The notes beneath the pieces were generated by a model that saw only the letters and a program-made list of their open reading frames with translations, was not told the origin of the DNA and made no database searches. DNA of 55,995 nt from Verrucomicrobiota bacterium (lineage in GTDB: Bacteria; Verrucomicrobiota; Verrucomicrobiia; Limisphaerales; Palsa-1400). The translations under genes and the position numbers were made by a program. This document shows, in pieces, positions 1-55,995 of this stretch. Where the stretch lies: positions 1 to 55,995 of the forward strand of contig JBEKYR010000035.1 of the NCBI GenBank assembly GCA_049510745.1. The letters are read 5' to 3'. The stretch's first letter is position 1; each line of letters starts with the position of its first letter.

Positions 1-62
1 CCTTGGCGGGTTTTCGGAGGCGCAAAGGGCACAGCGCGGGAAGTCGCAACCAAACGAAGGCA

Positions 63-137
63 ACCACGGATAGACACGGATGGACCCGGATAAGAAGCGG
101 CGGGTTTCCCATCCGTGAAATCGGCGAAATCCGTGGT
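63..137. repeat. REP/MITE-like intergenic hairpin with 9-nt periodic arms
   Basis: ACCACGGAT (63-71) is inverted to ATCCGTGGT (129-137). The left arm has 3 imperfect CACGGAT units and the right arm has 3 imperfect ATCCGTG units. Confidence 0.55.
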
Positions 138-817
138 CAGAAATCTTTCCGAAAATGAATGATTCGTGCATATTGCAGAGAGGGAGGAAGAAAACAGTTT
201 TTCTCCGCGCGCTCCGCGCCTCTGCGCGAAAAGGGCGGTTTCCTCCGTGACCAGAACAAATGGCCGGGATGACCGCTTCGCGGCGCGGTCCGCGCCGGGG
301 CGGGCGGACAGGGCCGCTGCCCGGCGACCCCACTTTATGTCAGCGAGTTCACGCACGGCATCACTTTCCCATATAATTAGGGAAATGCAAGGATTTTGAT
401 TAAAAATGTGACTGGAGCAGATGGCTCGAATGCGTTTCTCCCGATATTAGGCAATGAGGGGACATCGGCGGCGGCGGCGAAGGCGCGGCAACTGGCAAGA
501 GCCTAAGCCGCAATGAGTAACGAATGATGGCCGGCTGACTGAAACGGCTCCGGGCCACCCCTTCGTCCCTGGGTCATTTTGGAATTCATTTATAGTTATC
601 ATTAGGACATCGAAATTCGTCATTTACGCTCGGCGGATGGAGGCTTAATCGAAAGAGCGGCCGGTCAACAGTCTGACGTATTCTCCAATGGGAATCTGGC
701 AACTGTTCCCCCGGTGGAACTGACGAAAAGCGATTTGACACCGTCTCCCCCGGCTTCCCACTCTCGGCCATGAGGATTTCGACCGTACTATGTGAAAAAA
801 CAAAAGGTTAACGCCAG

Positions 818-1963
818 ATGGAGCTTATCAACACAGCAGCCGTCGATGCAGTTTATGAAGCCTACACCAAAGCGACCGAAAGCGAAGAGCGGGACAAACT
901 CTGGAAGGCATACGTTCTGGCGAACGATTCGATCATTGCCAAAATCCTCGAAGACGTCCGCCAAGCTCCGAGTTCGCCAATGGCTTTCGACTTGCTTTTG
1001 TGGGTCGTGACGAATAATCGGATTCATGCGCGTGCGCTTTGGCCATACGGGCTGCAGGCCGTGGAATGCTTGCGGGATTATCACACGGCTAATCCGAACA
1101 TTGGTCCAGTTTGTCGGGCGCTCGGACATAATTGGGATGCATTGGACCAGGCGGCGATCGACTTTTTAAAGGCTGCTGCAACGAGGAACCCGGACCGTAC
1201 GGCTCGCGGGCACGCGACTTTTGCCCTCGCTCAACTTACAAAACAGAAGGCTGAATGGATGATATTTTGGGAAATCGTGCCTGCCTCCATTTACACCGAT
1301 GCGGCGGCACAAAAAGACAGAGCCGCCTATGCGGAAGCGTCGAAGAAAGCAGACTCAAGAACCCTCATTCAGCAAGCAGAACAGTTTTTTGAAACGGTTA
1401 CGACGCAGTTTGCGGATTGTCCTAATTTCCCGGCTGGCCCGGGTCTCCGCCAGCCCAAGCCCACTTTGGGAGACCAGGCCGACATCGAATTGTATGAATG
1501 CCGCCATTTGGAACTTGGCCAAGAAGCCCCTGAGATTCAGGGCGATGATCTCGATGGTCAGAAACTCACGTTGACGGAGTATCGTGGCAAGGTAGTCGTC
1601 TTGAGTTTCTGGACTTCATGGTGCGGCCCATGTATGCAAATGGCGCCGCATGAGCGGGCCATGGCGCAACGACTGGAAGGGAAGCCGTTTGCATTGGTTG
1701 GAGTCAATGGGGATGCAGATAGAGAAGAGGCAAAGCGTGCTGCAGCAAGAGAGAACTTGACGTGGCGGTCGTTTTGGAACGATGAAGGCACGGAAGGCGG
1801 GACTCCGGCGGCTTGGAACGTCCATGGCTGGCCGACGGTCTATGTTCTCGATTCCAAAGGCACGATCCGGCTCAAGCTCCGAGGTTATGGAGGGAAAAAA
1901 TCCGAAGCCCTCTTGGACGACGTAGTGGATCGTTTGCTCAAAGAGGTTGAGGCGGGCAAGTAA
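818..1963 (+). CDS. TlpA/redoxin-family thiol-disulfide oxidoreductase with N-terminal helical domain
   Basis: C-terminal thioredoxin fold: LSFWTSWCGPC, GKPFALVGVN, WNVHGWPTVYVLD. Confidence 0.85.
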   Translation: MELINTAAVDAVYEAYTKATESEERDKLWKAYVLANDSIIAKILEDVRQAPSSPMAFDLLLWVVTNNRIHARALWPYGLQAVECLRDYHTANPNIGPVCRALGHNWDALDQAAIDFLKAAATRNPDRTARGHATFALAQLTKQKAEWMIFWEIVPASIYTDAAAQKDRAAYAEASKKADSRTLIQQAEQFFETVTTQFADCPNFPAGPGLRQPKPTLGDQADIELYECRHLELGQEAPEIQGDDLDGQKLTLTEYRGKVVVLSFWTSWCGPCMQMAPHERAMAQRLEGKPFALVGVNGDADREEAKRAAARENLTWRSFWNDEGTEGGTPAAWNVHGWPTVYVLDSKGTIRLKLRGYGGKKSEALLDDVVDRLLKEVEAGK

Positions 1964-2060
1964 ACGGGGTCACCCATAGTATGGTTCGTTTTTGTCTTGG
2001 CGGGCTTGCGGAACAGTGCCTTTAAAGATCCCTCTTCAGCCGTAAATCGATTGGGCCATA

Positions 2061-3098
2061 TCATTCCTGCGGTTTGAGCAGGACCTTGAACAGGCCCGGC
2101 TCGCGGCGGTAAAGCCGTTCAAACCATTGCGCCCCTTGCTCCAGCGGCGCCACCGCGCTGATGAGCGGCGCGACATCAATCGCCCCGCGCCCCAGCGCGT
2201 CCAGGCAGGCCGGATATTCCCCGCACGAAGCGCACGATCCGAAAAGGGTGATCTCCCGCGTCACGCAAATCTGCAACGGAAACTCCACCGCCGGGGCGAT
2301 GTTGCCCACCAGCGTCACGGAGCCGCCCTTGCGCGCCGAGCGGACAGCCAGGTCCACCGTGGGAGCGATCCCGACCGCCTCGAACACCGCGTCCGCCCCG
2401 CGCCCTTCTGTCAACTCCATTATTTTCTTGAGCGCGCCGGCTTTCCCGGAATCGACCGCGGCGGTCGCGCCGAATTTTTTCGCCAGCGCCAGTTTGCCGG
2501 CGGCGATATCGACCGCGACAATCTGGGCGCAGCCCGCCAGGCGCAGCGATTGCACCAGGAGCAACCCGATCAATCCCGCGCCCACCACCACCACGCGGCC
2601 GCCAGCGGCGACGCCTGATCTCCGCACCGCGTGAAATGCAACGGACAGCGGCTCGGCCATCGCCGCGTGCTCGAAGGGCAGGGAGTCGGGAAGCCGGTAA
2701 AGGACCCGTTGCGGGAGGGCGACATATTCGGCGAAAGCCCCGTGCTGGCGGTATTCGCCGCACGACACCCCGAGCACGCGGCGGTTATCGCAGAGGTTGA
2801 TCTGCCCCTTTCTGCAAAAATCACACACACCGCAATAAAGGGTCGAATCGAACGTGACCCGCGCGCCCGGCTGCCACTGTTCCACCGCGCCGCCGACCTT
2901 GGCGACGATGCCGGACGCTTCGTGTCCCATGATAATGGGCGGCTGCCGCCGTCCGCTGCTGCCATCCATGCCATGAACATCACTGCCGCAAATGCCGCAA
3001 GCCTGGACGGCGACCAGGACCGAATCCGGCCGCAACTCCGGCTCCGGCACTTCTTCGATCGCGAAGCGTCCATAGTCTTTCAGTATCAGTGCTTTCAC
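2061..3098 (-). CDS. Zinc-dependent medium-chain (sugar-alcohol) dehydrogenase, GatD/L-iditol dehydrogenase-like
   Basis: GICGSD, GHE, structural-Zn CxxCxxCx7C and GAGLIG Rossmann motif. Likely start is GTG at 3098 (MKALILKDYG) within ORF 2061..3365. Confidence 0.88.
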   Translation of the reverse strand: MKALILKDYGRFAIEEVPEPELRPDSVLVAVQACGICGSDVHGMDGSSGRRQPPIIMGHEASGIVAKVGGAVEQWQPGARVTFDSTLYCGVCDFCRKGQINLCDNRRVLGVSCGEYRQHGAFAEYVALPQRVLYRLPDSLPFEHAAMAEPLSVAFHAVRRSGVAAGGRVVVVGAGLIGLLLVQSLRLAGCAQIVAVDIAAGKLALAKKFGATAAVDSGKAGALKKIMELTEGRGADAVFEAVGIAPTVDLAVRSARKGGSVTLVGNIAPAVEFPLQICVTREITLFGSCASCGEYPACLDALGRGAIDVAPLISAVAPLEQGAQWFERLYRREPGLFKVLLKPQE

Positions 3099-3468
3099 AA
3101 CCAAAGCATGTCGGAAAAGACCGCGCTCGTAAATCGCAAATCCGGAGTTGGAAACTCCGGCTATTGCCCAGCCGTTGCGGTGGAGAAACATGGAATGAGA
3201 CCAAATCTCACAGAAAATCAGCACATTCCAGATGGAGGCCAGAGAAAAGCAGTCGGCGGGGCGCCGACTGAAGCGGGCGAGGCGCCCGCGCTCCCCGGAA
3301 ACAGGGAATGTGCCGGTTATCTCTGGGAAATGGAATGAGACCTGCTCACTGATCTCTATTTGCATTATCGCAAACGCGGCCGGCCGGTGTTTTTTTGCTG
3401 GGCGGGGCGGTTGCGCCGCGTTTAGAATCAGGCCAAAGCCCGATCGCAGTGACTGTTATTGTATTTGA

Positions 3469-5235
3469 ATGAAAACAATGAGAATTCTTAAAAACGCTGT
3501 TATCCGGGGGGCGCTCCATTCGGCTGCCGCCGCGCTTATTCTTGGCCTCATGTCCGCGTCGTTGCGCGCGCAGCCCAGCATCTCCGTCCCGCCCCAGAGC
3601 GAAACCGTGCCGACAAACTTCACCGCTTCGTTTGCGGTATTCTGGGTCAATAATGCGCCGCCCTATGGGTTCACGTGGTATTTCAACAACCAGCCAATCC
3701 AGGGCGCGACCAATTTTAATTTGAACATTTTCAATGCCCAGCAGACCAACGTTGGCAGCTACGTGGTCGTCATCACCAATCTGAGCGGCTCCGCCACCAG
3801 CACCCCTCCGGCCATTCTCACATTGACGAACGTCCAGGTCCAGGCGCCCAGCCTGCAATTCAGCACGCTCAATTCCTTCAACAAGTTTGTCAACGGCGCG
3901 TTCCCGCAAGCCAAAGTCATTCAAGGCAGCGATGGCTTCTTGTATGGCACCACCCTGCACGGCGGCACCAACGACGCGGGCTTCGGCGGCGACGGCACAG
4001 TCTTTAAAATGAGCACCAACGGCACTTTCATCTGGTCGTTGTCTTTCAATGACGCCGACGGCTCGAATCCTGCCGCCGGATTGGTCCAGGCCGGTGATGG
4101 CAACTTCTACGGCACCACCGCGACGGGTGGAAACTTCGGCTTCGGCACGGTGTTCCGCATCACTCCCGGCGGCGCGCTGACCAGTCTGTTTGACTTCACC
4201 AATGCGGTGTCTGACGGCGGCTTTCCGGAAGCCGATCTTTGCCTCGGCGCCGATGGTTACCTCTACGGCACCACCACCACCAACGGAGCCGGCACCGACG
4301 GCGGCACACTGTTCAAGATGGACACCAACGGCAACTTCAAGTGGGGTTTTCCGCTCAACAGCCACTCCGCTATCGGCCTCGTTCCCCTGGCCGGCTTGGT
4401 GCAGGGCGCGGACGGCAATTTCTATGGCACGGCCTCCGAGGGCGGAACCAACGGCGGCAACGGAACGGTGTTCATGGTGACCAGCAATGGAGTGGCCGCC
4501 AGGCTCTATTCCTTTAAAGACGGAACCGATGGCGGATTTCCGGAAGCCGGCCTGGTGCAAGGCCCGGACGGCCAGTTCTACGGATCGACCACCTCGGGTG
4601 GAAATACCAACCTGAACGGCGGCCAGGGTTTCGGGACCCTTTTCAAAATCACGACCAACGGAGCGCTCACCACTTTGGCGGCCTTTGGCGGCACCAACGG
4701 GGCCAATCCGCTGGGCAGCCTGTTCCTGGCCGGAGACGGCAACTTTTATGGGACGGCCAACGCCGGGGGCGTGGGCGCCCAGGCCAGTTTTGGCACGCTC
4801 TTCCAGCCGGCCTTTGGCACGATCTTTCAATTGACCACCAACGGAACACTGTCAACACTTCTCTCTTTCAATGGAAACTACAACGGCGCCGCGCCCCACT
4901 CCACCCTGGCGCAGGGGCGGGACGGCGGCTTGTATGGCACCACCTCCGAAGGCGGGGCCTATGATCTTTCCACAGGCGGTGACGGCACCGTCTTCCGTTT
5001 GAGCGTGATGCCGCCGACAATCCAATCCGCCGCGCGGACCGGTCCAACGTTTTCATTCAGTTGGAACGCCATGGTCGGGGAACTTTACCAGCCGCAATAC
5101 AAAGACAGCCTGACCCAACCCTCTTGGATCAACTTGGGCGGCCTGGTCTCCGGCACCAACGGCACCGCCATCCAGGCCGACACCATCGGCGCCACCAATC
5201 TCCAGCGGTTTTACCGCGTCTTGCTGCCCTACTGA
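3469..5235 (+). CDS. Secreted protein: Ig-like domain, GloVer-type (DGxxPxAxLxQGxDGNFYGTT) tandem repeats, C-terminal FYR domain
   Basis: Signal peptide, an Ig-like segment, about 7 repeats of GxDGNFYGTTxxGG...GTxF, and a C-terminus ending QRFYRVLLPY. Confidence 0.8.
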   Translation: MKTMRILKNAVIRGALHSAAAALILGLMSASLRAQPSISVPPQSETVPTNFTASFAVFWVNNAPPYGFTWYFNNQPIQGATNFNLNIFNAQQTNVGSYVVVITNLSGSATSTPPAILTLTNVQVQAPSLQFSTLNSFNKFVNGAFPQAKVIQGSDGFLYGTTLHGGTNDAGFGGDGTVFKMSTNGTFIWSLSFNDADGSNPAAGLVQAGDGNFYGTTATGGNFGFGTVFRITPGGALTSLFDFTNAVSDGGFPEADLCLGADGYLYGTTTTNGAGTDGGTLFKMDTNGNFKWGFPLNSHSAIGLVPLAGLVQGADGNFYGTASEGGTNGGNGTVFMVTSNGVAARLYSFKDGTDGGFPEAGLVQGPDGQFYGSTTSGGNTNLNGGQGFGTLFKITTNGALTTLAAFGGTNGANPLGSLFLAGDGNFYGTANAGGVGAQASFGTLFQPAFGTIFQLTTNGTLSTLLSFNGNYNGAAPHSTLAQGRDGGLYGTTSEGGAYDLSTGGDGTVFRLSVMPPTIQSAARTGPTFSFSWNAMVGELYQPQYKDSLTQPSWINLGGLVSGTNGTAIQADTIGATNLQRFYRVLLPY

Positions 5236-5297
5236 CCGGCCCGCAACTTTCCTTTTGCCGTGGCGTTCATCCCGCTGACGGATTATATTCCGGGCGT

Positions 5298-5909
5298 ATG
5301 AACACGAAGAGAGCGGGAATCCTGCTCGGATGCGCTCTTCTGGCGGGGCCGGGGCTGGCGGCGGCCCCGACGGAGGAGGGGGCCAATCCGTACACCGTCA
5401 TTTCCGAGCGGAACGTGTTTCATTTGAACCCCATTCCGCCGCCACCGGAACCGGAAAAGCCCAAGGTTGATTTGCCGGTGATCAAACTTTCCGGCTTTTT
5501 CAAAGTGGGCAGTCAGACTCGCGCCCTCTTTTCTTCCGAGCCTAAGAAAAAAGAAGAAGGGCGGACTTACTATAATCTGGCCCAAGGCGAGAAGGACGGC
5601 ATTCTCGAAGTCGTGAAAATCGACGCGGAAAATGGCACAGTGGACATCCTCAACAGCGGCACGCCCGTCACCCTCTCCCTCAAAGATGACTCTCTTGCGC
5701 CCGCCCCGGCAGTGGCCGCCGGCGCGAAACCTCCTCCCAACAGCGCGCCACCCGGACCTTTTGCGGGACAGGCCCCGCCCACGCCCGGCATGCCCGCCCG
5801 CCGGCCATTTCAACCCGGGGGAATGTCTTCACCCCCTGGTTTCCCTGGGGCCGACGGCGGCAATCCAGCTTATCCGATGCGCCAGCGCCGCACGCCGGCG
5901 CCGCAGTAA
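5298..5909 (+). CDS. Exported proline-rich hypothetical protein
   Basis: ATG 5298 (MNTKRAGILLGCALL) signal peptide, NPYxxIxERNVF core and Pro/Gly-rich tail. Confidence 0.65.
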   Translation: MNTKRAGILLGCALLAGPGLAAAPTEEGANPYTVISERNVFHLNPIPPPPEPEKPKVDLPVIKLSGFFKVGSQTRALFSSEPKKKEEGRTYYNLAQGEKDGILEVVKIDAENGTVDILNSGTPVTLSLKDDSLAPAPAVAAGAKPPPNSAPPGPFAGQAPPTPGMPARRPFQPGGMSSPPGFPGADGGNPAYPMRQRRTPAPQ

Positions 5910-6000
5910 TTTCCCGACCCGACCGCGGGGCGCGAAAATAAGACCAATAAGAACTTGCGCGGGGCGGGGACCGCCGTTATCGTGACGGCGTCTTTCGGAT

Positions 6001-6077
<77 letters not shown>

Positions 6078-6083
6078 ATTCTC

Positions 6084-6203
6084 CCGTTGCAACTTCCACC
6101 GTTGCAACGGCTTTCTTCGATTCGCCCCCAATTGACCCAAAAGCCAAGGAAACCCATGGAAACCCATGAAAACCGCAAAAATCTTGCTACAATTTTGCTA
6201 CAA
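6084..6203. repeat. Clustered short direct repeats 3' of the tRNA (integrase arm-site-like)
   Basis: CCGTTGCAAC x2 (6084, 6099), GGAAACCCAT x2 (6148, 6158), TTGCTACAA x2 (6184, 6195). Confidence 0.5.
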
Positions 6204-6250
6204 AACTTGACGGTTGACTCCCATGAATCTGCAGGCATCTTCTTGAGCCA

Positions 6251-6604
6251 ATGAAATCACTTTCTGAACTTTCAGTGGCCGACCTGCGGCGGGTCATTGC
6301 GCTCAAGGAGCAAATCGAGGCCTTGGAGGGGCAGCTTGAAGCCTTGATTGGGGAAGCTGGAGAGGCCAGCCCAACCGAGGCCACCGCTCCCGCCAAGCGC
6401 CCCAAACGCCGCCTGTCCGCCGCGCATCGGCGCAAACTTATCAAAGCTCTCGCGAGGGCGCGAAAAATACGATGGGCAAAAGCAAAAGCGACTGGGACCA
6501 ACCCGGCTCCGAAGAAACACCGAATGAGCGCGGCGGGCCGTGCTGCCCTATCGGCCGCTGCCAAGGCGCGATGGGCCAAAGTTCGGGCGGCGCAAGCTGC
6601 CTAA
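6251..6604 (+). CDS. Small basic coiled-coil protein with two RxSAAxR...RWAK motifs (putative nucleoid-associated protein)
   Basis: N-terminal heptad helix, then KRRLSAAHRRKL...RWAK and KHRMSAAGRAAL...RWAK. Confidence 0.7.
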   Translation: MKSLSELSVADLRRVIALKEQIEALEGQLEALIGEAGEASPTEATAPAKRPKRRLSAAHRRKLIKALARARKIRWAKAKATGTNPAPKKHRMSAAGRAALSAAAKARWAKVRAAQAA

Positions 6605-6924
6605 AGCTGCGGGCCGGTTCAGAGGTTTTCCTCGGCCCATTGCATCATCGCCTGGTGCCACTTGCCCGATTTCGCGGCGTGGAGAGCAGGACCACCCGCT
6701 GGGTGCAGCAGGGACCCAGACGTCATCCGTTTAGCCTTGGCGCCTGTGGGTGGTAGAAACTGCGTCGCAGCCGAAAAAGCAGTCGTCTGAGTAGGCGCGG
6801 TTCATATTGGTTCCCACTTGAGCAGTGGAGCCGTCGAAGGGACCGCAGTGCAATAGGATGGTGACAGGACCTGTGCGAGGCTCTTGTCGCGGCGCCGTCC
6901 ATTGGGTCAAGTGTGGACGCTGCC

Positions 6925-7640
6925 TCAGGCAGCCTGCCGCAGGTAGTGATGATGCAGACCGCCGACCAGTGGCATCTCGATTACCTTTCCACGCTCCTGT
7001 GACTCCACCGGCTGCGGGATTGGACTGTCGTGCAGGAGCGATCGGTGCGGGCGGACAGTGTGGTAATATTCAAAGCAGGATTCGAGAATTTATCGCAGCT
7101 CTCGTTCATTAAACACGATCACTCGATCCAGGCATTCACGTCGAATCGAACCCACCAGCCGCTCCACGTAGGGGCTCTGCCAAGGAGATCTCGGGGAGAT
7201 CATCTTCTGCTTGATGCCCATGCCCTCAACCCGCTGCACGAAGGCCGAGCCGTAAATGCAGTCCCGATCCCGCAATAAATACTTGGGGGCTGTGGCATAC
7301 GGGAACGCGTTGACGACCTGTTGGACCGTCCCCTCTGCGCTGGGCGCCTCGGTGATGTTGAAATGGACGACTTTGCGCCGCTCATGGGTGATAACCACCA
7401 ACACGTAGAGCAGACGAAAAGTCACCGTGGGAACCCCAAAGAAGTCCATGGCCGCGATCGCACCCGCGTGGTTCCGCAGAAAGGTCCGCCAACTTTGTGA
7501 AGGTCGGTGTCCGGACTTGGGGCGGCACTTCCGGATCGTTGCGGTCGAAACCTCCAGACCCAGTTTCGCCAGTTCGTCGCGAATCCGCGGGCTGCCCCAA
7601 GTCGGGTTGACGGCCCACATCCGGCGAATCAACGGCCAAA
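6925..7640 (-). pseudogene. Truncated integrase-core (rve, IS481/IS3-like) transposase with internal stop
   Basis: NPTWGSPRI, MDFF, LLRDRD and SPWQSPYVERLVGSIRRECLD. The in-frame TAA at 7090-7092 is followed by YYHTVRPHRSL...GGLHHHYLRQAA* (TGA 6925). The N-terminus is missing. Confidence 0.85.
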
Positions 7641-7747
7641 GTTTGCTTGCAAATGCCTGCCAAACAATCATTTCGATTCTCGACCTAATTCCTGCCACCC
7701 ACAGCCTTCACAACGGCCGTTTGAGAAATGGATTGCAGCAGTCGCCG

Positions 7748-8614
7748 TCAGTGCGGACTTTTTCCATAGACGCGGACATAGTCCACGACCATGCGCTGCG
7801 GGAGGGTGGTCGTATCGTCGGGATAGCCCGGCCAGACGCCGCCAACGGCCAGGTTCAGCAGCAAAAACTTGGGCTGATTGAAAACCCAGCGGGTGCTTTT
7901 GGGCAGCTGGGAGGGGGTGACGCTGAAATACTGCCGGCCATCCATGAACCAAGTGATGCGTTCAGGCTCGCATTCCACGGCGAAAACGTGGAAGTCGTCG
8001 GCCACCGCCACGCCGCCGGGCAGCGTCACCGGCCCGCCAATCCCATCGGCGCCGGAATAACCGGGGCCATGCACCGTGCCATGCACTGTGCCGGGTTCCC
8101 GTCCGATGTTCTCCATGATGTCAATTTCGCCGCAGTTGGGCCACTTGACGGAATCTATGTTCGTTCCGAGCATCCAAAAGGCCGGCCAGATTCCCTGGCC
8201 GCGCGGAATCTTGATGCGCGCCTCGAAGCGGCCATAAGTCCACGACCCTTTGCCCATCGTCAGCAGGCGGGCCGAAGTGATATTTTTCCCGCCGAGATTT
8301 TCCTTTCGCGCCTCGATCACCAGCTTGCCGTCCTGGATGCGGGCGTTGTTGGTGCGGGAGGTATAATACTCCAGTTCGTTGTTGCCCCAGCCGCTTGCGC
8401 CGGTGTCGTAACCCCACTTGGCGGGGTCAGGCGCGCTGCCGTCCGGCTGGTTGAATTCGTCGCTCCAGACGAGACGCCAGCCGGCGGCTGGTGCCGCTGT
8501 CGCGGGACTGGTCGGCTCCTTTGCAGCCATCAACGGCACAACTGCCGCCGTCAGGCAGAAAAACATTCCGGTGGCTTTGCCAAATTGTTTGTTCATGGTT
8601 TGCGACAGTTTCAT
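7748..8614 (-). CDS. Secreted GH16 glycoside hydrolase (laminarinase/beta-1,3-glucanase type)
   Basis: WSDEF, WGNNELEYYT, WPAFWMLG, catalytic EIDIME, NLAVGG and VDYVRVY, plus a signal peptide. Confidence 0.92.
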   Translation of the reverse strand: MKLSQTMNKQFGKATGMFFCLTAAVVPLMAAKEPTSPATAAPAAGWRLVWSDEFNQPDGSAPDPAKWGYDTGASGWGNNELEYYTSRTNNARIQDGKLVIEARKENLGGKNITSARLLTMGKGSWTYGRFEARIKIPRGQGIWPAFWMLGTNIDSVKWPNCGEIDIMENIGREPGTVHGTVHGPGYSGADGIGGPVTLPGGVAVADDFHVFAVECEPERITWFMDGRQYFSVTPSQLPKSTRWVFNQPKFLLLNLAVGGVWPGYPDDTTTLPQRMVVDYVRVYGKSPH

Positions 8615-8651
8615 ATATTCTCCAGTTCAGGAAAGATTTCCCGCTCAAGGG

Positions 8652-9284
8652 TTATTCAAATCGAATGTCGTCCAGATAAAAAGCGACCGGCTGCCCCTGC
8701 CCACGGAGGGTCCAGACGAAGCCCGTTTTGATGTGGGTCAAGTCTTTGCCGGCAAGGTCAATGCTGTATTCTTTCCATTCCTTCGTCAGCTTGAGGCTAT
8801 CAAGTTGGCCGCCCGTGCTGTCGGGATATTTCTTGTCGGGCCCCAGGATGCCGAATTTGAAGGTCACGGTCTCACCGCCGTTTTCGCCGCGCGCCCAGAA
8901 CGTGAGTTTTCTGGCCCCGGTCAGATTCCAGCCTCCGGGCTGGTCGCCCCAATCATTGGCGGGATCCTGCCAGACGATGCCGGCCCAGTCGCCGGACTCG
9001 GTGTATTCAAAACGCAAGCAGGTTTTGCCGGCATGCGGATTAGCGCTGCATCCCTCGTCCATCTTGATGCCCTTGGTGCTGCCCATCCAGCCGGAAGGGA
9101 AAAAATGATTGTTGGTGCTTCCCTTTTCATCGTAAACGGTGAACGGAAGCTTCACTCCCTTTGTGGCGGCGGCGTCTTGACATCGGACGTTCTGAACATC
9201 CGCGCCAAGACCGGCGAGCACGCACACGGCGGCCAAACCGCGGATCAACTGATGTTTTGTTTTCATAAAACCATGATTGTTCAT
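8652..9284 (-). CDS. Secreted carbohydrate-binding-module-like protein
   Basis: Signal peptide and a Trp-rich beta-sandwich-like domain (PSGWMG, WAGIVW, LTFWARG, FYLDDIRFE). ATG 9284 overlaps the upstream stop (ATGA); 9266 is an alternative start. Confidence 0.6.
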   Translation of the reverse strand: MNNHGFMKTKHQLIRGLAAVCVLAGLGADVQNVRCQDAAATKGVKLPFTVYDEKGSTNNHFFPSGWMGSTKGIKMDEGCSANPHAGKTCLRFEYTESGDWAGIVWQDPANDWGDQPGGWNLTGARKLTFWARGENGGETVTFKFGILGPDKKYPDSTGGQLDSLKLTKEWKEYSIDLAGKDLTHIKTGFVWTLRGQGQPVAFYLDDIRFE

Positions 9285-12200
9285 TTCTTTTGTCCTCGTT
9301 CCTCCGCCATGTCTGAGTTTGTAGTCCGGGCGGAATTCAGGCCACAAACAATGGATTTGACGATGGTTGCGCGCTCAAAAATGGCGCGGCTGCTCTTTTC
9401 GTCCAGGCTCAACGCCTGCTGGCGACGCTTTTTGCCGTTGGCAAATTCAACCGTCAGAAATGGCTTTTCCGCGAGCTGATACACCACCGGCACCTGGCAA
9501 TAGGTGAAGGCGAGCGCGCCGGTTTTAAGCCGGAGTTTGCGCTGGGCGCCGGCCGCGTCCAGGTAAGTGAACGTGGCTGGCGACGGGAGAAATTCGTCCG
9601 CGCGCAGCAGCCGGGGATGGAAATGAATCCGCCCGTCGCGCACGCCCACGCCCAGTTCGCCAAAGCGGCACAGGATGTCTTCCTTGACCTGCCCGGTCAG
9701 CCCCGGCTGCCGCACGCCGGTGTGCGCCGGTGTGTGGGAATACGGGTCCATCGGAAATGCGCCGTAATTTTCCGGCGTCTTGAAATCGCCGATGCCGTCG
9801 CGAATGTCGTGGTAACATTCCGCCAGCCGTCCCGCGAAGGGCGAGTCGGCGGCGCGGAGAAAAGATTCCTGCGCTGCGAGCAGCAGCTTGGAAACCATGT
9901 GCCAATAAATGCAGCCCAAGCCCTCGTAGCCGAAAAAAGTTCCCGACCGCCCGGTGAAGGAACGGTGGTCGAACATCTGTTCAAACAGCTCCAGCACCTC
10001 TGCCGATGCTTGTTTCACCAGGCGCGCGTACCCGGCGGCGTCCAGATGATCCAAAATGCGCCGCACATCGCCGGCGTTGGTGATGCGCGGATTAAAATGG
10101 CAGACACCGGCCGCGTCCCGCTCGAGCAAAAGCCGGTTGCCGTCGGCCAGCAATTTCTTGAGCAACGGCGAGCGCGCGACGGAGGCCGCCGGCAGGTTGT
10201 TCTTCTCCACAAAGCGCGGCAGGCGGCGGTCGGGATAAAGCAGATACGAATGTTGATTCGCCCGGTAGATCGCGCCGCGTTTCAGGGCCGAGAGCAAATC
10301 CAGCGACTCTTCGGGCGAAAGAAAATTCGCGCCCAAAATCGCGGCCTGCCCTTCGAGCATTTCGGGCAGCCGCCGCACGGGAATGCCCTCGCCACTGGCC
10401 AACTCAACCAGATTATAGGAGTGATAAAGTCCGTCCGCCCGCCTGTTGGCGCGGATGGATTCATCCGTCAAAATGAGCGCCACGCTGAGAAATTCCAGCA
10501 ATTGAGTTTTGGCCAAGGCGGTTTTGCCCCCGGAAAAACCCTCCGCGTAAATCAACCGGCGATAACTTTCCGCCGCGCGGCCGAGCGCATCCAGAATCTG
10601 ACGGCGCGCCGCGCCGCCGATTTTCACGGAGCGGTGGCATTCCAAAATGTGCGCCGTCGCGGAAAACCATTCCGCCACTTCCGCCGACAGGTGAACCCCG
10701 CCGGCGGCGAACGACAGGAAAAGTTGCCGGCAAAAGGCCAGATGCCGGCGCAGTTGATACAGCGTCACCATGGAAGCGCCGTTGCCGACGAGGGCATTGT
10801 TGGCGTCGTTCCATTCCGGCCGCTGCGTGTTCAGCCAGATGCCCGCGCCGGGAATGAAATTGGCGAATTTCGCGAGCAGCGGGATCAACAATTTTTCCGT
10901 GAGGTTGACGTGGCGCACGCTCCCGCTTGTGTCCCAAACCAATTTGCCGTCCGAGCCGATCTTGCCGGCGCGCTGCCGCGTGAGCTGGTCTAACGCGGCA
11001 TCAAAGTCCACGGTGGCGCGCGGATTTTCCAGCAGTTGCGCGTAAGGTTTTATTTTGTAGGGGACATTGGCGAAGGAAAAAATTTCGCGCGTCAGAAAAT
11101 CGCGCAGCACCGCCGGATCGTGGCGCTCCAAAATCTCCAGCAGCTTCAACAGGTAAATGATTTGATGGTCGCCCCAGTAGCCGATGTGCGACCACGGGTC
11201 GTGCGGGTCAGGCACTTCCCAGTCAAATCCGTCGCGCGTGATGCGATACGGATTGTAGCCGTCCGCCGTCGAGGCGTTCACGAATTTGCAGACCATGCCG
11301 GAGACAAAGCCCGGAAAGGCAACCGCCAGCGCCTCCCAGTTTTGGAAAATGTCGCGCCAGTTGCCCTCGTAATTCAAAACCCGCCGTCCATCCGCGCCGC
11401 GAGGGGCGATGCAGAAACGGTTCCACGGCCGGCTGGGGTCGCCGTGCCGCCGGCTGAACGTGAGCGGCAGATATTCCTGGCAGAGCCGTTCCAGATTTGC
11501 GTCGGCGGATTCGCGGGCGAGCGTGAGCATGCGGTCGCGTGAAGCCGTCTTGCCCAGCCTGCGAAAAAAAGCGCCGTGCTTTGCGGCGACGGGCGAATTG
11601 GCGTGGCGGACAAACGAGAACAAATCGGCGGCATCAATCTTATAGTCGTCGACAAAAATTCCGCCGCGCATGACGTTGAAAAGAACGTTGCTGAAATGGC
11701 GGGCGTCACCGAGCGGGCGCGCCGATTTTTGCAGGCCGTCGGCGCGGGCCACGATGCGCCAGAGTTCTTCCGTGCCGCGCGCGATGTCGGCTTCGACTTT
11801 GTTTTGCAGCTCCACTGGCGAGCGCAAGAGCCGGCGCAAGTTCGTCACTTGCGACGGGCCTTGATCCACATCCGCAGCGATCATCCACTGGCGCCTTTGG
11901 CCAGGACGCAAGGTGAATTCGGATTCGACGAAGTAGGCGCCGCGTTCCCCGCGGACGTCGGTTTCGGTCTTGACCGGCAGTCCCTGCCGAAAATTTCCCA
12001 GTTGGACGGATGACAGCAGAATGTGGCGCCGTTGGATTCCAACCGGCCATACGGTCGTGGCCCGGAGGGATTCGGCCGGCTCTGGACGATCCACCGGAAT
12101 CGAACTCAACAGAAAAAGCCCCAGGCCGCATTCCGGCAGCAGTTCGTTTTTTTTGTAGGCGTCAATGAGCGTGCTTTTTTCGAGCTGAAACTGGCTGCCG

Positions 12201-12760
12201 ATGCCGCAAGGCAAAAGATTTTGCAGGCCATCCAGCAAACGGACTTTGACCATTCCGGCTGCGTAACTGGCCAGTGAGGATTTCCGCACCCAGCCAAACT
12301 GCTCGCTGCTTGCCCAGCCGTGACGAAAGGCCAGGCCCAGATCGTCGTTGACTTCTTCAAAAAAGATTTTGTTGCCGCGAAAATTTTTGTAGAGGTTGCG
12401 TCGAACCCCGTAAATGCCGCGGTCCCGTTCGGAAAACGGTTCCCACAAAAAGTTTTTGCCGCGGTGTTCGACAATCAGGATGGTTTTAGGGCCGGTGATT
12501 TCCGCCGCGTCGTGGATTTTATCGTCCGTGTAATATGGAAACAGGGCGAGGTCGGGATTGCGCCGGCCGGCAGTGAGCGCGCCGTTGCTGGAGATGAACA
12601 TCCAGTGATCCCCGCTGCTGACGATGCTCAAAAGAAACGGGCGCAGCCGGTCGCAATTCGCGATGCGGTAAAATTCTTCGCCGTCCAGAACAACCTGCCG
12701 GCCTTCGACTTTTTCCGTGCCGGACCGGACCGGATTTTTGCCGAGAAAAAGATTTTTCAT
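9281..12760 (-). CDS. GH149-like beta-1,3-glucan phosphorylase (cytoplasmic, 1159 aa)
   Basis: Recognised motifs LFPYYTDDKI, FSRRHGDPSRPWN, YEGNWRDIFQNWEAL, YEGLGCIYWHMVSKL and GAFPxDPYSHTP. Size and the neighbouring glucanases fit. Confidence 0.8.
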   Translation of the reverse strand: MKNLFLGKNPVRSGTEKVEGRQVVLDGEEFYRIANCDRLRPFLLSIVSSGDHWMFISSNGALTAGRRNPDLALFPYYTDDKIHDAAEITGPKTILIVEHRGKNFLWEPFSERDRGIYGVRRNLYKNFRGNKIFFEEVNDDLGLAFRHGWASSEQFGWVRKSSLASYAAGMVKVRLLDGLQNLLPCGIGSQFQLEKSTLIDAYKKNELLPECGLGLFLLSSIPVDRPEPAESLRATTVWPVGIQRRHILLSSVQLGNFRQGLPVKTETDVRGERGAYFVESEFTLRPGQRRQWMIAADVDQGPSQVTNLRRLLRSPVELQNKVEADIARGTEELWRIVARADGLQKSARPLGDARHFSNVLFNVMRGGIFVDDYKIDAADLFSFVRHANSPVAAKHGAFFRRLGKTASRDRMLTLARESADANLERLCQEYLPLTFSRRHGDPSRPWNRFCIAPRGADGRRVLNYEGNWRDIFQNWEALAVAFPGFVSGMVCKFVNASTADGYNPYRITRDGFDWEVPDPHDPWSHIGYWGDHQIIYLLKLLEILERHDPAVLRDFLTREIFSFANVPYKIKPYAQLLENPRATVDFDAALDQLTRQRAGKIGSDGKLVWDTSGSVRHVNLTEKLLIPLLAKFANFIPGAGIWLNTQRPEWNDANNALVGNGASMVTLYQLRRHLAFCRQLFLSFAAGGVHLSAEVAEWFSATAHILECHRSVKIGGAARRQILDALGRAAESYRRLIYAEGFSGGKTALAKTQLLEFLSVALILTDESIRANRRADGLYHSYNLVELASGEGIPVRRLPEMLEGQAAILGANFLSPEESLDLLSALKRGAIYRANQHSYLLYPDRRLPRFVEKNNLPAASVARSPLLKKLLADGNRLLLERDAAGVCHFNPRITNAGDVRRILDHLDAAGYARLVKQASAEVLELFEQMFDHRSFTGRSGTFFGYEGLGCIYWHMVSKLLLAAQESFLRAADSPFAGRLAECYHDIRDGIGDFKTPENYGAFPMDPYSHTPAHTGVRQPGLTGQVKEDILCRFGELGVGVRDGRIHFHPRLLRADEFLPSPATFTYLDAAGAQRKLRLKTGALAFTYCQVPVVYQLAEKPFLTVEFANGKKRRQQALSLDEKSSRAIFERATIVKSIVCGLNSARTTNSDMAEERGQKK

Positions 12761-12784
12761 CCGATGGCGCGGCCGAGCCGTTAA

Positions 12785-14140
12785 TCAGGGTTGCGGGGCA
12801 AGGGTGGCCGTTTTCGCGTCCACATAAAACGGAATGTTCGCGTAGGCGGCCTTGCCGTGGCCGTCGAGCACATAAACGAAGAGCCGGTAAGCGCCCGCCT
12901 CGGCGGGGGCTTTGATGTGCGCCTCGGCGGCGGCTCCTGCCAAAACCAGACCGGGCAAACACTGCGGCTGGGGTTCAAAATCACCGCCGGTGGATTGCGC
13001 GCCGCTTTCTTCCATGATTTCCCAGGAGTAATTCAGCGGCGCATTGGCGGGCGCTTGAGCCAGCACCCTGGCCGCGTAACTGTGGCCGGCACTCAAGTGA
13101 ACATTCTGCCGCGCGGTTTTTCCATCGAGCCAGAAACCTTTCAATTGCGGGCTGCGAAACTCGGGCCAGCGGTCCGTCCAGATGAACTGCATGACATCCA
13201 CGGCTTCGGTGGCCTCACCGGACGGCAAAAACATGCCATACCAGGTCGGCGTGCGTTCCTGCTTTTGTCCCCAGAGAAAAACGTAGGAGCCGAGGCAATT
13301 CGTTGTGTCCGGCGCGATGGCGATTTCGTAACGCCTGCGGTAAGAACCGGCCTTTGCCGAACTGTCCTCCTCGATGGGCGCGCCCCAGCCGGTCTTGCCA
13401 CATTCCCAGTGCCCGGTGGCGCCCCACTCGCTGACGACATACGGCCCGTCCCAGCCGCTGTCGCGGAGTTCGCGCGGCAGGTTCACGATGTCGGCGTAGG
13501 ACTGGATGCAAAGCAAGTCGAGATCCGGCGCGCGGCTTTTGATTTGATCCACCAAGTCTTTGCTGATGCCCGCCAGCGACGTGGTGGTGGGATGGCACGG
13601 GTCAATCTGGTGGATCATTTTGGAAATATTGTTGACCGCGTCCCAGATTTTGGGATTGCGAGAATTCAAATTTAATTCGTTGCCGATGTCCCACATGAGC
13701 AGCGCGGGATGATCCTTGAATTGGAGCGCCTGGGCTTTGATTTCCGCGAGCTGTTTGGCCACGGCATTCGTGTCGGAATAATCAAAGCCATGCCGTTCGC
13801 GCCCCACGTCCAATCCCATGGTGACAAAGAGTCCGTTTTTCAGGGCGCGATCCAAAACCTGCTGACCGGTCTGGCGGCCATTGTCCGGGCGCCAAGTGCG
13901 GAAGGAATTGCCGCCCGCCGCCGCCAGTTTTTCCTGATCGCCAAATTCGAGTCCCGCGCCCTTGATGAAAAACGGCTGGTGGTTCACCAGGAGTTGCCAG
14001 CGACCGCCCACCTGGCGGACTTCCACTTTGGCGGGACCGATGGCCTTGATCGTTTCTTGCGCGACGCCAGTCTGGGCAACCAGGATTCCGGACAGCAACG
14101 CCAGTGGCCATTTCCATGAAGTTTTATTGGTGCGAGTCAT
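12785..14140 (-). CDS. Secreted clan GH-A TIM-barrel glycoside hydrolase (GH158/GH2-like beta-1,3-glucanase)
   Basis: GGNSFRTW, WDIGNELN (acid/base), VSEWG (nucleophile) and LWGQKQERTPTWYG, with a C-terminal Ig-like domain. Start at 14140. Confidence 0.7.
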   Translation of the reverse strand: MTRTNKTSWKWPLALLSGILVAQTGVAQETIKAIGPAKVEVRQVGGRWQLLVNHQPFFIKGAGLEFGDQEKLAAAGGNSFRTWRPDNGRQTGQQVLDRALKNGLFVTMGLDVGRERHGFDYSDTNAVAKQLAEIKAQALQFKDHPALLMWDIGNELNLNSRNPKIWDAVNNISKMIHQIDPCHPTTTSLAGISKDLVDQIKSRAPDLDLLCIQSYADIVNLPRELRDSGWDGPYVVSEWGATGHWECGKTGWGAPIEEDSSAKAGSYRRRYEIAIAPDTTNCLGSYVFLWGQKQERTPTWYGMFLPSGEATEAVDVMQFIWTDRWPEFRSPQLKGFWLDGKTARQNVHLSAGHSYAARVLAQAPANAPLNYSWEIMEESGAQSTGGDFEPQPQCLPGLVLAGAAAEAHIKAPAEAGAYRLFVYVLDGHGKAAYANIPFYVDAKTATLAPQP

Positions 14141-15704
14141 AAGATGATTTTGTTGGCGACAGCGCATGGCCGACCAAAATGTGTTCCAGTTCCTCCAGCG
14201 ATTTGCCTTTGGTTTCCGGAATGGCCGCCAGCACGAACCCCAGCGCCGCCAGCGCCAGCAGGCCGTAGCCGAGAAACGTGCCGGCCGCGCCGAAGTTCGT
14301 CAGTTCCCACGGAAAAATCATCGTGACCGTCGCGCTCACAACCGAGTTCCAAAAGCCGACGACGGAAATGGCCGCGCCGCGATAGGCGTTGGGGAAAATT
14401 TCCGAGAGCAGCACCCACATCACCGGCCCCAGCGAAATGGCGAACGACGCCACAAATCCCATGATGGCGTAAAGCACCAGCGAGGCCCGGATGTTCAGTC
14501 CAGCGCTGGTCAGCGCATCGTGGTAAGGCGCCAGCCGATCCGCGCCCAGCTTGCTGTCCAGAGCGGCGAGAAATTCCTGGTCAGTGGTGAAAACCTGTGG
14601 CGCCAGTTTCTGGAGATCGGCGATCAGGTCAGCCGGAACCTTGCTGGAACTCAAAACGGCAAAGGATTTTTTCGTCAATTGATAGTTTGAATGGTGAAAC
14701 GCGCCGGCGCAGGTCAGCAGCGAGATGGCCATGCCGGCAGTTCCCAGCACCAGCAACGGCTTGCGCCCCAGCCGGTCAATCCACTTGATGGCCACGAACG
14801 TCATGCCCAGGTTGACCAGCCCCACGATGACCGCCTGCTTGAACGCCGCATTCGTGCCGCCGCCGGCCTGCGAAAAAATGGTCGGCAGATAATAGAAGAC
14901 CGCGTTGATGCCGGTGATTTGCTGGAAGAACGCAATCGTCAACGCGATCAACATGACGAAACGCATCTTCCGGCTGAACAACGCGCCCGCGCCGACACCG
15001 GCAACGTGTTCCGCGGCGCTTTGGCGGATGCTGCGCAGTTCCTCCGCCGCGTGTTCCGCCCCGGCGACCTTGGTGAAAATTTTCAGCGCCTGGTCTTCAC
15101 GACCCTTGCCGAACAACCAGCGCGGGCTTTCCGGGACGAAAAACAGCAGGCAGAAATACAGCGCCGCCGGAATGGCCTCGACGCCGAGCATCCAGCGCCA
15201 GCAGTTGCCGCCCAGGCTCAACAAAAAGTAGTTGGAAAAAAAGGAGGCCGAGATGCCGATGACAATCATCAACTGGTTGAAAGACACCAGACTGCCACGC
15301 AGCTGGGACGGCGCAATTTCGGCGATGTAAACCGGCGCGATGAGAATGGCGCCGCCCACCGCAATGCCGCCGATGATTCGCGACAAGACGAAGATCGTAA
15401 AATTCGCCGTCGTTGCCGAGAGCAGGGCGGAGACGGTGAACAGCACCGCCGTCAGCAGCAGAACTTTTTTGCGACCGAAGGCGTCGCTCAAGAAACCGGC
15501 CAGCGCGTTGCCGCCGAGCGCGCCCCAGCCCAGACAACTCACGGCCCAGCCCAGTTTCAGGTCGCCGCGGGCACCCGCGAGCGCGAAGTATTTCTTGATG
15601 AACGGCACCGCGCCGGAAATCACCGTGGCGTCGAAGCCCAGCAGAAATCCGCCCACGGCGACAATGAGCGCCACAAACACGGTGAATAATTTGCCTTGGT
15701 TCAT
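14124..15704 (-). CDS. Sugar porter family MFS transporter
   Basis: GFDATVISG, DAFGRK, PESPRWL, QQITGINAVFYY, DRLGRK and PETKGKSLEE. Confidence 0.93.
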   Translation of the reverse strand: MNQGKLFTVFVALIVAVGGFLLGFDATVISGAVPFIKKYFALAGARGDLKLGWAVSCLGWGALGGNALAGFLSDAFGRKKVLLLTAVLFTVSALLSATTANFTIFVLSRIIGGIAVGGAILIAPVYIAEIAPSQLRGSLVSFNQLMIVIGISASFFSNYFLLSLGGNCWRWMLGVEAIPAALYFCLLFFVPESPRWLFGKGREDQALKIFTKVAGAEHAAEELRSIRQSAAEHVAGVGAGALFSRKMRFVMLIALTIAFFQQITGINAVFYYLPTIFSQAGGGTNAAFKQAVIVGLVNLGMTFVAIKWIDRLGRKPLLVLGTAGMAISLLTCAGAFHHSNYQLTKKSFAVLSSSKVPADLIADLQKLAPQVFTTDQEFLAALDSKLGADRLAPYHDALTSAGLNIRASLVLYAIMGFVASFAISLGPVMWVLLSEIFPNAYRGAAISVVGFWNSVVSATVTMIFPWELTNFGAAGTFLGYGLLALAALGFVLAAIPETKGKSLEELEHILVGHALSPTKSSYDSHQ

Positions 15705-15796
15705 AATATGGATGATCCCTTTGGTTCTTCCGTTGGCCGGCAAGTTTTAACCGGCGACCGGAATGGCCCCGCCGAAATTGTCACCGCAATGGATCT

Positions 15797-16555
15797 TCAA
15801 AAGGATTTCAGGGCAAAGACATCTTGCAGATCTGTATCCAAATCGGACCATCTCCAACTTTCGACATGCCCGTCGCAGAATGAAAAGACCGCGCGAGCAT
15901 TGTGGCGGCAGGCGGCCTGTTTATACGAAGGGTCCGTCGTCCAGCCCGAGCCGATGACTGGCTTCACGACGGTGATGTCCGTGTAATAGCCGCTGGTGGG
16001 CAATCGGTTTATATTGCCGCCACTTTTGGGGTCGCCTACGTCGCCAACCAACCAAATCTGGCTGGTCCGATTGATGGTGTTCATTTTACGGCTGCCCTGC
16101 ACGTGGCCGGAGAGATCCAAGTTGTAACGGATCACTCCATTGGCGGGGTTGACGGTGTCTTCCAGCGGACCATACCCTTCGCAAGGAGAATCAAAATAGG
16201 CAACCGTGGAGGCAAGAATGTCCGCATTCTGCACGGCCGGGCAGCGCCAGACGTTGTTCGAGATGGTGCTGCTCGTGATGTAACCGCCAAGATAAACGAA
16301 CCACCAGTTGGTGGTGTGGGTGGCAAAATTGTTCTGATTCAATGGAGGCAGAAAATCGTTATAATCGCCGACATACATCTTCATGGCCAAACTAATTTGC
16401 TTGTTATTGTTGGCGCAAGCGATGGCCTTGGCCTTGGTTTTTGCCGCGCTCAAGGCTGGCAGCAGCAGGGCTGCCAGGATGGCAATGATGGCGATGACGA
16501 CCAGCAATTCAATGAGTGTGAACCCAGTCTTGCCCGAACGGTTTTGACCTTTCAT
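15797..16555 (-). CDS. Prepilin-type N-terminal cleavage/methylation protein with C-terminal H-X9-DG motif
   Basis: [26 protein letters not shown]-x-NN-x-KQ and C-terminal [16 protein letters not shown]. Confidence 0.92.
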
Positions 16556-16559
16556 GCTT

Positions 16560-16835
16560 TTATGAATTGGAGATTCCATGCATTTGTTGGCTGGCCGGGT
16601 CCACAAGCCGGACTCGCATTTCCCGGATGAACCGGCGATGTTTTTCGACCCCTCCCCGCACTTTAACCGGGTGGCGCCGTTCCGCCTCCTGTGCGGACAA
16701 ACTTCTGACCGCCGCCCCCGTGGTCAAAATGCGATCCGGGCTTTCCGCGGTCAACCCGGAGTGCGAGGCCGCAAGACATGACAGGCCCACCATCAGCGTG
16801 AACCCCGTCCGGCTTGTTCGCTTTTGCGCTTTCAT
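16560..16835 (-). pseudogene. Short chimeric fragment: prepilin-like leader plus first segment of a sensor-kinase periplasmic repeat
   Basis: MKAQKRTSRTGFTL resembles the neighbour's [41 protein letters not shown] resembles the kinase's LRTVEAIRKLTVAQTEQRIPVHLRGVV. Confidence 0.5.
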
Positions 16836-16925
16836 ATTTTTTGCAGATTGGCCGGGCCTGCGCTGTTGGAGGCAGGCCCAACCATTTTTTGAATACAATC
16901 ACACCTATTTAAACACCGCGCCCAT

Positions 16926-19136
16926 TTACTGGATGACCAGCCGGTAGAAACGGACGGCCGCTCCGGTGGTATCCGCAACCGTCACGGTTGAACCATTGCC
17001 ACTAGTAACAGGGCTCAAACTTGACCAGGTGCTGTCAGTCAGATTGTTTTTGTATTGCACGGTGTAATTGTGACCATTCTCCGAGAAGAAACTCAGGCTG
17101 GTGACATTGCCGGCCCTGCTGGCGGTCATTGTGGGCAGGGGGACGGACACCAAGGCGCTGGTCAAGGCGCTGCCGCCCCAGGGATCAGGCGTGCCGTCCG
17201 GACTTTCAATGGGACCGTCGGTTCTCAGCCCATATTGGATGTGGTCACCCGCTGTCGTGGAAACCGTGATGCTGAAGGCCTGTCCCGGCGCAAGGTTGGT
17301 CACGGCATATTCACCCGGAGTCAATTGGTAGCCGGCGTTAAAATCTTCAATGAATGCCGATGAGACGCAGGTTCCAGCCAGACTGTTGCTCGGACAATAA
17401 CCGGCAAAGGTCAAAGTCTGCCCCCCCAGATTGTCATCTTCAATGTAGAAGTCAGCTTCCAGAGATCTGACCGATACACCCCCCGAGACAAAATTGGCAT
17501 CATTGGTTTCCCATAAATTGGTGTTTGGAGCCAAGACGGCCATGCCGTTGAGGAAGCTTGTCCTTAAGGCGGCTGTCCCAAATGGTTCTCCAGACTCATA
17601 AGACCCTTGAGTGCCGTCACCATTTATCGCATAAAAGTTCATGTATCCGACATAGGGCGCATAGGGGTCAACGACCAAATGATTGGGATTTTGCACTGCC
17701 AGATAAACAGCGCCAGTCGAGCTTTGACCCAAGGTCGCATCGGTGACCGCCACCGAATAATTCCCTTCATCGGTGGTTGCCAGATTGCTCAAAGTGAGCG
17801 TGGGGCTGACAGCACCGGACAGATTGACGCCATTTTTCCTCCATTGGTAAGTCAAAGGGTCGCTGCCCGTGGCGCTGGCCGTAAGCACCACGTTGGACCC
17901 GACAATGGAAATCGGCGGGTTGGCGGTCACCGAGCTGATGATCGGACCTGCCGGCGGAAGATTGCTGGAGATGACCGCATTGCCCAAGCTGGGCAGAGCC
18001 GCTGTCCTCGCATTCGGTCCAATGGTTTCAAAACCATATTGAACATGATCTCCTGCTGAAGTCGAGAGGGAGATGCTAAACGCCCCGCTCGTCACAGGCG
18101 TGGTGCTTGTGGTCGATGATGAGTAATCCGAGACAAAGTCCTTGATGAATACCGTCGAGGTGTAAGGTGTGACGAGGGAGTTATTCCACACATTGCCTGA
18201 AAACGTCACAATCTCGCCCGCCAAAGTGTCGTCCTGGACATACATGCTGGCGTCCATGGTGTGGTTGCCGGCCGCATTGGTCGTGCCATCATTTGGCGCC
18301 TGCCACCAATAAGCATCAATCGGATCAGTCCGGTCGATGTTGTCGTTGGGAGTCAACGTCAGAATGGCCCCGGAAAAATGGGCGTCCAAGTCGGCCGTTC
18401 CCCAGGCGCTGCCAAAATCATAGCCTCCGCCATTTGATGGAAGTTCGAACACGTTCATGAAACCGATCCAGGCTTTTGCAGGATTCACCAAAACATGAAC
18501 GGAGCCTGGCGCGGTAATGACCACACTGCCCAGAGCCGGCAGGGAGGCCGTTCGCGCATTCGGCCCAACGGTTTCAAAGCCATACTGGATGTGATGTCCG
18601 GCGAGAGTTGCTTTAGTGAGGCTGAACGCTCCTGCAACCATGGGCGCGGTGACGGAAGTCGAAGAGGAGTAATCAGGCGCAAGATCCTTGATAAACACCG
18701 TTGAGGTGTAGGGCGCCACCAGCGTGTTCTGCTGGCAAGCACCGGAAAAGGTCACCGTCTGGCCTGCCAAAGTGTCGTCCTGGACATACATGCTGGCGTC
18801 CATGGTGTGGTTGCCGGCCGCATTGGTCGTGCCATCATTTGGCGCCTGCCACCAATAAGCATCGATCGGATCAGTCCGGTCGATGTTGTCGTTGGGAGTC
18901 AGCGTCAGCGTGGTGCCGGAAAAATTGGCGTCCAGATCGGCCGTGGCCCACGGACTGCCAAAATCATAGCCCCCGCCGTTGGCCGGGAGTTCGAAAACAT
19001 TCATGTAGCCGATCCAGGGTTTTGTGGAATCGACATACACATTGACTGCAAGAGCCGGCATGGCTCCGATCAAAAGCGCGCACAATGCGCCCATTGCGGC
19101 GAGGACATAACGACAAGGTTTGATTTCAGTTTTCAT
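16926..19136 (-). CDS. Secreted multidomain protein: three ~180-aa GYMN-type repeats, one Ig-like domain, C-terminal FYR domain
   Basis: Signal peptide (start 19136), repeats starting WIGYMNVF / WIGFMNVF / YVGYMNFY and ending HIQYG, Ig motif LTYQWRKNG...DEGNYSV, and C-terminus RFYRLVIQ. Confidence 0.85.
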   Translation of the reverse strand: MKTEIKPCRYVLAAMGALCALLIGAMPALAVNVYVDSTKPWIGYMNVFELPANGGGYDFGSPWATADLDANFSGTTLTLTPNDNIDRTDPIDAYWWQAPNDGTTNAAGNHTMDASMYVQDDTLAGQTVTFSGACQQNTLVAPYTSTVFIKDLAPDYSSSTSVTAPMVAGAFSLTKATLAGHHIQYGFETVGPNARTASLPALGSVVITAPGSVHVLVNPAKAWIGFMNVFELPSNGGGYDFGSAWGTADLDAHFSGAILTLTPNDNIDRTDPIDAYWWQAPNDGTTNAAGNHTMDASMYVQDDTLAGEIVTFSGNVWNNSLVTPYTSTVFIKDFVSDYSSSTTSTTPVTSGAFSISLSTSAGDHVQYGFETIGPNARTAALPSLGNAVISSNLPPAGPIISSVTANPPISIVGSNVVLTASATGSDPLTYQWRKNGVNLSGAVSPTLTLSNLATTDEGNYSVAVTDATLGQSSTGAVYLAVQNPNHLVVDPYAPYVGYMNFYAINGDGTQGSYESGEPFGTAALRTSFLNGMAVLAPNTNLWETNDANFVSGGVSVRSLEADFYIEDDNLGGQTLTFAGYCPSNSLAGTCVSSAFIEDFNAGYQLTPGEYAVTNLAPGQAFSITVSTTAGDHIQYGLRTDGPIESPDGTPDPWGGSALTSALVSVPLPTMTASRAGNVTSLSFFSENGHNYTVQYKNNLTDSTWSSLSPVTSGNGSTVTVADTTGAAVRFYRLVIQ
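18220..18908. repeat. 143-bp intragenic direct repeat (18220-18362 and 18766-18908)
   Basis: 141/143 identical, offset 546 bp (182 codons), both differences synonymous. Confidence 0.9.
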
Positions 19137-19252
19137 TGTTGAATTAGTTGAATCAGGTGACACGGAATGGCAGGCGTGACGAACGGCGTTTGGCATTAAG
19201 TATGTTTTCATAGTGTTGCACACACCTTAACCGCCATCGCCCGTTTGCCTAG

Positions 19253-19268
19253 CTAGCCAAGCGGCTAG
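19253..19268. promoter_or_regulatory. Candidate NarL/LuxR-type operator upstream of the glucan operon
   Basis: Perfect CTAGCC-N4-GGCTAG inverted repeat just upstream of a minus-strand TAAGGT -10-like hexamer (19229-19224). Confidence 0.45.
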
Positions 19269-19903
19269 TTTTCAGAACGCGCTCCCTGCTTGAATTTCAA
19301 CGCCGCTTCCGTCCGCGAATGGACATGGAGCTTTTCGTAAATGTGCTGCAGGTGCCATTTCACCGCCGCCACGGTGACGCCCAGGCGGTCGGCAATCGCC
19401 TTGTTGCCCAACCCGTGCATGACCAGTTCCAACACTTCACGCTCGCGATCGGAAAGGCTCTCCACCTGCTGTGCGGTGGCCGCCTGGCCCCGAAACTGGC
19501 CGATGACCTTGCGCGCGATTTCCGGCGTCATCGGCACGCCGCCCTCGTGGGCCTCGCGCACGGCGGCCAGGACTTTTTCCGGCTGGGCGCGTTTCAAAAG
19601 GTAACCGCACGCGCCCGCCCGCAGCGCCTGAAAAATCCTCTCCGAATCTTCATAGACGGTGACGATGACAATGTGCAGGGCCGGGAGCAGTTCCTTGAGC
19701 TTGGCCGTGCATTCGACGCCCGTCGCGTCGGGCAGTTGAATGTCCATGAGGACCACGTCTGGTTGCGCCTTGGGAATTTTCTCCAACGCGTCCGCGACGG
19801 TGTCGCAAGCGCAAACGCACTGAAACCCCGCCGTGCGGTTGAGCAGCGTCTCGAAGCCTTCGCGCACGGTTTTGTTGTCCTCGACAATGCCGACTTTGAT
19901 CAC
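19265..19903 (-). CDS. NarL/FixJ-family response regulator (REC + LuxR HTH)
   Basis: IVEDN, VLMDIQLP, GYLLK, LSDREREVL...VKWHLQHIYEKLHVHSRTEA. Confidence 0.95.
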   Translation of the reverse strand: MIKVGIVEDNKTVREGFETLLNRTAGFQCVCACDTVADALEKIPKAQPDVVLMDIQLPDATGVECTAKLKELLPALHIVIVTVYEDSERIFQALRAGACGYLLKRAQPEKVLAAVREAHEGGVPMTPEIARKVIGQFRGQAATAQQVESLSDREREVLELVMHGLGNKAIADRLGVTVAAVKWHLQHIYEKLHVHSRTEAALKFKQGARSEN

Positions 19904-22047
19904 AGCAGTCTCTCAGGCAACGGCGCGGAAAAGCGAACCGTTGTTCCTGTTTTGGCGTCGCTGACAATGTCGCATCCGCCGCCAAGTGTTTTCAATCGCT
20001 CTTTCATGTTGACCAGGCCGTCGTTGCCGGCCTGCCGTTCGGACAAATTGAACCCGCGCCCGTTGTCGGCCACTTCCACCAGCAGGCGACGCTGGCGCAC
20101 GGTGATGCGCAACCAGACCTGCGTCGCGTGCGCGTGCCGGACGACATTGGTGAGCGCTTCTTTGAACGCGAAGAAAATTTCCTGCCGGAACTTCGGGTCC
20201 AGCGGATGCTCGGGCAACTCCTCCGCGATGTCCAGTCCACAGGCCACGCCGGCGAGGTCCAGCAATCGCTGCGCATACGAGCCGAAATAGCTGGCGAGCG
20301 AGGCGATCGTGTCGTTGCGAGGGTTCACCGCCCAGACAATTTCGTCCAGTGAAGTCACCATGCGCCGGGCTGTCTCGTTCAAGCCGTCAAGGTAACGCTG
20401 CTTTTCTTCGATGGAAGTCGCGGAACTTTTCACGAGCGAACTCAACATGTTGACTTCCGCGAGTCCCGCGCCAAGGTCGTCGTGCAAATCGTGAGCCACG
20501 CGGGCGCGTTCCTGCTCGATCTCCCGCCGCCGTTCGGCTCGCTGGCGTTGCTGGATTTGAATTTCCAATTGCTGCGTGCGTTCCGCAACCTGCCGACGCA
20601 ACACCGCCACCCAGCCGAAGGCCGCCACCGCCGCAAAGCCAAGCGCGCCGGCCATCCACAAGACTTTTTCCAGCGTCCACCATGGCGGCGCCTGTAGCAA
20701 AACCACATCCGCCGCCGAACGCAGTTCGATCCTAAATGTTTTTGCGCGCCAAGCTTCACCCGCCTCCCACTCGCCGGGGTCAATCTGGCAAACGCCCGTA
20801 ACGGCCACGCGGCTGCCGTTGGCCAGCCCGGCAAAGGCATCCTCGCCTTCGGCCTGTTTGAGGTAAGCGTGAAAAATGAAGCCGCCGTCCTGTAGAATCA
20901 AATGCCGTTCCGCCCCGTGCTGCGTGCGGTCCAGCACCCGCGCCGCGACCTGGATCAAGCGGCAATCATGGTTTCCTTTCAGCGCCTCGTCCGGCGTCAG
21001 CACCACCGGCTCCGGCGGTTGGCCGGAGGCAATTCTTCGATACGCGGCATCTTGCAACCGCGGCGTGTATTCGCCCCGGCTGACAAAGCCGAGCACTTCC
21101 ACTCGGTCGCCCAGTTGCAGCGGATCGCGCTGCTTGGTTTGCACCTCCACTGCTAGTTCGCCGTCCTGAAGAAAAATGGCCTCGCCGGGCGCGTAATAAA
21201 TCACCGTGCCCGCAACCTTTACGCGATGGCCGTAGGATTCCTGCGGTGCAAACTGTAGCAGACTGCCAATGGGACGCGTGGCGGCGGCATAGGGATCCTT
21301 CGGCGCCGGATTCTTGACTTCCAGATCCTCCGGTCGCGGCACCATGAGCCGGATGGCAAACAACTGCCGTTTGTGGTTGAACTTGGTTGAGCAGACGCCG
21401 CGCACCTGCACGGTGTTGTCCAAAAGTTCGTCGGTTCGTTTCACGGGCAGTTCCTTGGCGAAAACGAGCAGCCGCCCGCCGCCGGTGGCGATTTCAATCT
21501 GGTAATACGGCGGATTCTCCAGCAGCCGGGCCGAACGCACGATGCCGGTGATCTCGATGAACTGGCTGTCTTCCCCGCCGCTGGCCAGTTGTTCGTAGGT
21601 CGCCACCGCTGGCGGCGGCAACGGAGCTTCACCCACGACCTGCACCCGGTCCACCACCACCACGGGCGCATATTCGCCGGGGCTGCAGGCGCCGGTGACC
21701 TCGACCAACTGGCCCGGCATAAGAGGCGGAGGTCCGATGTTTGCCGGGAATTGCAGATAGATGCCAGCGGTGTCGTCTTGAATGAAACGGGAGTAAAGCC
21801 GCTCGTCGAAAAAAGTGACCACGCCCCGCAAATGCACGGGAATTCTCTGCTCGGTTTGGGCGACGGTCAATTTGCGTATCGCCTCCACCGTGCGGAGTTC
21901 TTCGGCGGAAGTTTGCTCTCCAAATCCTGGGAGAAACATGCCCAGACAAAATGCAAAAATAATCAGCCTCTCATCGCATCGCGGTTCCGATGCGAGCAAA
22001 GAATATGTCGTGGGTCTCATTGCCATCTTCGCAAACACGGCGGGCAA
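19900..22047 (-). CDS. Sensor histidine kinase (HisKA_3) with large periplasmic OB-fold-like repeat region
   Basis: ERARVAHDLHDDLG, VWAVNPRND, EALTNVVRHA, DNGRGF and GLVNMKER; TM helix after PPWWT. Start position uncertain. Confidence 0.92.
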   Translation of the reverse strand: MPAVFAKMAMRPTTYSLLASEPRCDERLIIFAFCLGMFLPGFGEQTSAEELRTVEAIRKLTVAQTEQRIPVHLRGVVTFFDERLYSRFIQDDTAGIYLQFPANIGPPPLMPGQLVEVTGACSPGEYAPVVVVDRVQVVGEAPLPPPAVATYEQLASGGEDSQFIEITGIVRSARLLENPPYYQIEIATGGGRLLVFAKELPVKRTDELLDNTVQVRGVCSTKFNHKRQLFAIRLMVPRPEDLEVKNPAPKDPYAAATRPIGSLLQFAPQESYGHRVKVAGTVIYYAPGEAIFLQDGELAVEVQTKQRDPLQLGDRVEVLGFVSRGEYTPRLQDAAYRRIASGQPPEPVVLTPDEALKGNHDCRLIQVAARVLDRTQHGAERHLILQDGGFIFHAYLKQAEGEDAFAGLANGSRVAVTGVCQIDPGEWEAGEAWRAKTFRIELRSAADVVLLQAPPWWTLEKVLWMAGALGFAAVAAFGWVAVLRRQVAERTQQLEIQIQQRQRAERRREIEQERARVAHDLHDDLGAGLAEVNMLSSLVKSSATSIEEKQRYLDGLNETARRMVTSLDEIVWAVNPRNDTIASLASYFGSYAQRLLDLAGVACGLDIAEELPEHPLDPKFRQEIFFAFKEALTNVVRHAHATQVWLRITVRQRRLLVEVADNGRGFNLSERQAGNDGLVNMKERLKTLGGGCDIVSDAKTGTTVRFSAPLPERLL

Positions 22048-22547
22048 CCGCCCTGTTTCACACGTTCAGGCTCGCCCTGCTTTTGTCGCAACCAACCGCA
22101 ATTGTCAATCACCATCAGCGTGCAACCGGGATGCAGCGTGATGCCCTTGCTCCCCAAGCCATTGCAGCGCTGCTTGAACTCCGTGGCCCTGTCAGCCTCG
22201 CGGATTTCACCCGCCAGGATGACGTTGGTCTGGTGGTTGCCAAGCATAATGTTTTCAGCCCAGCGAAAATCCCGCAGCCCCTCCCTGCCGTCTTTTCCCA
22301 GCAGGCGCTGGGAACGGTTGAAAGACAGCAGATGAACCGTTTCCTCCCAGGCGGTGGGTTGGCGGCCATCCTTGAGGGTCAGGACGTATCTCCAATTAAA
22401 CAGCAGGCATCATCAGAGAGATAAATCGGACACTGCGAGGCTGGTTTGAATACTTCAAGAACAACGTCAAAAACGTGTTCAAGATATGACTGAAAAAGAA
22501 ACTCTTTGAAATGGCAAGCGCGCGAGGTTAAGCTTGTTAACATAAAA

Positions 22548-22874
22548 ATGACGCTGCTCCAAAAACGCGATTCGACTCGCCGTCGCCGCCGGCTCAAAGC
22601 GCTGGCCGACGCGCGCCGCAACTTGCGGTCCGCCCTGGCCCGTTTGATTCCGGGCAGCCGCGTGATTCTTTTCGGTTCGCTCACCAAGCCGGGCGTTTTC
22701 AATGACCGCTCCGATGTGGATTTGGCCCTGGAAGCCGAGCCTGCGGGGATCAGTCTTTACCAGTTAGCCGGGCGGCTGGAGGAAGAAATGGGACGGCCCG
22801 TGGATGTTGTCCTGTTGTCGGAATGCCGGTTCCGGCAGAAAATTCTTCGGGAAGGCGAGGCATGGACAGCATAG
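22548..22874 (+). CDS. Minimal nucleotidyltransferase (MNT) antitoxin
   Basis: LFGSL...RSDVDLA...PVDVV; overlaps the downstream HEPN gene. Confidence 0.85.
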   Translation: MTLLQKRDSTRRRRRLKALADARRNLRSALARLIPGSRVILFGSLTKPGVFNDRSDVDLALEAEPAGISLYQLAGRLEEEMGRPVDVVLLSECRFRQKILREGEAWTA

Positions 22875-23338
22875 CTCTGCAAACCCTGCGCGATGAAATG
22901 CTGGATGACTGCCGCATGATGCAGGAGGCTTTTCAAAAGGCTTTGCTCCGCTTTGATCGTCGTGAAGAGGTTGCCTACGAAGGGTGCGCGCATCAGTTGT
23001 GCCGTTTTTACAACGTTTTTGAGCAGATGAGTCTGCGGGTGGCCAAGGCCTTTGAAAACAATGTTGATGACGAACAAGGCTGGCACACGTCGCTGCTGAA
23101 CCGGCTGGCGATCCAGATTGAGGGCATCCGACCGGCTTTGATTCCACCGGAATTGAAGCCGCCATTGCGGGAGTTGAAGGCGTTTCGCCACGTTTTCGTT
23201 CACGCTTACGACCTGCAACTGGACCCCGCCAAGCTTGAACTCCTCTTGAAATATGCGCGCAGCGTGGCGAACCATCTTCCCGCCCTTGCGGAGGATTTCA
23301 TCAGCAAGGCAGCCAGGGAACAACAGATTGAACTGTAG
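22862..23338 (+). CDS. HEPN/HepT-like ribonuclease toxin
   Basis: Helical protein with FRHVFVHAY (R-x4-H-x-Y), paired with MNT. Confidence 0.82.
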   Translation: MDSIALQTLRDEMLDDCRMMQEAFQKALLRFDRREEVAYEGCAHQLCRFYNVFEQMSLRVAKAFENNVDDEQGWHTSLLNRLAIQIEGIRPALIPPELKPPLRELKAFRHVFVHAYDLQLDPAKLELLLKYARSVANHLPALAEDFISKAAREQQIEL

Positions 23339-23359
23339 GGCAGGCTGAGGACCGGATTG

Positions 23360-23391
23360 CCCGCCGCGACTTGTCGTTGCGACGGGTTTTT
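23360..23391 (+). terminator. Intrinsic terminator after the TA pair
   Basis: CCCGCCGCGAC / GTTGCGACGGG stem followed by TTTTT. Confidence 0.6.
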
Positions 23392-23482
23392 CCATTTACC
23401 CAAATCGCAGGAACTAATTGCAGCCGGAATTTGCCGGGCCTTGACAAACGGGCCTGGGTCTGCTCTAGTAAGCGCAGTTGAA

Positions 23483-23593
23483 ATGAATAACGTCATTAAA
23501 GTCCAGACTAGTCTGCGCGCTTGTGGCTGCTGGCATGCCATCGCCATGCGCGGCGGCTCCCGGTTCTCCGGCATCGTGGATTCAGTTTTCTGA
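23483..23593 (+). CDS. Putative 36-aa leader peptide MNNVIKVQTSLRACGCWHAIAMRGGSRFSGIVDSVF
   Basis: Lies between a TTGACA (23441) promoter-like site and a strong terminator; its 3' end is complementary to the terminator's 5' arm. Confidence 0.5.
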   Translation: MNNVIKVQTSLRACGCWHAIAMRGGSRFSGIVDSVF

Positions 23594-23613
23594 AAGAATG
23601 GAAATCCCTTTTG

Positions 23614-23654
23614 AAACCCACGATTGCCAGTCAATCGTGGGTTTTTCGCTTTTT
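23614..23654 (+). terminator. Strong intrinsic terminator/attenuator hairpin upstream of the 23695 gene
   Basis: Perfect 13-bp stem AAACCCACGATTG-CCAGT-CAATCGTGGGTTT, then TTCGCTTTTT. Confidence 0.8.
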
Positions 23655-23694
23655 AACAACGCGGTGAAATCAACGTGAATTTTGAGAGGAACGC

Positions 23695-24042
23695 ATGAAA
23701 GACAGAAATAGACAGGTCAAGACGCGGTTCGGCCCGGAAACCCGGTTCGAGATCGCCCCGATTCCGTCGGTGCCCTTTCGCGGCACGCTGGAGTGCGAGT
23801 TGGACCACCTGAAGGCGCGTCTGCTCCGGCAGATGCTCGAGCAGGCCGGCGACCCGGAGTTCAACGCCCCGCTGCGGCGGGCGGCCAACGAGGCCGCCAG
23901 CCTGGCGTGGTTCACTCCCTTTCCGCTGCTGGTCTTCCCGGTTTTGCTGGAGGAAAAGGCGGAGGCCGTGCAACGCCAGATGGCCCTGCAACGGGAGATT
24001 CGGCAACGCAGCCAGGGTCTGCTCAGAACGGCGGCCGCATGA
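23695..24042 (+). CDS. Hypothetical helical protein
   Basis: GAGAGG-type RBS, high-GC3 codon use, RFGPETRF...AANEAASLAWFTPFPLLVFPVLLEEKA. Confidence 0.7.
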   Translation: MKDRNRQVKTRFGPETRFEIAPIPSVPFRGTLECELDHLKARLLRQMLEQAGDPEFNAPLRRAANEAASLAWFTPFPLLVFPVLLEEKAEAVQRQMALQREIRQRSQGLLRTAAA

Positions 24043-24180
24043 GCTTGAGCTTTGCATGGGTGGGGACAAGTTCCGCGCGGCGGCGAATGCATCGCCGCCG
24101 CGCGTGGAACAGGGCCGCGGAATCCGCTCGTCAATCGTAAATCGAAAATCGTAAATTAAGAGGACATTGAACGTTGAACC

Positions 24181-25434
24181 TTGAACTACGTGCCCACCCC
24201 ATGGATGGTTCTGCCCTTCGGGCTGTTGCTGGCCTGCATGGCGGTGCTGCCCCTGCACTGGCCGCAATGGTGGGAACGACATTACCCCAAAGTCACCCTG
24301 GCTCTCGCCGCCCTCACGCTGGCTTATTATCTGTTCGGGTTGCCGCCCGCGGCCTTGTCCACCATCGACCGCACGGCGCGGGACTACGCCGGGTTTATTG
24401 TCCTGATCGGTTCGCTTTACATTGTCTCCGGCGGCATCCACATCCAGGTCAAGGGGGAAGGCTCACCCGGGTTGAACACCCTTTTCCTGGCACTCGGAGG
24501 CCTGGTCTCCAATCTCCTTGGGACGACCGGCGCTTCCGTGCTGCTGATTCGTCCGTGGCTGCGCCTGAACCGGCAGCGGGCGGCGGTGCATCACATCGTT
24601 TTTTTCATCTTCATCGTTTCCAACGTCGGCGGCTGCCTGACGCCCATCGGGGATCCGCCGCTGCTGGTCGGTTTTTTAAAAGGTGTTCCGTTTTGGTGGG
24701 TGCTGCAACATTGCTGGCCGATGTGGCTCTTGAGCATGGCCTTTTTGCTGGCCGTGTTTTACTTCATCGACCGCCGCCACGAGGCGGGGGCGACGCGCGC
24801 GCCCGCCGAGACGGAACCCCGATGGCGTTTTGACGGGTTGTGGAACCTTGCGTTTCTGGCCATCGTGGTCGCGGCGGTTTTCGTGCGGCGGGGGCGCTTT
24901 CTGGGCGAAGGCCTGATGGCCGCCGCCGCCGCCGCCTCGTTCCTTACCACTGGCCGCGAAGTGCATGAGGCCAACGAGTTCAGCTTCCGGCCAATGACTG
25001 AAATCGCGGTTTTGTTTTTCGGCATCTTTGCCACGATGATGCCGGCGCTGGACCTTTTGCGCGAGGACGCCCGCCAACTTTTCGGCCCCAACCTTGCCCC
25101 GTCACTGGTCTATTGGGGCTCCGGAACGCTGTCGGCTTTCCTGGATAGCGCGCCGGCTTATCTGGCGTTTTTCAGCGCCATGACCGGCTATGGAGTCCAC
25201 GGGGCGTCTGCCGCCGCGCGGAATTTCGACGGCGTAATCGTGGCGGCGTTGAGCGTGGCCACGGTGCTGTTCGGCGCCGTGACCTACATCGGCAACGGCC
25301 CCAACCTGATGGTCAAATCCATCGCCGATCATCAAAAGGTGCCGACGCCCACCTTTGTTGCCTACTTGTTTAAATGGGCTGTGCCCATCATGCTGCCTCT
25401 GTTACTAATGCTCTGGATTGTTTTTTTCAGGTAG
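24181..25434 (+). CDS. Putative sodium:proton antiporter (IT superfamily)
   Basis: Multi-TM; GTTGAS, SNVGGCLTPIGDPPL, SAFLDSAP and TYIGNGPN motifs. Confidence 0.85.
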   Translation: MNYVPTPWMVLPFGLLLACMAVLPLHWPQWWERHYPKVTLALAALTLAYYLFGLPPAALSTIDRTARDYAGFIVLIGSLYIVSGGIHIQVKGEGSPGLNTLFLALGGLVSNLLGTTGASVLLIRPWLRLNRQRAAVHHIVFFIFIVSNVGGCLTPIGDPPLLVGFLKGVPFWWVLQHCWPMWLLSMAFLLAVFYFIDRRHEAGATRAPAETEPRWRFDGLWNLAFLAIVVAAVFVRRGRFLGEGLMAAAAAASFLTTGREVHEANEFSFRPMTEIAVLFFGIFATMMPALDLLREDARQLFGPNLAPSLVYWGSGTLSAFLDSAPAYLAFFSAMTGYGVHGASAAARNFDGVIVAALSVATVLFGAVTYIGNGPNLMVKSIADHQKVPTPTFVAYLFKWAVPIMLPLLLMLWIVFFR

Positions 25435-25437
25435 CAG

Positions 25438-26742
25438 ATGCGATTTGCTTACAACATTTTGTTTGTCATTTTTTTCTGGCTCAGCGCGCCATGGTATTTT
25501 CTGAAGATGTGGCGGCGCGGCCACTGGCGGGCCGGCTTTGGGCAGCGCTTCGGCCGCTACGGGCCGGAAATCAAAGCCGCCCTCGGCGCGCGTCCGGTTT
25601 TGTGGCTTCACGCGGTCAGCGTCGGCGAGGTCGGCGTCTGCCTCCAATTGATTGGCGCGTTGGAACCGCGTCTGCCCGCCTTTCAGATCGTCGTGTCCAC
25701 CACGACCTCGACCGGGATGGGCGAATTGCGGCGCCGGTTGCCGCCGCACGTCCAGCGGATTTATTATCCGGTCGATTTCCCCGGCGCGGTGCGGCGGGCG
25801 CTGGACACGTTGCGTCCCCGCGCGCTGATCCTGGTCGAGGCGGAGCTGTGGCCCAATCTTCTCTGGCAGGCGCTGGACCGCCGCCTGCCGCTCTTTCTGG
25901 TCAACGCGCGCTTTTCCGAGCGCTCCTTCCGCAATTATCGCCGCTGCGCCTTTCTGTTCCGGCCCATTTTTTCCAAATTCCGCGCCGCCGGCTGCCAGGA
26001 GGCGGGCGATGCCGCGCGGCTGGTTGAACTGGGTTTTCCAGCCGACGCCGTGCGGTTGGTGGGAAATCTCAAGTTCGACGCCGCCCAACCCGACCGGCGT
26101 CCCGGCCTGGACGTGGCGGCGCTCCTGCGCCAAATCGGAGTCAATGATGACGCCAAAATCCTCGTCGCCGGCAGCACCCACGCCGGGGAGGAGGCGATTC
26201 TGGCCGGGATGCTCCCGCGCCTGCGCCGTCGTTGTCCCGAATTGTTCCTCATCCTGGTCCCGCGCCATTTCGAGCGGGCCAAGGAAGTGGGCCAGGAACT
26301 GGAAGCGCGCGGGGTTCCTTTCGTCTATCGCAGCGAAATCGCCGCCGGCCCGCCCCGCGCATCCGGTCGGCCGGATTGTCTGCTGGTCAACAGCACCGGC
26401 GAGCTGAGATTCTTTTACGAACGCGCCTCGGTCGTCTTCGTGGGCAAGAGTTTGACGGCGGCAGGCGGACAGAATCCGATCGAGCCGGCCGCGTTGGGCA
26501 AGGCGATCGTGTTCGGCCCGAACATGCAGAATTTCACTTCGGTCGTCCGGGCTTTTCTCGCCGGCCAGGCCGCCTTCCAGGTGCGGGACGCCGCGGAGTT
26601 GGAATCGACCCTTGCCGGCCTGCTGGCCGACGACGCCCGCCGGGCGGAAGCCGGCGCCCGCGCCTTGCGTGTCGTCCGGGAGAACCTGGGCGCGACCGAC
26701 CGCACCGTGCAATTCATCATCGAACGGTTGAGGGTGGCTTAA
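25438..26742 (+). CDS. waaA: 3-deoxy-D-manno-octulosonic acid (Kdo) transferase
   Basis: WLHAVSVGE, EAELWPN, GNLKFD, AGSTHAGEE, VPRHFER and GGQNPIEPA. Confidence 0.95.
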   Translation: MRFAYNILFVIFFWLSAPWYFLKMWRRGHWRAGFGQRFGRYGPEIKAALGARPVLWLHAVSVGEVGVCLQLIGALEPRLPAFQIVVSTTTSTGMGELRRRLPPHVQRIYYPVDFPGAVRRALDTLRPRALILVEAELWPNLLWQALDRRLPLFLVNARFSERSFRNYRRCAFLFRPIFSKFRAAGCQEAGDAARLVELGFPADAVRLVGNLKFDAAQPDRRPGLDVAALLRQIGVNDDAKILVAGSTHAGEEAILAGMLPRLRRRCPELFLILVPRHFERAKEVGQELEARGVPFVYRSEIAAGPPRASGRPDCLLVNSTGELRFFYERASVVFVGKSLTAAGGQNPIEPAALGKAIVFGPNMQNFTSVVRAFLAGQAAFQVRDAAELESTLAGLLADDARRAEAGARALRVVRENLGATDRTVQFIIERLRVA

Positions 26743-26850
26743 GGAGGCGGGGGTGCAAAAAAAGACTTGGCGGGGCGCTGGCGGTCTGGTATGACCCGTC
26801 ATGTCCTCGAACAAGCACAATTAGCAGTGCGACACGAACGAATTAAAACT

Positions 26851-27270
26851 ATGAAGTCACTTACAAAACTCTGCCTGATTCTGATCGCGGGCACCGCCCT
26901 CGCCACTTTGCCGGCGAACGCTCAAAACGCTTCGACCAACGCGTCCACCAACGCCGCTCCGGCGGCGCCCCAAAGACCGCGCGCCCCGCGTTTCGGCGGC
27001 AAGATTTCCGCCGTTGATGCCGCCAACATGACCCTCACCCTGGCCGGAAGGGCGGGTGCGGCTGATACGAAAGTCAAGATCACGTCCAGCACCAAGATCA
27101 CCAAAGACCGCGAGCCCGCCACCTTTGCCGACGCCACCGTAGGCTTGACTGTGTCCGGCACGGGCAAGAAAGCCGAAGACGGCAGTTGGGAAGCGGCCAC
27201 ACTGGCCATCAGGAGCGCAGCGCCCAAACCCGCCGCTCCCGCCCCGCCCCCGCCTTCGGGCCAGAAGTAA
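26851..27270 (+). CDS. Small secreted beta-rich protein (DUF5666-like)
   Basis: Signal peptide MKSLTKLCLILIAGTALATLPANA, followed by GKISAVD...TKITKD...VSGTG. Confidence 0.65.
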   Translation: MKSLTKLCLILIAGTALATLPANAQNASTNASTNAAPAAPQRPRAPRFGGKISAVDAANMTLTLAGRAGAADTKVKITSSTKITKDREPATFADATVGLTVSGTGKKAEDGSWEAATLAIRSAAPKPAAPAPPPPSGQK

Positions 27271-27384
27271 CGGCTGCGGGCCGAAATTCGATTTGATGAT
27301 TCAGGCGGAAAGCACGCCGCGGTGGTGTGTTTTCCGCTTCGTTGCTTTTGCGGGCGCCCACTCTCCCGCGGCGGCGGGGCGGCG

Positions 27385-28392
27385 CTATATCCACCAGCTT
27401 TTTGCGGGCGGGGCCTGGGTGGTCTCACTAAACCGCTGCACCATCAACTGCGAGCGCGCCGCTTCCAGCGCCATCTGCATGTCGTCGTAAGTCGCGAATC
27501 GGTCGGCCGGGCGTTTGGCCATGGCTTTGACCAGGGCGTCGCTGGTCGCCTGGGTGATGGCAGGCACCACCAGGTTTGGGGGCGTCAACGGCGTATGCAC
27601 GTGCGCCGCCACCACTTCTTCGACCGTCGCCGCCTCGAAGGGGACGTGGCCGGTCAAGGCGTGATAAAGGGTTCCCCCCAGGCTGTACATGTCGGAATGG
27701 AAGTCCTCCCCTTTGCGCTCGATCTTCTCCGGGGCGACGTAATAGACCGTTCCCCAAACGTGTTCCTCCCAAGTATAGTCGGTCTCGGCGGAGCGGACGA
27801 GGCCGAAATCGATGAGCTTCGGCTCGCCCTCGGCGTTGTAAAGAATATTTCCAGGCTTGATATCACGATGGAGCAGGTTGTGCTTCAAGGCCGAGGCCAG
27901 GGCCGAGGCCATTTTGAACCCGACGTCCAGCACGTGCAACTCATCGACGGCGCCTTCCTGTTCAATGCGGCGGTCGAGGCTGCCGTGGTTGGCCAGTTCC
28001 ATGACGAGGTAGGGCCGGCCTTCCCATTCGTCGAAGCTGTAAATGTGGATGATGTTGGTGTGATTGAGCGAGGCCCCGGCCTGGGCCTCGCGATAAAAAC
28101 TTTGCGTGGCCTGCGGATCGGCGGCCATTTCCCGCTTCATCATCTTCAAAGCGACCTCTCGTTGCAGCTTGTTGTCCAGCGCCGTATAAACGGTTCCCAT
28201 GCCGCCGGAGGCGATGATGGTGCGCAATTCAAAATTGCGGAGCATCACGGGGAGCATGACCGGGTGGCCGCATTTCTTGCACTCCTCGGTGGCAAATGGG
28301 GTCAAGTCGCCCGAGATGAACGTCTTGGCCTGGCACCGCCCGCAAGTGACCATTCTCAGGGGCTTGCTGGCTGCTATGTGACCGTTGCTCAC
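27385..28392 (-). CDS. Ser/Thr protein kinase with N-terminal zinc ribbon
   Basis: CGRC...CKKC, GGMGTVY, VALK, HRDIKPGN, DFG and APE. Confidence 0.92.
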   Translation of the reverse strand: MSNGHIAASKPLRMVTCGRCQAKTFISGDLTPFATEECKKCGHPVMLPVMLRNFELRTIIASGGMGTVYTALDNKLQREVALKMMKREMAADPQATQSFYREAQAGASLNHTNIIHIYSFDEWEGRPYLVMELANHGSLDRRIEQEGAVDELHVLDVGFKMASALASALKHNLLHRDIKPGNILYNAEGEPKLIDFGLVRSAETDYTWEEHVWGTVYYVAPEKIERKGEDFHSDMYSLGGTLYHALTGHVPFEAATVEEVVAAHVHTPLTPPNLVVPAITQATSDALVKAMAKRPADRFATYDDMQMALEAARSQLMVQRFSETTQAPPAKSWWI

Positions 28393-28503
28393 GGCCTGAA
28401 TTTACCACGGATTGCGGCTGGAACAAGCTTTGACCTTGAAAAGCGGTTGACAAGGCACGAAAATGAGGTTTAATTAAACATTAGTATTATTAGTAAGTCA
28501 CTT

Positions 28504-30177
28504 ATGATTACAACCGAAACGGCTCCGAAGCCCACGCGCAATGAGGGTCTCAAAGCAGGCGATCCGCTGCTGGCGGGCACCATCGCGCAAACTCTGGCCG
28601 ATGCTGGAAAGGAGCGGTTTTCGGAGGACGATTACGAGTTTCTCAAGTTTCACGGCATTTATCAGCAGGACGACCGGGACAAACGCAAGACGGGCAAGCA
28701 GTACATCTACATGATCCGGGGCCGCTTGCCGGGCGGGGCGGTCGAGCCTTCGGTCTATCTGGCGTTCGACCAAATTTGTTCGCAGTACGGCAACCAGACG
28801 TTGCGGATCACGACCCGGCAGGGCTTTCAATTCCACGGGGTGACCAAGGGCAATTTGGGCAAAACCATGCGGGCGATCAACGACGCCCTGGCCACGACCC
28901 TGGCCGCGTGCGGGGACGTCAATCGCAATGTCATGGCCGCGCCCACGCCGGCCACCAGCCCGGTGGTTGATGAAATCCAGCGCCAGGCCAGGAGTGTTTC
29001 CGATGCGCTTCTGCCCAAGACCCGCGCATATCATCAAATCTGGGTCGAGGGCGTCGAATTGAAGTTGACGGAGGAAGACGCCCATTTTGTCGATCCCCTC
29101 TACGGCAGGAGCTATCTGCCGCGGAAATTCAAGGTGGCGTTTGCCATCCCGCCGCTCAATGACGTTGATATTTTCACGAACGATTGCGGGTTCGTGGCGA
29201 TTGTCGAGAATGGCCGGTTGACCGGTTACAATTTGCTGGCCGGAGGAGGATTGGGCATGAGCCACGGCAATGCGCAAACGTATCCGCGTCTGGCGGATGT
29301 CATCGGGTTTATCAGTCCGGAGCGGGTGATCGAGACGGCCAAGGCAGTGGTCACGATCCACCGGGATTTTGGCGATCGCACGAATCGCAAGCACGCCCGG
29401 CTCAAATACGTGATCGAAGAGCGCGGCGCGCCGTGGTTCCGGGAGGAATTGGAGCGGCGGCTCGGCTTCAAACTGGAGGCGGCGCGGCCCTTTGAATTTA
29501 CCCGTCAGGGGGACCTTTATGGCTGGCACGAGCAGTTTGACGGCAATTATTTTCTCGGCCTGTTCGTGGAGAACGGACGGATCAAGGACGCGGGCGCTTA
29601 CCGGCTCAAGAGCGGACTGCGCCGGGTCGTCGGGCAGTTTCGGCCCGGCCTGCGCTTGACGCCGTCGCAGAACATTCTGCTTGTCAATGTCAAGGCCGGG
29701 GAGCGCGACGGCATCACGCGCCTGCTGGCGGAGCACGGCGTGCCGGTCGAAAACCAGGCCAGCACGCTGCGGCGCGCTTCCATCGCCTGTCCGGCGCTGC
29801 CGACCTGCGGGCTGGCCCTGGCGGAATCCGAGCGGACGATGCCGGAGGTGCTGAGGCGCCTGGAGCAATTGCTGGCGGAAACCGGCTTGCCGGACGAAGA
29901 GATCATCATTCGCATGACCGGCTGCCCCAACGGCTGCGCCCGTCCCTACACCGCCGAGCTGGCGTTGGTGGGCAAGGCGCCGGGCAAGTATCAGCTCTAC
30001 CTGGGCGGCAATCAACCGGGCACCCGCCTGTGCCGGCTCTACAAAGAGAGCGTCAAAAGCGAGGACCTGGTCAACGAACTGCGGCCTCTGTTCACCCGTT
30101 TCGCCCGCGAGCGGATCGGGTCGGAACGGTTTGGCGACTTCAGCCATCGGGTGCTGCTGGCGGGGGCGGCCGCCTGA
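28504..30177 (+). CDS. cysI: Assimilatory sulfite reductase hemoprotein subunit
   Basis: LKFHGIYQQDDRD, ITTRQ, ACGDVNRN, LPRKFK, CPALPTCGLA and TGCPNGC siroheme/Fe-S ligands. Confidence 0.93.
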   Translation: MITTETAPKPTRNEGLKAGDPLLAGTIAQTLADAGKERFSEDDYEFLKFHGIYQQDDRDKRKTGKQYIYMIRGRLPGGAVEPSVYLAFDQICSQYGNQTLRITTRQGFQFHGVTKGNLGKTMRAINDALATTLAACGDVNRNVMAAPTPATSPVVDEIQRQARSVSDALLPKTRAYHQIWVEGVELKLTEEDAHFVDPLYGRSYLPRKFKVAFAIPPLNDVDIFTNDCGFVAIVENGRLTGYNLLAGGGLGMSHGNAQTYPRLADVIGFISPERVIETAKAVVTIHRDFGDRTNRKHARLKYVIEERGAPWFREELERRLGFKLEAARPFEFTRQGDLYGWHEQFDGNYFLGLFVENGRIKDAGAYRLKSGLRRVVGQFRPGLRLTPSQNILLVNVKAGERDGITRLLAEHGVPVENQASTLRRASIACPALPTCGLALAESERTMPEVLRRLEQLLAETGLPDEEIIIRMTGCPNGCARPYTAELALVGKAPGKYQLYLGGNQPGTRLCRLYKESVKSEDLVNELRPLFTRFARERIGSERFGDFSHRVLLAGAAA

Positions 30178-30186
30178 GATTGCGCC

Positions 30187-30969
30187 TTGCAAACGACTCC
30201 TTCCATTCCAGACACGCCGGCCGGGCAGCATCCCGGCAAATTGACCGCCCGCGACGTGGCGGAGTTGGACCAGCGGTTCGGGGGCCAGTTGACCGAAGAA
30301 ATCCTGGCGTGGGCGTGGGCTAGATTCGGTCCGCGCGCGGCCATCGGCACGAGCTTTCAAGGGTCGGGGCTGGTGATGATGCACCTGGCAAAAAAGGCGG
30401 GGCTGGGCTTTCCCATTTTTACACTTGACACTGGGCTGCTTTTTGCGGAGACGCTGGAATTGAAACGGCGCCTGGAGGATTTTTACGGCTGGAAAATCGA
30501 GTCGCTCGTCCCCGACCTGACGGTCGAGCAGCAGGGCGAGGCGCACGGGGCGGAATTGTGGAAGCGCGATCCCGACCTCTGCTGCACGATGCGCAAAGTC
30601 CTGCCCCTCCAATCCAAGTTGCGCGAGCTGGATTGCTGGCTGACGGGCCTGCGCCGCCATCAATCCCAGTCCCGCGCCCGCATCGGCGTGATCGAGCTTT
30701 ACGGGCTGGACGGGCAGACGGGCGCGGAGATCGTGAAATTGAACCCCATGGCCAATTGGTCCGGCGAGGCGATCTGGCAATATATCCGCCAGCACCATAT
30801 TCCTTACAATCCGTTGCATGACCGGGGCTACAGGTCGATCGGCTGCATGACCTGCACGAGCCACACGGGCCGGGGCGAGGACGAACGGGCCGGGCGGTGG
30901 ACCGGGTTCAAGAAGGTGGAGTGCGGCATTCACACTTTCATGTCGCGCAAGGTTGATTTTCAAATATGA
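30187..30969 (+). CDS. cysH: (Phospho)adenylyl-sulfate reductase, Fe-S-containing APS reductase type
   Basis: LDTG, CC-x-x-RK, SIGCxxCT, ERAGRW and ECGIH. Confidence 0.93.
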   Translation: MQTTPSIPDTPAGQHPGKLTARDVAELDQRFGGQLTEEILAWAWARFGPRAAIGTSFQGSGLVMMHLAKKAGLGFPIFTLDTGLLFAETLELKRRLEDFYGWKIESLVPDLTVEQQGEAHGAELWKRDPDLCCTMRKVLPLQSKLRELDCWLTGLRRHQSQSRARIGVIELYGLDGQTGAEIVKLNPMANWSGEAIWQYIRQHHIPYNPLHDRGYRSIGCMTCTSHTGRGEDERAGRWTGFKKVECGIHTFMSRKVDFQI

Positions 30970-31020
30970 TTCCAAACCGCCGGGCCGGCAAGGCCGGCGG
31001 CGGAGAAAAAGGCGCAAAGC

Positions 31021-31833
31021 ATGGATTACCTGTCGGAACTGGAAAATCAGAGCGTGTATATCTTGCGCGAGGCGTTCAACAAGTTTGAAAACCTCGCCAT
31101 GTTGTGGAGCATTGGCAAGGACTCGACCGTCCTGCTCTGGCTGGCCCGCAAGGCTTTCTTCGGCCACGTGCCATTTCCGCTGGTGCATGTCGATACGACT
31201 TACAAAGTCCCCAGCATGATCGAGTACCGTGACCGCCTGGTGAAGGAATGGAACCTGAAACTGGTGGTGGGCAGGAACGACGCCGTCCTGGCCTCCGGCG
31301 TCACCTATCCCAATGGCCGCGCCACGCGCGTGGAATGCTGCGGCACCCTGAAAAAGGACGCGCTCAAAGCTGTGCTGGACAAATACCATTACACCGGCGT
31401 CATCGTCGGCGTGCGGCGGGACGAGGAGCCGACCCGCGCCAAGGAACGGTATTTCAGCCCGCGCGACAAGAACATGGAATGGAACGTGGAGGACCAGCCG
31501 CCGGAATTGTGGGACCAATTCAAGACCGATTTCGAGCCGGGGAGCCACATTCGCATCCATCCGTTGCTGCATTGGACGGAATTGAACATTTGGGAATACA
31601 TCGAGCGCGAAAAGATCCCGGTCATCCCGCTTTATTTTGCCAACAGCAAGGGCGAGCGCTATCGCAGCCTGGGCTGCGCGCCCTGCACCTTTCCCATCAA
31701 GTCCCAGGCCCGCACCGTGGCCGAGATCGTCGAGGAGTTGCGCCGGACCAAAACCAGCGAGCGTTCCGGGCGCGCGCAGGACAAGGAAAGCGAGGACGCT
31801 TTCGAGAAACTCCGCCGGGACGGCTACATGTAA
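31021..31833 (+). CDS. cysD: Sulfate adenylyltransferase subunit 2
   Basis: [28 protein letters not shown] and GYM C-terminus. Confidence 0.95.
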
Positions 31834-31845
31834 GAAAATTGCGCC

Positions 31846-33738
31846 ATGCAAAACGGCTCCACCGCACCTACCGAACAATTGAAGATCGTCATCGCCGGCC
31901 ACGTGGATCACGGCAAGTCCACGCTGGTGGGCCGGCTCCTCCATGACACCGGCTCGCTGCCCGAGGGCAAGCTCGAACAGCTTCGCGCCGTGGCCGAGCG
32001 GCGCGGGTTCCCCTTCGAGTGGGCCAATCTGATGGACGCCCTCCAGTCCGAGCGCGACCAAAACATCACCATCGACACGGCGCAAATCTGGTTCCGCACG
32101 GCGCGGCGGCAGTATGTGATTATTGACGCGCCGGGCCACAAGGAGTTCCTCAAGAACATGATCACGGGCGCCGCCCACGCCGAGGCCGCCCTGCTGCTGA
32201 TCGACGCCAACGAGGGGGTCCAGGAACAATCGCGGCGGCACGGCTATCTCCTCTCGCTCCTGGGCATCCGCCAGATCGCGGTGCTGGTCAACAAGATGGA
32301 CCTGCGGGGCTATGCGCGCGAGCGGTTCGAGGAAGTGGAAGCCGCCTTCCGCCAGTTTCTCAAATCCATCGGTGTCGAGCCGATGTGTTTCATCCCCATC
32401 GCCGCGCGGCAGGGCGACAACGTGGCGGCGCGCAGCGCACAGATGCCGTGGTGGACCGGGCCGACGGTGCTGGAGGCGCTCGACCAGTTCCAACCCGCCG
32501 TCCGCCCCGTCGGACAGCCGTTGCGCCTGTCGATCCAGGATATTTACCGCTTTGACGAGCGGCGCATCTTGGCGGGCCGGGTGGAATCGGGCGCGGTGAA
32601 GGTGGGCGACCGCCTGGTCTTTACGCCGGCCAACAAGGTGAGCACAGTCAAGACCATTGAACGCTGGAACGCACCGCCGTCCGACCAGGCAGAGGCGGGC
32701 GAATCGATCGGCATCACCCTGACCGAGCAGGTCTTTGTGGCGCGCGGGGCGGTGGCCTCGCTGGAAACCGGGCTGCCGTTCGAGTTGAACCGCTTCAAGG
32801 CCCGGCTTTTTTGGATGGGCCGCGCGCCGTTCCTGCCGGGCCGAAGCTACAAACTCAAGCTCGCCGCCCAGGAAACCGAGTGCGAAATCGATTCCATCCA
32901 GCGCGTGATCGATTCCTCGACGCTGGAAAGCATCGAGCGGCCGGAGCCGTTTGTCGGGCGGAACGAGGTGGCCGAATTGACCCTGCGGACCCGGCGCCCG
33001 ATCGCCTTCGACGTCCACGCCGAGATTATTGCGACGGGGCGCTTCGTCATTGTCGATGGATTCGAGGTGGCCGGGGGCGGCATTGTGGCCGAGGACAATT
33101 ACCCCCGCCGCTCGGCCGACAGCCTTCACAAGAGCCACAACATTTATTGGAGCCGCGGAAAAGTCACCGCCGGGCAACGCAGCGCGCGCAACGGGCACGC
33201 GGGCTGCGTCGTCTGGCTGACGGGCTTGTCCGCCTCCGGCAAATCGACCATCGCGACCGAATTGGAGCGGGAACTTTTCAACCTGGGGCACCACGTCTAT
33301 ATCCTGGACGGCGACAATGTCCGGCACGGCCTTTGTTCGGACCTGGCCTTCTCCCCGCGGGACCGGAAGGAGAACATCCGACGCGTCGGCGAGGCGGCCA
33401 AACTTTTTGCCGACGCCGGCATCATTTGCGTGACCGCGTTTATTTCGCCCTACCAATCCGATCGCGACCTGGTGCGGCAGATGGTTGAGCGGGGCATGTT
33501 TGTTGAGGTGTATGTCAACGCGCCGATCGAGGTCTGCGAGGCGCGCGATCCGAAGGGCCTCTATGCCAAGGCGCGCGCGCATCAGATCAAGGATTTCACC
33601 GGCGTCTCCGCGCCGTACGAAGCGCCCGCGACGCCGGAGATCGAGTTGCGCACCGACCAGTTGACGGTCGCGGAATCCGTCGCCCGCATCGTCGAGTATC
33701 TCCACGTCCGGGACGACAGCTCGGATGTGATGATCTGA
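31846..33738 (+). CDS. cysNC: Bifunctional sulfate adenylyltransferase subunit 1 / APS kinase
   Basis: [14 protein letters not shown] and NKMD GTPase motifs; C-terminal [26 protein letters not shown] and FTGVSAPYE. Confidence 0.95.
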
Positions 33739-34932
33739 GAAGTGGACCAGCCTTGACTGGGATCTCTGGAACGCCATTGAAAATTGGTAATTGAAAATCG
33801 AAAATCGGTAATTGAACAGCAGAACCGGCCTTGACCCCTCTGACGGTGGTTCTTTTGCGGCAAGCGATGTTGTCAGAAAAACAAAGCTTTCCAGGATAAC
33901 AGTAAAGGGGCGGCGGTTTCTGGTTTTCCCGCCGGCCGCTCGTTGGTTTTCCACCGGTGCCCTGGCGAGGCTCGAAAAACCGATTGTTTGTATGCGTCTG
34001 GTGCAGCACATTGAATTGGACGTGGTTTGCCGGTCTGATACAGTGCATTCCGAATGTCTGCAAATCAGGAACCGTTTCGTGAGATGGCGAAGGCTGTGAG
34101 GGGCCTTACGGCACTGGCGGAGGCGCGCAAGCCCAATGGCTAAACCAGAACAGCACGCGAGTCCGGACAGTCTCTTGGGGCAAGTCCAGCGTGGACGTGG
34201 GGAGGGTTATCTTCGGATTCTTTCAACGCCAAAGCGCGACGCCTGCCAGCTTTTGGTGGATTGTATATGCAATGACCCGCGACTCGACAGCCAAATTGAG
34301 AGTCGTGCCGAGTATTACGCTTCAATCGCAGTGGAGGTGGGACTTGACCTTGCGCCTTTGGCCAAACACTTGCGCGAACATGACGATACTGACGAAACGG
34401 GGGGGTGGAATACACCACTCACAGTTGGAACTCTTGGCGAACTGGCAAAACGGAGCTACCGTGACGCCGCCGGGATTCTTTGCGATTATGTGGCCTGGGG
34501 GCAATGGTGGGATTGGGAGTTGGACACTTTGACGGCTCTTTCTGACCCAGAAATTCAGAGGAAGGTGGCTGGCGCCGTTGAGCAGCACTTCCCATCCGAC
34601 GACGAGTTGGAGAAGGCATTGGCATGGTTTTTTCTTGACGAGGCGCCTTGGGTAACGCTCGCGGAGCAAAGCAAGAGAATTGGCAAATTTGGGAATAACC
34701 TCCGAAAAAGAGAGGGGTCGACTTCCGCCGAAGGGTCGTCTTCCCTCAATCTGACATCCTTGACTACAAGGCAACTTTTGGCGCTCGCGGATAATAGAAA
34801 CTGTCACAAGCTGCGCAAAGTAGTCGCGCAGCAAGTAACCCAATCGGATGTGGAACTCCTGATGGAGAATATTTCTCTTGACGGAACTATGCCTTTAACG
34901 CAAGGGCACACCAAACCCGCGAGGATGGGCGA

Positions 34933-35271
34933 CTATGATACTGGGGCTGCGTCAGTCTTTGGCGCGTCGGGCGGCACTTTTATCCAGTCTGGCCGTTCAT
35001 GCAAAAAAAGGATTTGCATGGGCATACTGGCCATACTCGCCTCCCCCAATAGACGGGCTAGAAACGGCATGTCGGTATGCAGGGGTATCAGCCAGACATT
35101 TTCTTGAATCGCTTGAGTGGTTTGGCTGGGCGGTGCGTGCTTTTTGGCTTTATCTAAGATATCACCCAGCGTTTTCCCGATGGGCTTCGGGTGCAAATGA
35201 TTCTGACACTCGAAAGCTAACAGCGCGTATTGGGCCGTCGGTTCAACCACGAGGTCTTGGTGCAGGTTCAT
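34933..35271 (-). CDS. Hypothetical passenger protein
   Basis: 112-aa ORF (MNLHQDLVVE...) with globular composition inside the IS left arm. Confidence 0.4.
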   Translation of the reverse strand: MNLHQDLVVEPTAQYALLAFECQNHLHPKPIGKTLGDILDKAKKHAPPSQTTQAIQENVWLIPLHTDMPFLARLLGEASMASMPMQILFLHERPDWIKVPPDAPKTDAAPVS

Positions 35272-35847
35272 GCTGGCAATTAAATCCCAACAAATCAGAT
35301 GCGTCAACGGTGAAAACCGATACCAAAACTGGCGGAGGCCAATGAATATGAAAAATGTCGCCGCCGCGGTGGGTTGGACGAAGGCACACGAAGTGCGTGC
35401 CGCTACGGCTGGCCAATCTTTTTGGCGTCCAGCGGCCCGCGAAGGGACGGCTATATCACGCCTGCAATGCCTTGGCGTGCGGCTTCACGACCCCGGAAAG
35501 CTCGGTCGGCTTCGGTGGTGGAATTTCACCGCTAATTTCTCGCGTTGTTTGCTCTACCGCTACGACGAGCGGCAGCGTTACTGTTATCGCCTTCGGCGAT
35601 TCTGCCTTTTCGGCAGGATTGTTTGTTACCTCTTCCATATTGTTTCAAACTTTCTTGTCGGGAACGGGCCGCCGGTGTCCCAACACCGGGCGGCCACTTC
35701 CTTTCACCGTAAACCTACTGTTTTACAGCCATGCGTCAAACTGAATAGGTATGGGTAAAACCGATGCCGGAAGCGGCTATAAAAACGGCTCGAAATTATA
35801 GCCGGTTTGGGCTTGCAAAACCCTTGCGTTAGGTATAATGTAATGGC

Positions 35848-36807
35848 ATGAGAATAGACCAAGAAGCGAACATGGCGCAGACGGAAATAATCAATGAAAT
35901 GCCGTTGGTGTGCGCGGACGAGCTTGCGGCGGTGGAGTTTTTTGAGCGGCAGATGTGGGGCGGGACGCCGCGCTGCCCGCACTGCAAGGCAACCAGCGTT
36001 TACGCGATGATGGACGCAAAGACGGGCGGGCGGAGCGGGCGGTTCCTATGGCGTTGCCACGTCTGCAAGAAGCAGTTCACCGTCCGTATTGGCACGGTCT
36101 TGGAGGAAAGTCGGATTCCGCTGCGGCACTGGGCATACGCAATGTGGCGGATGGCTACGTCAAAGAAGGGCGTGGCGGCCTTGGAAATCAATCGGCATTG
36201 TCAGATAACCTACCGGGCGGCGTTGTTCCTCCTGCACCGCATACGCTACGCAATGACGCCGGAGAACGGGGCGAGCCGCAAGCTGGCGGGGATTGTAGAA
36301 TGTGATGAGACCTATGTGGGCGGCAAGCCACGTCCCGGCACAGGACACCACCAGACGGGGCGCGGGACAAAGAAGGTGCCCGTGTTCGGCATGGTGGAGC
36401 GTGGCGGTGAAATTCGCCGCTTGGTGATCGACAGGGTGAGTGGGAACAATCTCAAGTCGGCAATACGCGAGAACGTGGACAAAGGAGCGACAATTGCAAC
36501 CGACGAATTCCCGGCCTACCACGGCATTGGGAAGGAATTTGCGGGTGGCCATCTGGTCGTCAACCACGGGCGGAAGGAATACGTGCTGGGCAACGCCTCA
36601 ACCAACACGGCGGAAAGCTCGTTCGCCGTCTTGAAGCGCGGCATAATGGGGATTTACCATTCCGTCAGCAAGAAGCACCTGCACCGCTACGTGAACGAAT
36701 TTGACTTCCGGTGGAACGGGCGGAAAATGGCCGACGGCGACCGCGTAGTGGCAGCCGTGCGGGGCGCGGTCGGCAAGCGATTGGACTACAGGACACAGAC
36801 GCGGTGA
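35848..36807 (+). CDS. IS1595-family DDE transposase
   Basis: Zn ribbon CPHC...CHVC, VECDETYVGG, IATDE, VNHG...TNTAESSF and YVNEFDFRWN. Confidence 0.95.
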   Translation: MRIDQEANMAQTEIINEMPLVCADELAAVEFFERQMWGGTPRCPHCKATSVYAMMDAKTGGRSGRFLWRCHVCKKQFTVRIGTVLEESRIPLRHWAYAMWRMATSKKGVAALEINRHCQITYRAALFLLHRIRYAMTPENGASRKLAGIVECDETYVGGKPRPGTGHHQTGRGTKKVPVFGMVERGGEIRRLVIDRVSGNNLKSAIRENVDKGATIATDEFPAYHGIGKEFAGGHLVVNHGRKEYVLGNASTNTAESSFAVLKRGIMGIYHSVSKKHLHRYVNEFDFRWNGRKMADGDRVVAAVRGAVGKRLDYRTQTR

Positions 36808-36843
36808 ACCGAAGCGCCGACACTTAGCGGAGAAAGGAACTGA

Positions 36844-37149
36844 ATGAATTCAATCAAAAACACCATTGCCGGACTAGCGCTTACTTTGTTAATGTTGAGT
36901 GGTTGCACTCGCGGCGAGGAAAAACAAAAATTTGCTGAAATTGAAAAGCGGTTATCCGCGCTGGAATTAAAAGCGGCAGAAATTAAAACGGTTAGCGTTG
37001 ATGCCAATTTGAACGCGCAGGTGGAACAAAACACCAAAGACATAAACGCCCTTTGGCTGGGATTCAAAAGCGCCAACCACACCGAAAGCAATCTATCCGT
37101 TCTTTATGATAGCCTGGACAAACGCATCACAAAAATTGAATTAAAATAG
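36844..37149 (+). CDS. Passenger coiled-coil lipoprotein
   Basis: AAAGGA RBS, lipobox LSGC, heptad pattern, AT-rich. Confidence 0.65.
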   Translation: MNSIKNTIAGLALTLLMLSGCTRGEEKQKFAEIEKRLSALELKAAEIKTVSVDANLNAQVEQNTKDINALWLGFKSANHTESNLSVLYDSLDKRITKIELK

Positions 37150-37173
37150 CATCTCAAATCATAAGGATATTAA

Positions 37174-37359
37174 ATGAAGCCAACAAAAAACGAAGACAAA
37201 CACGCGGGAAAACCAGTCTCACTTGAAGCATCGGGGCGCAACCGCCACGGCCCGGAGCCGGAGCGGTTCAAGATCGAAGGCTACGAGAAGAACTGGGAGG
37301 ACGCGGTCAAGGTGGCGCTGCGGAAGCCGAAGCCGCCGGGAGGTTGGTCTAAAAAGTGA
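37174..37359 (+). CDS. Small basic passenger protein
   Basis: TAAGGA RBS; 61 aa with GPEPERFKIEG...WEDAVKVALRKPKP..GW. Confidence 0.55.
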   Translation: MKPTKNEDKHAGKPVSLEASGRNRHGPEPERFKIEGYEKNWEDAVKVALRKPKPPGGWSKK

Positions 37360-37374
37360 AAAAGAACTCAATAG

Positions 37375-37680
37375 TCAAAGCAAAATTGCCTGGAATCGAA
37401 AACGAAATCGTGATAAATCTTCGTCTCCTCCATCTGGCTTGGATGGATGAATCAGATTACGCAGACGTAATGTTGCGTTTGTTCCCTCGATTTTCAGAGT
37501 TGCTCCATTTAACGGAAGTAGACCGGGCATTTCTCCCGTTTTTGATTGAAAGGTGCCCTCGGCCATTTGAGATGAAAGCCACGTATCGCCGGTGGCTAAA
37601 GGCTGGCCGTCCAGAAACACCGTGGCCGTCATGGGTTGTGGAAGCCGCAAAAGCTCATCGAGTCCGAACATGCGTTTCAT
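37375..37680 (-). CDS. Hypothetical passenger protein (beta-rich)
   Basis: 101-aa ORF convergent with the transposase unit, with protein-like composition. Confidence 0.4.
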   Translation of the reverse strand: MKRMFGLDELLRLPQPMTATVFLDGQPLATGDTWLSSQMAEGTFQSKTGEMPGLLPLNGATLKIEGTNATLRLRNLIHPSKPDGGDEDLSRFRFRFQAILL

Positions 37681-38475
37681 GCCAATTATCCAATCAAAGC
37701 CGCCGCCGCCTTGTCAAAACAAATCATCGCAAGCCTGTCCCGCAAATAACGCCGGGGGACTAGCCAGAATCCTGCGCCCTTGCGTTAAAGGCATACTTCC
37801 GTCTCTTGATAAGCCGTTTGTTGCGGATGTGGCACTAGCAGGCTTGGCTTCCCTGGCACCGGAAGGCATTTTTGGATGGCTTCAGGAGTTCTGGTCGGCC
37901 AATCGCGAAATGCCAGGCTTTCTGCGTCATCGAACCGTCGAGGCGATGATTTCGCTTTCGCCCGGCCTTACCTTGCCTCTTGCACGGCAACGTCTCTTCC
38001 ATGAAAACTGGCACGAGCGTTATCTCGCAGAGCATTTGTTTGAAGCGCACGCCGGATTAGAGGATGTCCCTGTTCTACGGGCGGCACTTAAGGAAGCCCT
38101 CCAAAATGATGAGGAATTTTGCTACCGGCTCTGCACTTTGGTAGATGCGTTCTCGCATCTCCCCGGGGCGGGTTCTGTTCCAGAGCTTTCAGACGTCTTT
38201 GCTCAATTCCGCTATTCGTATGGCAGGAGCCGGGCCGCCAAGGCAATAAGTGTCACATCTCCGGATTTATTTCGAGAGAGGTTTGCACTGGAATGCATGT
38301 GGGACTGCGAGGACAGAACTCGTGTGTTGGGAGCAAAATTTGTTCCCCTCAGCGATAAAGCTTCTACCGGGCGACTGCATGATCTTGCATCGAACCTCTG
38401 GGAGGAAAAAGAGGTGCGTGCGGAAGCAGGAAAGCGCATCGCTGACAATCAGGTGATGGCCGATGGCCAGTGATT

Positions 38476-38754
38476 TCATGCAGCCCGAGCGCTCGCTTTC
38501 TCCCTCGATTTTGCCTTGGCCCACGCCGCCGGTGTGAACTCCCGGACCTGGGTGATCTTGGCCACCGGCAGTCGGGTGAACAAATCCTCCAGATACTCGA
38601 AGGGATTGATCCCGTGCCGCCGACAACTGCCCAGCAAGGTGTAAATCACCGCGCTCCGCTCCCCGGCTGCAGGATGTCCAATGAACAACCAGTCTTTCTT
38701 GCCGAGGGCGCTGGGGCGAATTGAGTTCTCGAGGCTGTTGGTATCAATTTTCAA
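38476..38754 (-). pseudogene. IS66 transposase C-terminal remnant
   Basis: IDTNSLENSIRPSALGKKDWLFIG...YTLLGSCRRHGINPFEYL...TPAAW; the rest of the gene is absent. Confidence 0.88.
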
Positions 38755-38824
38755 ATCGGCGTTTTCACCGCATTTTCAAACCGGCGCTAACACCTGCCAA
38801 GTTCTTCCCTCATGGGGGAATGAC

Positions 38825-39106
38825 TCAGCCTAATGTCCGGTCCCACATCGGTGTGCGGTGATAACTGATCAACAGCAGAGCCAAGACTGCGGCGGTAATC
38901 GAGCAAAGCAGGAACCAGCGCCAGGCTCGTGGGTGATTGACGTTGATTTTCAGAGCCGAACCGGCGAGATAGATCACAACGAGAACAATACCCATCAGTG
39001 CGCCGCTCCCAAGCGGGCCATGGATTCCCGTTTGAGATGCGGAAAGATACGCCAGGTGGATGTAGCTGCTCTTTTGCGGGACTTGGCTGTAAGCGATAAC
39101 TTTCAT
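38825..39106 (-). CDS. 93-aa protein with soluble N-terminus and two TM helices, coupled to the radical SAM gene
   Basis: ATG 39106 overlaps the rSAM stop (ATGA); MKVIAYSQVPQKSSYIHLAYLSAS followed by two hydrophobic segments. Confidence 0.6.
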   Translation of the reverse strand: MKVIAYSQVPQKSSYIHLAYLSASQTGIHGPLGSGALMGIVLVVIYLAGSALKINVNHPRAWRWFLLCSITAAVLALLLISYHRTPMWDRTLG

Positions 39107-40467
39107 ATCAAGGTTCTGGCGACTTGTTCCCGCGAAGCTTGTTGCTCGCGGGCCAGCCGCCACATTACGTAGGTTATGGTTTGTTTCAGATCTTCACAGT
39201 TCCAGTGCGGACGGGTCAAAGCGCCTTCCTGCTGCATGGTCTCTCCCGGACAGCCAGCCAGGCACCATCGTCTGACATGGCAGCCGTTGCAGGGGTGCGT
39301 GGGCGCATCGAGCGAGAGGCTCTGTCCAAAAGAAACTCCCTTCGCCAACGCCGACGCTCTGCCTTCCGTGACGTGGCCGAGCTTCAACTTGGGAATCGTT
39401 GTGTTTATGCAGGGGTAAATCGTTCCGTCCGCCTGAATTAGCAAAGTCTGAGTTCCGGTGCCGCAGGTCTTGCGCCGGGACGATTCGCGGAGCACCGAAC
39501 GGAGGATGGAGTAAAGATCGCTCCGGCACATCGGCTTGAGGGACGGATCGGCGTCAAGTTCCGCGCAAATCGCCTGCACGATCTCAAGCTGTGGAGCCGG
39601 CGTGACGGGTCCGGCGGCGGAGTTGCCGAGTTTTTTCAACGGAATGAATCGAACCTCTTGAACCCCCAGCGTCCGGGCCAAGCGGAAATACGCAGGAATC
39701 TCCAGGAGATTCTCACGACAGCAGACCATGCACATCGTTGTCGGGACCCGCTTCTCGACCAGGCGCCGGATAGTGGCCGTGGCTTTCTGGAAAGTGCCGT
39801 GACCACGAATGGCGTCGTTGGTATCTGGCGTGGCCCCATCCAGCGAGACCTGGACCTTCAGTCCGGCCTCAACCAAACCGCTGAGCAGGCTCTCGGTCAG
39901 GACGGTTCCATTGGTGGAAACGTTGCAGCCAAACTTGTGGCGTTTGGCCCATTGCCCAACCCGGATGACACCGGCTGGATGCAGAAAAGGTTCCCCGCCG
40001 AGCAGGCTCAAGGTGGCGTGGGAACTGAAACAGGGCCGAAGTTCATCAAGAAAACGCAGTCCCTGCTCCACGTCCAGTTTCGATCCGTTCCGCAGTTCCT
40101 GAGGAACGTAACAGGTGTGGCAGTTGAGATTGCAGGCCGTGACCAGATTAATGGTGACATTCTCCAGCAAAGGCGGAGGGGAAGATTTCGGATTGCGGCC
40201 GGTGAGTCCCGATTTTTCCATTTTTCGGAGTTGGGTCAGAATACTCCGCCCGTGGGGCTGCCAGGCGCGGTGCTGGCTCAAGATACCTTCGAGCGAGGTT
40301 GGTTTTTCGAGCGCGCGGAGAAGCTCCCGAAAATCTTCATCGACCACATGCCAGTAGCCCTCCTCTCCCCAAATCTGCAGGACGAGGCCGTTCTTTTGCT
40401 CGACGTGATCTGGAGGCCGGACGCGGAGGGGGCTTCGTGGGCGCAAAATCTGGTGGAGCAGAGACAT
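39103..40467 (-). CDS. Radical SAM/SPASM-domain protein (peptide-maturase-like)
   Basis: CNLNCHTC, GGEPF, STNGT, VSLDG, and a seven-Cys SPASM domain (CGTG...YPC...CNGC....WCLAGC...C) with a ~100-aa N-terminal extension. Confidence 0.9.
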   Translation of the reverse strand: MSLLHQILRPRSPLRVRPPDHVEQKNGLVLQIWGEEGYWHVVDEDFRELLRALEKPTSLEGILSQHRAWQPHGRSILTQLRKMEKSGLTGRNPKSSPPPLLENVTINLVTACNLNCHTCYVPQELRNGSKLDVEQGLRFLDELRPCFSSHATLSLLGGEPFLHPAGVIRVGQWAKRHKFGCNVSTNGTVLTESLLSGLVEAGLKVQVSLDGATPDTNDAIRGHGTFQKATATIRRLVEKRVPTTMCMVCCRENLLEIPAYFRLARTLGVQEVRFIPLKKLGNSAAGPVTPAPQLEIVQAICAELDADPSLKPMCRSDLYSILRSVLRESSRRKTCGTGTQTLLIQADGTIYPCINTTIPKLKLGHVTEGRASALAKGVSFGQSLSLDAPTHPCNGCHVRRWCLAGCPGETMQQEGALTRPHWNCEDLKQTITYVMWRLAREQQASREQVARTLI

Positions 40468-40671
40468 TGTTCTCAATCCTTTGATCGCCTCGCCGATCAG
40501 TAGAAATCTTTATGCGACAAACGCGCGCTTTTAGCAATAGAAATCCAGCCGCCCCACAATCGACACCGCCGCGTCCGCGGGGACGGCCCGGATGTGATGA
40601 TTTGACCCTGTCTGGAATCAGTTTTTTTGGGATTTAACCATTCAAGCAGCCTTATTGTAGTTGTAATATAC

Positions 40672-40746
40672 TTGTGCACAACATGTTACAATAATATAAT
40701 AACATGCAAGAATCTCTATTGACATTATAGAGATTATTGATATAGT
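40672..40746 (+). promoter_or_regulatory. AT-rich sigma70-type promoter with overlapping palindromic operators
   Basis: TTGACA (40719-24), 16 bp spacer, TG-a-TATAGT (40741-46). AATCTCTAT-N7-ATAGAGATT overlaps the -35; CATGTTA-N11-TAACATG and TTGTGCACAA lie upstream. Confidence 0.7.
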
Positions 40747-40758
40747 GGCGTCGTTCGA

Positions 40759-40962
40759 ATGAGCAACTTTGCGAAAATCGATACGGTGAATGCCAGGCTC
40801 CAAACGGCGGAGTCCCTGCCGGTTTGGTTGCAATTGGTTCGAGAGCACGTCCGTTCACTGAAGTTTGGAACGGTGCAGATCACGGTTCACGATTCGCGGG
40901 TGGTGCAGGTCGAGCGAGTCGAGAAGCTGCGCTTTGACAAGCCAGAAATTGACGGAGGCTGA
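40759..40962 (+). CDS. YezD/DUF2292-family small protein
   Basis: VRSLKFGTVQITVHDSRVVQVERVEKLRF signature. Confidence 0.85.
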   Translation: MSNFAKIDTVNARLQTAESLPVWLQLVREHVRSLKFGTVQITVHDSRVVQVERVEKLRFDKPEIDGG

Positions 40963-40977
40963 CGGGATGGCCGGAGG
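40959..40977 (+). promoter_or_regulatory. Candidate cis-RNA hairpin motif, copy 1 (CTGAC-x-GG-N4-CCGGAGG)
   Basis: CTGACGGGATGGCCGGAGG; second copy at 41892-41910. Confidence 0.5.
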
Positions 40978-41004
40978 TTTCCGTGGAAATGAAGAAGAAC
41001 AATT

Positions 41005-41847
41005 ATGAGGAATACGTCAAGTGTGGCCCGGCCCGAGGCCAGGGCAAGCGTTAGGAACGCGGTCGCGCCCGCCCGCCGTTCCATTGCCGATCTGCTGGCG
41101 CCGCTGGACCAGATGGCCGAGGATTCGCCCAACCTGGTTGTCGGTCGCGAGGCGCGGTTTGAAAGGGAGGGCGAATCTTACGTTCTCCCGCGGTATCTCT
41201 TCATCGGCCCCAAGAGCGGGGATGCGCCGATTCGGATCGGAATTTTTGCCGGGATTCACGGCGACGAACCGGAAGGGGCGTACGCGGCGGTCCGTTTTCT
41301 CAGGTTTTTGGAAACCTACGCTGAATTGGCGGCGGGCTATTGCCTGTCCGTTTATCCGGTGTGCAATCCCACCGGCTTTGAAGACAACACGCGGCACTCG
41401 CGGCGGGGGAAGGATTTGAACCGCGAGTTTTGGGCCAACTCGGCCGAGCCGGAAGTGGGGTTGTTGCAGGCGGAATTGGTGTCGCGTTCCTTTCACGGAA
41501 TCATCGCGTTGCACGTGGATGATACGAGCGATGGGTTTTACGGCATCGTGGGCGGGGCGACCTTGACCAAGCATCTGATTGAACCGGCGTTAAAGGCGGC
41601 GGACGCCTTCCTGCCGCTGGACAAACGGGCGCTGATCGATGGATTTCCGGCGCGGAATGGGGTCGTGCGCGATTCGTTTCCCGGCGTGTTGAGCGCTCCG
41701 CCAATAGTCCGGCCGCGCCCGTTTGAAATCATCCTGGAGGCGCCCAAAGGCCGTCCTGCGTATTTGACAGAGTGGGCATTTGTCGCCGCGTTGCAATCGA
41801 TCCTTGGGGGATACCGCAAGTTCATCGCCTACGCCCAGAACCTTTAA
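41005..41847 (+). CDS. M14-type Zn hydrolase (succinylglutamate desuccinylase/aspartoacylase family)
   Basis: AGIHGDEP, NPTGF...R, DLNREF, IALHxD and ILEAP. Confidence 0.85.
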   Translation: MRNTSSVARPEARASVRNAVAPARRSIADLLAPLDQMAEDSPNLVVGREARFEREGESYVLPRYLFIGPKSGDAPIRIGIFAGIHGDEPEGAYAAVRFLRFLETYAELAAGYCLSVYPVCNPTGFEDNTRHSRRGKDLNREFWANSAEPEVGLLQAELVSRSFHGIIALHVDDTSDGFYGIVGGATLTKHLIEPALKAADAFLPLDKRALIDGFPARNGVVRDSFPGVLSAPPIVRPRPFEIILEAPKGRPAYLTEWAFVAALQSILGGYRKFIAYAQNL

Positions 41848-41891
41848 TCGCCTACCTCAAATGAGAATGGCCGCAGCAAACAATATACGGA

Positions 41892-41910
41892 CTGACCGGT
41901 CCGCCGGAGG
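41892..41910 (+). promoter_or_regulatory. Candidate cis-RNA hairpin motif, copy 2
   Basis: CTGACCGGTCCGCCGGAGG, closed by GAC/GTC, upstream of the binding-protein gene. Confidence 0.5.
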
Positions 41911-41943
41911 TCTTCGATTCAAAACACAAAAACCGATTCACTC

Positions 41944-43023
41944 ATGAAACCACTTGAAGTTATGAAAAAAATGAACCTGAACAAATTCCTTGCCGCTGGA
42001 CTGGCTCTGGCGGGCATTGGCCTGGCGTCCGGCGCGCGGGCCCAAACGGTCGTGCTGTTTGGCGGGGGCAACGCCAGCCAGACGTTGCTCTATGATCGAG
42101 TGACCAACATCCTGACCGGCGGCATCACCTCGGTGACCATTTCTCCCACCAACGGCACGGTCCGCTCCTATGTCGGCTCGATTAGCGGGCAATCGGGCCT
42201 GGGAACGGTGACCATTCATTTCTCGCTTTTGGGAGCGGGGCAGGGATTGCAGGACGTGGAAGCGCAGAACGACGAGACGACGGCCACGGGCGCGTCGCTG
42301 CCGCCGACGGTGGCCGTATCGAGCGCGGCGCCGGAAGTGATTGGGATCGATCCGTCCACATTGACGCAGACCGAGACGCTGGTGGTGCCGTACGCGTACA
42401 TCAAAGGCACCTCGGCCAATCTGGCCGGCGTGACCAATCTGACCCAGCGTCAGGCGGCGTATTTGGAAGGGGCGGCGGGCACGTTGCCCTCGGCGTTTTT
42501 CGGCGGCAGCAGCACGAGCGACACAGTCTATCTGGTGCCGCGCAACACGGCTTCGGCAGTGCGCTTGGAGATTGACGCGAACGTTTACTTCACGGGAACC
42601 ATAGCCGCCTGGACGACCAACGGCTCGGGCCAACCCATTCCCGATCCCAACGGCGGACAAAGCAGCGGCAGCGCGGTCAGGGGAGTGCTGAAGGCTCTGC
42701 CCGACGCCATCGGGACGGTGGCGGCGCAGGACATTGGCACCTATACGCCGCTGGCTTACGAAGGGGTTCCATTCTCGGTGACCAACGTCGAGAACGGGAG
42801 CTATCCGTTGTGGGGTTACGAGCGCTGGCTCTATCCCAACACCGGTCAGCAAGGAGCGCCGAGCGCCAACCAACTCATCGTCATCAATCACCTTTTGGGC
42901 GCGGTCACAAACGCCAACTTTCAAGCCACCAACGCCCTTTTTGTGGGGAATTTTGCCCCGCTCGGCGGCCTGCAAGTCCAGCGCTTGTCCGATGGCGGCC
43001 CGATTACCTCGACGCTCTATTAA
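41944..43023 (+). CDS. Secreted PstS/PBP-superfamily-like substrate-binding protein, Cys/Met-free mature chain
   Basis: Signal peptide ending ARA, N-terminal GGNAS, R-x3-S loop (PRNTASAVR) and NGSYPLWGYE motif. Start may be 41944, 41962 or 41971. Confidence 0.65.
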   Translation: MKPLEVMKKMNLNKFLAAGLALAGIGLASGARAQTVVLFGGGNASQTLLYDRVTNILTGGITSVTISPTNGTVRSYVGSISGQSGLGTVTIHFSLLGAGQGLQDVEAQNDETTATGASLPPTVAVSSAAPEVIGIDPSTLTQTETLVVPYAYIKGTSANLAGVTNLTQRQAAYLEGAAGTLPSAFFGGSSTSDTVYLVPRNTASAVRLEIDANVYFTGTIAAWTTNGSGQPIPDPNGGQSSGSAVRGVLKALPDAIGTVAAQDIGTYTPLAYEGVPFSVTNVENGSYPLWGYERWLYPNTGQQGAPSANQLIVINHLLGAVTNANFQATNALFVGNFAPLGGLQVQRLSDGGPITSTLY

Positions 43024-43052
43024 CGCGCCACCCCTGATTTATCCATCAGCCT

Positions 43053-43982
43053 ATGAAAAAGATTTCCTATTTAACTCTCGCCGGGCTGGCGTGGCTGGCG
43101 TGGCTGGCCACGCCCCTGGCGAGAGCTTGGACTTACCAGGACGGCGATGTCCTGCTCATCTTCCGGGAATCCGGATTCAACGACGTGGAGTTCGACATTG
43201 GAGGGATCAGCCAATTTCTCAACCAGTCCAGCGGCTACACGGCCCCGGTGACGGGGTGGGATTTGGGGCTGGTGACCAACGTCTTCGGCTCCGATCTGAC
43301 CGGCGTGAGCATTATTCTGGCCGCGACCACCAGCCGGACCAACGCCGTTCGCAGCACCTGGCTCACCAGCAGCGAGAGCGTGACATCGGTTGGCGATGTG
43401 ACGGCATCGGCGTGGCAGAGCGAGCTTTGGAGCATCATCAATTCCATTGGCACGCGGCCGGTGATTTACCTCGTGCCGCCGACGAATGCTGCCTATGTGA
43501 TTGACCCCGGGGGCACTTATCGGCTGGCGTCTTACGACTACATTGTGACGGGAGGGGGGGTGAACGGGAATTCGATCTCGGAGTTTGGCGGCAACGCGGC
43601 CTTCAACGTGGAGGGAATCATCCCCGGAACGGTGGGTTTCTGGCAAATCCAGCCGACCAACGCCATTCCCAAACCGGCCGCGACCTACGTGGGCAGTTTC
43701 AGTATTGACGCAAGCGGGAACCTCAACTTCGTGGCCGGGGCGCCGCAAGCGCCCCAACCGACGATCGTGGGGTTTGGGCGGAGCGGCAACGTCAGCACGG
43801 TGAGTTTCACCACGGTGGCCAGCGGCAATTACACGCTGGTTTACACCAACACCCTGGGCGCCGCCATCGGCACGTGGCCGGCGGTGAGCGGCCCGATTGC
43901 GGGCGACGGGAGCACCCAGTCGCTCACGCACACAAACTCGGTTGACAGCGCCGGTTTTTACGGGGTCTTGCGATCCCCGTGA
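43053..43982 (+). CDS. Secreted beta-rich protein with C-terminal FY(R/G) domain, Cys/Met-free mature chain
   Basis: Signal peptide ending ARA, YQDGDVLLIFR...DVEFDIG, and C-terminal YTLVY...L...W...GDG...GFYGV. Confidence 0.8.
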   Translation: MKKISYLTLAGLAWLAWLATPLARAWTYQDGDVLLIFRESGFNDVEFDIGGISQFLNQSSGYTAPVTGWDLGLVTNVFGSDLTGVSIILAATTSRTNAVRSTWLTSSESVTSVGDVTASAWQSELWSIINSIGTRPVIYLVPPTNAAYVIDPGGTYRLASYDYIVTGGGVNGNSISEFGGNAAFNVEGIIPGTVGFWQIQPTNAIPKPAATYVGSFSIDASGNLNFVAGAPQAPQPTIVGFGRSGNVSTVSFTTVASGNYTLVYTNTLGAAIGTWPAVSGPIAGDGSTQSLTHTNSVDSAGFYGVLRSP

Positions 43983-44064
43983 GGCAGATTCGCAGTGCGC
44001 GGCAGGCCGTTCTTCGGCGGCCTGCCGCGGTCGGTTCCATTTGTAGAGAGGACAACCACAACAA

Positions 44065-45921
44065 ATGAAGTTTCAGACAGGATTGACCGCCATGCTCATG
44101 CTTGGAACAGCAACGAACAGCCCCACACAGCCGGCCAACCCACTTTCCACTGACAGCGCAAAGTCTGCCGGACCGGCGTTCCGCGTCACGGCCTACAAGA
44201 TCGAGGGAAACACCGTCCTGCCGCCGGAGAAGTTCGATTTTCTCACCAACTATACCGGCTCCGCCGTGGACCTGGCGCGGCTGCGCGAAGGATTGGGCGA
44301 ACTGCAACTGCTCTACCGCAATCTCGGTTTCGCCACCGTCAGCATCACGTTGCCGCAGCAACGGCTCACCAACGGGATTGTCCGGGTCAAGGTTATTGAA
44401 GGGACACTGGCCGGCATCAGCGTGGCGGGCAATCATTACTTCAGTTCCAACAATGTTCGGCGCGCCCTGCCCAGCCTTAAAACCAACATTCTCCTCAACA
44501 CCAAGTGGCTCCAGCCGGAGATGGATCGCGCCAACCAGAATCCCGACCGCCAGATTTATCCCGTCGTTTCGCCCGGCGCGGAGCCGGGATTGAGCGACCT
44601 GACGCTGCGGGTGAAAGACCGCCTGCCGCTGCACGGGCACATCGAAGTCAACGATAAATCGACCCCCGGCACGCCCATCCTGCGCCTGGACACCGCCCTG
44701 CAATACAACAATCTCTGGCAGCTCGAACATCAGATCGGACTCCAGTACGGTTTTGCCCCGCAAAGCAGCAAGCCGGACGACTACCTGCCGCGGTTCTATG
44801 ACCAGCCGATGGTGGCGAGCTACAGCGCCTTTTATCGCATCCCGTTTCGTTCCGACGCCGGCTTGCGGGATGAGTACGAGCGGTTGCCGGTGGATTTCGG
44901 TTACAACGAAATCACCCACCAGTTCCATCTGCCGGCAGCGAGCGGGAATCCCGAATTGACAATCTATGGGTCGCGCTCCGGTTCCGACACGCCGGTGCGG
45001 TACGGCCCGCTGACCGCTGTGGTGAGCAGTCCGCTGGTCCAGATCACCAGCCAATCGGCCGAGCGCGATCTGACCTTCACCGAAAACGTCGGGGCGAAAT
45101 ATGCCCTGCCGCTGACGGAGTTTTCCGGCGTCCACTCGTCGTTGACCCTGGGGTTCGACTTCAAGAACTACCGGCTGCGGAGTTTCGCCACCAATCTCTC
45201 CTATTTCACCACCACCCTGACCAACAGTGGCGTCGCCAGCACAACGAACTTTGTCATTGCCCTGCCGTCCAACGGGCGTGAAGACGTCACCTATATGCCG
45301 TTGTCATGGGGCTGGTCGGGGGAGCGGCCGGACCAACGGGGAAGCACCAGTCTGAGTCTCGAGCAGGATGTTTTTCCCTGGCCGCTGGCTTCGTCACGGC
45401 CCAACTTCCAGACGGCCGCCGGTTCCGAGGCTGCGGGCGGCAATTACACCAAGGTCACGGCTAACGCGGCCCGCGAAGAAAAACTGCGCGCCGGATGGTC
45501 GATCCTGTGGCGGGCCGCGGGCCAATGGGCCAGCGAGCCGCTGATCAGCAACGAGCAATTTCCCCTCGGCGGCACGGCGGGCGTGCGCGGTTATCAGGAG
45601 GGAGAAACCTACGGCGACACCGGGTGGCGCACGACCCTGGATTTGCGCGCCCCGGCCGCCGGGATCGGGTCGTTTCCGGTGGGGAGCGGAACCGTTCCGG
45701 CCTTGGCGCGGCCGGCGGTGTTCATGGACTACGGCGAGGTGTATCTACTTGACAGATCGGATGCGCCCGCCGTGCGGCAATGGGGAACCGGCTTTGGAGT
45801 CTTTGTGACCGCCGGGCAGCATTTTGACGCGCGATTGAGTCTGGGCTGGGCGCTGCGGAACACGCCCGTGACGGCGGCCGGGAGCCTGCGCGCTTACTTC
45901 TCCGTTGGACTCCAATTTTAA
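44065..45921 (+). CDS. TpsB (ShlB/FhaC/HecB family) Omp85 transporter
   Basis: POTRA region (YKIEGNTVL...YRNLGF...LPQQ...VIEG), VRGY motif and C-terminal Phe. Confidence 0.92.
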   Translation: MKFQTGLTAMLMLGTATNSPTQPANPLSTDSAKSAGPAFRVTAYKIEGNTVLPPEKFDFLTNYTGSAVDLARLREGLGELQLLYRNLGFATVSITLPQQRLTNGIVRVKVIEGTLAGISVAGNHYFSSNNVRRALPSLKTNILLNTKWLQPEMDRANQNPDRQIYPVVSPGAEPGLSDLTLRVKDRLPLHGHIEVNDKSTPGTPILRLDTALQYNNLWQLEHQIGLQYGFAPQSSKPDDYLPRFYDQPMVASYSAFYRIPFRSDAGLRDEYERLPVDFGYNEITHQFHLPAASGNPELTIYGSRSGSDTPVRYGPLTAVVSSPLVQITSQSAERDLTFTENVGAKYALPLTEFSGVHSSLTLGFDFKNYRLRSFATNLSYFTTTLTNSGVASTTNFVIALPSNGREDVTYMPLSWGWSGERPDQRGSTSLSLEQDVFPWPLASSRPNFQTAAGSEAAGGNYTKVTANAAREEKLRAGWSILWRAAGQWASEPLISNEQFPLGGTAGVRGYQEGETYGDTGWRTTLDLRAPAAGIGSFPVGSGTVPALARPAVFMDYGEVYLLDRSDAPAVRQWGTGFGVFVTAGQHFDARLSLGWALRNTPVTAAGSLRAYFSVGLQF

Positions 45922-48900
45922 TGAAGGCGAAACTCCACCCCCGCCGTTTTGCGCGCTGGCTCACGCTTTGCCTGGCGCTGGGCGCCGCCGGTCATGCGCC
46001 GGCCAATCCCGCCGGCCTGACGGTGAAGTCGGGATCGGCCAGCGCGCAATCCGCCGGTTCGCAATTGACCGTCAGCACCGGCCCGTTGACGTTGCTCAAT
46101 TGGAGCAGTTTCAACATCCAGAAGGGTGAAACCACCACTTTCGTTCAACCGTCCGCGAATTCGGTCGTTTTCAACGTCATTGGCGATTCAAACCCGTCGC
46201 AGATTTTTGGCAGCCTCGATGCCAATGGCACCGTCATCCTCGCCAACGCCCATGGTTTTTATTTCGGGCCGAATTCCGTCATCAACGTCGGCGGCAGTTT
46301 CGTGGCCAGCACCGCGCCGTTGCGGCCGGACCTGGGGGCGGGGGCCGGTTGGGAGTTCACGGGCCTGCCGCCGCTGGCCCGCATTGTCAACTACGGTCAA
46401 ATCTCGGCGGGCCAGGGACACTCGCTCTTTCTCATTGCGGAAAATGTTGAAAATCACGGCGAGCTGATCGCGCCGGGCGGCAGCGTGGGGCTTTATGCCG
46501 GACAAGAGGTGCTGGTCACGGAACGGGCTGACGGACGCGGGTTGAGCGCGGCAGTGAAGCTCCCGGCCGGTTCGGTCGATAATTCCGGCCGCCTCATCGC
46601 TGATGCCGGGACCATCGCGATGCGCGCCCAAGTGGTCAATCAAAACGGCGTGATCCAGGCCGATTCCGTTCGCGAGCAAAACGGCACGATAGAACTGGTG
46701 GCCGCCAGCCAGTTGAATCTCGGCCCCAATTCCCAAATCCTCGCCCATGGTGACGATTCCCCGCCCGACAGTCCGGGCGGCGGCGTCACTCTTAAGTCGG
46801 GCCACACTTTTGTTGACAGTATCGGGAGTCAAATCATTACAAGCGGCGGAGCGCACGGGGGCAACGGCGGCAATGTGGAAGTCAGCGCGCCGAACATTCT
46901 CTCGCTGGATTCGAGGATGGACGCGAGCGCGCAAACCGGTTTCACCGGCGGACAACTGTTGCTCGACCCCGCGAACATCACGCTGGGCACGTCCGGCAGC
47001 GGCAGCGCCGGCACTGGGACGGTGGCGGCGGGGAGCGGTTCGGGGACATTGCAATTAAACGTCAATTCCGCGTTTGCCAACAAGAATGTTTCCCAGATCA
47101 CGCTGCAAGCCACCGCCAACATCACCCTCGCCGCCGGGACGGTTTGGAATCTCAGCAAAAGCACCGGCGAACAGAGCGGCCTGCTGACCTTGCAGGCGGG
47201 AGGCAACATTGTCTTCGGAAACAATTCGCAGATTGTGGATGCCAACAATTGGTCGGTGACCTTGCAGGCGGGTGTGAACTTCACTTCCGGCGCGGTGCAG
47301 CCGGGCGTTGGCTCGATCTATTTGAACGGCGGCAGCGGCCTGAAGTTGAACGGAACGGTTCAAACTTCCGGCGGCGACATCACCATGACGGCGGGGCAGG
47401 ACATTTTGGCCGGGACCGGCGGCATTCGCACCGTTGGCGGGGGCAACATCAACCTCCAGGCGATTTCCGGTGATATCAATGCGGGCACGGGCAACGGCGG
47501 CTATCAGTTTTCCATTTTCGGCTACAGCGTCGGCGCCAGCCCGGGCGGCATCGCCACAGCGGCCGGGGGGAATGTCACGCTGCAAGCCGGCGACGATATC
47601 ATCAGCACGCCGACCGTGCCGTCGGGCCAGCCGCCCGGAGCCTCCGGTGCTTACGGCAGCCAGCCCGGCAACGTGACGCTCATTGCCGGCAACCAAATCC
47701 TCGGCAATTACACCCTGGCCAATGGCGTCGGCACGGTGCTCGCAGGGGTGCAGGTCCAGAACGGACAGGTCACGCAGATTCTCGATCCCACCGCCGATGT
47801 CGGCAGTTCGACCCGTCCGGTGAGCCTGAGTTTGATTGACGGTTCCTGGAATGTTTGGGCCGCGCGCAACCTTTACATCGGCGAGGTGCGCAATCCCGAT
47901 GGCACTTTCAATAACAATGCGTTGACCGTGCCGGCCGGAGAGTTTTCCGGGAACACCGACAATCCGACTGTCCCGGTTCGAACGCAATTTTTGTTCGACT
48001 ACGCGCCGAACGCGGCGGCCAATTTCTGGGCCGGCGACGGCATCACCCTGGTTGGCGGGAACCTGCCGCGGGTCCTTGGCCAAAACCAGGACATGCCTCC
48101 CATTTACCCGCCGATTCTGACGTTAAACGCCGGGGCGGGCGGAATTACGATTGACAATCCGATTATTCTCTACCCGTCCAGCCAAGGGGCGCTCCAACTG
48201 ATCACCAGCGCGGGCGGCGATCTGGCGGGCGCCTACCTGCAGGGAACGCTGACGGGCATCACGATGTCGGACAGCGGGTTGCCGGGCTTCGCCACTTTCA
48301 GCCAGGGCCACGCCACCACGCCGTTGCACCTCAACGATCCCAATGCCGTGGTGGCCGACATTTCCGGCGACATCGATTCGTTCGGTTTGACAGTGCCGAC
48401 CTTCGCGCAAATCGCGGTGGCCGGCAGCACCTATAATTTTGGTTTCCTGGGCCAGAATTTGTCGCATTCGCAAACCACCTCCATCACCGTGGCGGGTGAC
48501 ATAACTTATCGGGGCGACCTCACCAGTGTCCCGCTGGCCACGCCGCTGCCCAAGGCGCTTTTTAACGCGGCCCTGAGCGGCGACGGGGAGGTTGCGGGCA
48601 AACTTCGCTACGATGCTTCGACCGGCACGTTGACCTTCATAGGCCAGATGTCGGCCACGGAACTGGCGTTCCTGCTGAATCCCTTCGAGTTGGTGTTGAA
48701 CCAATCCGGCAAGCCGATCCTCGGCGCGAACGGCCAACCGCTGACCAAACCGCTGACCCTCACCGCCGGCCAACAGGCCGCCCTCCAGCAACTTTACACC
48801 GCCAGCCAGACCGCCACGCTGGGCGACCAGGGCCTGGCAGTCGCCGGCCCCGGACATTTCGAGGTGAACGCGCGCAACATCGACCTCGGCATCTCCGGAG

Positions 48901-49973
48901 GCATCCAGGTGCTCGCGCCCGATTCGGCGCTGGCCGCCATTTCCCCTGACGGGGCCGATCTGACGATTAACGTCTCGGGCAACGTGGATATGACATCCTC
49001 AAAAATTGCCGATGAAGGGCTGCTGGGCGGCTTGCAATTAACCGTCGGCCATACGCTCGACGTGGGCGGCCAATTCACCACCTTTGGCGATCCCAACGCC
49101 GCCAAAGGCATTTTCACCACCAGCGGCGGCGGCATTTCGATCACGGCCGGCGGCGACGTGAACGTGGATGGCTCGCGCATCGCCACTTACGACGGCGGCA
49201 ATATCAATATCCGCTCCACCACCGGCGACGTGAACGCCGGCTCCGGCGGAGTGGGCTACGTCACAATGGAGGGCCTGGAACTGAACCCTCACACCGGGAA
49301 GTTGGTTGCCATTCCGGCCACGATTGCCGGCAGCGGCATTTTGGCCACGACACTGCCCGGCTCTGACGGCCTGCTGGGCAACATCACCATCGACACGCCG
49401 GAAGGAAGCATCAACGCCAGCGCGGGCGGCATCATCCAGATCGCCCTCAACGGCGCCGATTCACACAATAATTCCATCACTCTCAACTCCGGCAAGGATA
49501 TCGACGCCGCCGGCTCCGGCATCATTGGCGCCAATCTGCAACTCAACGCGGGCGGCAACGTCAACGGCATCCTCGTCAGCACCGGAGGGATTCAAGTCCA
49601 ATCATTGGCCAACGTTAACGTGACGGCGTTTGGCCGCGGCGACGTCTCCATCTCCGCCGTGGGCGAGGTCACCGGCACCGTCATCACCAGCGGCGCCGCC
49701 AGCGTGAGCGGTGAATCCATCACCGCGGCCCTGATCTCCCAGTCGGTCTCCACTTCCGGCAATACGACCGCCGCCGCCCTCGGCGTCCCGGCCTCCAACG
49801 TCACCAAGGAAGACGCCAAGGTGGCCGACGACGCCTCGGCCGCGGTCGTCAAGGCCGATGAAACCGCCAGCGACGACGACCAGAAGAAAAAGCACAACAC
49901 CACCACCCTCGCGCAAAAAGCCGGTCGCGTCACCGTCCTTTTGCCGGGCAAGAAGAACCCCACCCATTTATGA
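45921..49973 (+). CDS. TpsA filamentous-hemagglutinin-family exoprotein (1350 aa)
   Basis: Signal peptide, TPS domain (NWSSFNI, NPSQIFGSLDANGTVILANAHG), GGNVEVS...LLDP and Gly/Thr/Asn-rich beta-helix repeats. Confidence 0.92.
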   Translation: MKAKLHPRRFARWLTLCLALGAAGHAPANPAGLTVKSGSASAQSAGSQLTVSTGPLTLLNWSSFNIQKGETTTFVQPSANSVVFNVIGDSNPSQIFGSLDANGTVILANAHGFYFGPNSVINVGGSFVASTAPLRPDLGAGAGWEFTGLPPLARIVNYGQISAGQGHSLFLIAENVENHGELIAPGGSVGLYAGQEVLVTERADGRGLSAAVKLPAGSVDNSGRLIADAGTIAMRAQVVNQNGVIQADSVREQNGTIELVAASQLNLGPNSQILAHGDDSPPDSPGGGVTLKSGHTFVDSIGSQIITSGGAHGGNGGNVEVSAPNILSLDSRMDASAQTGFTGGQLLLDPANITLGTSGSGSAGTGTVAAGSGSGTLQLNVNSAFANKNVSQITLQATANITLAAGTVWNLSKSTGEQSGLLTLQAGGNIVFGNNSQIVDANNWSVTLQAGVNFTSGAVQPGVGSIYLNGGSGLKLNGTVQTSGGDITMTAGQDILAGTGGIRTVGGGNINLQAISGDINAGTGNGGYQFSIFGYSVGASPGGIATAAGGNVTLQAGDDIISTPTVPSGQPPGASGAYGSQPGNVTLIAGNQILGNYTLANGVGTVLAGVQVQNGQVTQILDPTADVGSSTRPVSLSLIDGSWNVWAARNLYIGEVRNPDGTFNNNALTVPAGEFSGNTDNPTVPVRTQFLFDYAPNAAANFWAGDGITLVGGNLPRVLGQNQDMPPIYPPILTLNAGAGGITIDNPIILYPSSQGALQLITSAGGDLAGAYLQGTLTGITMSDSGLPGFATFSQGHATTPLHLNDPNAVVADISGDIDSFGLTVPTFAQIAVAGSTYNFGFLGQNLSHSQTTSITVAGDITYRGDLTSVPLATPLPKALFNAALSGDGEVAGKLRYDASTGTLTFIGQMSATELAFLLNPFELVLNQSGKPILGANGQPLTKPLTLTAGQQAALQQLYTASQTATLGDQGLAVAGPGHFEVNARNIDLGISGGIQVLAPDSALAAISPDGADLTINVSGNVDMTSSKIADEGLLGGLQLTVGHTLDVGGQFTTFGDPNAAKGIFTTSGGGISITAGGDVNVDGSRIATYDGGNINIRSTTGDVNAGSGGVGYVTMEGLELNPHTGKLVAIPATIAGSGILATTLPGSDGLLGNITIDTPEGSINASAGGIIQIALNGADSHNNSITLNSGKDIDAAGSGIIGANLQLNAGGNVNGILVSTGGIQVQSLANVNVTAFGRGDVSISAVGEVTGTVITSGAASVSGESITAALISQSVSTSGNTTAAALGVPASNVTKEDAKVADDASAAVVKADETASDDDQKKKHNTTTLAQKAGRVTVLLPGKKNPTHL

Positions 49974-50761
49974 CAACCCTTAGCGCCACCCCCATGTTTG
50001 CCGCCGGCGCGTTGCAATTCGCATTCGAAAAAGCGACCATCGAAGGCAAGCTCACCATCCTGACGTTGTTCGTCCTCTCGCTTTTTAGCTGGACGATCAT
50101 CATTACCAAATTCCGGCAGCTTCACCTCGCGCGAAAATGGGCCAGGCGATTTTTCGCCGCCTACGGTTCCACCCGCGACCCGCTGGACATCAAACGGCGC
50201 GGCGAGGTCTTTGTCGGCGCTCCCGCCTATCAGCTTTATATCCGCGGGGCCGACGAACTGGATTATCACCTCAAACAGAATCCCGTGCTGATCAACGGCC
50301 AAAGACGCATCAGCCCGGCGTCCTTTGAAGCGGTGAAAGTCGCGCTGGAAGAGGCGGCGGCGGCCGAGGCGCTTTCGTTGGAAAAGGGGATGATTGTGCT
50401 TTCCACGGCGGTGGCGGGCGGGCCGTTCATTGGTCTGTTGGGGACGGTTTGGGGGGTGATGGAAACCTTCGCGGGCATCGCGCGGGCCAGTTCCGCCAGC
50501 CTCACGGCCATGGCTCCCGGCGTGGCGGGGGCGCTCATCGCCACCGTCACCGGCCTGCTGGTCGCCATCCCGGCGATGTTCGCCTACAATTTCATGGTCA
50601 CCACCATACGCGCCATCACCCAGGAATTGGACGGTTTTGCCACCCGTTACGCCACGCAAATCGACCATATCTATGTGGACAACCGGGACCTGGAGGACAA
50701 GATCGCCGGCGCCATCAAGCGGATGGAGAAGATGGAGAACTCTTCCGCGCTCGTCGCATGA
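49970..50761 (+). CDS. exbB: MotA/TolQ/ExbB proton-channel protein
   Basis: GPFIGLLGTVWGVM and PGVAGALIATVTGLLVAIPA. Confidence 0.9.
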   Translation: MTTLSATPMFAAGALQFAFEKATIEGKLTILTLFVLSLFSWTIIITKFRQLHLARKWARRFFAAYGSTRDPLDIKRRGEVFVGAPAYQLYIRGADELDYHLKQNPVLINGQRRISPASFEAVKVALEEAAAAEALSLEKGMIVLSTAVAGGPFIGLLGTVWGVMETFAGIARASSASLTAMAPGVAGALIATVTGLLVAIPAMFAYNFMVTTIRAITQELDGFATRYATQIDHIYVDNRDLEDKIAGAIKRMEKMENSSALVA

Positions 50762-51168
50762 TGAAAAAGTGTTCCCGCAGCGCGCATCACACGCTTACGG
50801 AGTTGAACATCACTCCTTTGCTCGACCTGGCCTTTGTGCTCCTGGTGATCTTCATCATCACGACCACGCCGCTGGTGAACGATCTGGATTTGAAACTGCC
50901 CACCGCCTCCAGACACGAGAAAGACCCGCCCCGCAAGGCCAATTATATTACCGTCGAGGCCGGCGGCAGAATATGGATCAATAAGAAAGCCGTGGACATG
51001 GCCGAACTGCAGGGGACGCTGGCCGGCCTGCGCGTGGACGATCCTGACCTGAGTGTCATTGTGCGGGGCGACGGCAAGGCGAAGTACCGGCAAATCCGCG
51101 CCGTGCTCGACGCCTGCCAGCAGGCCAACGTGGTAAAAGTGGATTTGGCCACCGAAACCGCCAAGTAG
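50758..51168 (+). CDS. exbD: ExbD/TolR protein
   Basis: LNITPLLDLAFVLLVIFII and VIVRGD; ATG 50758 overlaps the exbB stop. Confidence 0.9.
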   Translation: MMKKCSRSAHHTLTELNITPLLDLAFVLLVIFIITTTPLVNDLDLKLPTASRHEKDPPRKANYITVEAGGRIWINKKAVDMAELQGTLAGLRVDDPDLSVIVRGDGKAKYRQIRAVLDACQQANVVKVDLATETAK

Positions 51169-51180
51169 GAGGAACCCGCC

Positions 51181-51885
51181 ATGTTGCCGCAAAGTCCAGC
51201 CCGTCCGGAGCAAAACTCGCCCAAGGTCAACCTGCTGATTTCGCTGGCCTTCCACGGGGCCGTCGTTCTGGCGCTGGTTTTTTTCGCCGCGCGCGAGGGT
51301 TTGCTTGGCGAGCAATTGAAAAAAATCACCGTCGAGATGGTGAAGGAAACGCCGCCGGAAAAACCCAGGGAACCGGAAAAGCCGGCGATGGAACCGCCCA
51401 AAGCGGAACCGCCCAAAATCGTTGAGGCCCCGAGATTTGAAGCCGCCAGAGTCGAGCCGCCGAAAGATAGCGGGCCGGCTCCGCCGGCCGCCGCGGTCAG
51501 CGCGCCCGCCGCGGTTGCGCCGGCGGCGGCGGAATTGCCGTCATTCGAGTTCGGCGGCGGCAAAGCGGTGCAGACCAGTTCGGACCCCGTGTTGCTTTAC
51601 AGCGCCGCGGTGGAGTTCGCGCTGCGCTCAAAATGGCGCCGCCCCGCCAACATCGCCGACGACAATTACGCGGCCGAAGTGGAGGTGACGGTGGATCGCG
51701 ACGGACACCTCAGCGATCCCGTATGGAAGAAAGGTTCCGGCGACGCGCGCTGGGATGATTCCGTGCGCCAGGCGGTCGCCGCCACAAGGAATCTGGACCG
51801 GCCACCGCCGGCGAACTTTCCCCGGCGTGTCCTGGTCCGCTTTGACGTTGAGGATGTGACGGAGCCTGTGGGGATCAGCGAATGA
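51181..51885 (+). CDS. TonB/TolA-like energy transducer
   Basis: TM helix with S-x3-H (SLAFH), Pro/Glu/Lys linker and C-terminal domain (VTVDRDG...SGDARWDDSV...PP). Confidence 0.85.
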   Translation: MLPQSPARPEQNSPKVNLLISLAFHGAVVLALVFFAAREGLLGEQLKKITVEMVKETPPEKPREPEKPAMEPPKAEPPKIVEAPRFEAARVEPPKDSGPAPPAAAVSAPAAVAPAAAELPSFEFGGGKAVQTSSDPVLLYSAAVEFALRSKWRRPANIADDNYAAEVEVTVDRDGHLSDPVWKKGSGDARWDDSVRQAVAATRNLDRPPPANFPRRVLVRFDVEDVTEPVGISE

Positions 51886-52304
51886 AGAAAACCAACCAGA
51901 GCCATCACGGCACGCTGGCGGCGTTGAACATCACGCCGTTGCTGGACCTGGTTTTCGTGCTGCTGGTCATCTTCATCATCACGACGCCGCAATTGATGAA
52001 TAATCTGGAGATGGCGCTGCCCTCAGCCAAACCGCCTGTCATCCAACCCGGCCAGCCAAAACCGAAGTTCAACAAAATAATTGTTGACGAAAAAGGCCAA
52101 ATCCAGTTGAACGGCGAAGCCCTGACCCTTGCCGCCCTGAAGAACAAGCTGCGCCGGTTGAAGGCCGATGATCCCGGTCTGAGCGTGGTGGTCAAAGGCG
52201 CCGACGAGGTTGATTACCAGGACATGGTCGATGTCCTGGACCTGCTCCGGCAACTGGACATCACCAAAGTGGGGCTGGCGACCGAGGCGGCCGGGAATGG
52301 ATGA
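51882..52304 (+). CDS. exbD: Second ExbD/TolR protein
   Basis: LNITPLLDLVFVLLVIFII and VVVKGAD...ITKVGLAT. Confidence 0.9.
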   Translation: MKKTNQSHHGTLAALNITPLLDLVFVLLVIFIITTPQLMNNLEMALPSAKPPVIQPGQPKPKFNKIIVDEKGQIQLNGEALTLAALKNKLRRLKADDPGLSVVVKGADEVDYQDMVDVLDLLRQLDITKVGLATEAAGNG

Positions 52305-52452
52305 AGGATGAAGGATGAAGTTCGGGGATATGAACCTTGGTTGACCTTGACCGGCTTGACCGCGCTTGGTTTTTTTTTGGGGGGGGGTAACTTGCAAGCT
52401 GCTTTCGTTGTGCGGCTTAGTCAAATTGTTCATTTGTGGAGCAGGCCCGGCT

Positions 52453-53472
52453 TCAAATCTTTTTGACCTTCCAGGCCATGTCCAACAAGTCCCGGTTGTA
52501 AGGTTCGGGCACCACACCTTCGGCGGCATAAAGATAGAGGGCGCATCGGTAAACGTGGCCGGCGACACCGGAAACGTAAGCCACGAAAAGCAGGCCGAGC
52601 ACCCAGATCACTCCGGCGATGACGATGAGCCAGACGCTCTTAAGAAGCAGCGCGAGCGCGCCCGCCAGCAGCAACGGCAGCAGCGAGCAGCCGAAGATCA
52701 CCACGCTCCCGGCGGAAAATCCAAGGTAACCGATCAGGCCCTCGCCCCAGGTCCGCTTCAACGTCATCGCGGATTGCTGGAGAATCTTTATGGGGTTGCG
52801 CATCGGTTGCTCCTGGATGATGACCGGAATGGCAAAGACCGCCGCAATGCTCCAGGCCATGCCGATCAGTCCGGTGACGATCCGGCCAGCCCACGGCAGG
52901 CGTTCCTCGATGGCGCGGATGATCCATCCGACCACGCCGGCCAAAAGAGACCAGGCGAGAATGGAGGGCAATCGGCTGCGAGCCATGCTGAGACCGCGCC
53001 GGAAAGAAACGCCCCTGCCGTTGAGGGCGGCGATGATCTCGCTGTAAAAGGCGACGTTGAAAAAGGTGGCCAGAAACATCGAGACAAGATAAAGCACGAG
53101 CAAACAAAGCCAACCCCAAGGGAAGCCGCGCGCGGCGACGGGATGGCCGGATTTGTCCGTGGCAGCGGAACGGCCGGTGAGCAGAACGCTCAGGGTTTCA
53201 GACGCCCCGGCGGCGGGGTCGCGGGGTTTGGGTTGGACGGCAGGCGCGGGGAGGTAATAGTCCTTCAGGGCCACCCAATGTTGCTTTTGATTGAGATGGT
53301 AACCGGTGTGATGCAGAACCACCGGGAGCGCCATCGCCGACAGAAAGAAAAGGGCGATGAACGCCGTCAGAAACGTGGTCAGGACGGGGAACCAGAGCAG
53401 TTTGCGATAGCGCAGGGTGACGGTGATGGAAGCTTTGAAAAGCTGCCAGCTTTGTTCGAATTTCGCGATCAT
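52453..53472 (-). CDS. Multi-pass membrane protein (DUF6159-like)
   Basis: SWQLFKAS...LLWFP, FFNVA, TWGE and YRCALYLYA. Confidence 0.75.
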   Translation of the reverse strand: MIAKFEQSWQLFKASITVTLRYRKLLWFPVLTTFLTAFIALFFLSAMALPVVLHHTGYHLNQKQHWVALKDYYLPAPAVQPKPRDPAAGASETLSVLLTGRSAATDKSGHPVAARGFPWGWLCLLVLYLVSMFLATFFNVAFYSEIIAALNGRGVSFRRGLSMARSRLPSILAWSLLAGVVGWIIRAIEERLPWAGRIVTGLIGMAWSIAAVFAIPVIIQEQPMRNPIKILQQSAMTLKRTWGEGLIGYLGFSAGSVVIFGCSLLPLLLAGALALLLKSVWLIVIAGVIWVLGLLFVAYVSGVAGHVYRCALYLYAAEGVVPEPYNRDLLDMAWKVKKI

Positions 53473-53870
53473 AATGTTGGGGTGTTCCTTTCTTTGATGA
53501 AACTTAACAGTTCGCTTTCGGTCAGGCCGCTGCTGGCCGCGTCAGCCAACAGCCGGTGATAAAGGTCTTTGAGCCTGGCGTTTTTCTCCCTGGCGCCGGG
53601 CGCGGGCGGCTGGGCCTGGATGAAGGACCCGCTGCCGCGTTCGCTGACGATGATGCCCTTGAATTCAAGCTCGCGGTACGCCTTGGCCACCGTGTTGGAG
53701 TTCACATTCAAGCGCTCGCTCAACGCGCGGATGGTGGGCAATTGGTCGCCGGGTTTGAACGCGCCCGCCGCCACCGCGGCGCAGGCCTGGTTGATGATCT
53801 GGCGGTAAACCGGGATGCCCGAATTATACTCGACCTGCCATTGATCCAAGACGTTGTCAGCCATAAGCAT
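53469..53870 (-). CDS. GntR-family regulator, YtrA subfamily
   Basis: PVYRQI, PGDQLPTIRALS, VNSNTVAKAYRELE and RGSGSF, with a short C-terminal helix. Confidence 0.92.
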   Translation of the reverse strand: MLMADNVLDQWQVEYNSGIPVYRQIINQACAAVAAGAFKPGDQLPTIRALSERLNVNSNTVAKAYRELEFKGIIVSERGSGSFIQAQPPAPGAREKNARLKDLYHRLLADAASSGLTESELLSFIKERNTPTL

Positions 53871-53889
53871 TTATGTCCTATTTAAACCT

Positions 53890-53909
53890 TATACTAGTAA
53901 ACTACTACA
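53890..53909 (-). promoter_or_regulatory. Candidate YtrA-type autoregulatory operator
   Basis: Minus-strand TGTAGTA-N6-TAGTATA imperfect palindrome downstream of TTGACG (53927-53922). Confidence 0.4.
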
Positions 53910-54055
53910 CTGGGCGGGACTCGTCAAGGAATATTTATGTTAATATTTAAAAGGGTCCGTTCCTATGAATTCCCGGTGATGAGATTTTCTGTTTTTGGCT
54001 GTTGACTTCGGGCGGGGCTTTGGTAGGTTCACCGCTCCCTGGAAAAGGGTTTTTG

Positions 54056-54490
54056 ATGAAAACGTATTTGCCTAAAGATCATTTGAAGCAGCGCAAATGG
54101 CACGTGGTCGATGCCAACGGGGCCGTTTTGGGCCGCCTGGCCGTCCAGGTCGCCAATATCTTGCGCGGCAAGGACAAGCCTGTTTTTACGCCGCACTTCG
54201 ACGCGGGGGATTTCGTGGTGGTGATTAACGCGGAAAAGGTCCGCCTCACCGGGAAGAAGGAGACGGACAAGGAGTTCATGTCGTATTCGGGCTGGAAGGG
54301 CGGGGAGAAATACGCCTCGGTGGCGCAAGTGCGGGCGCGGCACCCGGAAAAACTCATCACCCACGCCGTGCGCGGCATGGTGCCAAAAAACCGCCTGGGG
54401 CGCGTTTTGATGACGAAGCTCAAAGTCTATAAGGGCAGCGAACACCCGCACGCCGCGCAGCAGCCGGCGACGTTGACGCCGGCCAAATAA
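54056..54490 (+). CDS. rplM: 50S ribosomal protein L13
   Basis: WHVVDA...LGRLA...LRGKDKP.FTPH.D.GDFVVVINAEKV...GMVPKN.LGR. Confidence 0.97.
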   Translation: MKTYLPKDHLKQRKWHVVDANGAVLGRLAVQVANILRGKDKPVFTPHFDAGDFVVVINAEKVRLTGKKETDKEFMSYSGWKGGEKYASVAQVRARHPEKLITHAVRGMVPKNRLGRVLMTKLKVYKGSEHPHAAQQPATLTPAK

Positions 54491-54507
54491 CCCACACTGA
54501 AGTTTCT

Positions 54508-54903
54508 ATGGCAGAGATTAAAGAATTTCTTGGCACGGGACGCCGCAAAACCGCCGTGGCGCGGGTCCGCATGGCTGCCGGCTCCGGAAAAATCGTGGTC
54601 AATGGCCGGCCTTTTGAGAATTACTTCACAACCGATGCCCTGCGCACGGTGGTGTCAACGCCTTTGGTGGTGACGGAAAGCGCCGCCAAGTTTGACATCC
54701 GGGTGAAGGTGGAGGGGGGCGGGCCAAACGGGCAGGCCGGGGCGGTTCGCCACGGGATCGCGCGGGCGTTGTTGCTGGTGGACGCGGCGTTGCGTCCGGC
54801 ATTGAAGTCGGCGGGCCTGTTGACGCGCGATCCGCGCATGAGGGAACGCGAGAAGTACGGCCAGCCCGGCGCGCGGAAACGCTTCCAGTATAGCAAGCGG
54901 TAA
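54508..54903 (+). CDS. rpsI: 30S ribosomal protein S9
   Basis: GTGRRKTAVARV, GGG..GQAGAVRHGIARAL and TRDPR...KYG..GARKRFQYSKR. Confidence 0.97.
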   Translation: MAEIKEFLGTGRRKTAVARVRMAAGSGKIVVNGRPFENYFTTDALRTVVSTPLVVTESAAKFDIRVKVEGGGPNGQAGAVRHGIARALLLVDAALRPALKSAGLLTRDPRMREREKYGQPGARKRFQYSKR

Positions 54904-54973
54904 TTGCCGGATTGTTTGGAGCGGGGCGCATTCCGGCTTGCCTCTGCGGCAAGCGGGGGGCACATAAATTCCC

Positions 54974-55995
54974 ATGACAGATCAGACGAAGGTTGCCATC
55001 GTGGGCGCGTCCGGCTATTCGGGCGAGGAATTGGTCAGGCTGCTGTTGCGGCATCCGCAGGCGGAACTGGCGGCGGTGACGTCGCGGCAATACGCCGGAC
55101 AGGGGCTGGGGCAGGTTTTTCCGAAATACGCCAACGAGCCGCGCGCCAAGGGGCTGCGTTTTAGCGAGCCGAAGCCGGAGCTATTGGCCAGGGCGGCCGA
55201 AGTGGTGTTTCTGGCGCTGCCGCACGGAGTGGCGGCGGAGTTCGCCGCGCCGCTGCTCGAACTGGGCTGCCAGGTGATCGACTTGAGCGCGGATTTCCGG
55301 CTGAAAAGCGCCGCGCGTTACAAGGAGTTCTACGGCCACGATCATCCCGCGCCGGAATTGCTGGAAAAAGCGGTTTATGGCCTGCCGGAGAGGTATCGCG
55401 CCGAGATCAAGGGCGCTTCATTGATCGCATCGCCGGGCTGCTATCCGACCAGCGTATTGACACCGGTGTTGCCGTTGCTCAAGGCGGGGTTGGTGAGGAG
55501 CAGGGGCATGATCGCGGATTCGTTGAGCGGCATCAGCGGAGCGGGGCGGAAAGTGGAGTTGGAATATCTCTTTGGCGAATGCCACGAGAGCGCGCGGCCT
55601 TACGGCATCCCGAAGCACCGGCATCTGTCGGAAATGGAGGAACAATTGAGCCTGGCGGCGGGCGAGACGGTGGTGCTGCAGTTTTCGCCGCACCTGATCC
55701 CGATTCATCGCGGCATCCTGACGACGCTCTATCTAGCGCCCGCGCGGCCTTGCGGAGAGGAGAAAGAAAGGGCGGCGTTGCGGGAACAGATCGCGGATTG
55801 TTACCAGGCGGCTTACGGGGCGGAGCCGTTTGTCCGGCTGCTGGAGGGGAAGGCGCTGCCGGACACCAAAACAGTGGCGGGCAGCAACGTGATTGAAATC
55901 GCCTGGCGCCTGGACCCGCGCACGGGGCGGCTGATTGTGATGAGCGCGCTGGATAACATCACCAAGGGCGCCAGCGGCCAGGCGGTGCAAAGCAT
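54974..55995 (+). CDS. argC: N-acetyl-gamma-glutamyl-phosphate reductase (runs off the window end; not in the ORF track)
   Basis: My translation: MTDQTKVAIVGASGYSGEELVRLLLRHP, FLALPHG, DLSADFR, SPGCYPT, SGAGR, HRHLSE and DNITKGASGQAVQ. Confidence 0.95.
   Translation, partial: MTDQTKVAIVGASGYSGEELVRLLLRHPQAELAAVTSRQYAGQGLGQVFPKYANEPRAKGLRFSEPKPELLARAAEVVFLALPHGVAAEFAAPLLELGCQVIDLSADFRLKSAARYKEFYGHDHPAPELLEKAVYGLPERYRAEIKGASLIASPGCYPTSVLTPVLPLLKAGLVRSRGMIADSLSGISGAGRKVELEYLFGECHESARPYGIPKHRHLSEMEEQLSLAAGETVVLQFSPHLIPIHRGILTTLYLAPARPCGEEKERAALREQIADCYQAAYGAEPFVRLLEGKALPDTKTVAGSNVIEIAWRLDPRTGRLIVMSALDNITKGASGQAVQS

Follow-up and report, generated by a model that had tools for sequence, protein, structure and literature searches.

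In textbook accounts, type V secretion has no source of energy at the outer membrane, whereas TonB drives receptors of the plug-barrel type. Within the stretch of DNA analysed here (the window, 55,995 nucleotides from a Verrucomicrobiota bacterium), a two-partner secretion (TPS) pair shares an operon with ExbB, ExbD and TonB-type genes and with no TonB-dependent transporter (TBDT). This raises the question of what the motor acts on, and for which nutrient.

Organization of the operon

The span 40672..52304 contains ten genes, all on the + strand: yezD/DUF2292, an M14/AstE-like hydrolase gene, genes for two secreted proteins, tpsB, tpsA, exbB, exbD, tonB and a further exbD. The co-directional arrangement and its overlapping joins, TAATG at tpsB/tpsA and ATGA at tpsA/exbB, exbB/exbD and tonB/exbD, were as originally noted, and so was the absence of a plug-barrel TBDT. 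The Pfam scan identified none among the ten genes, nor any 22-strand barrel with a plug; the host genome does have TBDTs elsewhere. Neither secreted protein (the binding protein or the FYR protein) had a Pfam match. The features, with the basis of each assignment, are:

40712..40734, no strand: palindromic operator overlapping the -35 box (de novo motif, 21.4 bits)
40719..40746, +: sigma-70-type promoter (sequence match, 11/12)
40759..40962, +: YezD/OscA-like small protein, DUF2292 (PF10055 above cut-off; NF033785, sulfur-starvation OscA, E 5e-12, below cut-off)
40959..40978, +: degenerate copy of a conserved intergenic CCGG-loop-CCGG element (sequence)
41005..41847, +: M14/AstE-like zinc hydrolase (PF24827; conserved motifs)
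41892..41911, +: second CCGG-loop-CCGG copy, ahead of the binding-protein gene (sequence)
41944..43023, +: secreted PstS-fold binding protein with replaced phosphate contacts (PDB sequence matches, structure model, Foldseek, motifs)
43053..43982, +: secreted FYR protein, mature part without Cys or Met (composition, fold comparison)
43998..44029, +: 14-bp hairpin without a U-run, between the binding-protein and machine genes (a strong hairpin also in 8/9 other S1 loci examined)
44065..45921, +: TpsB, PdtB-like Omp85 barrel (POTRA_2 and ShlB; 25-30% identity to PdtB-type proteins)
45921..49973, +: TpsA, 1350-aa beta-helix, compact homologue of DUF3739/PdtA-type proteins (TPS domain, profile matches, model)
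49791..49973, +: disordered TpsA tail, residues 1291-1350 (pLDDT <50)
49914..49949, +: candidate TonB/TolA box, TpsA residues 1332-1343 (conservation in 49/54; complex model)
49970..50761, +: ExbB/TolQ-type proton channel (Pfam, NCBIfam)
50758..51168, +: ExbD/TolR-type subunit 1, start at 50758 or 50761 (Pfam, NCBIfam)
51181..51885, +: TonB/TolA-like transducer with TonB_2 C-domain, of a subfamily tied to this TPS clade (Pfam, NCBIfam, genome survey)
51882..52304, +: ExbD/TolR-type subunit 2 (Pfam, NCBIfam)

The DUF2292 domain places an OscA/YezD protein at the head of a sulfur operon, and the M14 hydrolase has intact catalytic motifs and no signal peptide. TpsB, with its POTRA_2 domain and ShlB barrel, and TpsA, with a signal peptide, TPS domain and beta-helix, form a type Vb pair. 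The C-terminal part of TpsA gave profile matches to DUF3739-bearing proteins (E 5e-18, 2e-25 and 4e-15) that overlapped DUF3739; the Pfam DUF3739 model itself did not match the window TpsA. For the C-terminal half of TpsA, the Foldseek matches were all weak ones to beta-helix proteins.

Relation to the PdtA/PdtB locus

The suggestion that this arrangement was a new system is not supported: PMC2729926 had already reported TPS, ExbBD and TonB in this layout in 2009, from P. aeruginosa as well as a number of further bacteria. The P. aeruginosa PdtA/PdtB-ExbB2-ExbD2-TonB4-PA0696 genes are a phosphate-starvation locus of the PUMA3/sigma-VreI regulon (PMC7035377, PMC2729926), whose motor was called uncharacterized in 2020. 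In both loci a TPS pair comes with a dedicated ExbB-ExbD-TonB set and without a plug-barrel TBDT, and the P. aeruginosa locus is described as induced by nutrient starvation. As judged from plasmid loci with the Pdt gene order, the window operon is a compact verrucomicrobial relative of that locus. It differs in pointing to sulfur rather than phosphate, in the size of TpsA (1350 aa against 3500-4100), in its two ExbD subunits and in its short ExbB. It lacks the ECF sigma/FecR (anti-sigma), PPIase, YbjN and Porin_5 of the PUMA3-type cassette and adds an Asp-less binding protein, yezD and the M14 gene. PUMA3-type control responds to phosphate starvation via PhoB, whereas the signs in the window point to sulfur control.

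Plasmid loci with the P. aeruginosa Pdt gene order encode TpsB, ExbB, ExbD, TonB and both TpsA ends homologous to those of the window, and one carries a canonical phosphate-type binding protein directly before tpsB. The best plasmid match of TpsA, a Ralstonia gene, was rejected as a relative, being an unrelated TPS gene without a motor, and the porin of the paralogue had no plasmid match. No paper in the literature searched, mostly outside subscription, dealt with this cassette in Verrucomicrobiota, with a sulfur version of it or with a TpsA bearing a TonB box. With the layout itself known, what is new here is the co-occurrence of the motor with a TpsA bearing a tail strand, the PstS-fold protein with lost contacts among sulfur genes, and the operator ranking.

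A PstS-fold binding protein with replaced phosphate contacts

All PDB sequence matches of the binding protein and the top Foldseek matches of its structure model (pLDDT 93.5) were PstS. The Sbp/CysP family gave no Pfam or NCBIfam match and did not appear among the 40 Foldseek rows listed. The reference phosphate contacts of PstS are Thr10, Ser38, Asp56, Arg135, Ser139, Gly140 and Thr141 (PMC6549937). Alignment to the host's own PstS shows that the window protein keeps the pocket Arg and Ser139, with Ser38 replaced by Ala and Gly140-Thr141 by Ala-Val. This automatic alignment recovered only Ser38 and Arg135-Thr141, and the replacements of Thr10 by Asn and of Asp56 by Ser were assigned by motif mapping. 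The protein has the fold of PstS without its full set of phosphate contacts. Fold and pocket Arg are shared with the PstS, DING and PhoX phosphate-binding proteins, whereas the contacts have changed and the operon lacks an ABC partner.

In a survey of 69 binding-protein rows, covering all but roughly the 40 weakest matches, the phosphate-type copies retained the PstS contacts and 29 copies did not. The pocket Arg was present in 29/29 Asp-less rows, in which several pocket hydroxyls were gone. Asp-less copies lay next to sulfur genes in 28/29 cases, against 0/40 for the Asp-bearing, phosphate-type ones, and their Cys+Met content was 0.04% against 1.78%. In the window, the mature binding protein and the mature FYR protein have zero Cys and zero Met, the only secreted products of the operon to do so; the predicted sulfur-free composition of the secreted proteins holds for these two but not for TpsA (8 internal Met) or TpsB (4). 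An Atlas search assigned the FYR protein to no named family, and its N-domain has a fold also present in verrucomicrobial surface proteins of the PEP-CTERM, PKD and Ig kinds. Phosphate-type binding domains also occur as parts of giant surface enzymes, phytase-like or PhoD, which places the binding domain outside the cell.

Signs of sulfur-starvation control

The operator motif was learnt de novo from 22 upstream regions of other genomes and then scanned against the host genome, where cysK ranked first, the yezD operon second (21.4 bits) and the sulfate ABC operon fourth. Match 3, inside an ORF, and match 8, not upstream of a sulfur operon, were discounted. The site at 40712..40734 is probably that of an Rrf2-family sulfur repressor. 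The replaced binding-site residues, the loss of Cys and Met, the neighbouring genes and the common operator agree with the sulfur starvation proposed originally, and the operon appears to be the sulfur-starvation version of the PdtAB-ExbBD-TonB phosphate-starvation cassette, a reading well supported as regards sulfur starvation. The cysIHDNC genes, taken as a further clue, do lie 7.0 kb upstream (28504-33738), across an interval that contains a radical SAM/SPASM gene besides an IS1595 transposase and an IS66 fragment, but this proximity is weak evidence for sulfur because the cysI operon lacks the yezD operator (5.8 bits against 21.4). In one other locus cysI adjoins the cassette.

The hairpin at 43998..44029 probably sets the binding proteins in excess over the machine. 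For the CCGG-loop-CCGG element, Rfam gave no credible match, either in the window, where three matches were at chance level, or in the four related loci scanned, and a loose pattern, with 79 matches genome-wide, was uninformative.

Whether the ligand is sulfate deserves consideration. It is possible, though on balance doubtful, that it is instead an organosulfur compound (a sulfonate, sulfate ester, thiosulfate or N-acyl sulfur amino acid) subsequently processed by the M14 hydrolase and CysK. The M14 gene was found in 14 sulfur-type loci and in no phosphate-type locus; cysK, metB and cystathionine beta-synthase genes lie within or next to loci; the host genome already encodes a porin and an Sbp-CysTWA sulfate ABC system; and the lost pocket hydroxyls leave space for a non-polar group. 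The invariant pocket Arg of the Asp-less copies argues against an organosulfur ligand, and no sulfatase or sulfonate monooxygenase was recognised in the selection of recurring neighbours scanned against Pfam. An organosulfur ligand would be compatible with either an uptake or a biogenesis role of the motor, as discussed below.

The TpsA tail as candidate target of the motor

As predicted, the motor is co-conserved with this TPS clade: among 401 genomes of the order, the TonB and TpsA subfamilies occurred together in 93, neither in 296 and one alone in 6 + 6, counts that, like the others across loci given here, are not independent because the loci are related. The cassette is common, present in roughly one in four of the genomes sampled from this order, and the binding protein accompanied TpsA in 82/85 genomes. 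The expected lack of a TBDT in homologous loci was also observed: across 66 loci, 41 large ORFs without a label included none.

In 49/54 TpsA proteins, a disordered C-terminal tail carries a conserved GRVTV(I/L)LP strand; the other five are truncated or split. A TonB/TolA box acts as a periplasmic strand that, placed at the end of a flexible linker, aligns with the edge strand of TonB or TolA. The TpsA strand docked on the TonB C-domain with a complex score of 0.62, the best of 3 controls reaching 0.13; this mark is attained by 116/157 solved and 2/215 mismatched pairs. Runs shared at least 84% of contacts, with a partner pLDDT of at least 52, and invariant TpsA Arg1336 lay against invariant TonB Asp222. 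TonB/TolA-box complexes have already been solved structurally, so the predictor may be reproducing known complexes, and the partner pLDDT is low, at 53. The model nevertheless suggests the TpsA C-terminal tail as the likely target of the motor, in line with the TpsA part of the original proposal that the TpsB barrel and/or the TpsA stalk is energised. The modelled strand pairing resembles that of TonB-dependent transporters and TolA-TolB, but the candidate box is C-terminal in a secreted passenger, presumably threaded through an Omp85 barrel, where those transporters have theirs ahead of the plug of a 22-strand barrel. In this group of soil and freshwater bacteria, the secreted surface fibre carries a short terminal handle, probably held by the motor. 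Such a grip would give a normally unpowered export route an energy source, with the candidate box as the contact joining type V secretion and TonB, and it bears on the role of ExbB2-ExbD2-TonB4 beside PdtAB in Pseudomonas.

Possible roles of the motor

We tentatively favor a motor-driven surface collector, to which we give slightly less than an even chance. When sulfur is short, a presumed Rrf2-type repressor would leave the operator located by the motif scan, and the binding and FYR proteins, whose composition costs no sulfur, would be made in the excess suggested by the hairpin. TpsA would be exported via TpsB and yet stay threaded, its 60-residue tail periplasmic, as the model and analogy with HxuA, HMW1 and FHA suggest. 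The TonB domain would take the tail strand by beta-augmentation, as modelled, and ExbBD would presumably pull. In the most speculative step, the pull would reel in or strain the stalk, and the binding protein, carrying sulfate or some related oxyanion of sulfur, might reach the membrane and unload, the anion entering by TpsB or a porin and passing to Sbp-CysTWA, a transporter within the same regulon. The channel is not necessarily TpsB, because 7/8 S2 loci have an O/P-type porin and Porin_5 occurs in several loci of the phosphate type. A parallel is HxuCBA of Haemophilus influenzae, in which a tethered TpsA strips ligand from a surface carrier protein and has a C-terminus expected in the periplasm (PMC5422565); however, HxuA passes haem to a separate TBDT, HxuC, where TonB acts, whereas the window operon has no TBDT, the carrier is self-made and the putative TonB site is on TpsA. 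Against a collector count the existing porin and Sbp-CysTWA system of the host, the lack of a folded plug domain in the TpsA structure model, and several genomes in which tonB and tpsA lie far apart or on separate contigs.

The same tail and complex model would fit a role in biogenesis, which we consider rather unlikely, with the motor holding, tensioning, releasing or recycling TpsA or aiding binding-protein export, TpsA serving as surface scaffold and the anion entering passively via porins. Porins lie in or near many loci, TpsA lacks a plug domain, NCBIfam scores place the motor proteins nearer TolQ/TolR/TolA than ExbB/ExbD/TonB, and the retained C-terminal part of FHA governs its release (PMC5422565). 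According to the same source, however, TPS export in vitro needs no outside energy, and a dedicated four-gene motor kept by nearly every carrier seems costly for a one-off step. That the motor energises some other outer-membrane protein (an O/P or Porin_5 porin, or a TBDT elsewhere), the TPS pair being merely co-regulated, is improbable. Porin_5, in a PA0696-like position, does follow tonB in proteobacterial loci, and two of the host TBDTs (4 matches above the Pfam cut-off) have no adjoining motor; but the window cassette and most S1 loci lack a porin, among the host TBDTs the C11 one comes with a separate tonB-exbB-exbD set, the C1 and C6 ones lie beside sensor kinases, and none is near an operator match. 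The motor, moreover, tracks TpsA across genomes and the tail model passes. Least probable is an adhesin locus induced by sulfur starvation, with a vestigial binding protein: PdtA has been grouped with adhesins and its function is listed as unknown (PMC5422565, PMC2729926), yet the pocket changed in parallel, with strict conservation, in both lineages, and this together with the strict loss of Cys and Met favors an abundant, working binding protein.

Generalizing from the collector, PdtA-type TPS systems may be uptake machines of the outer membrane that form a second TonB-powered class, a conceivable but still doubtful extension in which TpsA is the receptor with a C-terminal TonB box, TpsB the barrel and a swappable secreted binding protein sets the nutrient, re-specified from phosphate to sulfur twice in Verrucomicrobiota with nearly the same pocket changes. 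If true, this would also explain the Pseudomonas TonB4 system.

Evolution of the sulfur type

In phylogenetic trees, TpsA and TpsB track the binding-protein type and ExbB the host lineage. A single origin of the sulfur type was rejected by the binding-protein tree (AU test, LG+G4, on 38 of the 69 rows) and did not emerge from the TpsA tree, but in the tree of TpsB, S1 and S2 come together with weak support (94, unstarred). The switch from phosphate to sulfur probably occurred twice. Pocket changes are parallel and strictly conserved in the two sulfur lineages, a natural experiment in how a PstS pocket could turn from phosphate to a sulfur oxyanion. Among the annotations of the surveyed loci, a cysNC label on locus L029 was dropped, as it derived from a weak GTPase match.

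A motor tied to two-partner secretion

The ten genes and overlaps ascribed to the operon in the original prediction (yezD, M14 hydrolase, PstS-fold binding protein, FYR protein, tpsB, tpsA, exbB, exbD, tonB, exbD) were confirmed by gene and domain reading of the window, which is contig C35 of a 5.6-Mb host genome. Named relatives of its TpsB were mostly bins of Verrucomicrobia subdivision 3/Limisphaerales. One profile for the TonB domain and one for the TpsA C-terminal half each matched 99 of the order's 401 genomes, with both present in 93, neither in 296 and one alone in 6 and 6, as expected if the TonB/ExbBD motor is co-conserved with this clade of two-partner secretion (TPS) pairs. The binding protein accompanied TpsA in 82 of 85 genomes, and 300 further genomes of the phylum gave only seven weak matches to the TonB-domain profile. 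Fifty-six regions were fetched around binding-protein matches, taken from the top of a list of 103 and so biased to close relatives, and 18 more around tpsB; the analysis used the 66 loci whose binding protein could be classified. The anticipated absence of TonB-dependent receptors (TBDTs) also held, none being found among the 41 unlabelled ORFs of at least 550 aa in these loci. TBDTs elsewhere in the host genome include one with its own motor and two adjoining sensor kinases. The motor goes with the TPS pair.

The claim of a new system could not be upheld, the TPS-ExbBD-TonB layout being already known from Pseudomonas aeruginosa; PMC2729926 noted in 2009 the association of TPS, ExbBD and PA0696 in several bacteria. 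The window's TpsB retrieved plasmid loci with the gene order of the known Pdt-type locus, and one with phoU, porin and binding protein ahead of tpsB. Matches of the window's TpsA to the large proteins of these loci cover the N-terminus and the DUF3739-bearing C-terminal part, and its ExbB, ExbD and TonB domain matched their counterparts. Judged by sequence, the cassette is a compact member of the PdtAB-ExbBD-TonB family, from which it differs in having no ECF, PPIase, YbjN or porin genes. The cassette is real and of a known kind, of which the sulfur version is a variant. Our literature search found no paper that describes a sulfur version or reports a TonB box for TpsA; this analysis contributes the model of the tail, the operator, the two origins and the fusion of AraC to TpsB.

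Pocket, composition and operator point to sulfur

PstS gave the only PDB sequence matches and the top fold matches of the binding protein. According to PMC6549937, E. coli PstS, to which sulfate does not bind, contacts phosphate through Thr10, Phe11, Ser38, Asp56, Arg135, Ser139, Gly140 and Thr141. With Ser38 and Arg135-Thr141 placed by alignment to host PstS and Thr10 and Asp56 mapped by motif only, 40 of 69 rows retain Thr, Ser, Asp and Ser-Gly, 38 of them also Thr141, while groups S1 (21 rows, including the window) and S2 (8 rows) have lost the Thr10, Ser38, Asp56 and Thr141 equivalents and kept Arg. Among the 69 rows are two pairs of identical sequences; a duplicate locus and a partial ORF were left out. 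Asp56 accepts the proton of phosphate, which sulfate lacks. In four loci (L043, L065, L066, L067) the phosphate-type, Asp-bearing domain is the C-terminal domain of surface proteins of 1500-3100 aa; in the three of these that were scanned, phytase-like or PhoD phosphatase domains are present.

Genes yezD, M14, cysK, sbp, cysI or metB adjoin 28/29 Asp-less rows and 0/40 Asp-bearing rows. Kin have traits in common, so that the neighbour, composition and operator counts are not independent tests. Cys+Met content was 0.04% in sulfur-type versus 1.78% in phosphate-type binding proteins and 0.00-0.02% versus 0.94% in FYR proteins, with a much smaller contrast in TpsA, TpsB and ExbB. An operator palindrome derived from sequences upstream of yezD in other genomes (22 regions) had 24 matches of at least 11 bits in the host genome, led by the cysK-metY operon:

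G000:C28:52300-55856 (host contig C28), top operator match: cysK, gene of a Cys-free secreted DUF3034-like protein, metY

The window operon ranked second, with the match over its -35 box, and porin-sbp-cysTWA beside an Rrf2 gene ranked fourth; the paralogue on contig C3, pstS and cysI of the host scored below 6. The predicted sulfur link is well supported by neighbours, Cys/Met loss, pocket changes and operator, and the operon is very probably under sulfur control. A DUF3034 gene also lies 3' of the cassette in locus L040.

Some phosphate-type cassettes adjoin ars or pst genes; often (L021, L024, L026, L070, L079 and G000:C3:140757-141833) the neighbours are arsR, arsC, arsM, acr3 or aquaporin genes, which suggests phosphate scavenging under arsenate stress.

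S1 loci carry an intergenic element on the sense strand, a CCGG-loop-CCGG stem, 5' of the M14, cysK or binding-protein gene, with two copies in the window:

40959-40978, sense strand, CCGG-loop-CCGG element
41892-41911, sense strand, CCGG-loop-CCGG element

The strict pattern matched 15/20 S1, 1/8 S2 and 0/38 phosphate-type loci, and Rfam had no credible match to the element in the window or in four related loci. As a guess, it could be an RNA site for YezD.

The TpsA tail as probable contact of the motor

In 49 of 54 TpsA sequences a charged low-complexity linker leads to a terminal strand of the GRVTV(I/L)LP type, the other five being truncated or split. Residues 470-1350, modelled with a pLDDT of 86, form a beta-helix up to about 1290, followed by a disordered tail. 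C-termini of HxuA, HMW1 and FHA are retained in the periplasm, according to PMC5422565. Modelled with TonB 128-234, TpsA 1311-1350 scored 0.62, a mark attained by 116/157 solved and 2/215 mismatched pairs, and the best of three controls scored 0.13; runs agreed in at least 84% of contacts, with partner pLDDT of at least 52. The tail runs along TonB strand 216-226, placing invariant Arg1336 beside invariant Asp222. TonB-box and TolA-box complexes of similar kind have solved structures, so the pass may reflect likeness rather than binding. Proteobacterial relatives of TpsA end in analogous strands, to which the tail profile had no match. The tail is the likely contact in these models, and that the motor grips it we consider fairly probable.

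Gene anatomy, co-occurrence, the conserved tail, the pocket changes, composition and the operator motif are observations, and the pairing of tail and TonB comes from a model. In the inferred mechanism, which extends to the ligand and its entry route, TpsA would be threaded through TpsB, the motor would pull on the TpsA tail and the binding protein would dock on TpsA. That the pull serves uptake is possible, with our judgement leaning slightly against it. Because porins occur in 7/8 S2 loci and the cassette has no plug, we favour a collector feeding a pore over a complete transporter.

History of the types and a second copy

A binding-protein tree built without the pocket columns places S1 and S2 inside separate groups of Asp-bearing sequences. 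A single S1+S2 clade was rejected (p-AU 0.00024; 38 rows, test made after the first tree was seen). The TpsA tree agrees and the TpsB tree joins the two weakly; two origins of the sulfur type are favoured. TpsA and TpsB trees follow binding-protein type and the ExbB tree does not: by these phylogenies, the motor is interchangeable, and binding protein and TPS pair move together.

The host has a second, scattered copy, with exbB-exbD-tonB-exbD, araC, tpsB and tpsA, followed by genes for the binding protein, the FYR protein and Porin_5:

G000:C3:123000-153000 (host contig C3; loci L001, L002), phosphate-type cassette, weak Pho-box-like repeat before exbB, without the sulfur operator

Divergent from yezD, a radical SAM/SPASM gene (39103-40476, minus strand) resembles peptide maturases, all matches being under the cut-off, and is not conserved next to the cassette in other loci. 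A 1837-codon frame (28498-34011, minus strand) opposite cysIHDNC has no Pfam match and is probably a shadow ORF.

Phosphate-type TpsB is a single ORF of AraC regulator, signal-peptide-like stretch, POTRA and barrel in 26/29 phosphate-type and 0/28 sulfur-type cases, with fusions at these loci:

L022, L024, L031, L034-L036, L038, L039, L042, L043, L046, L060, L062
L064-L067, L069-L072, L077, L079, L085-L087

AraC and TpsB are separate ORFs in G000:C3, L044, L063 and L076. It is odd for a DNA-binding domain of the cytoplasm to be linked to a barrel of the outer membrane.
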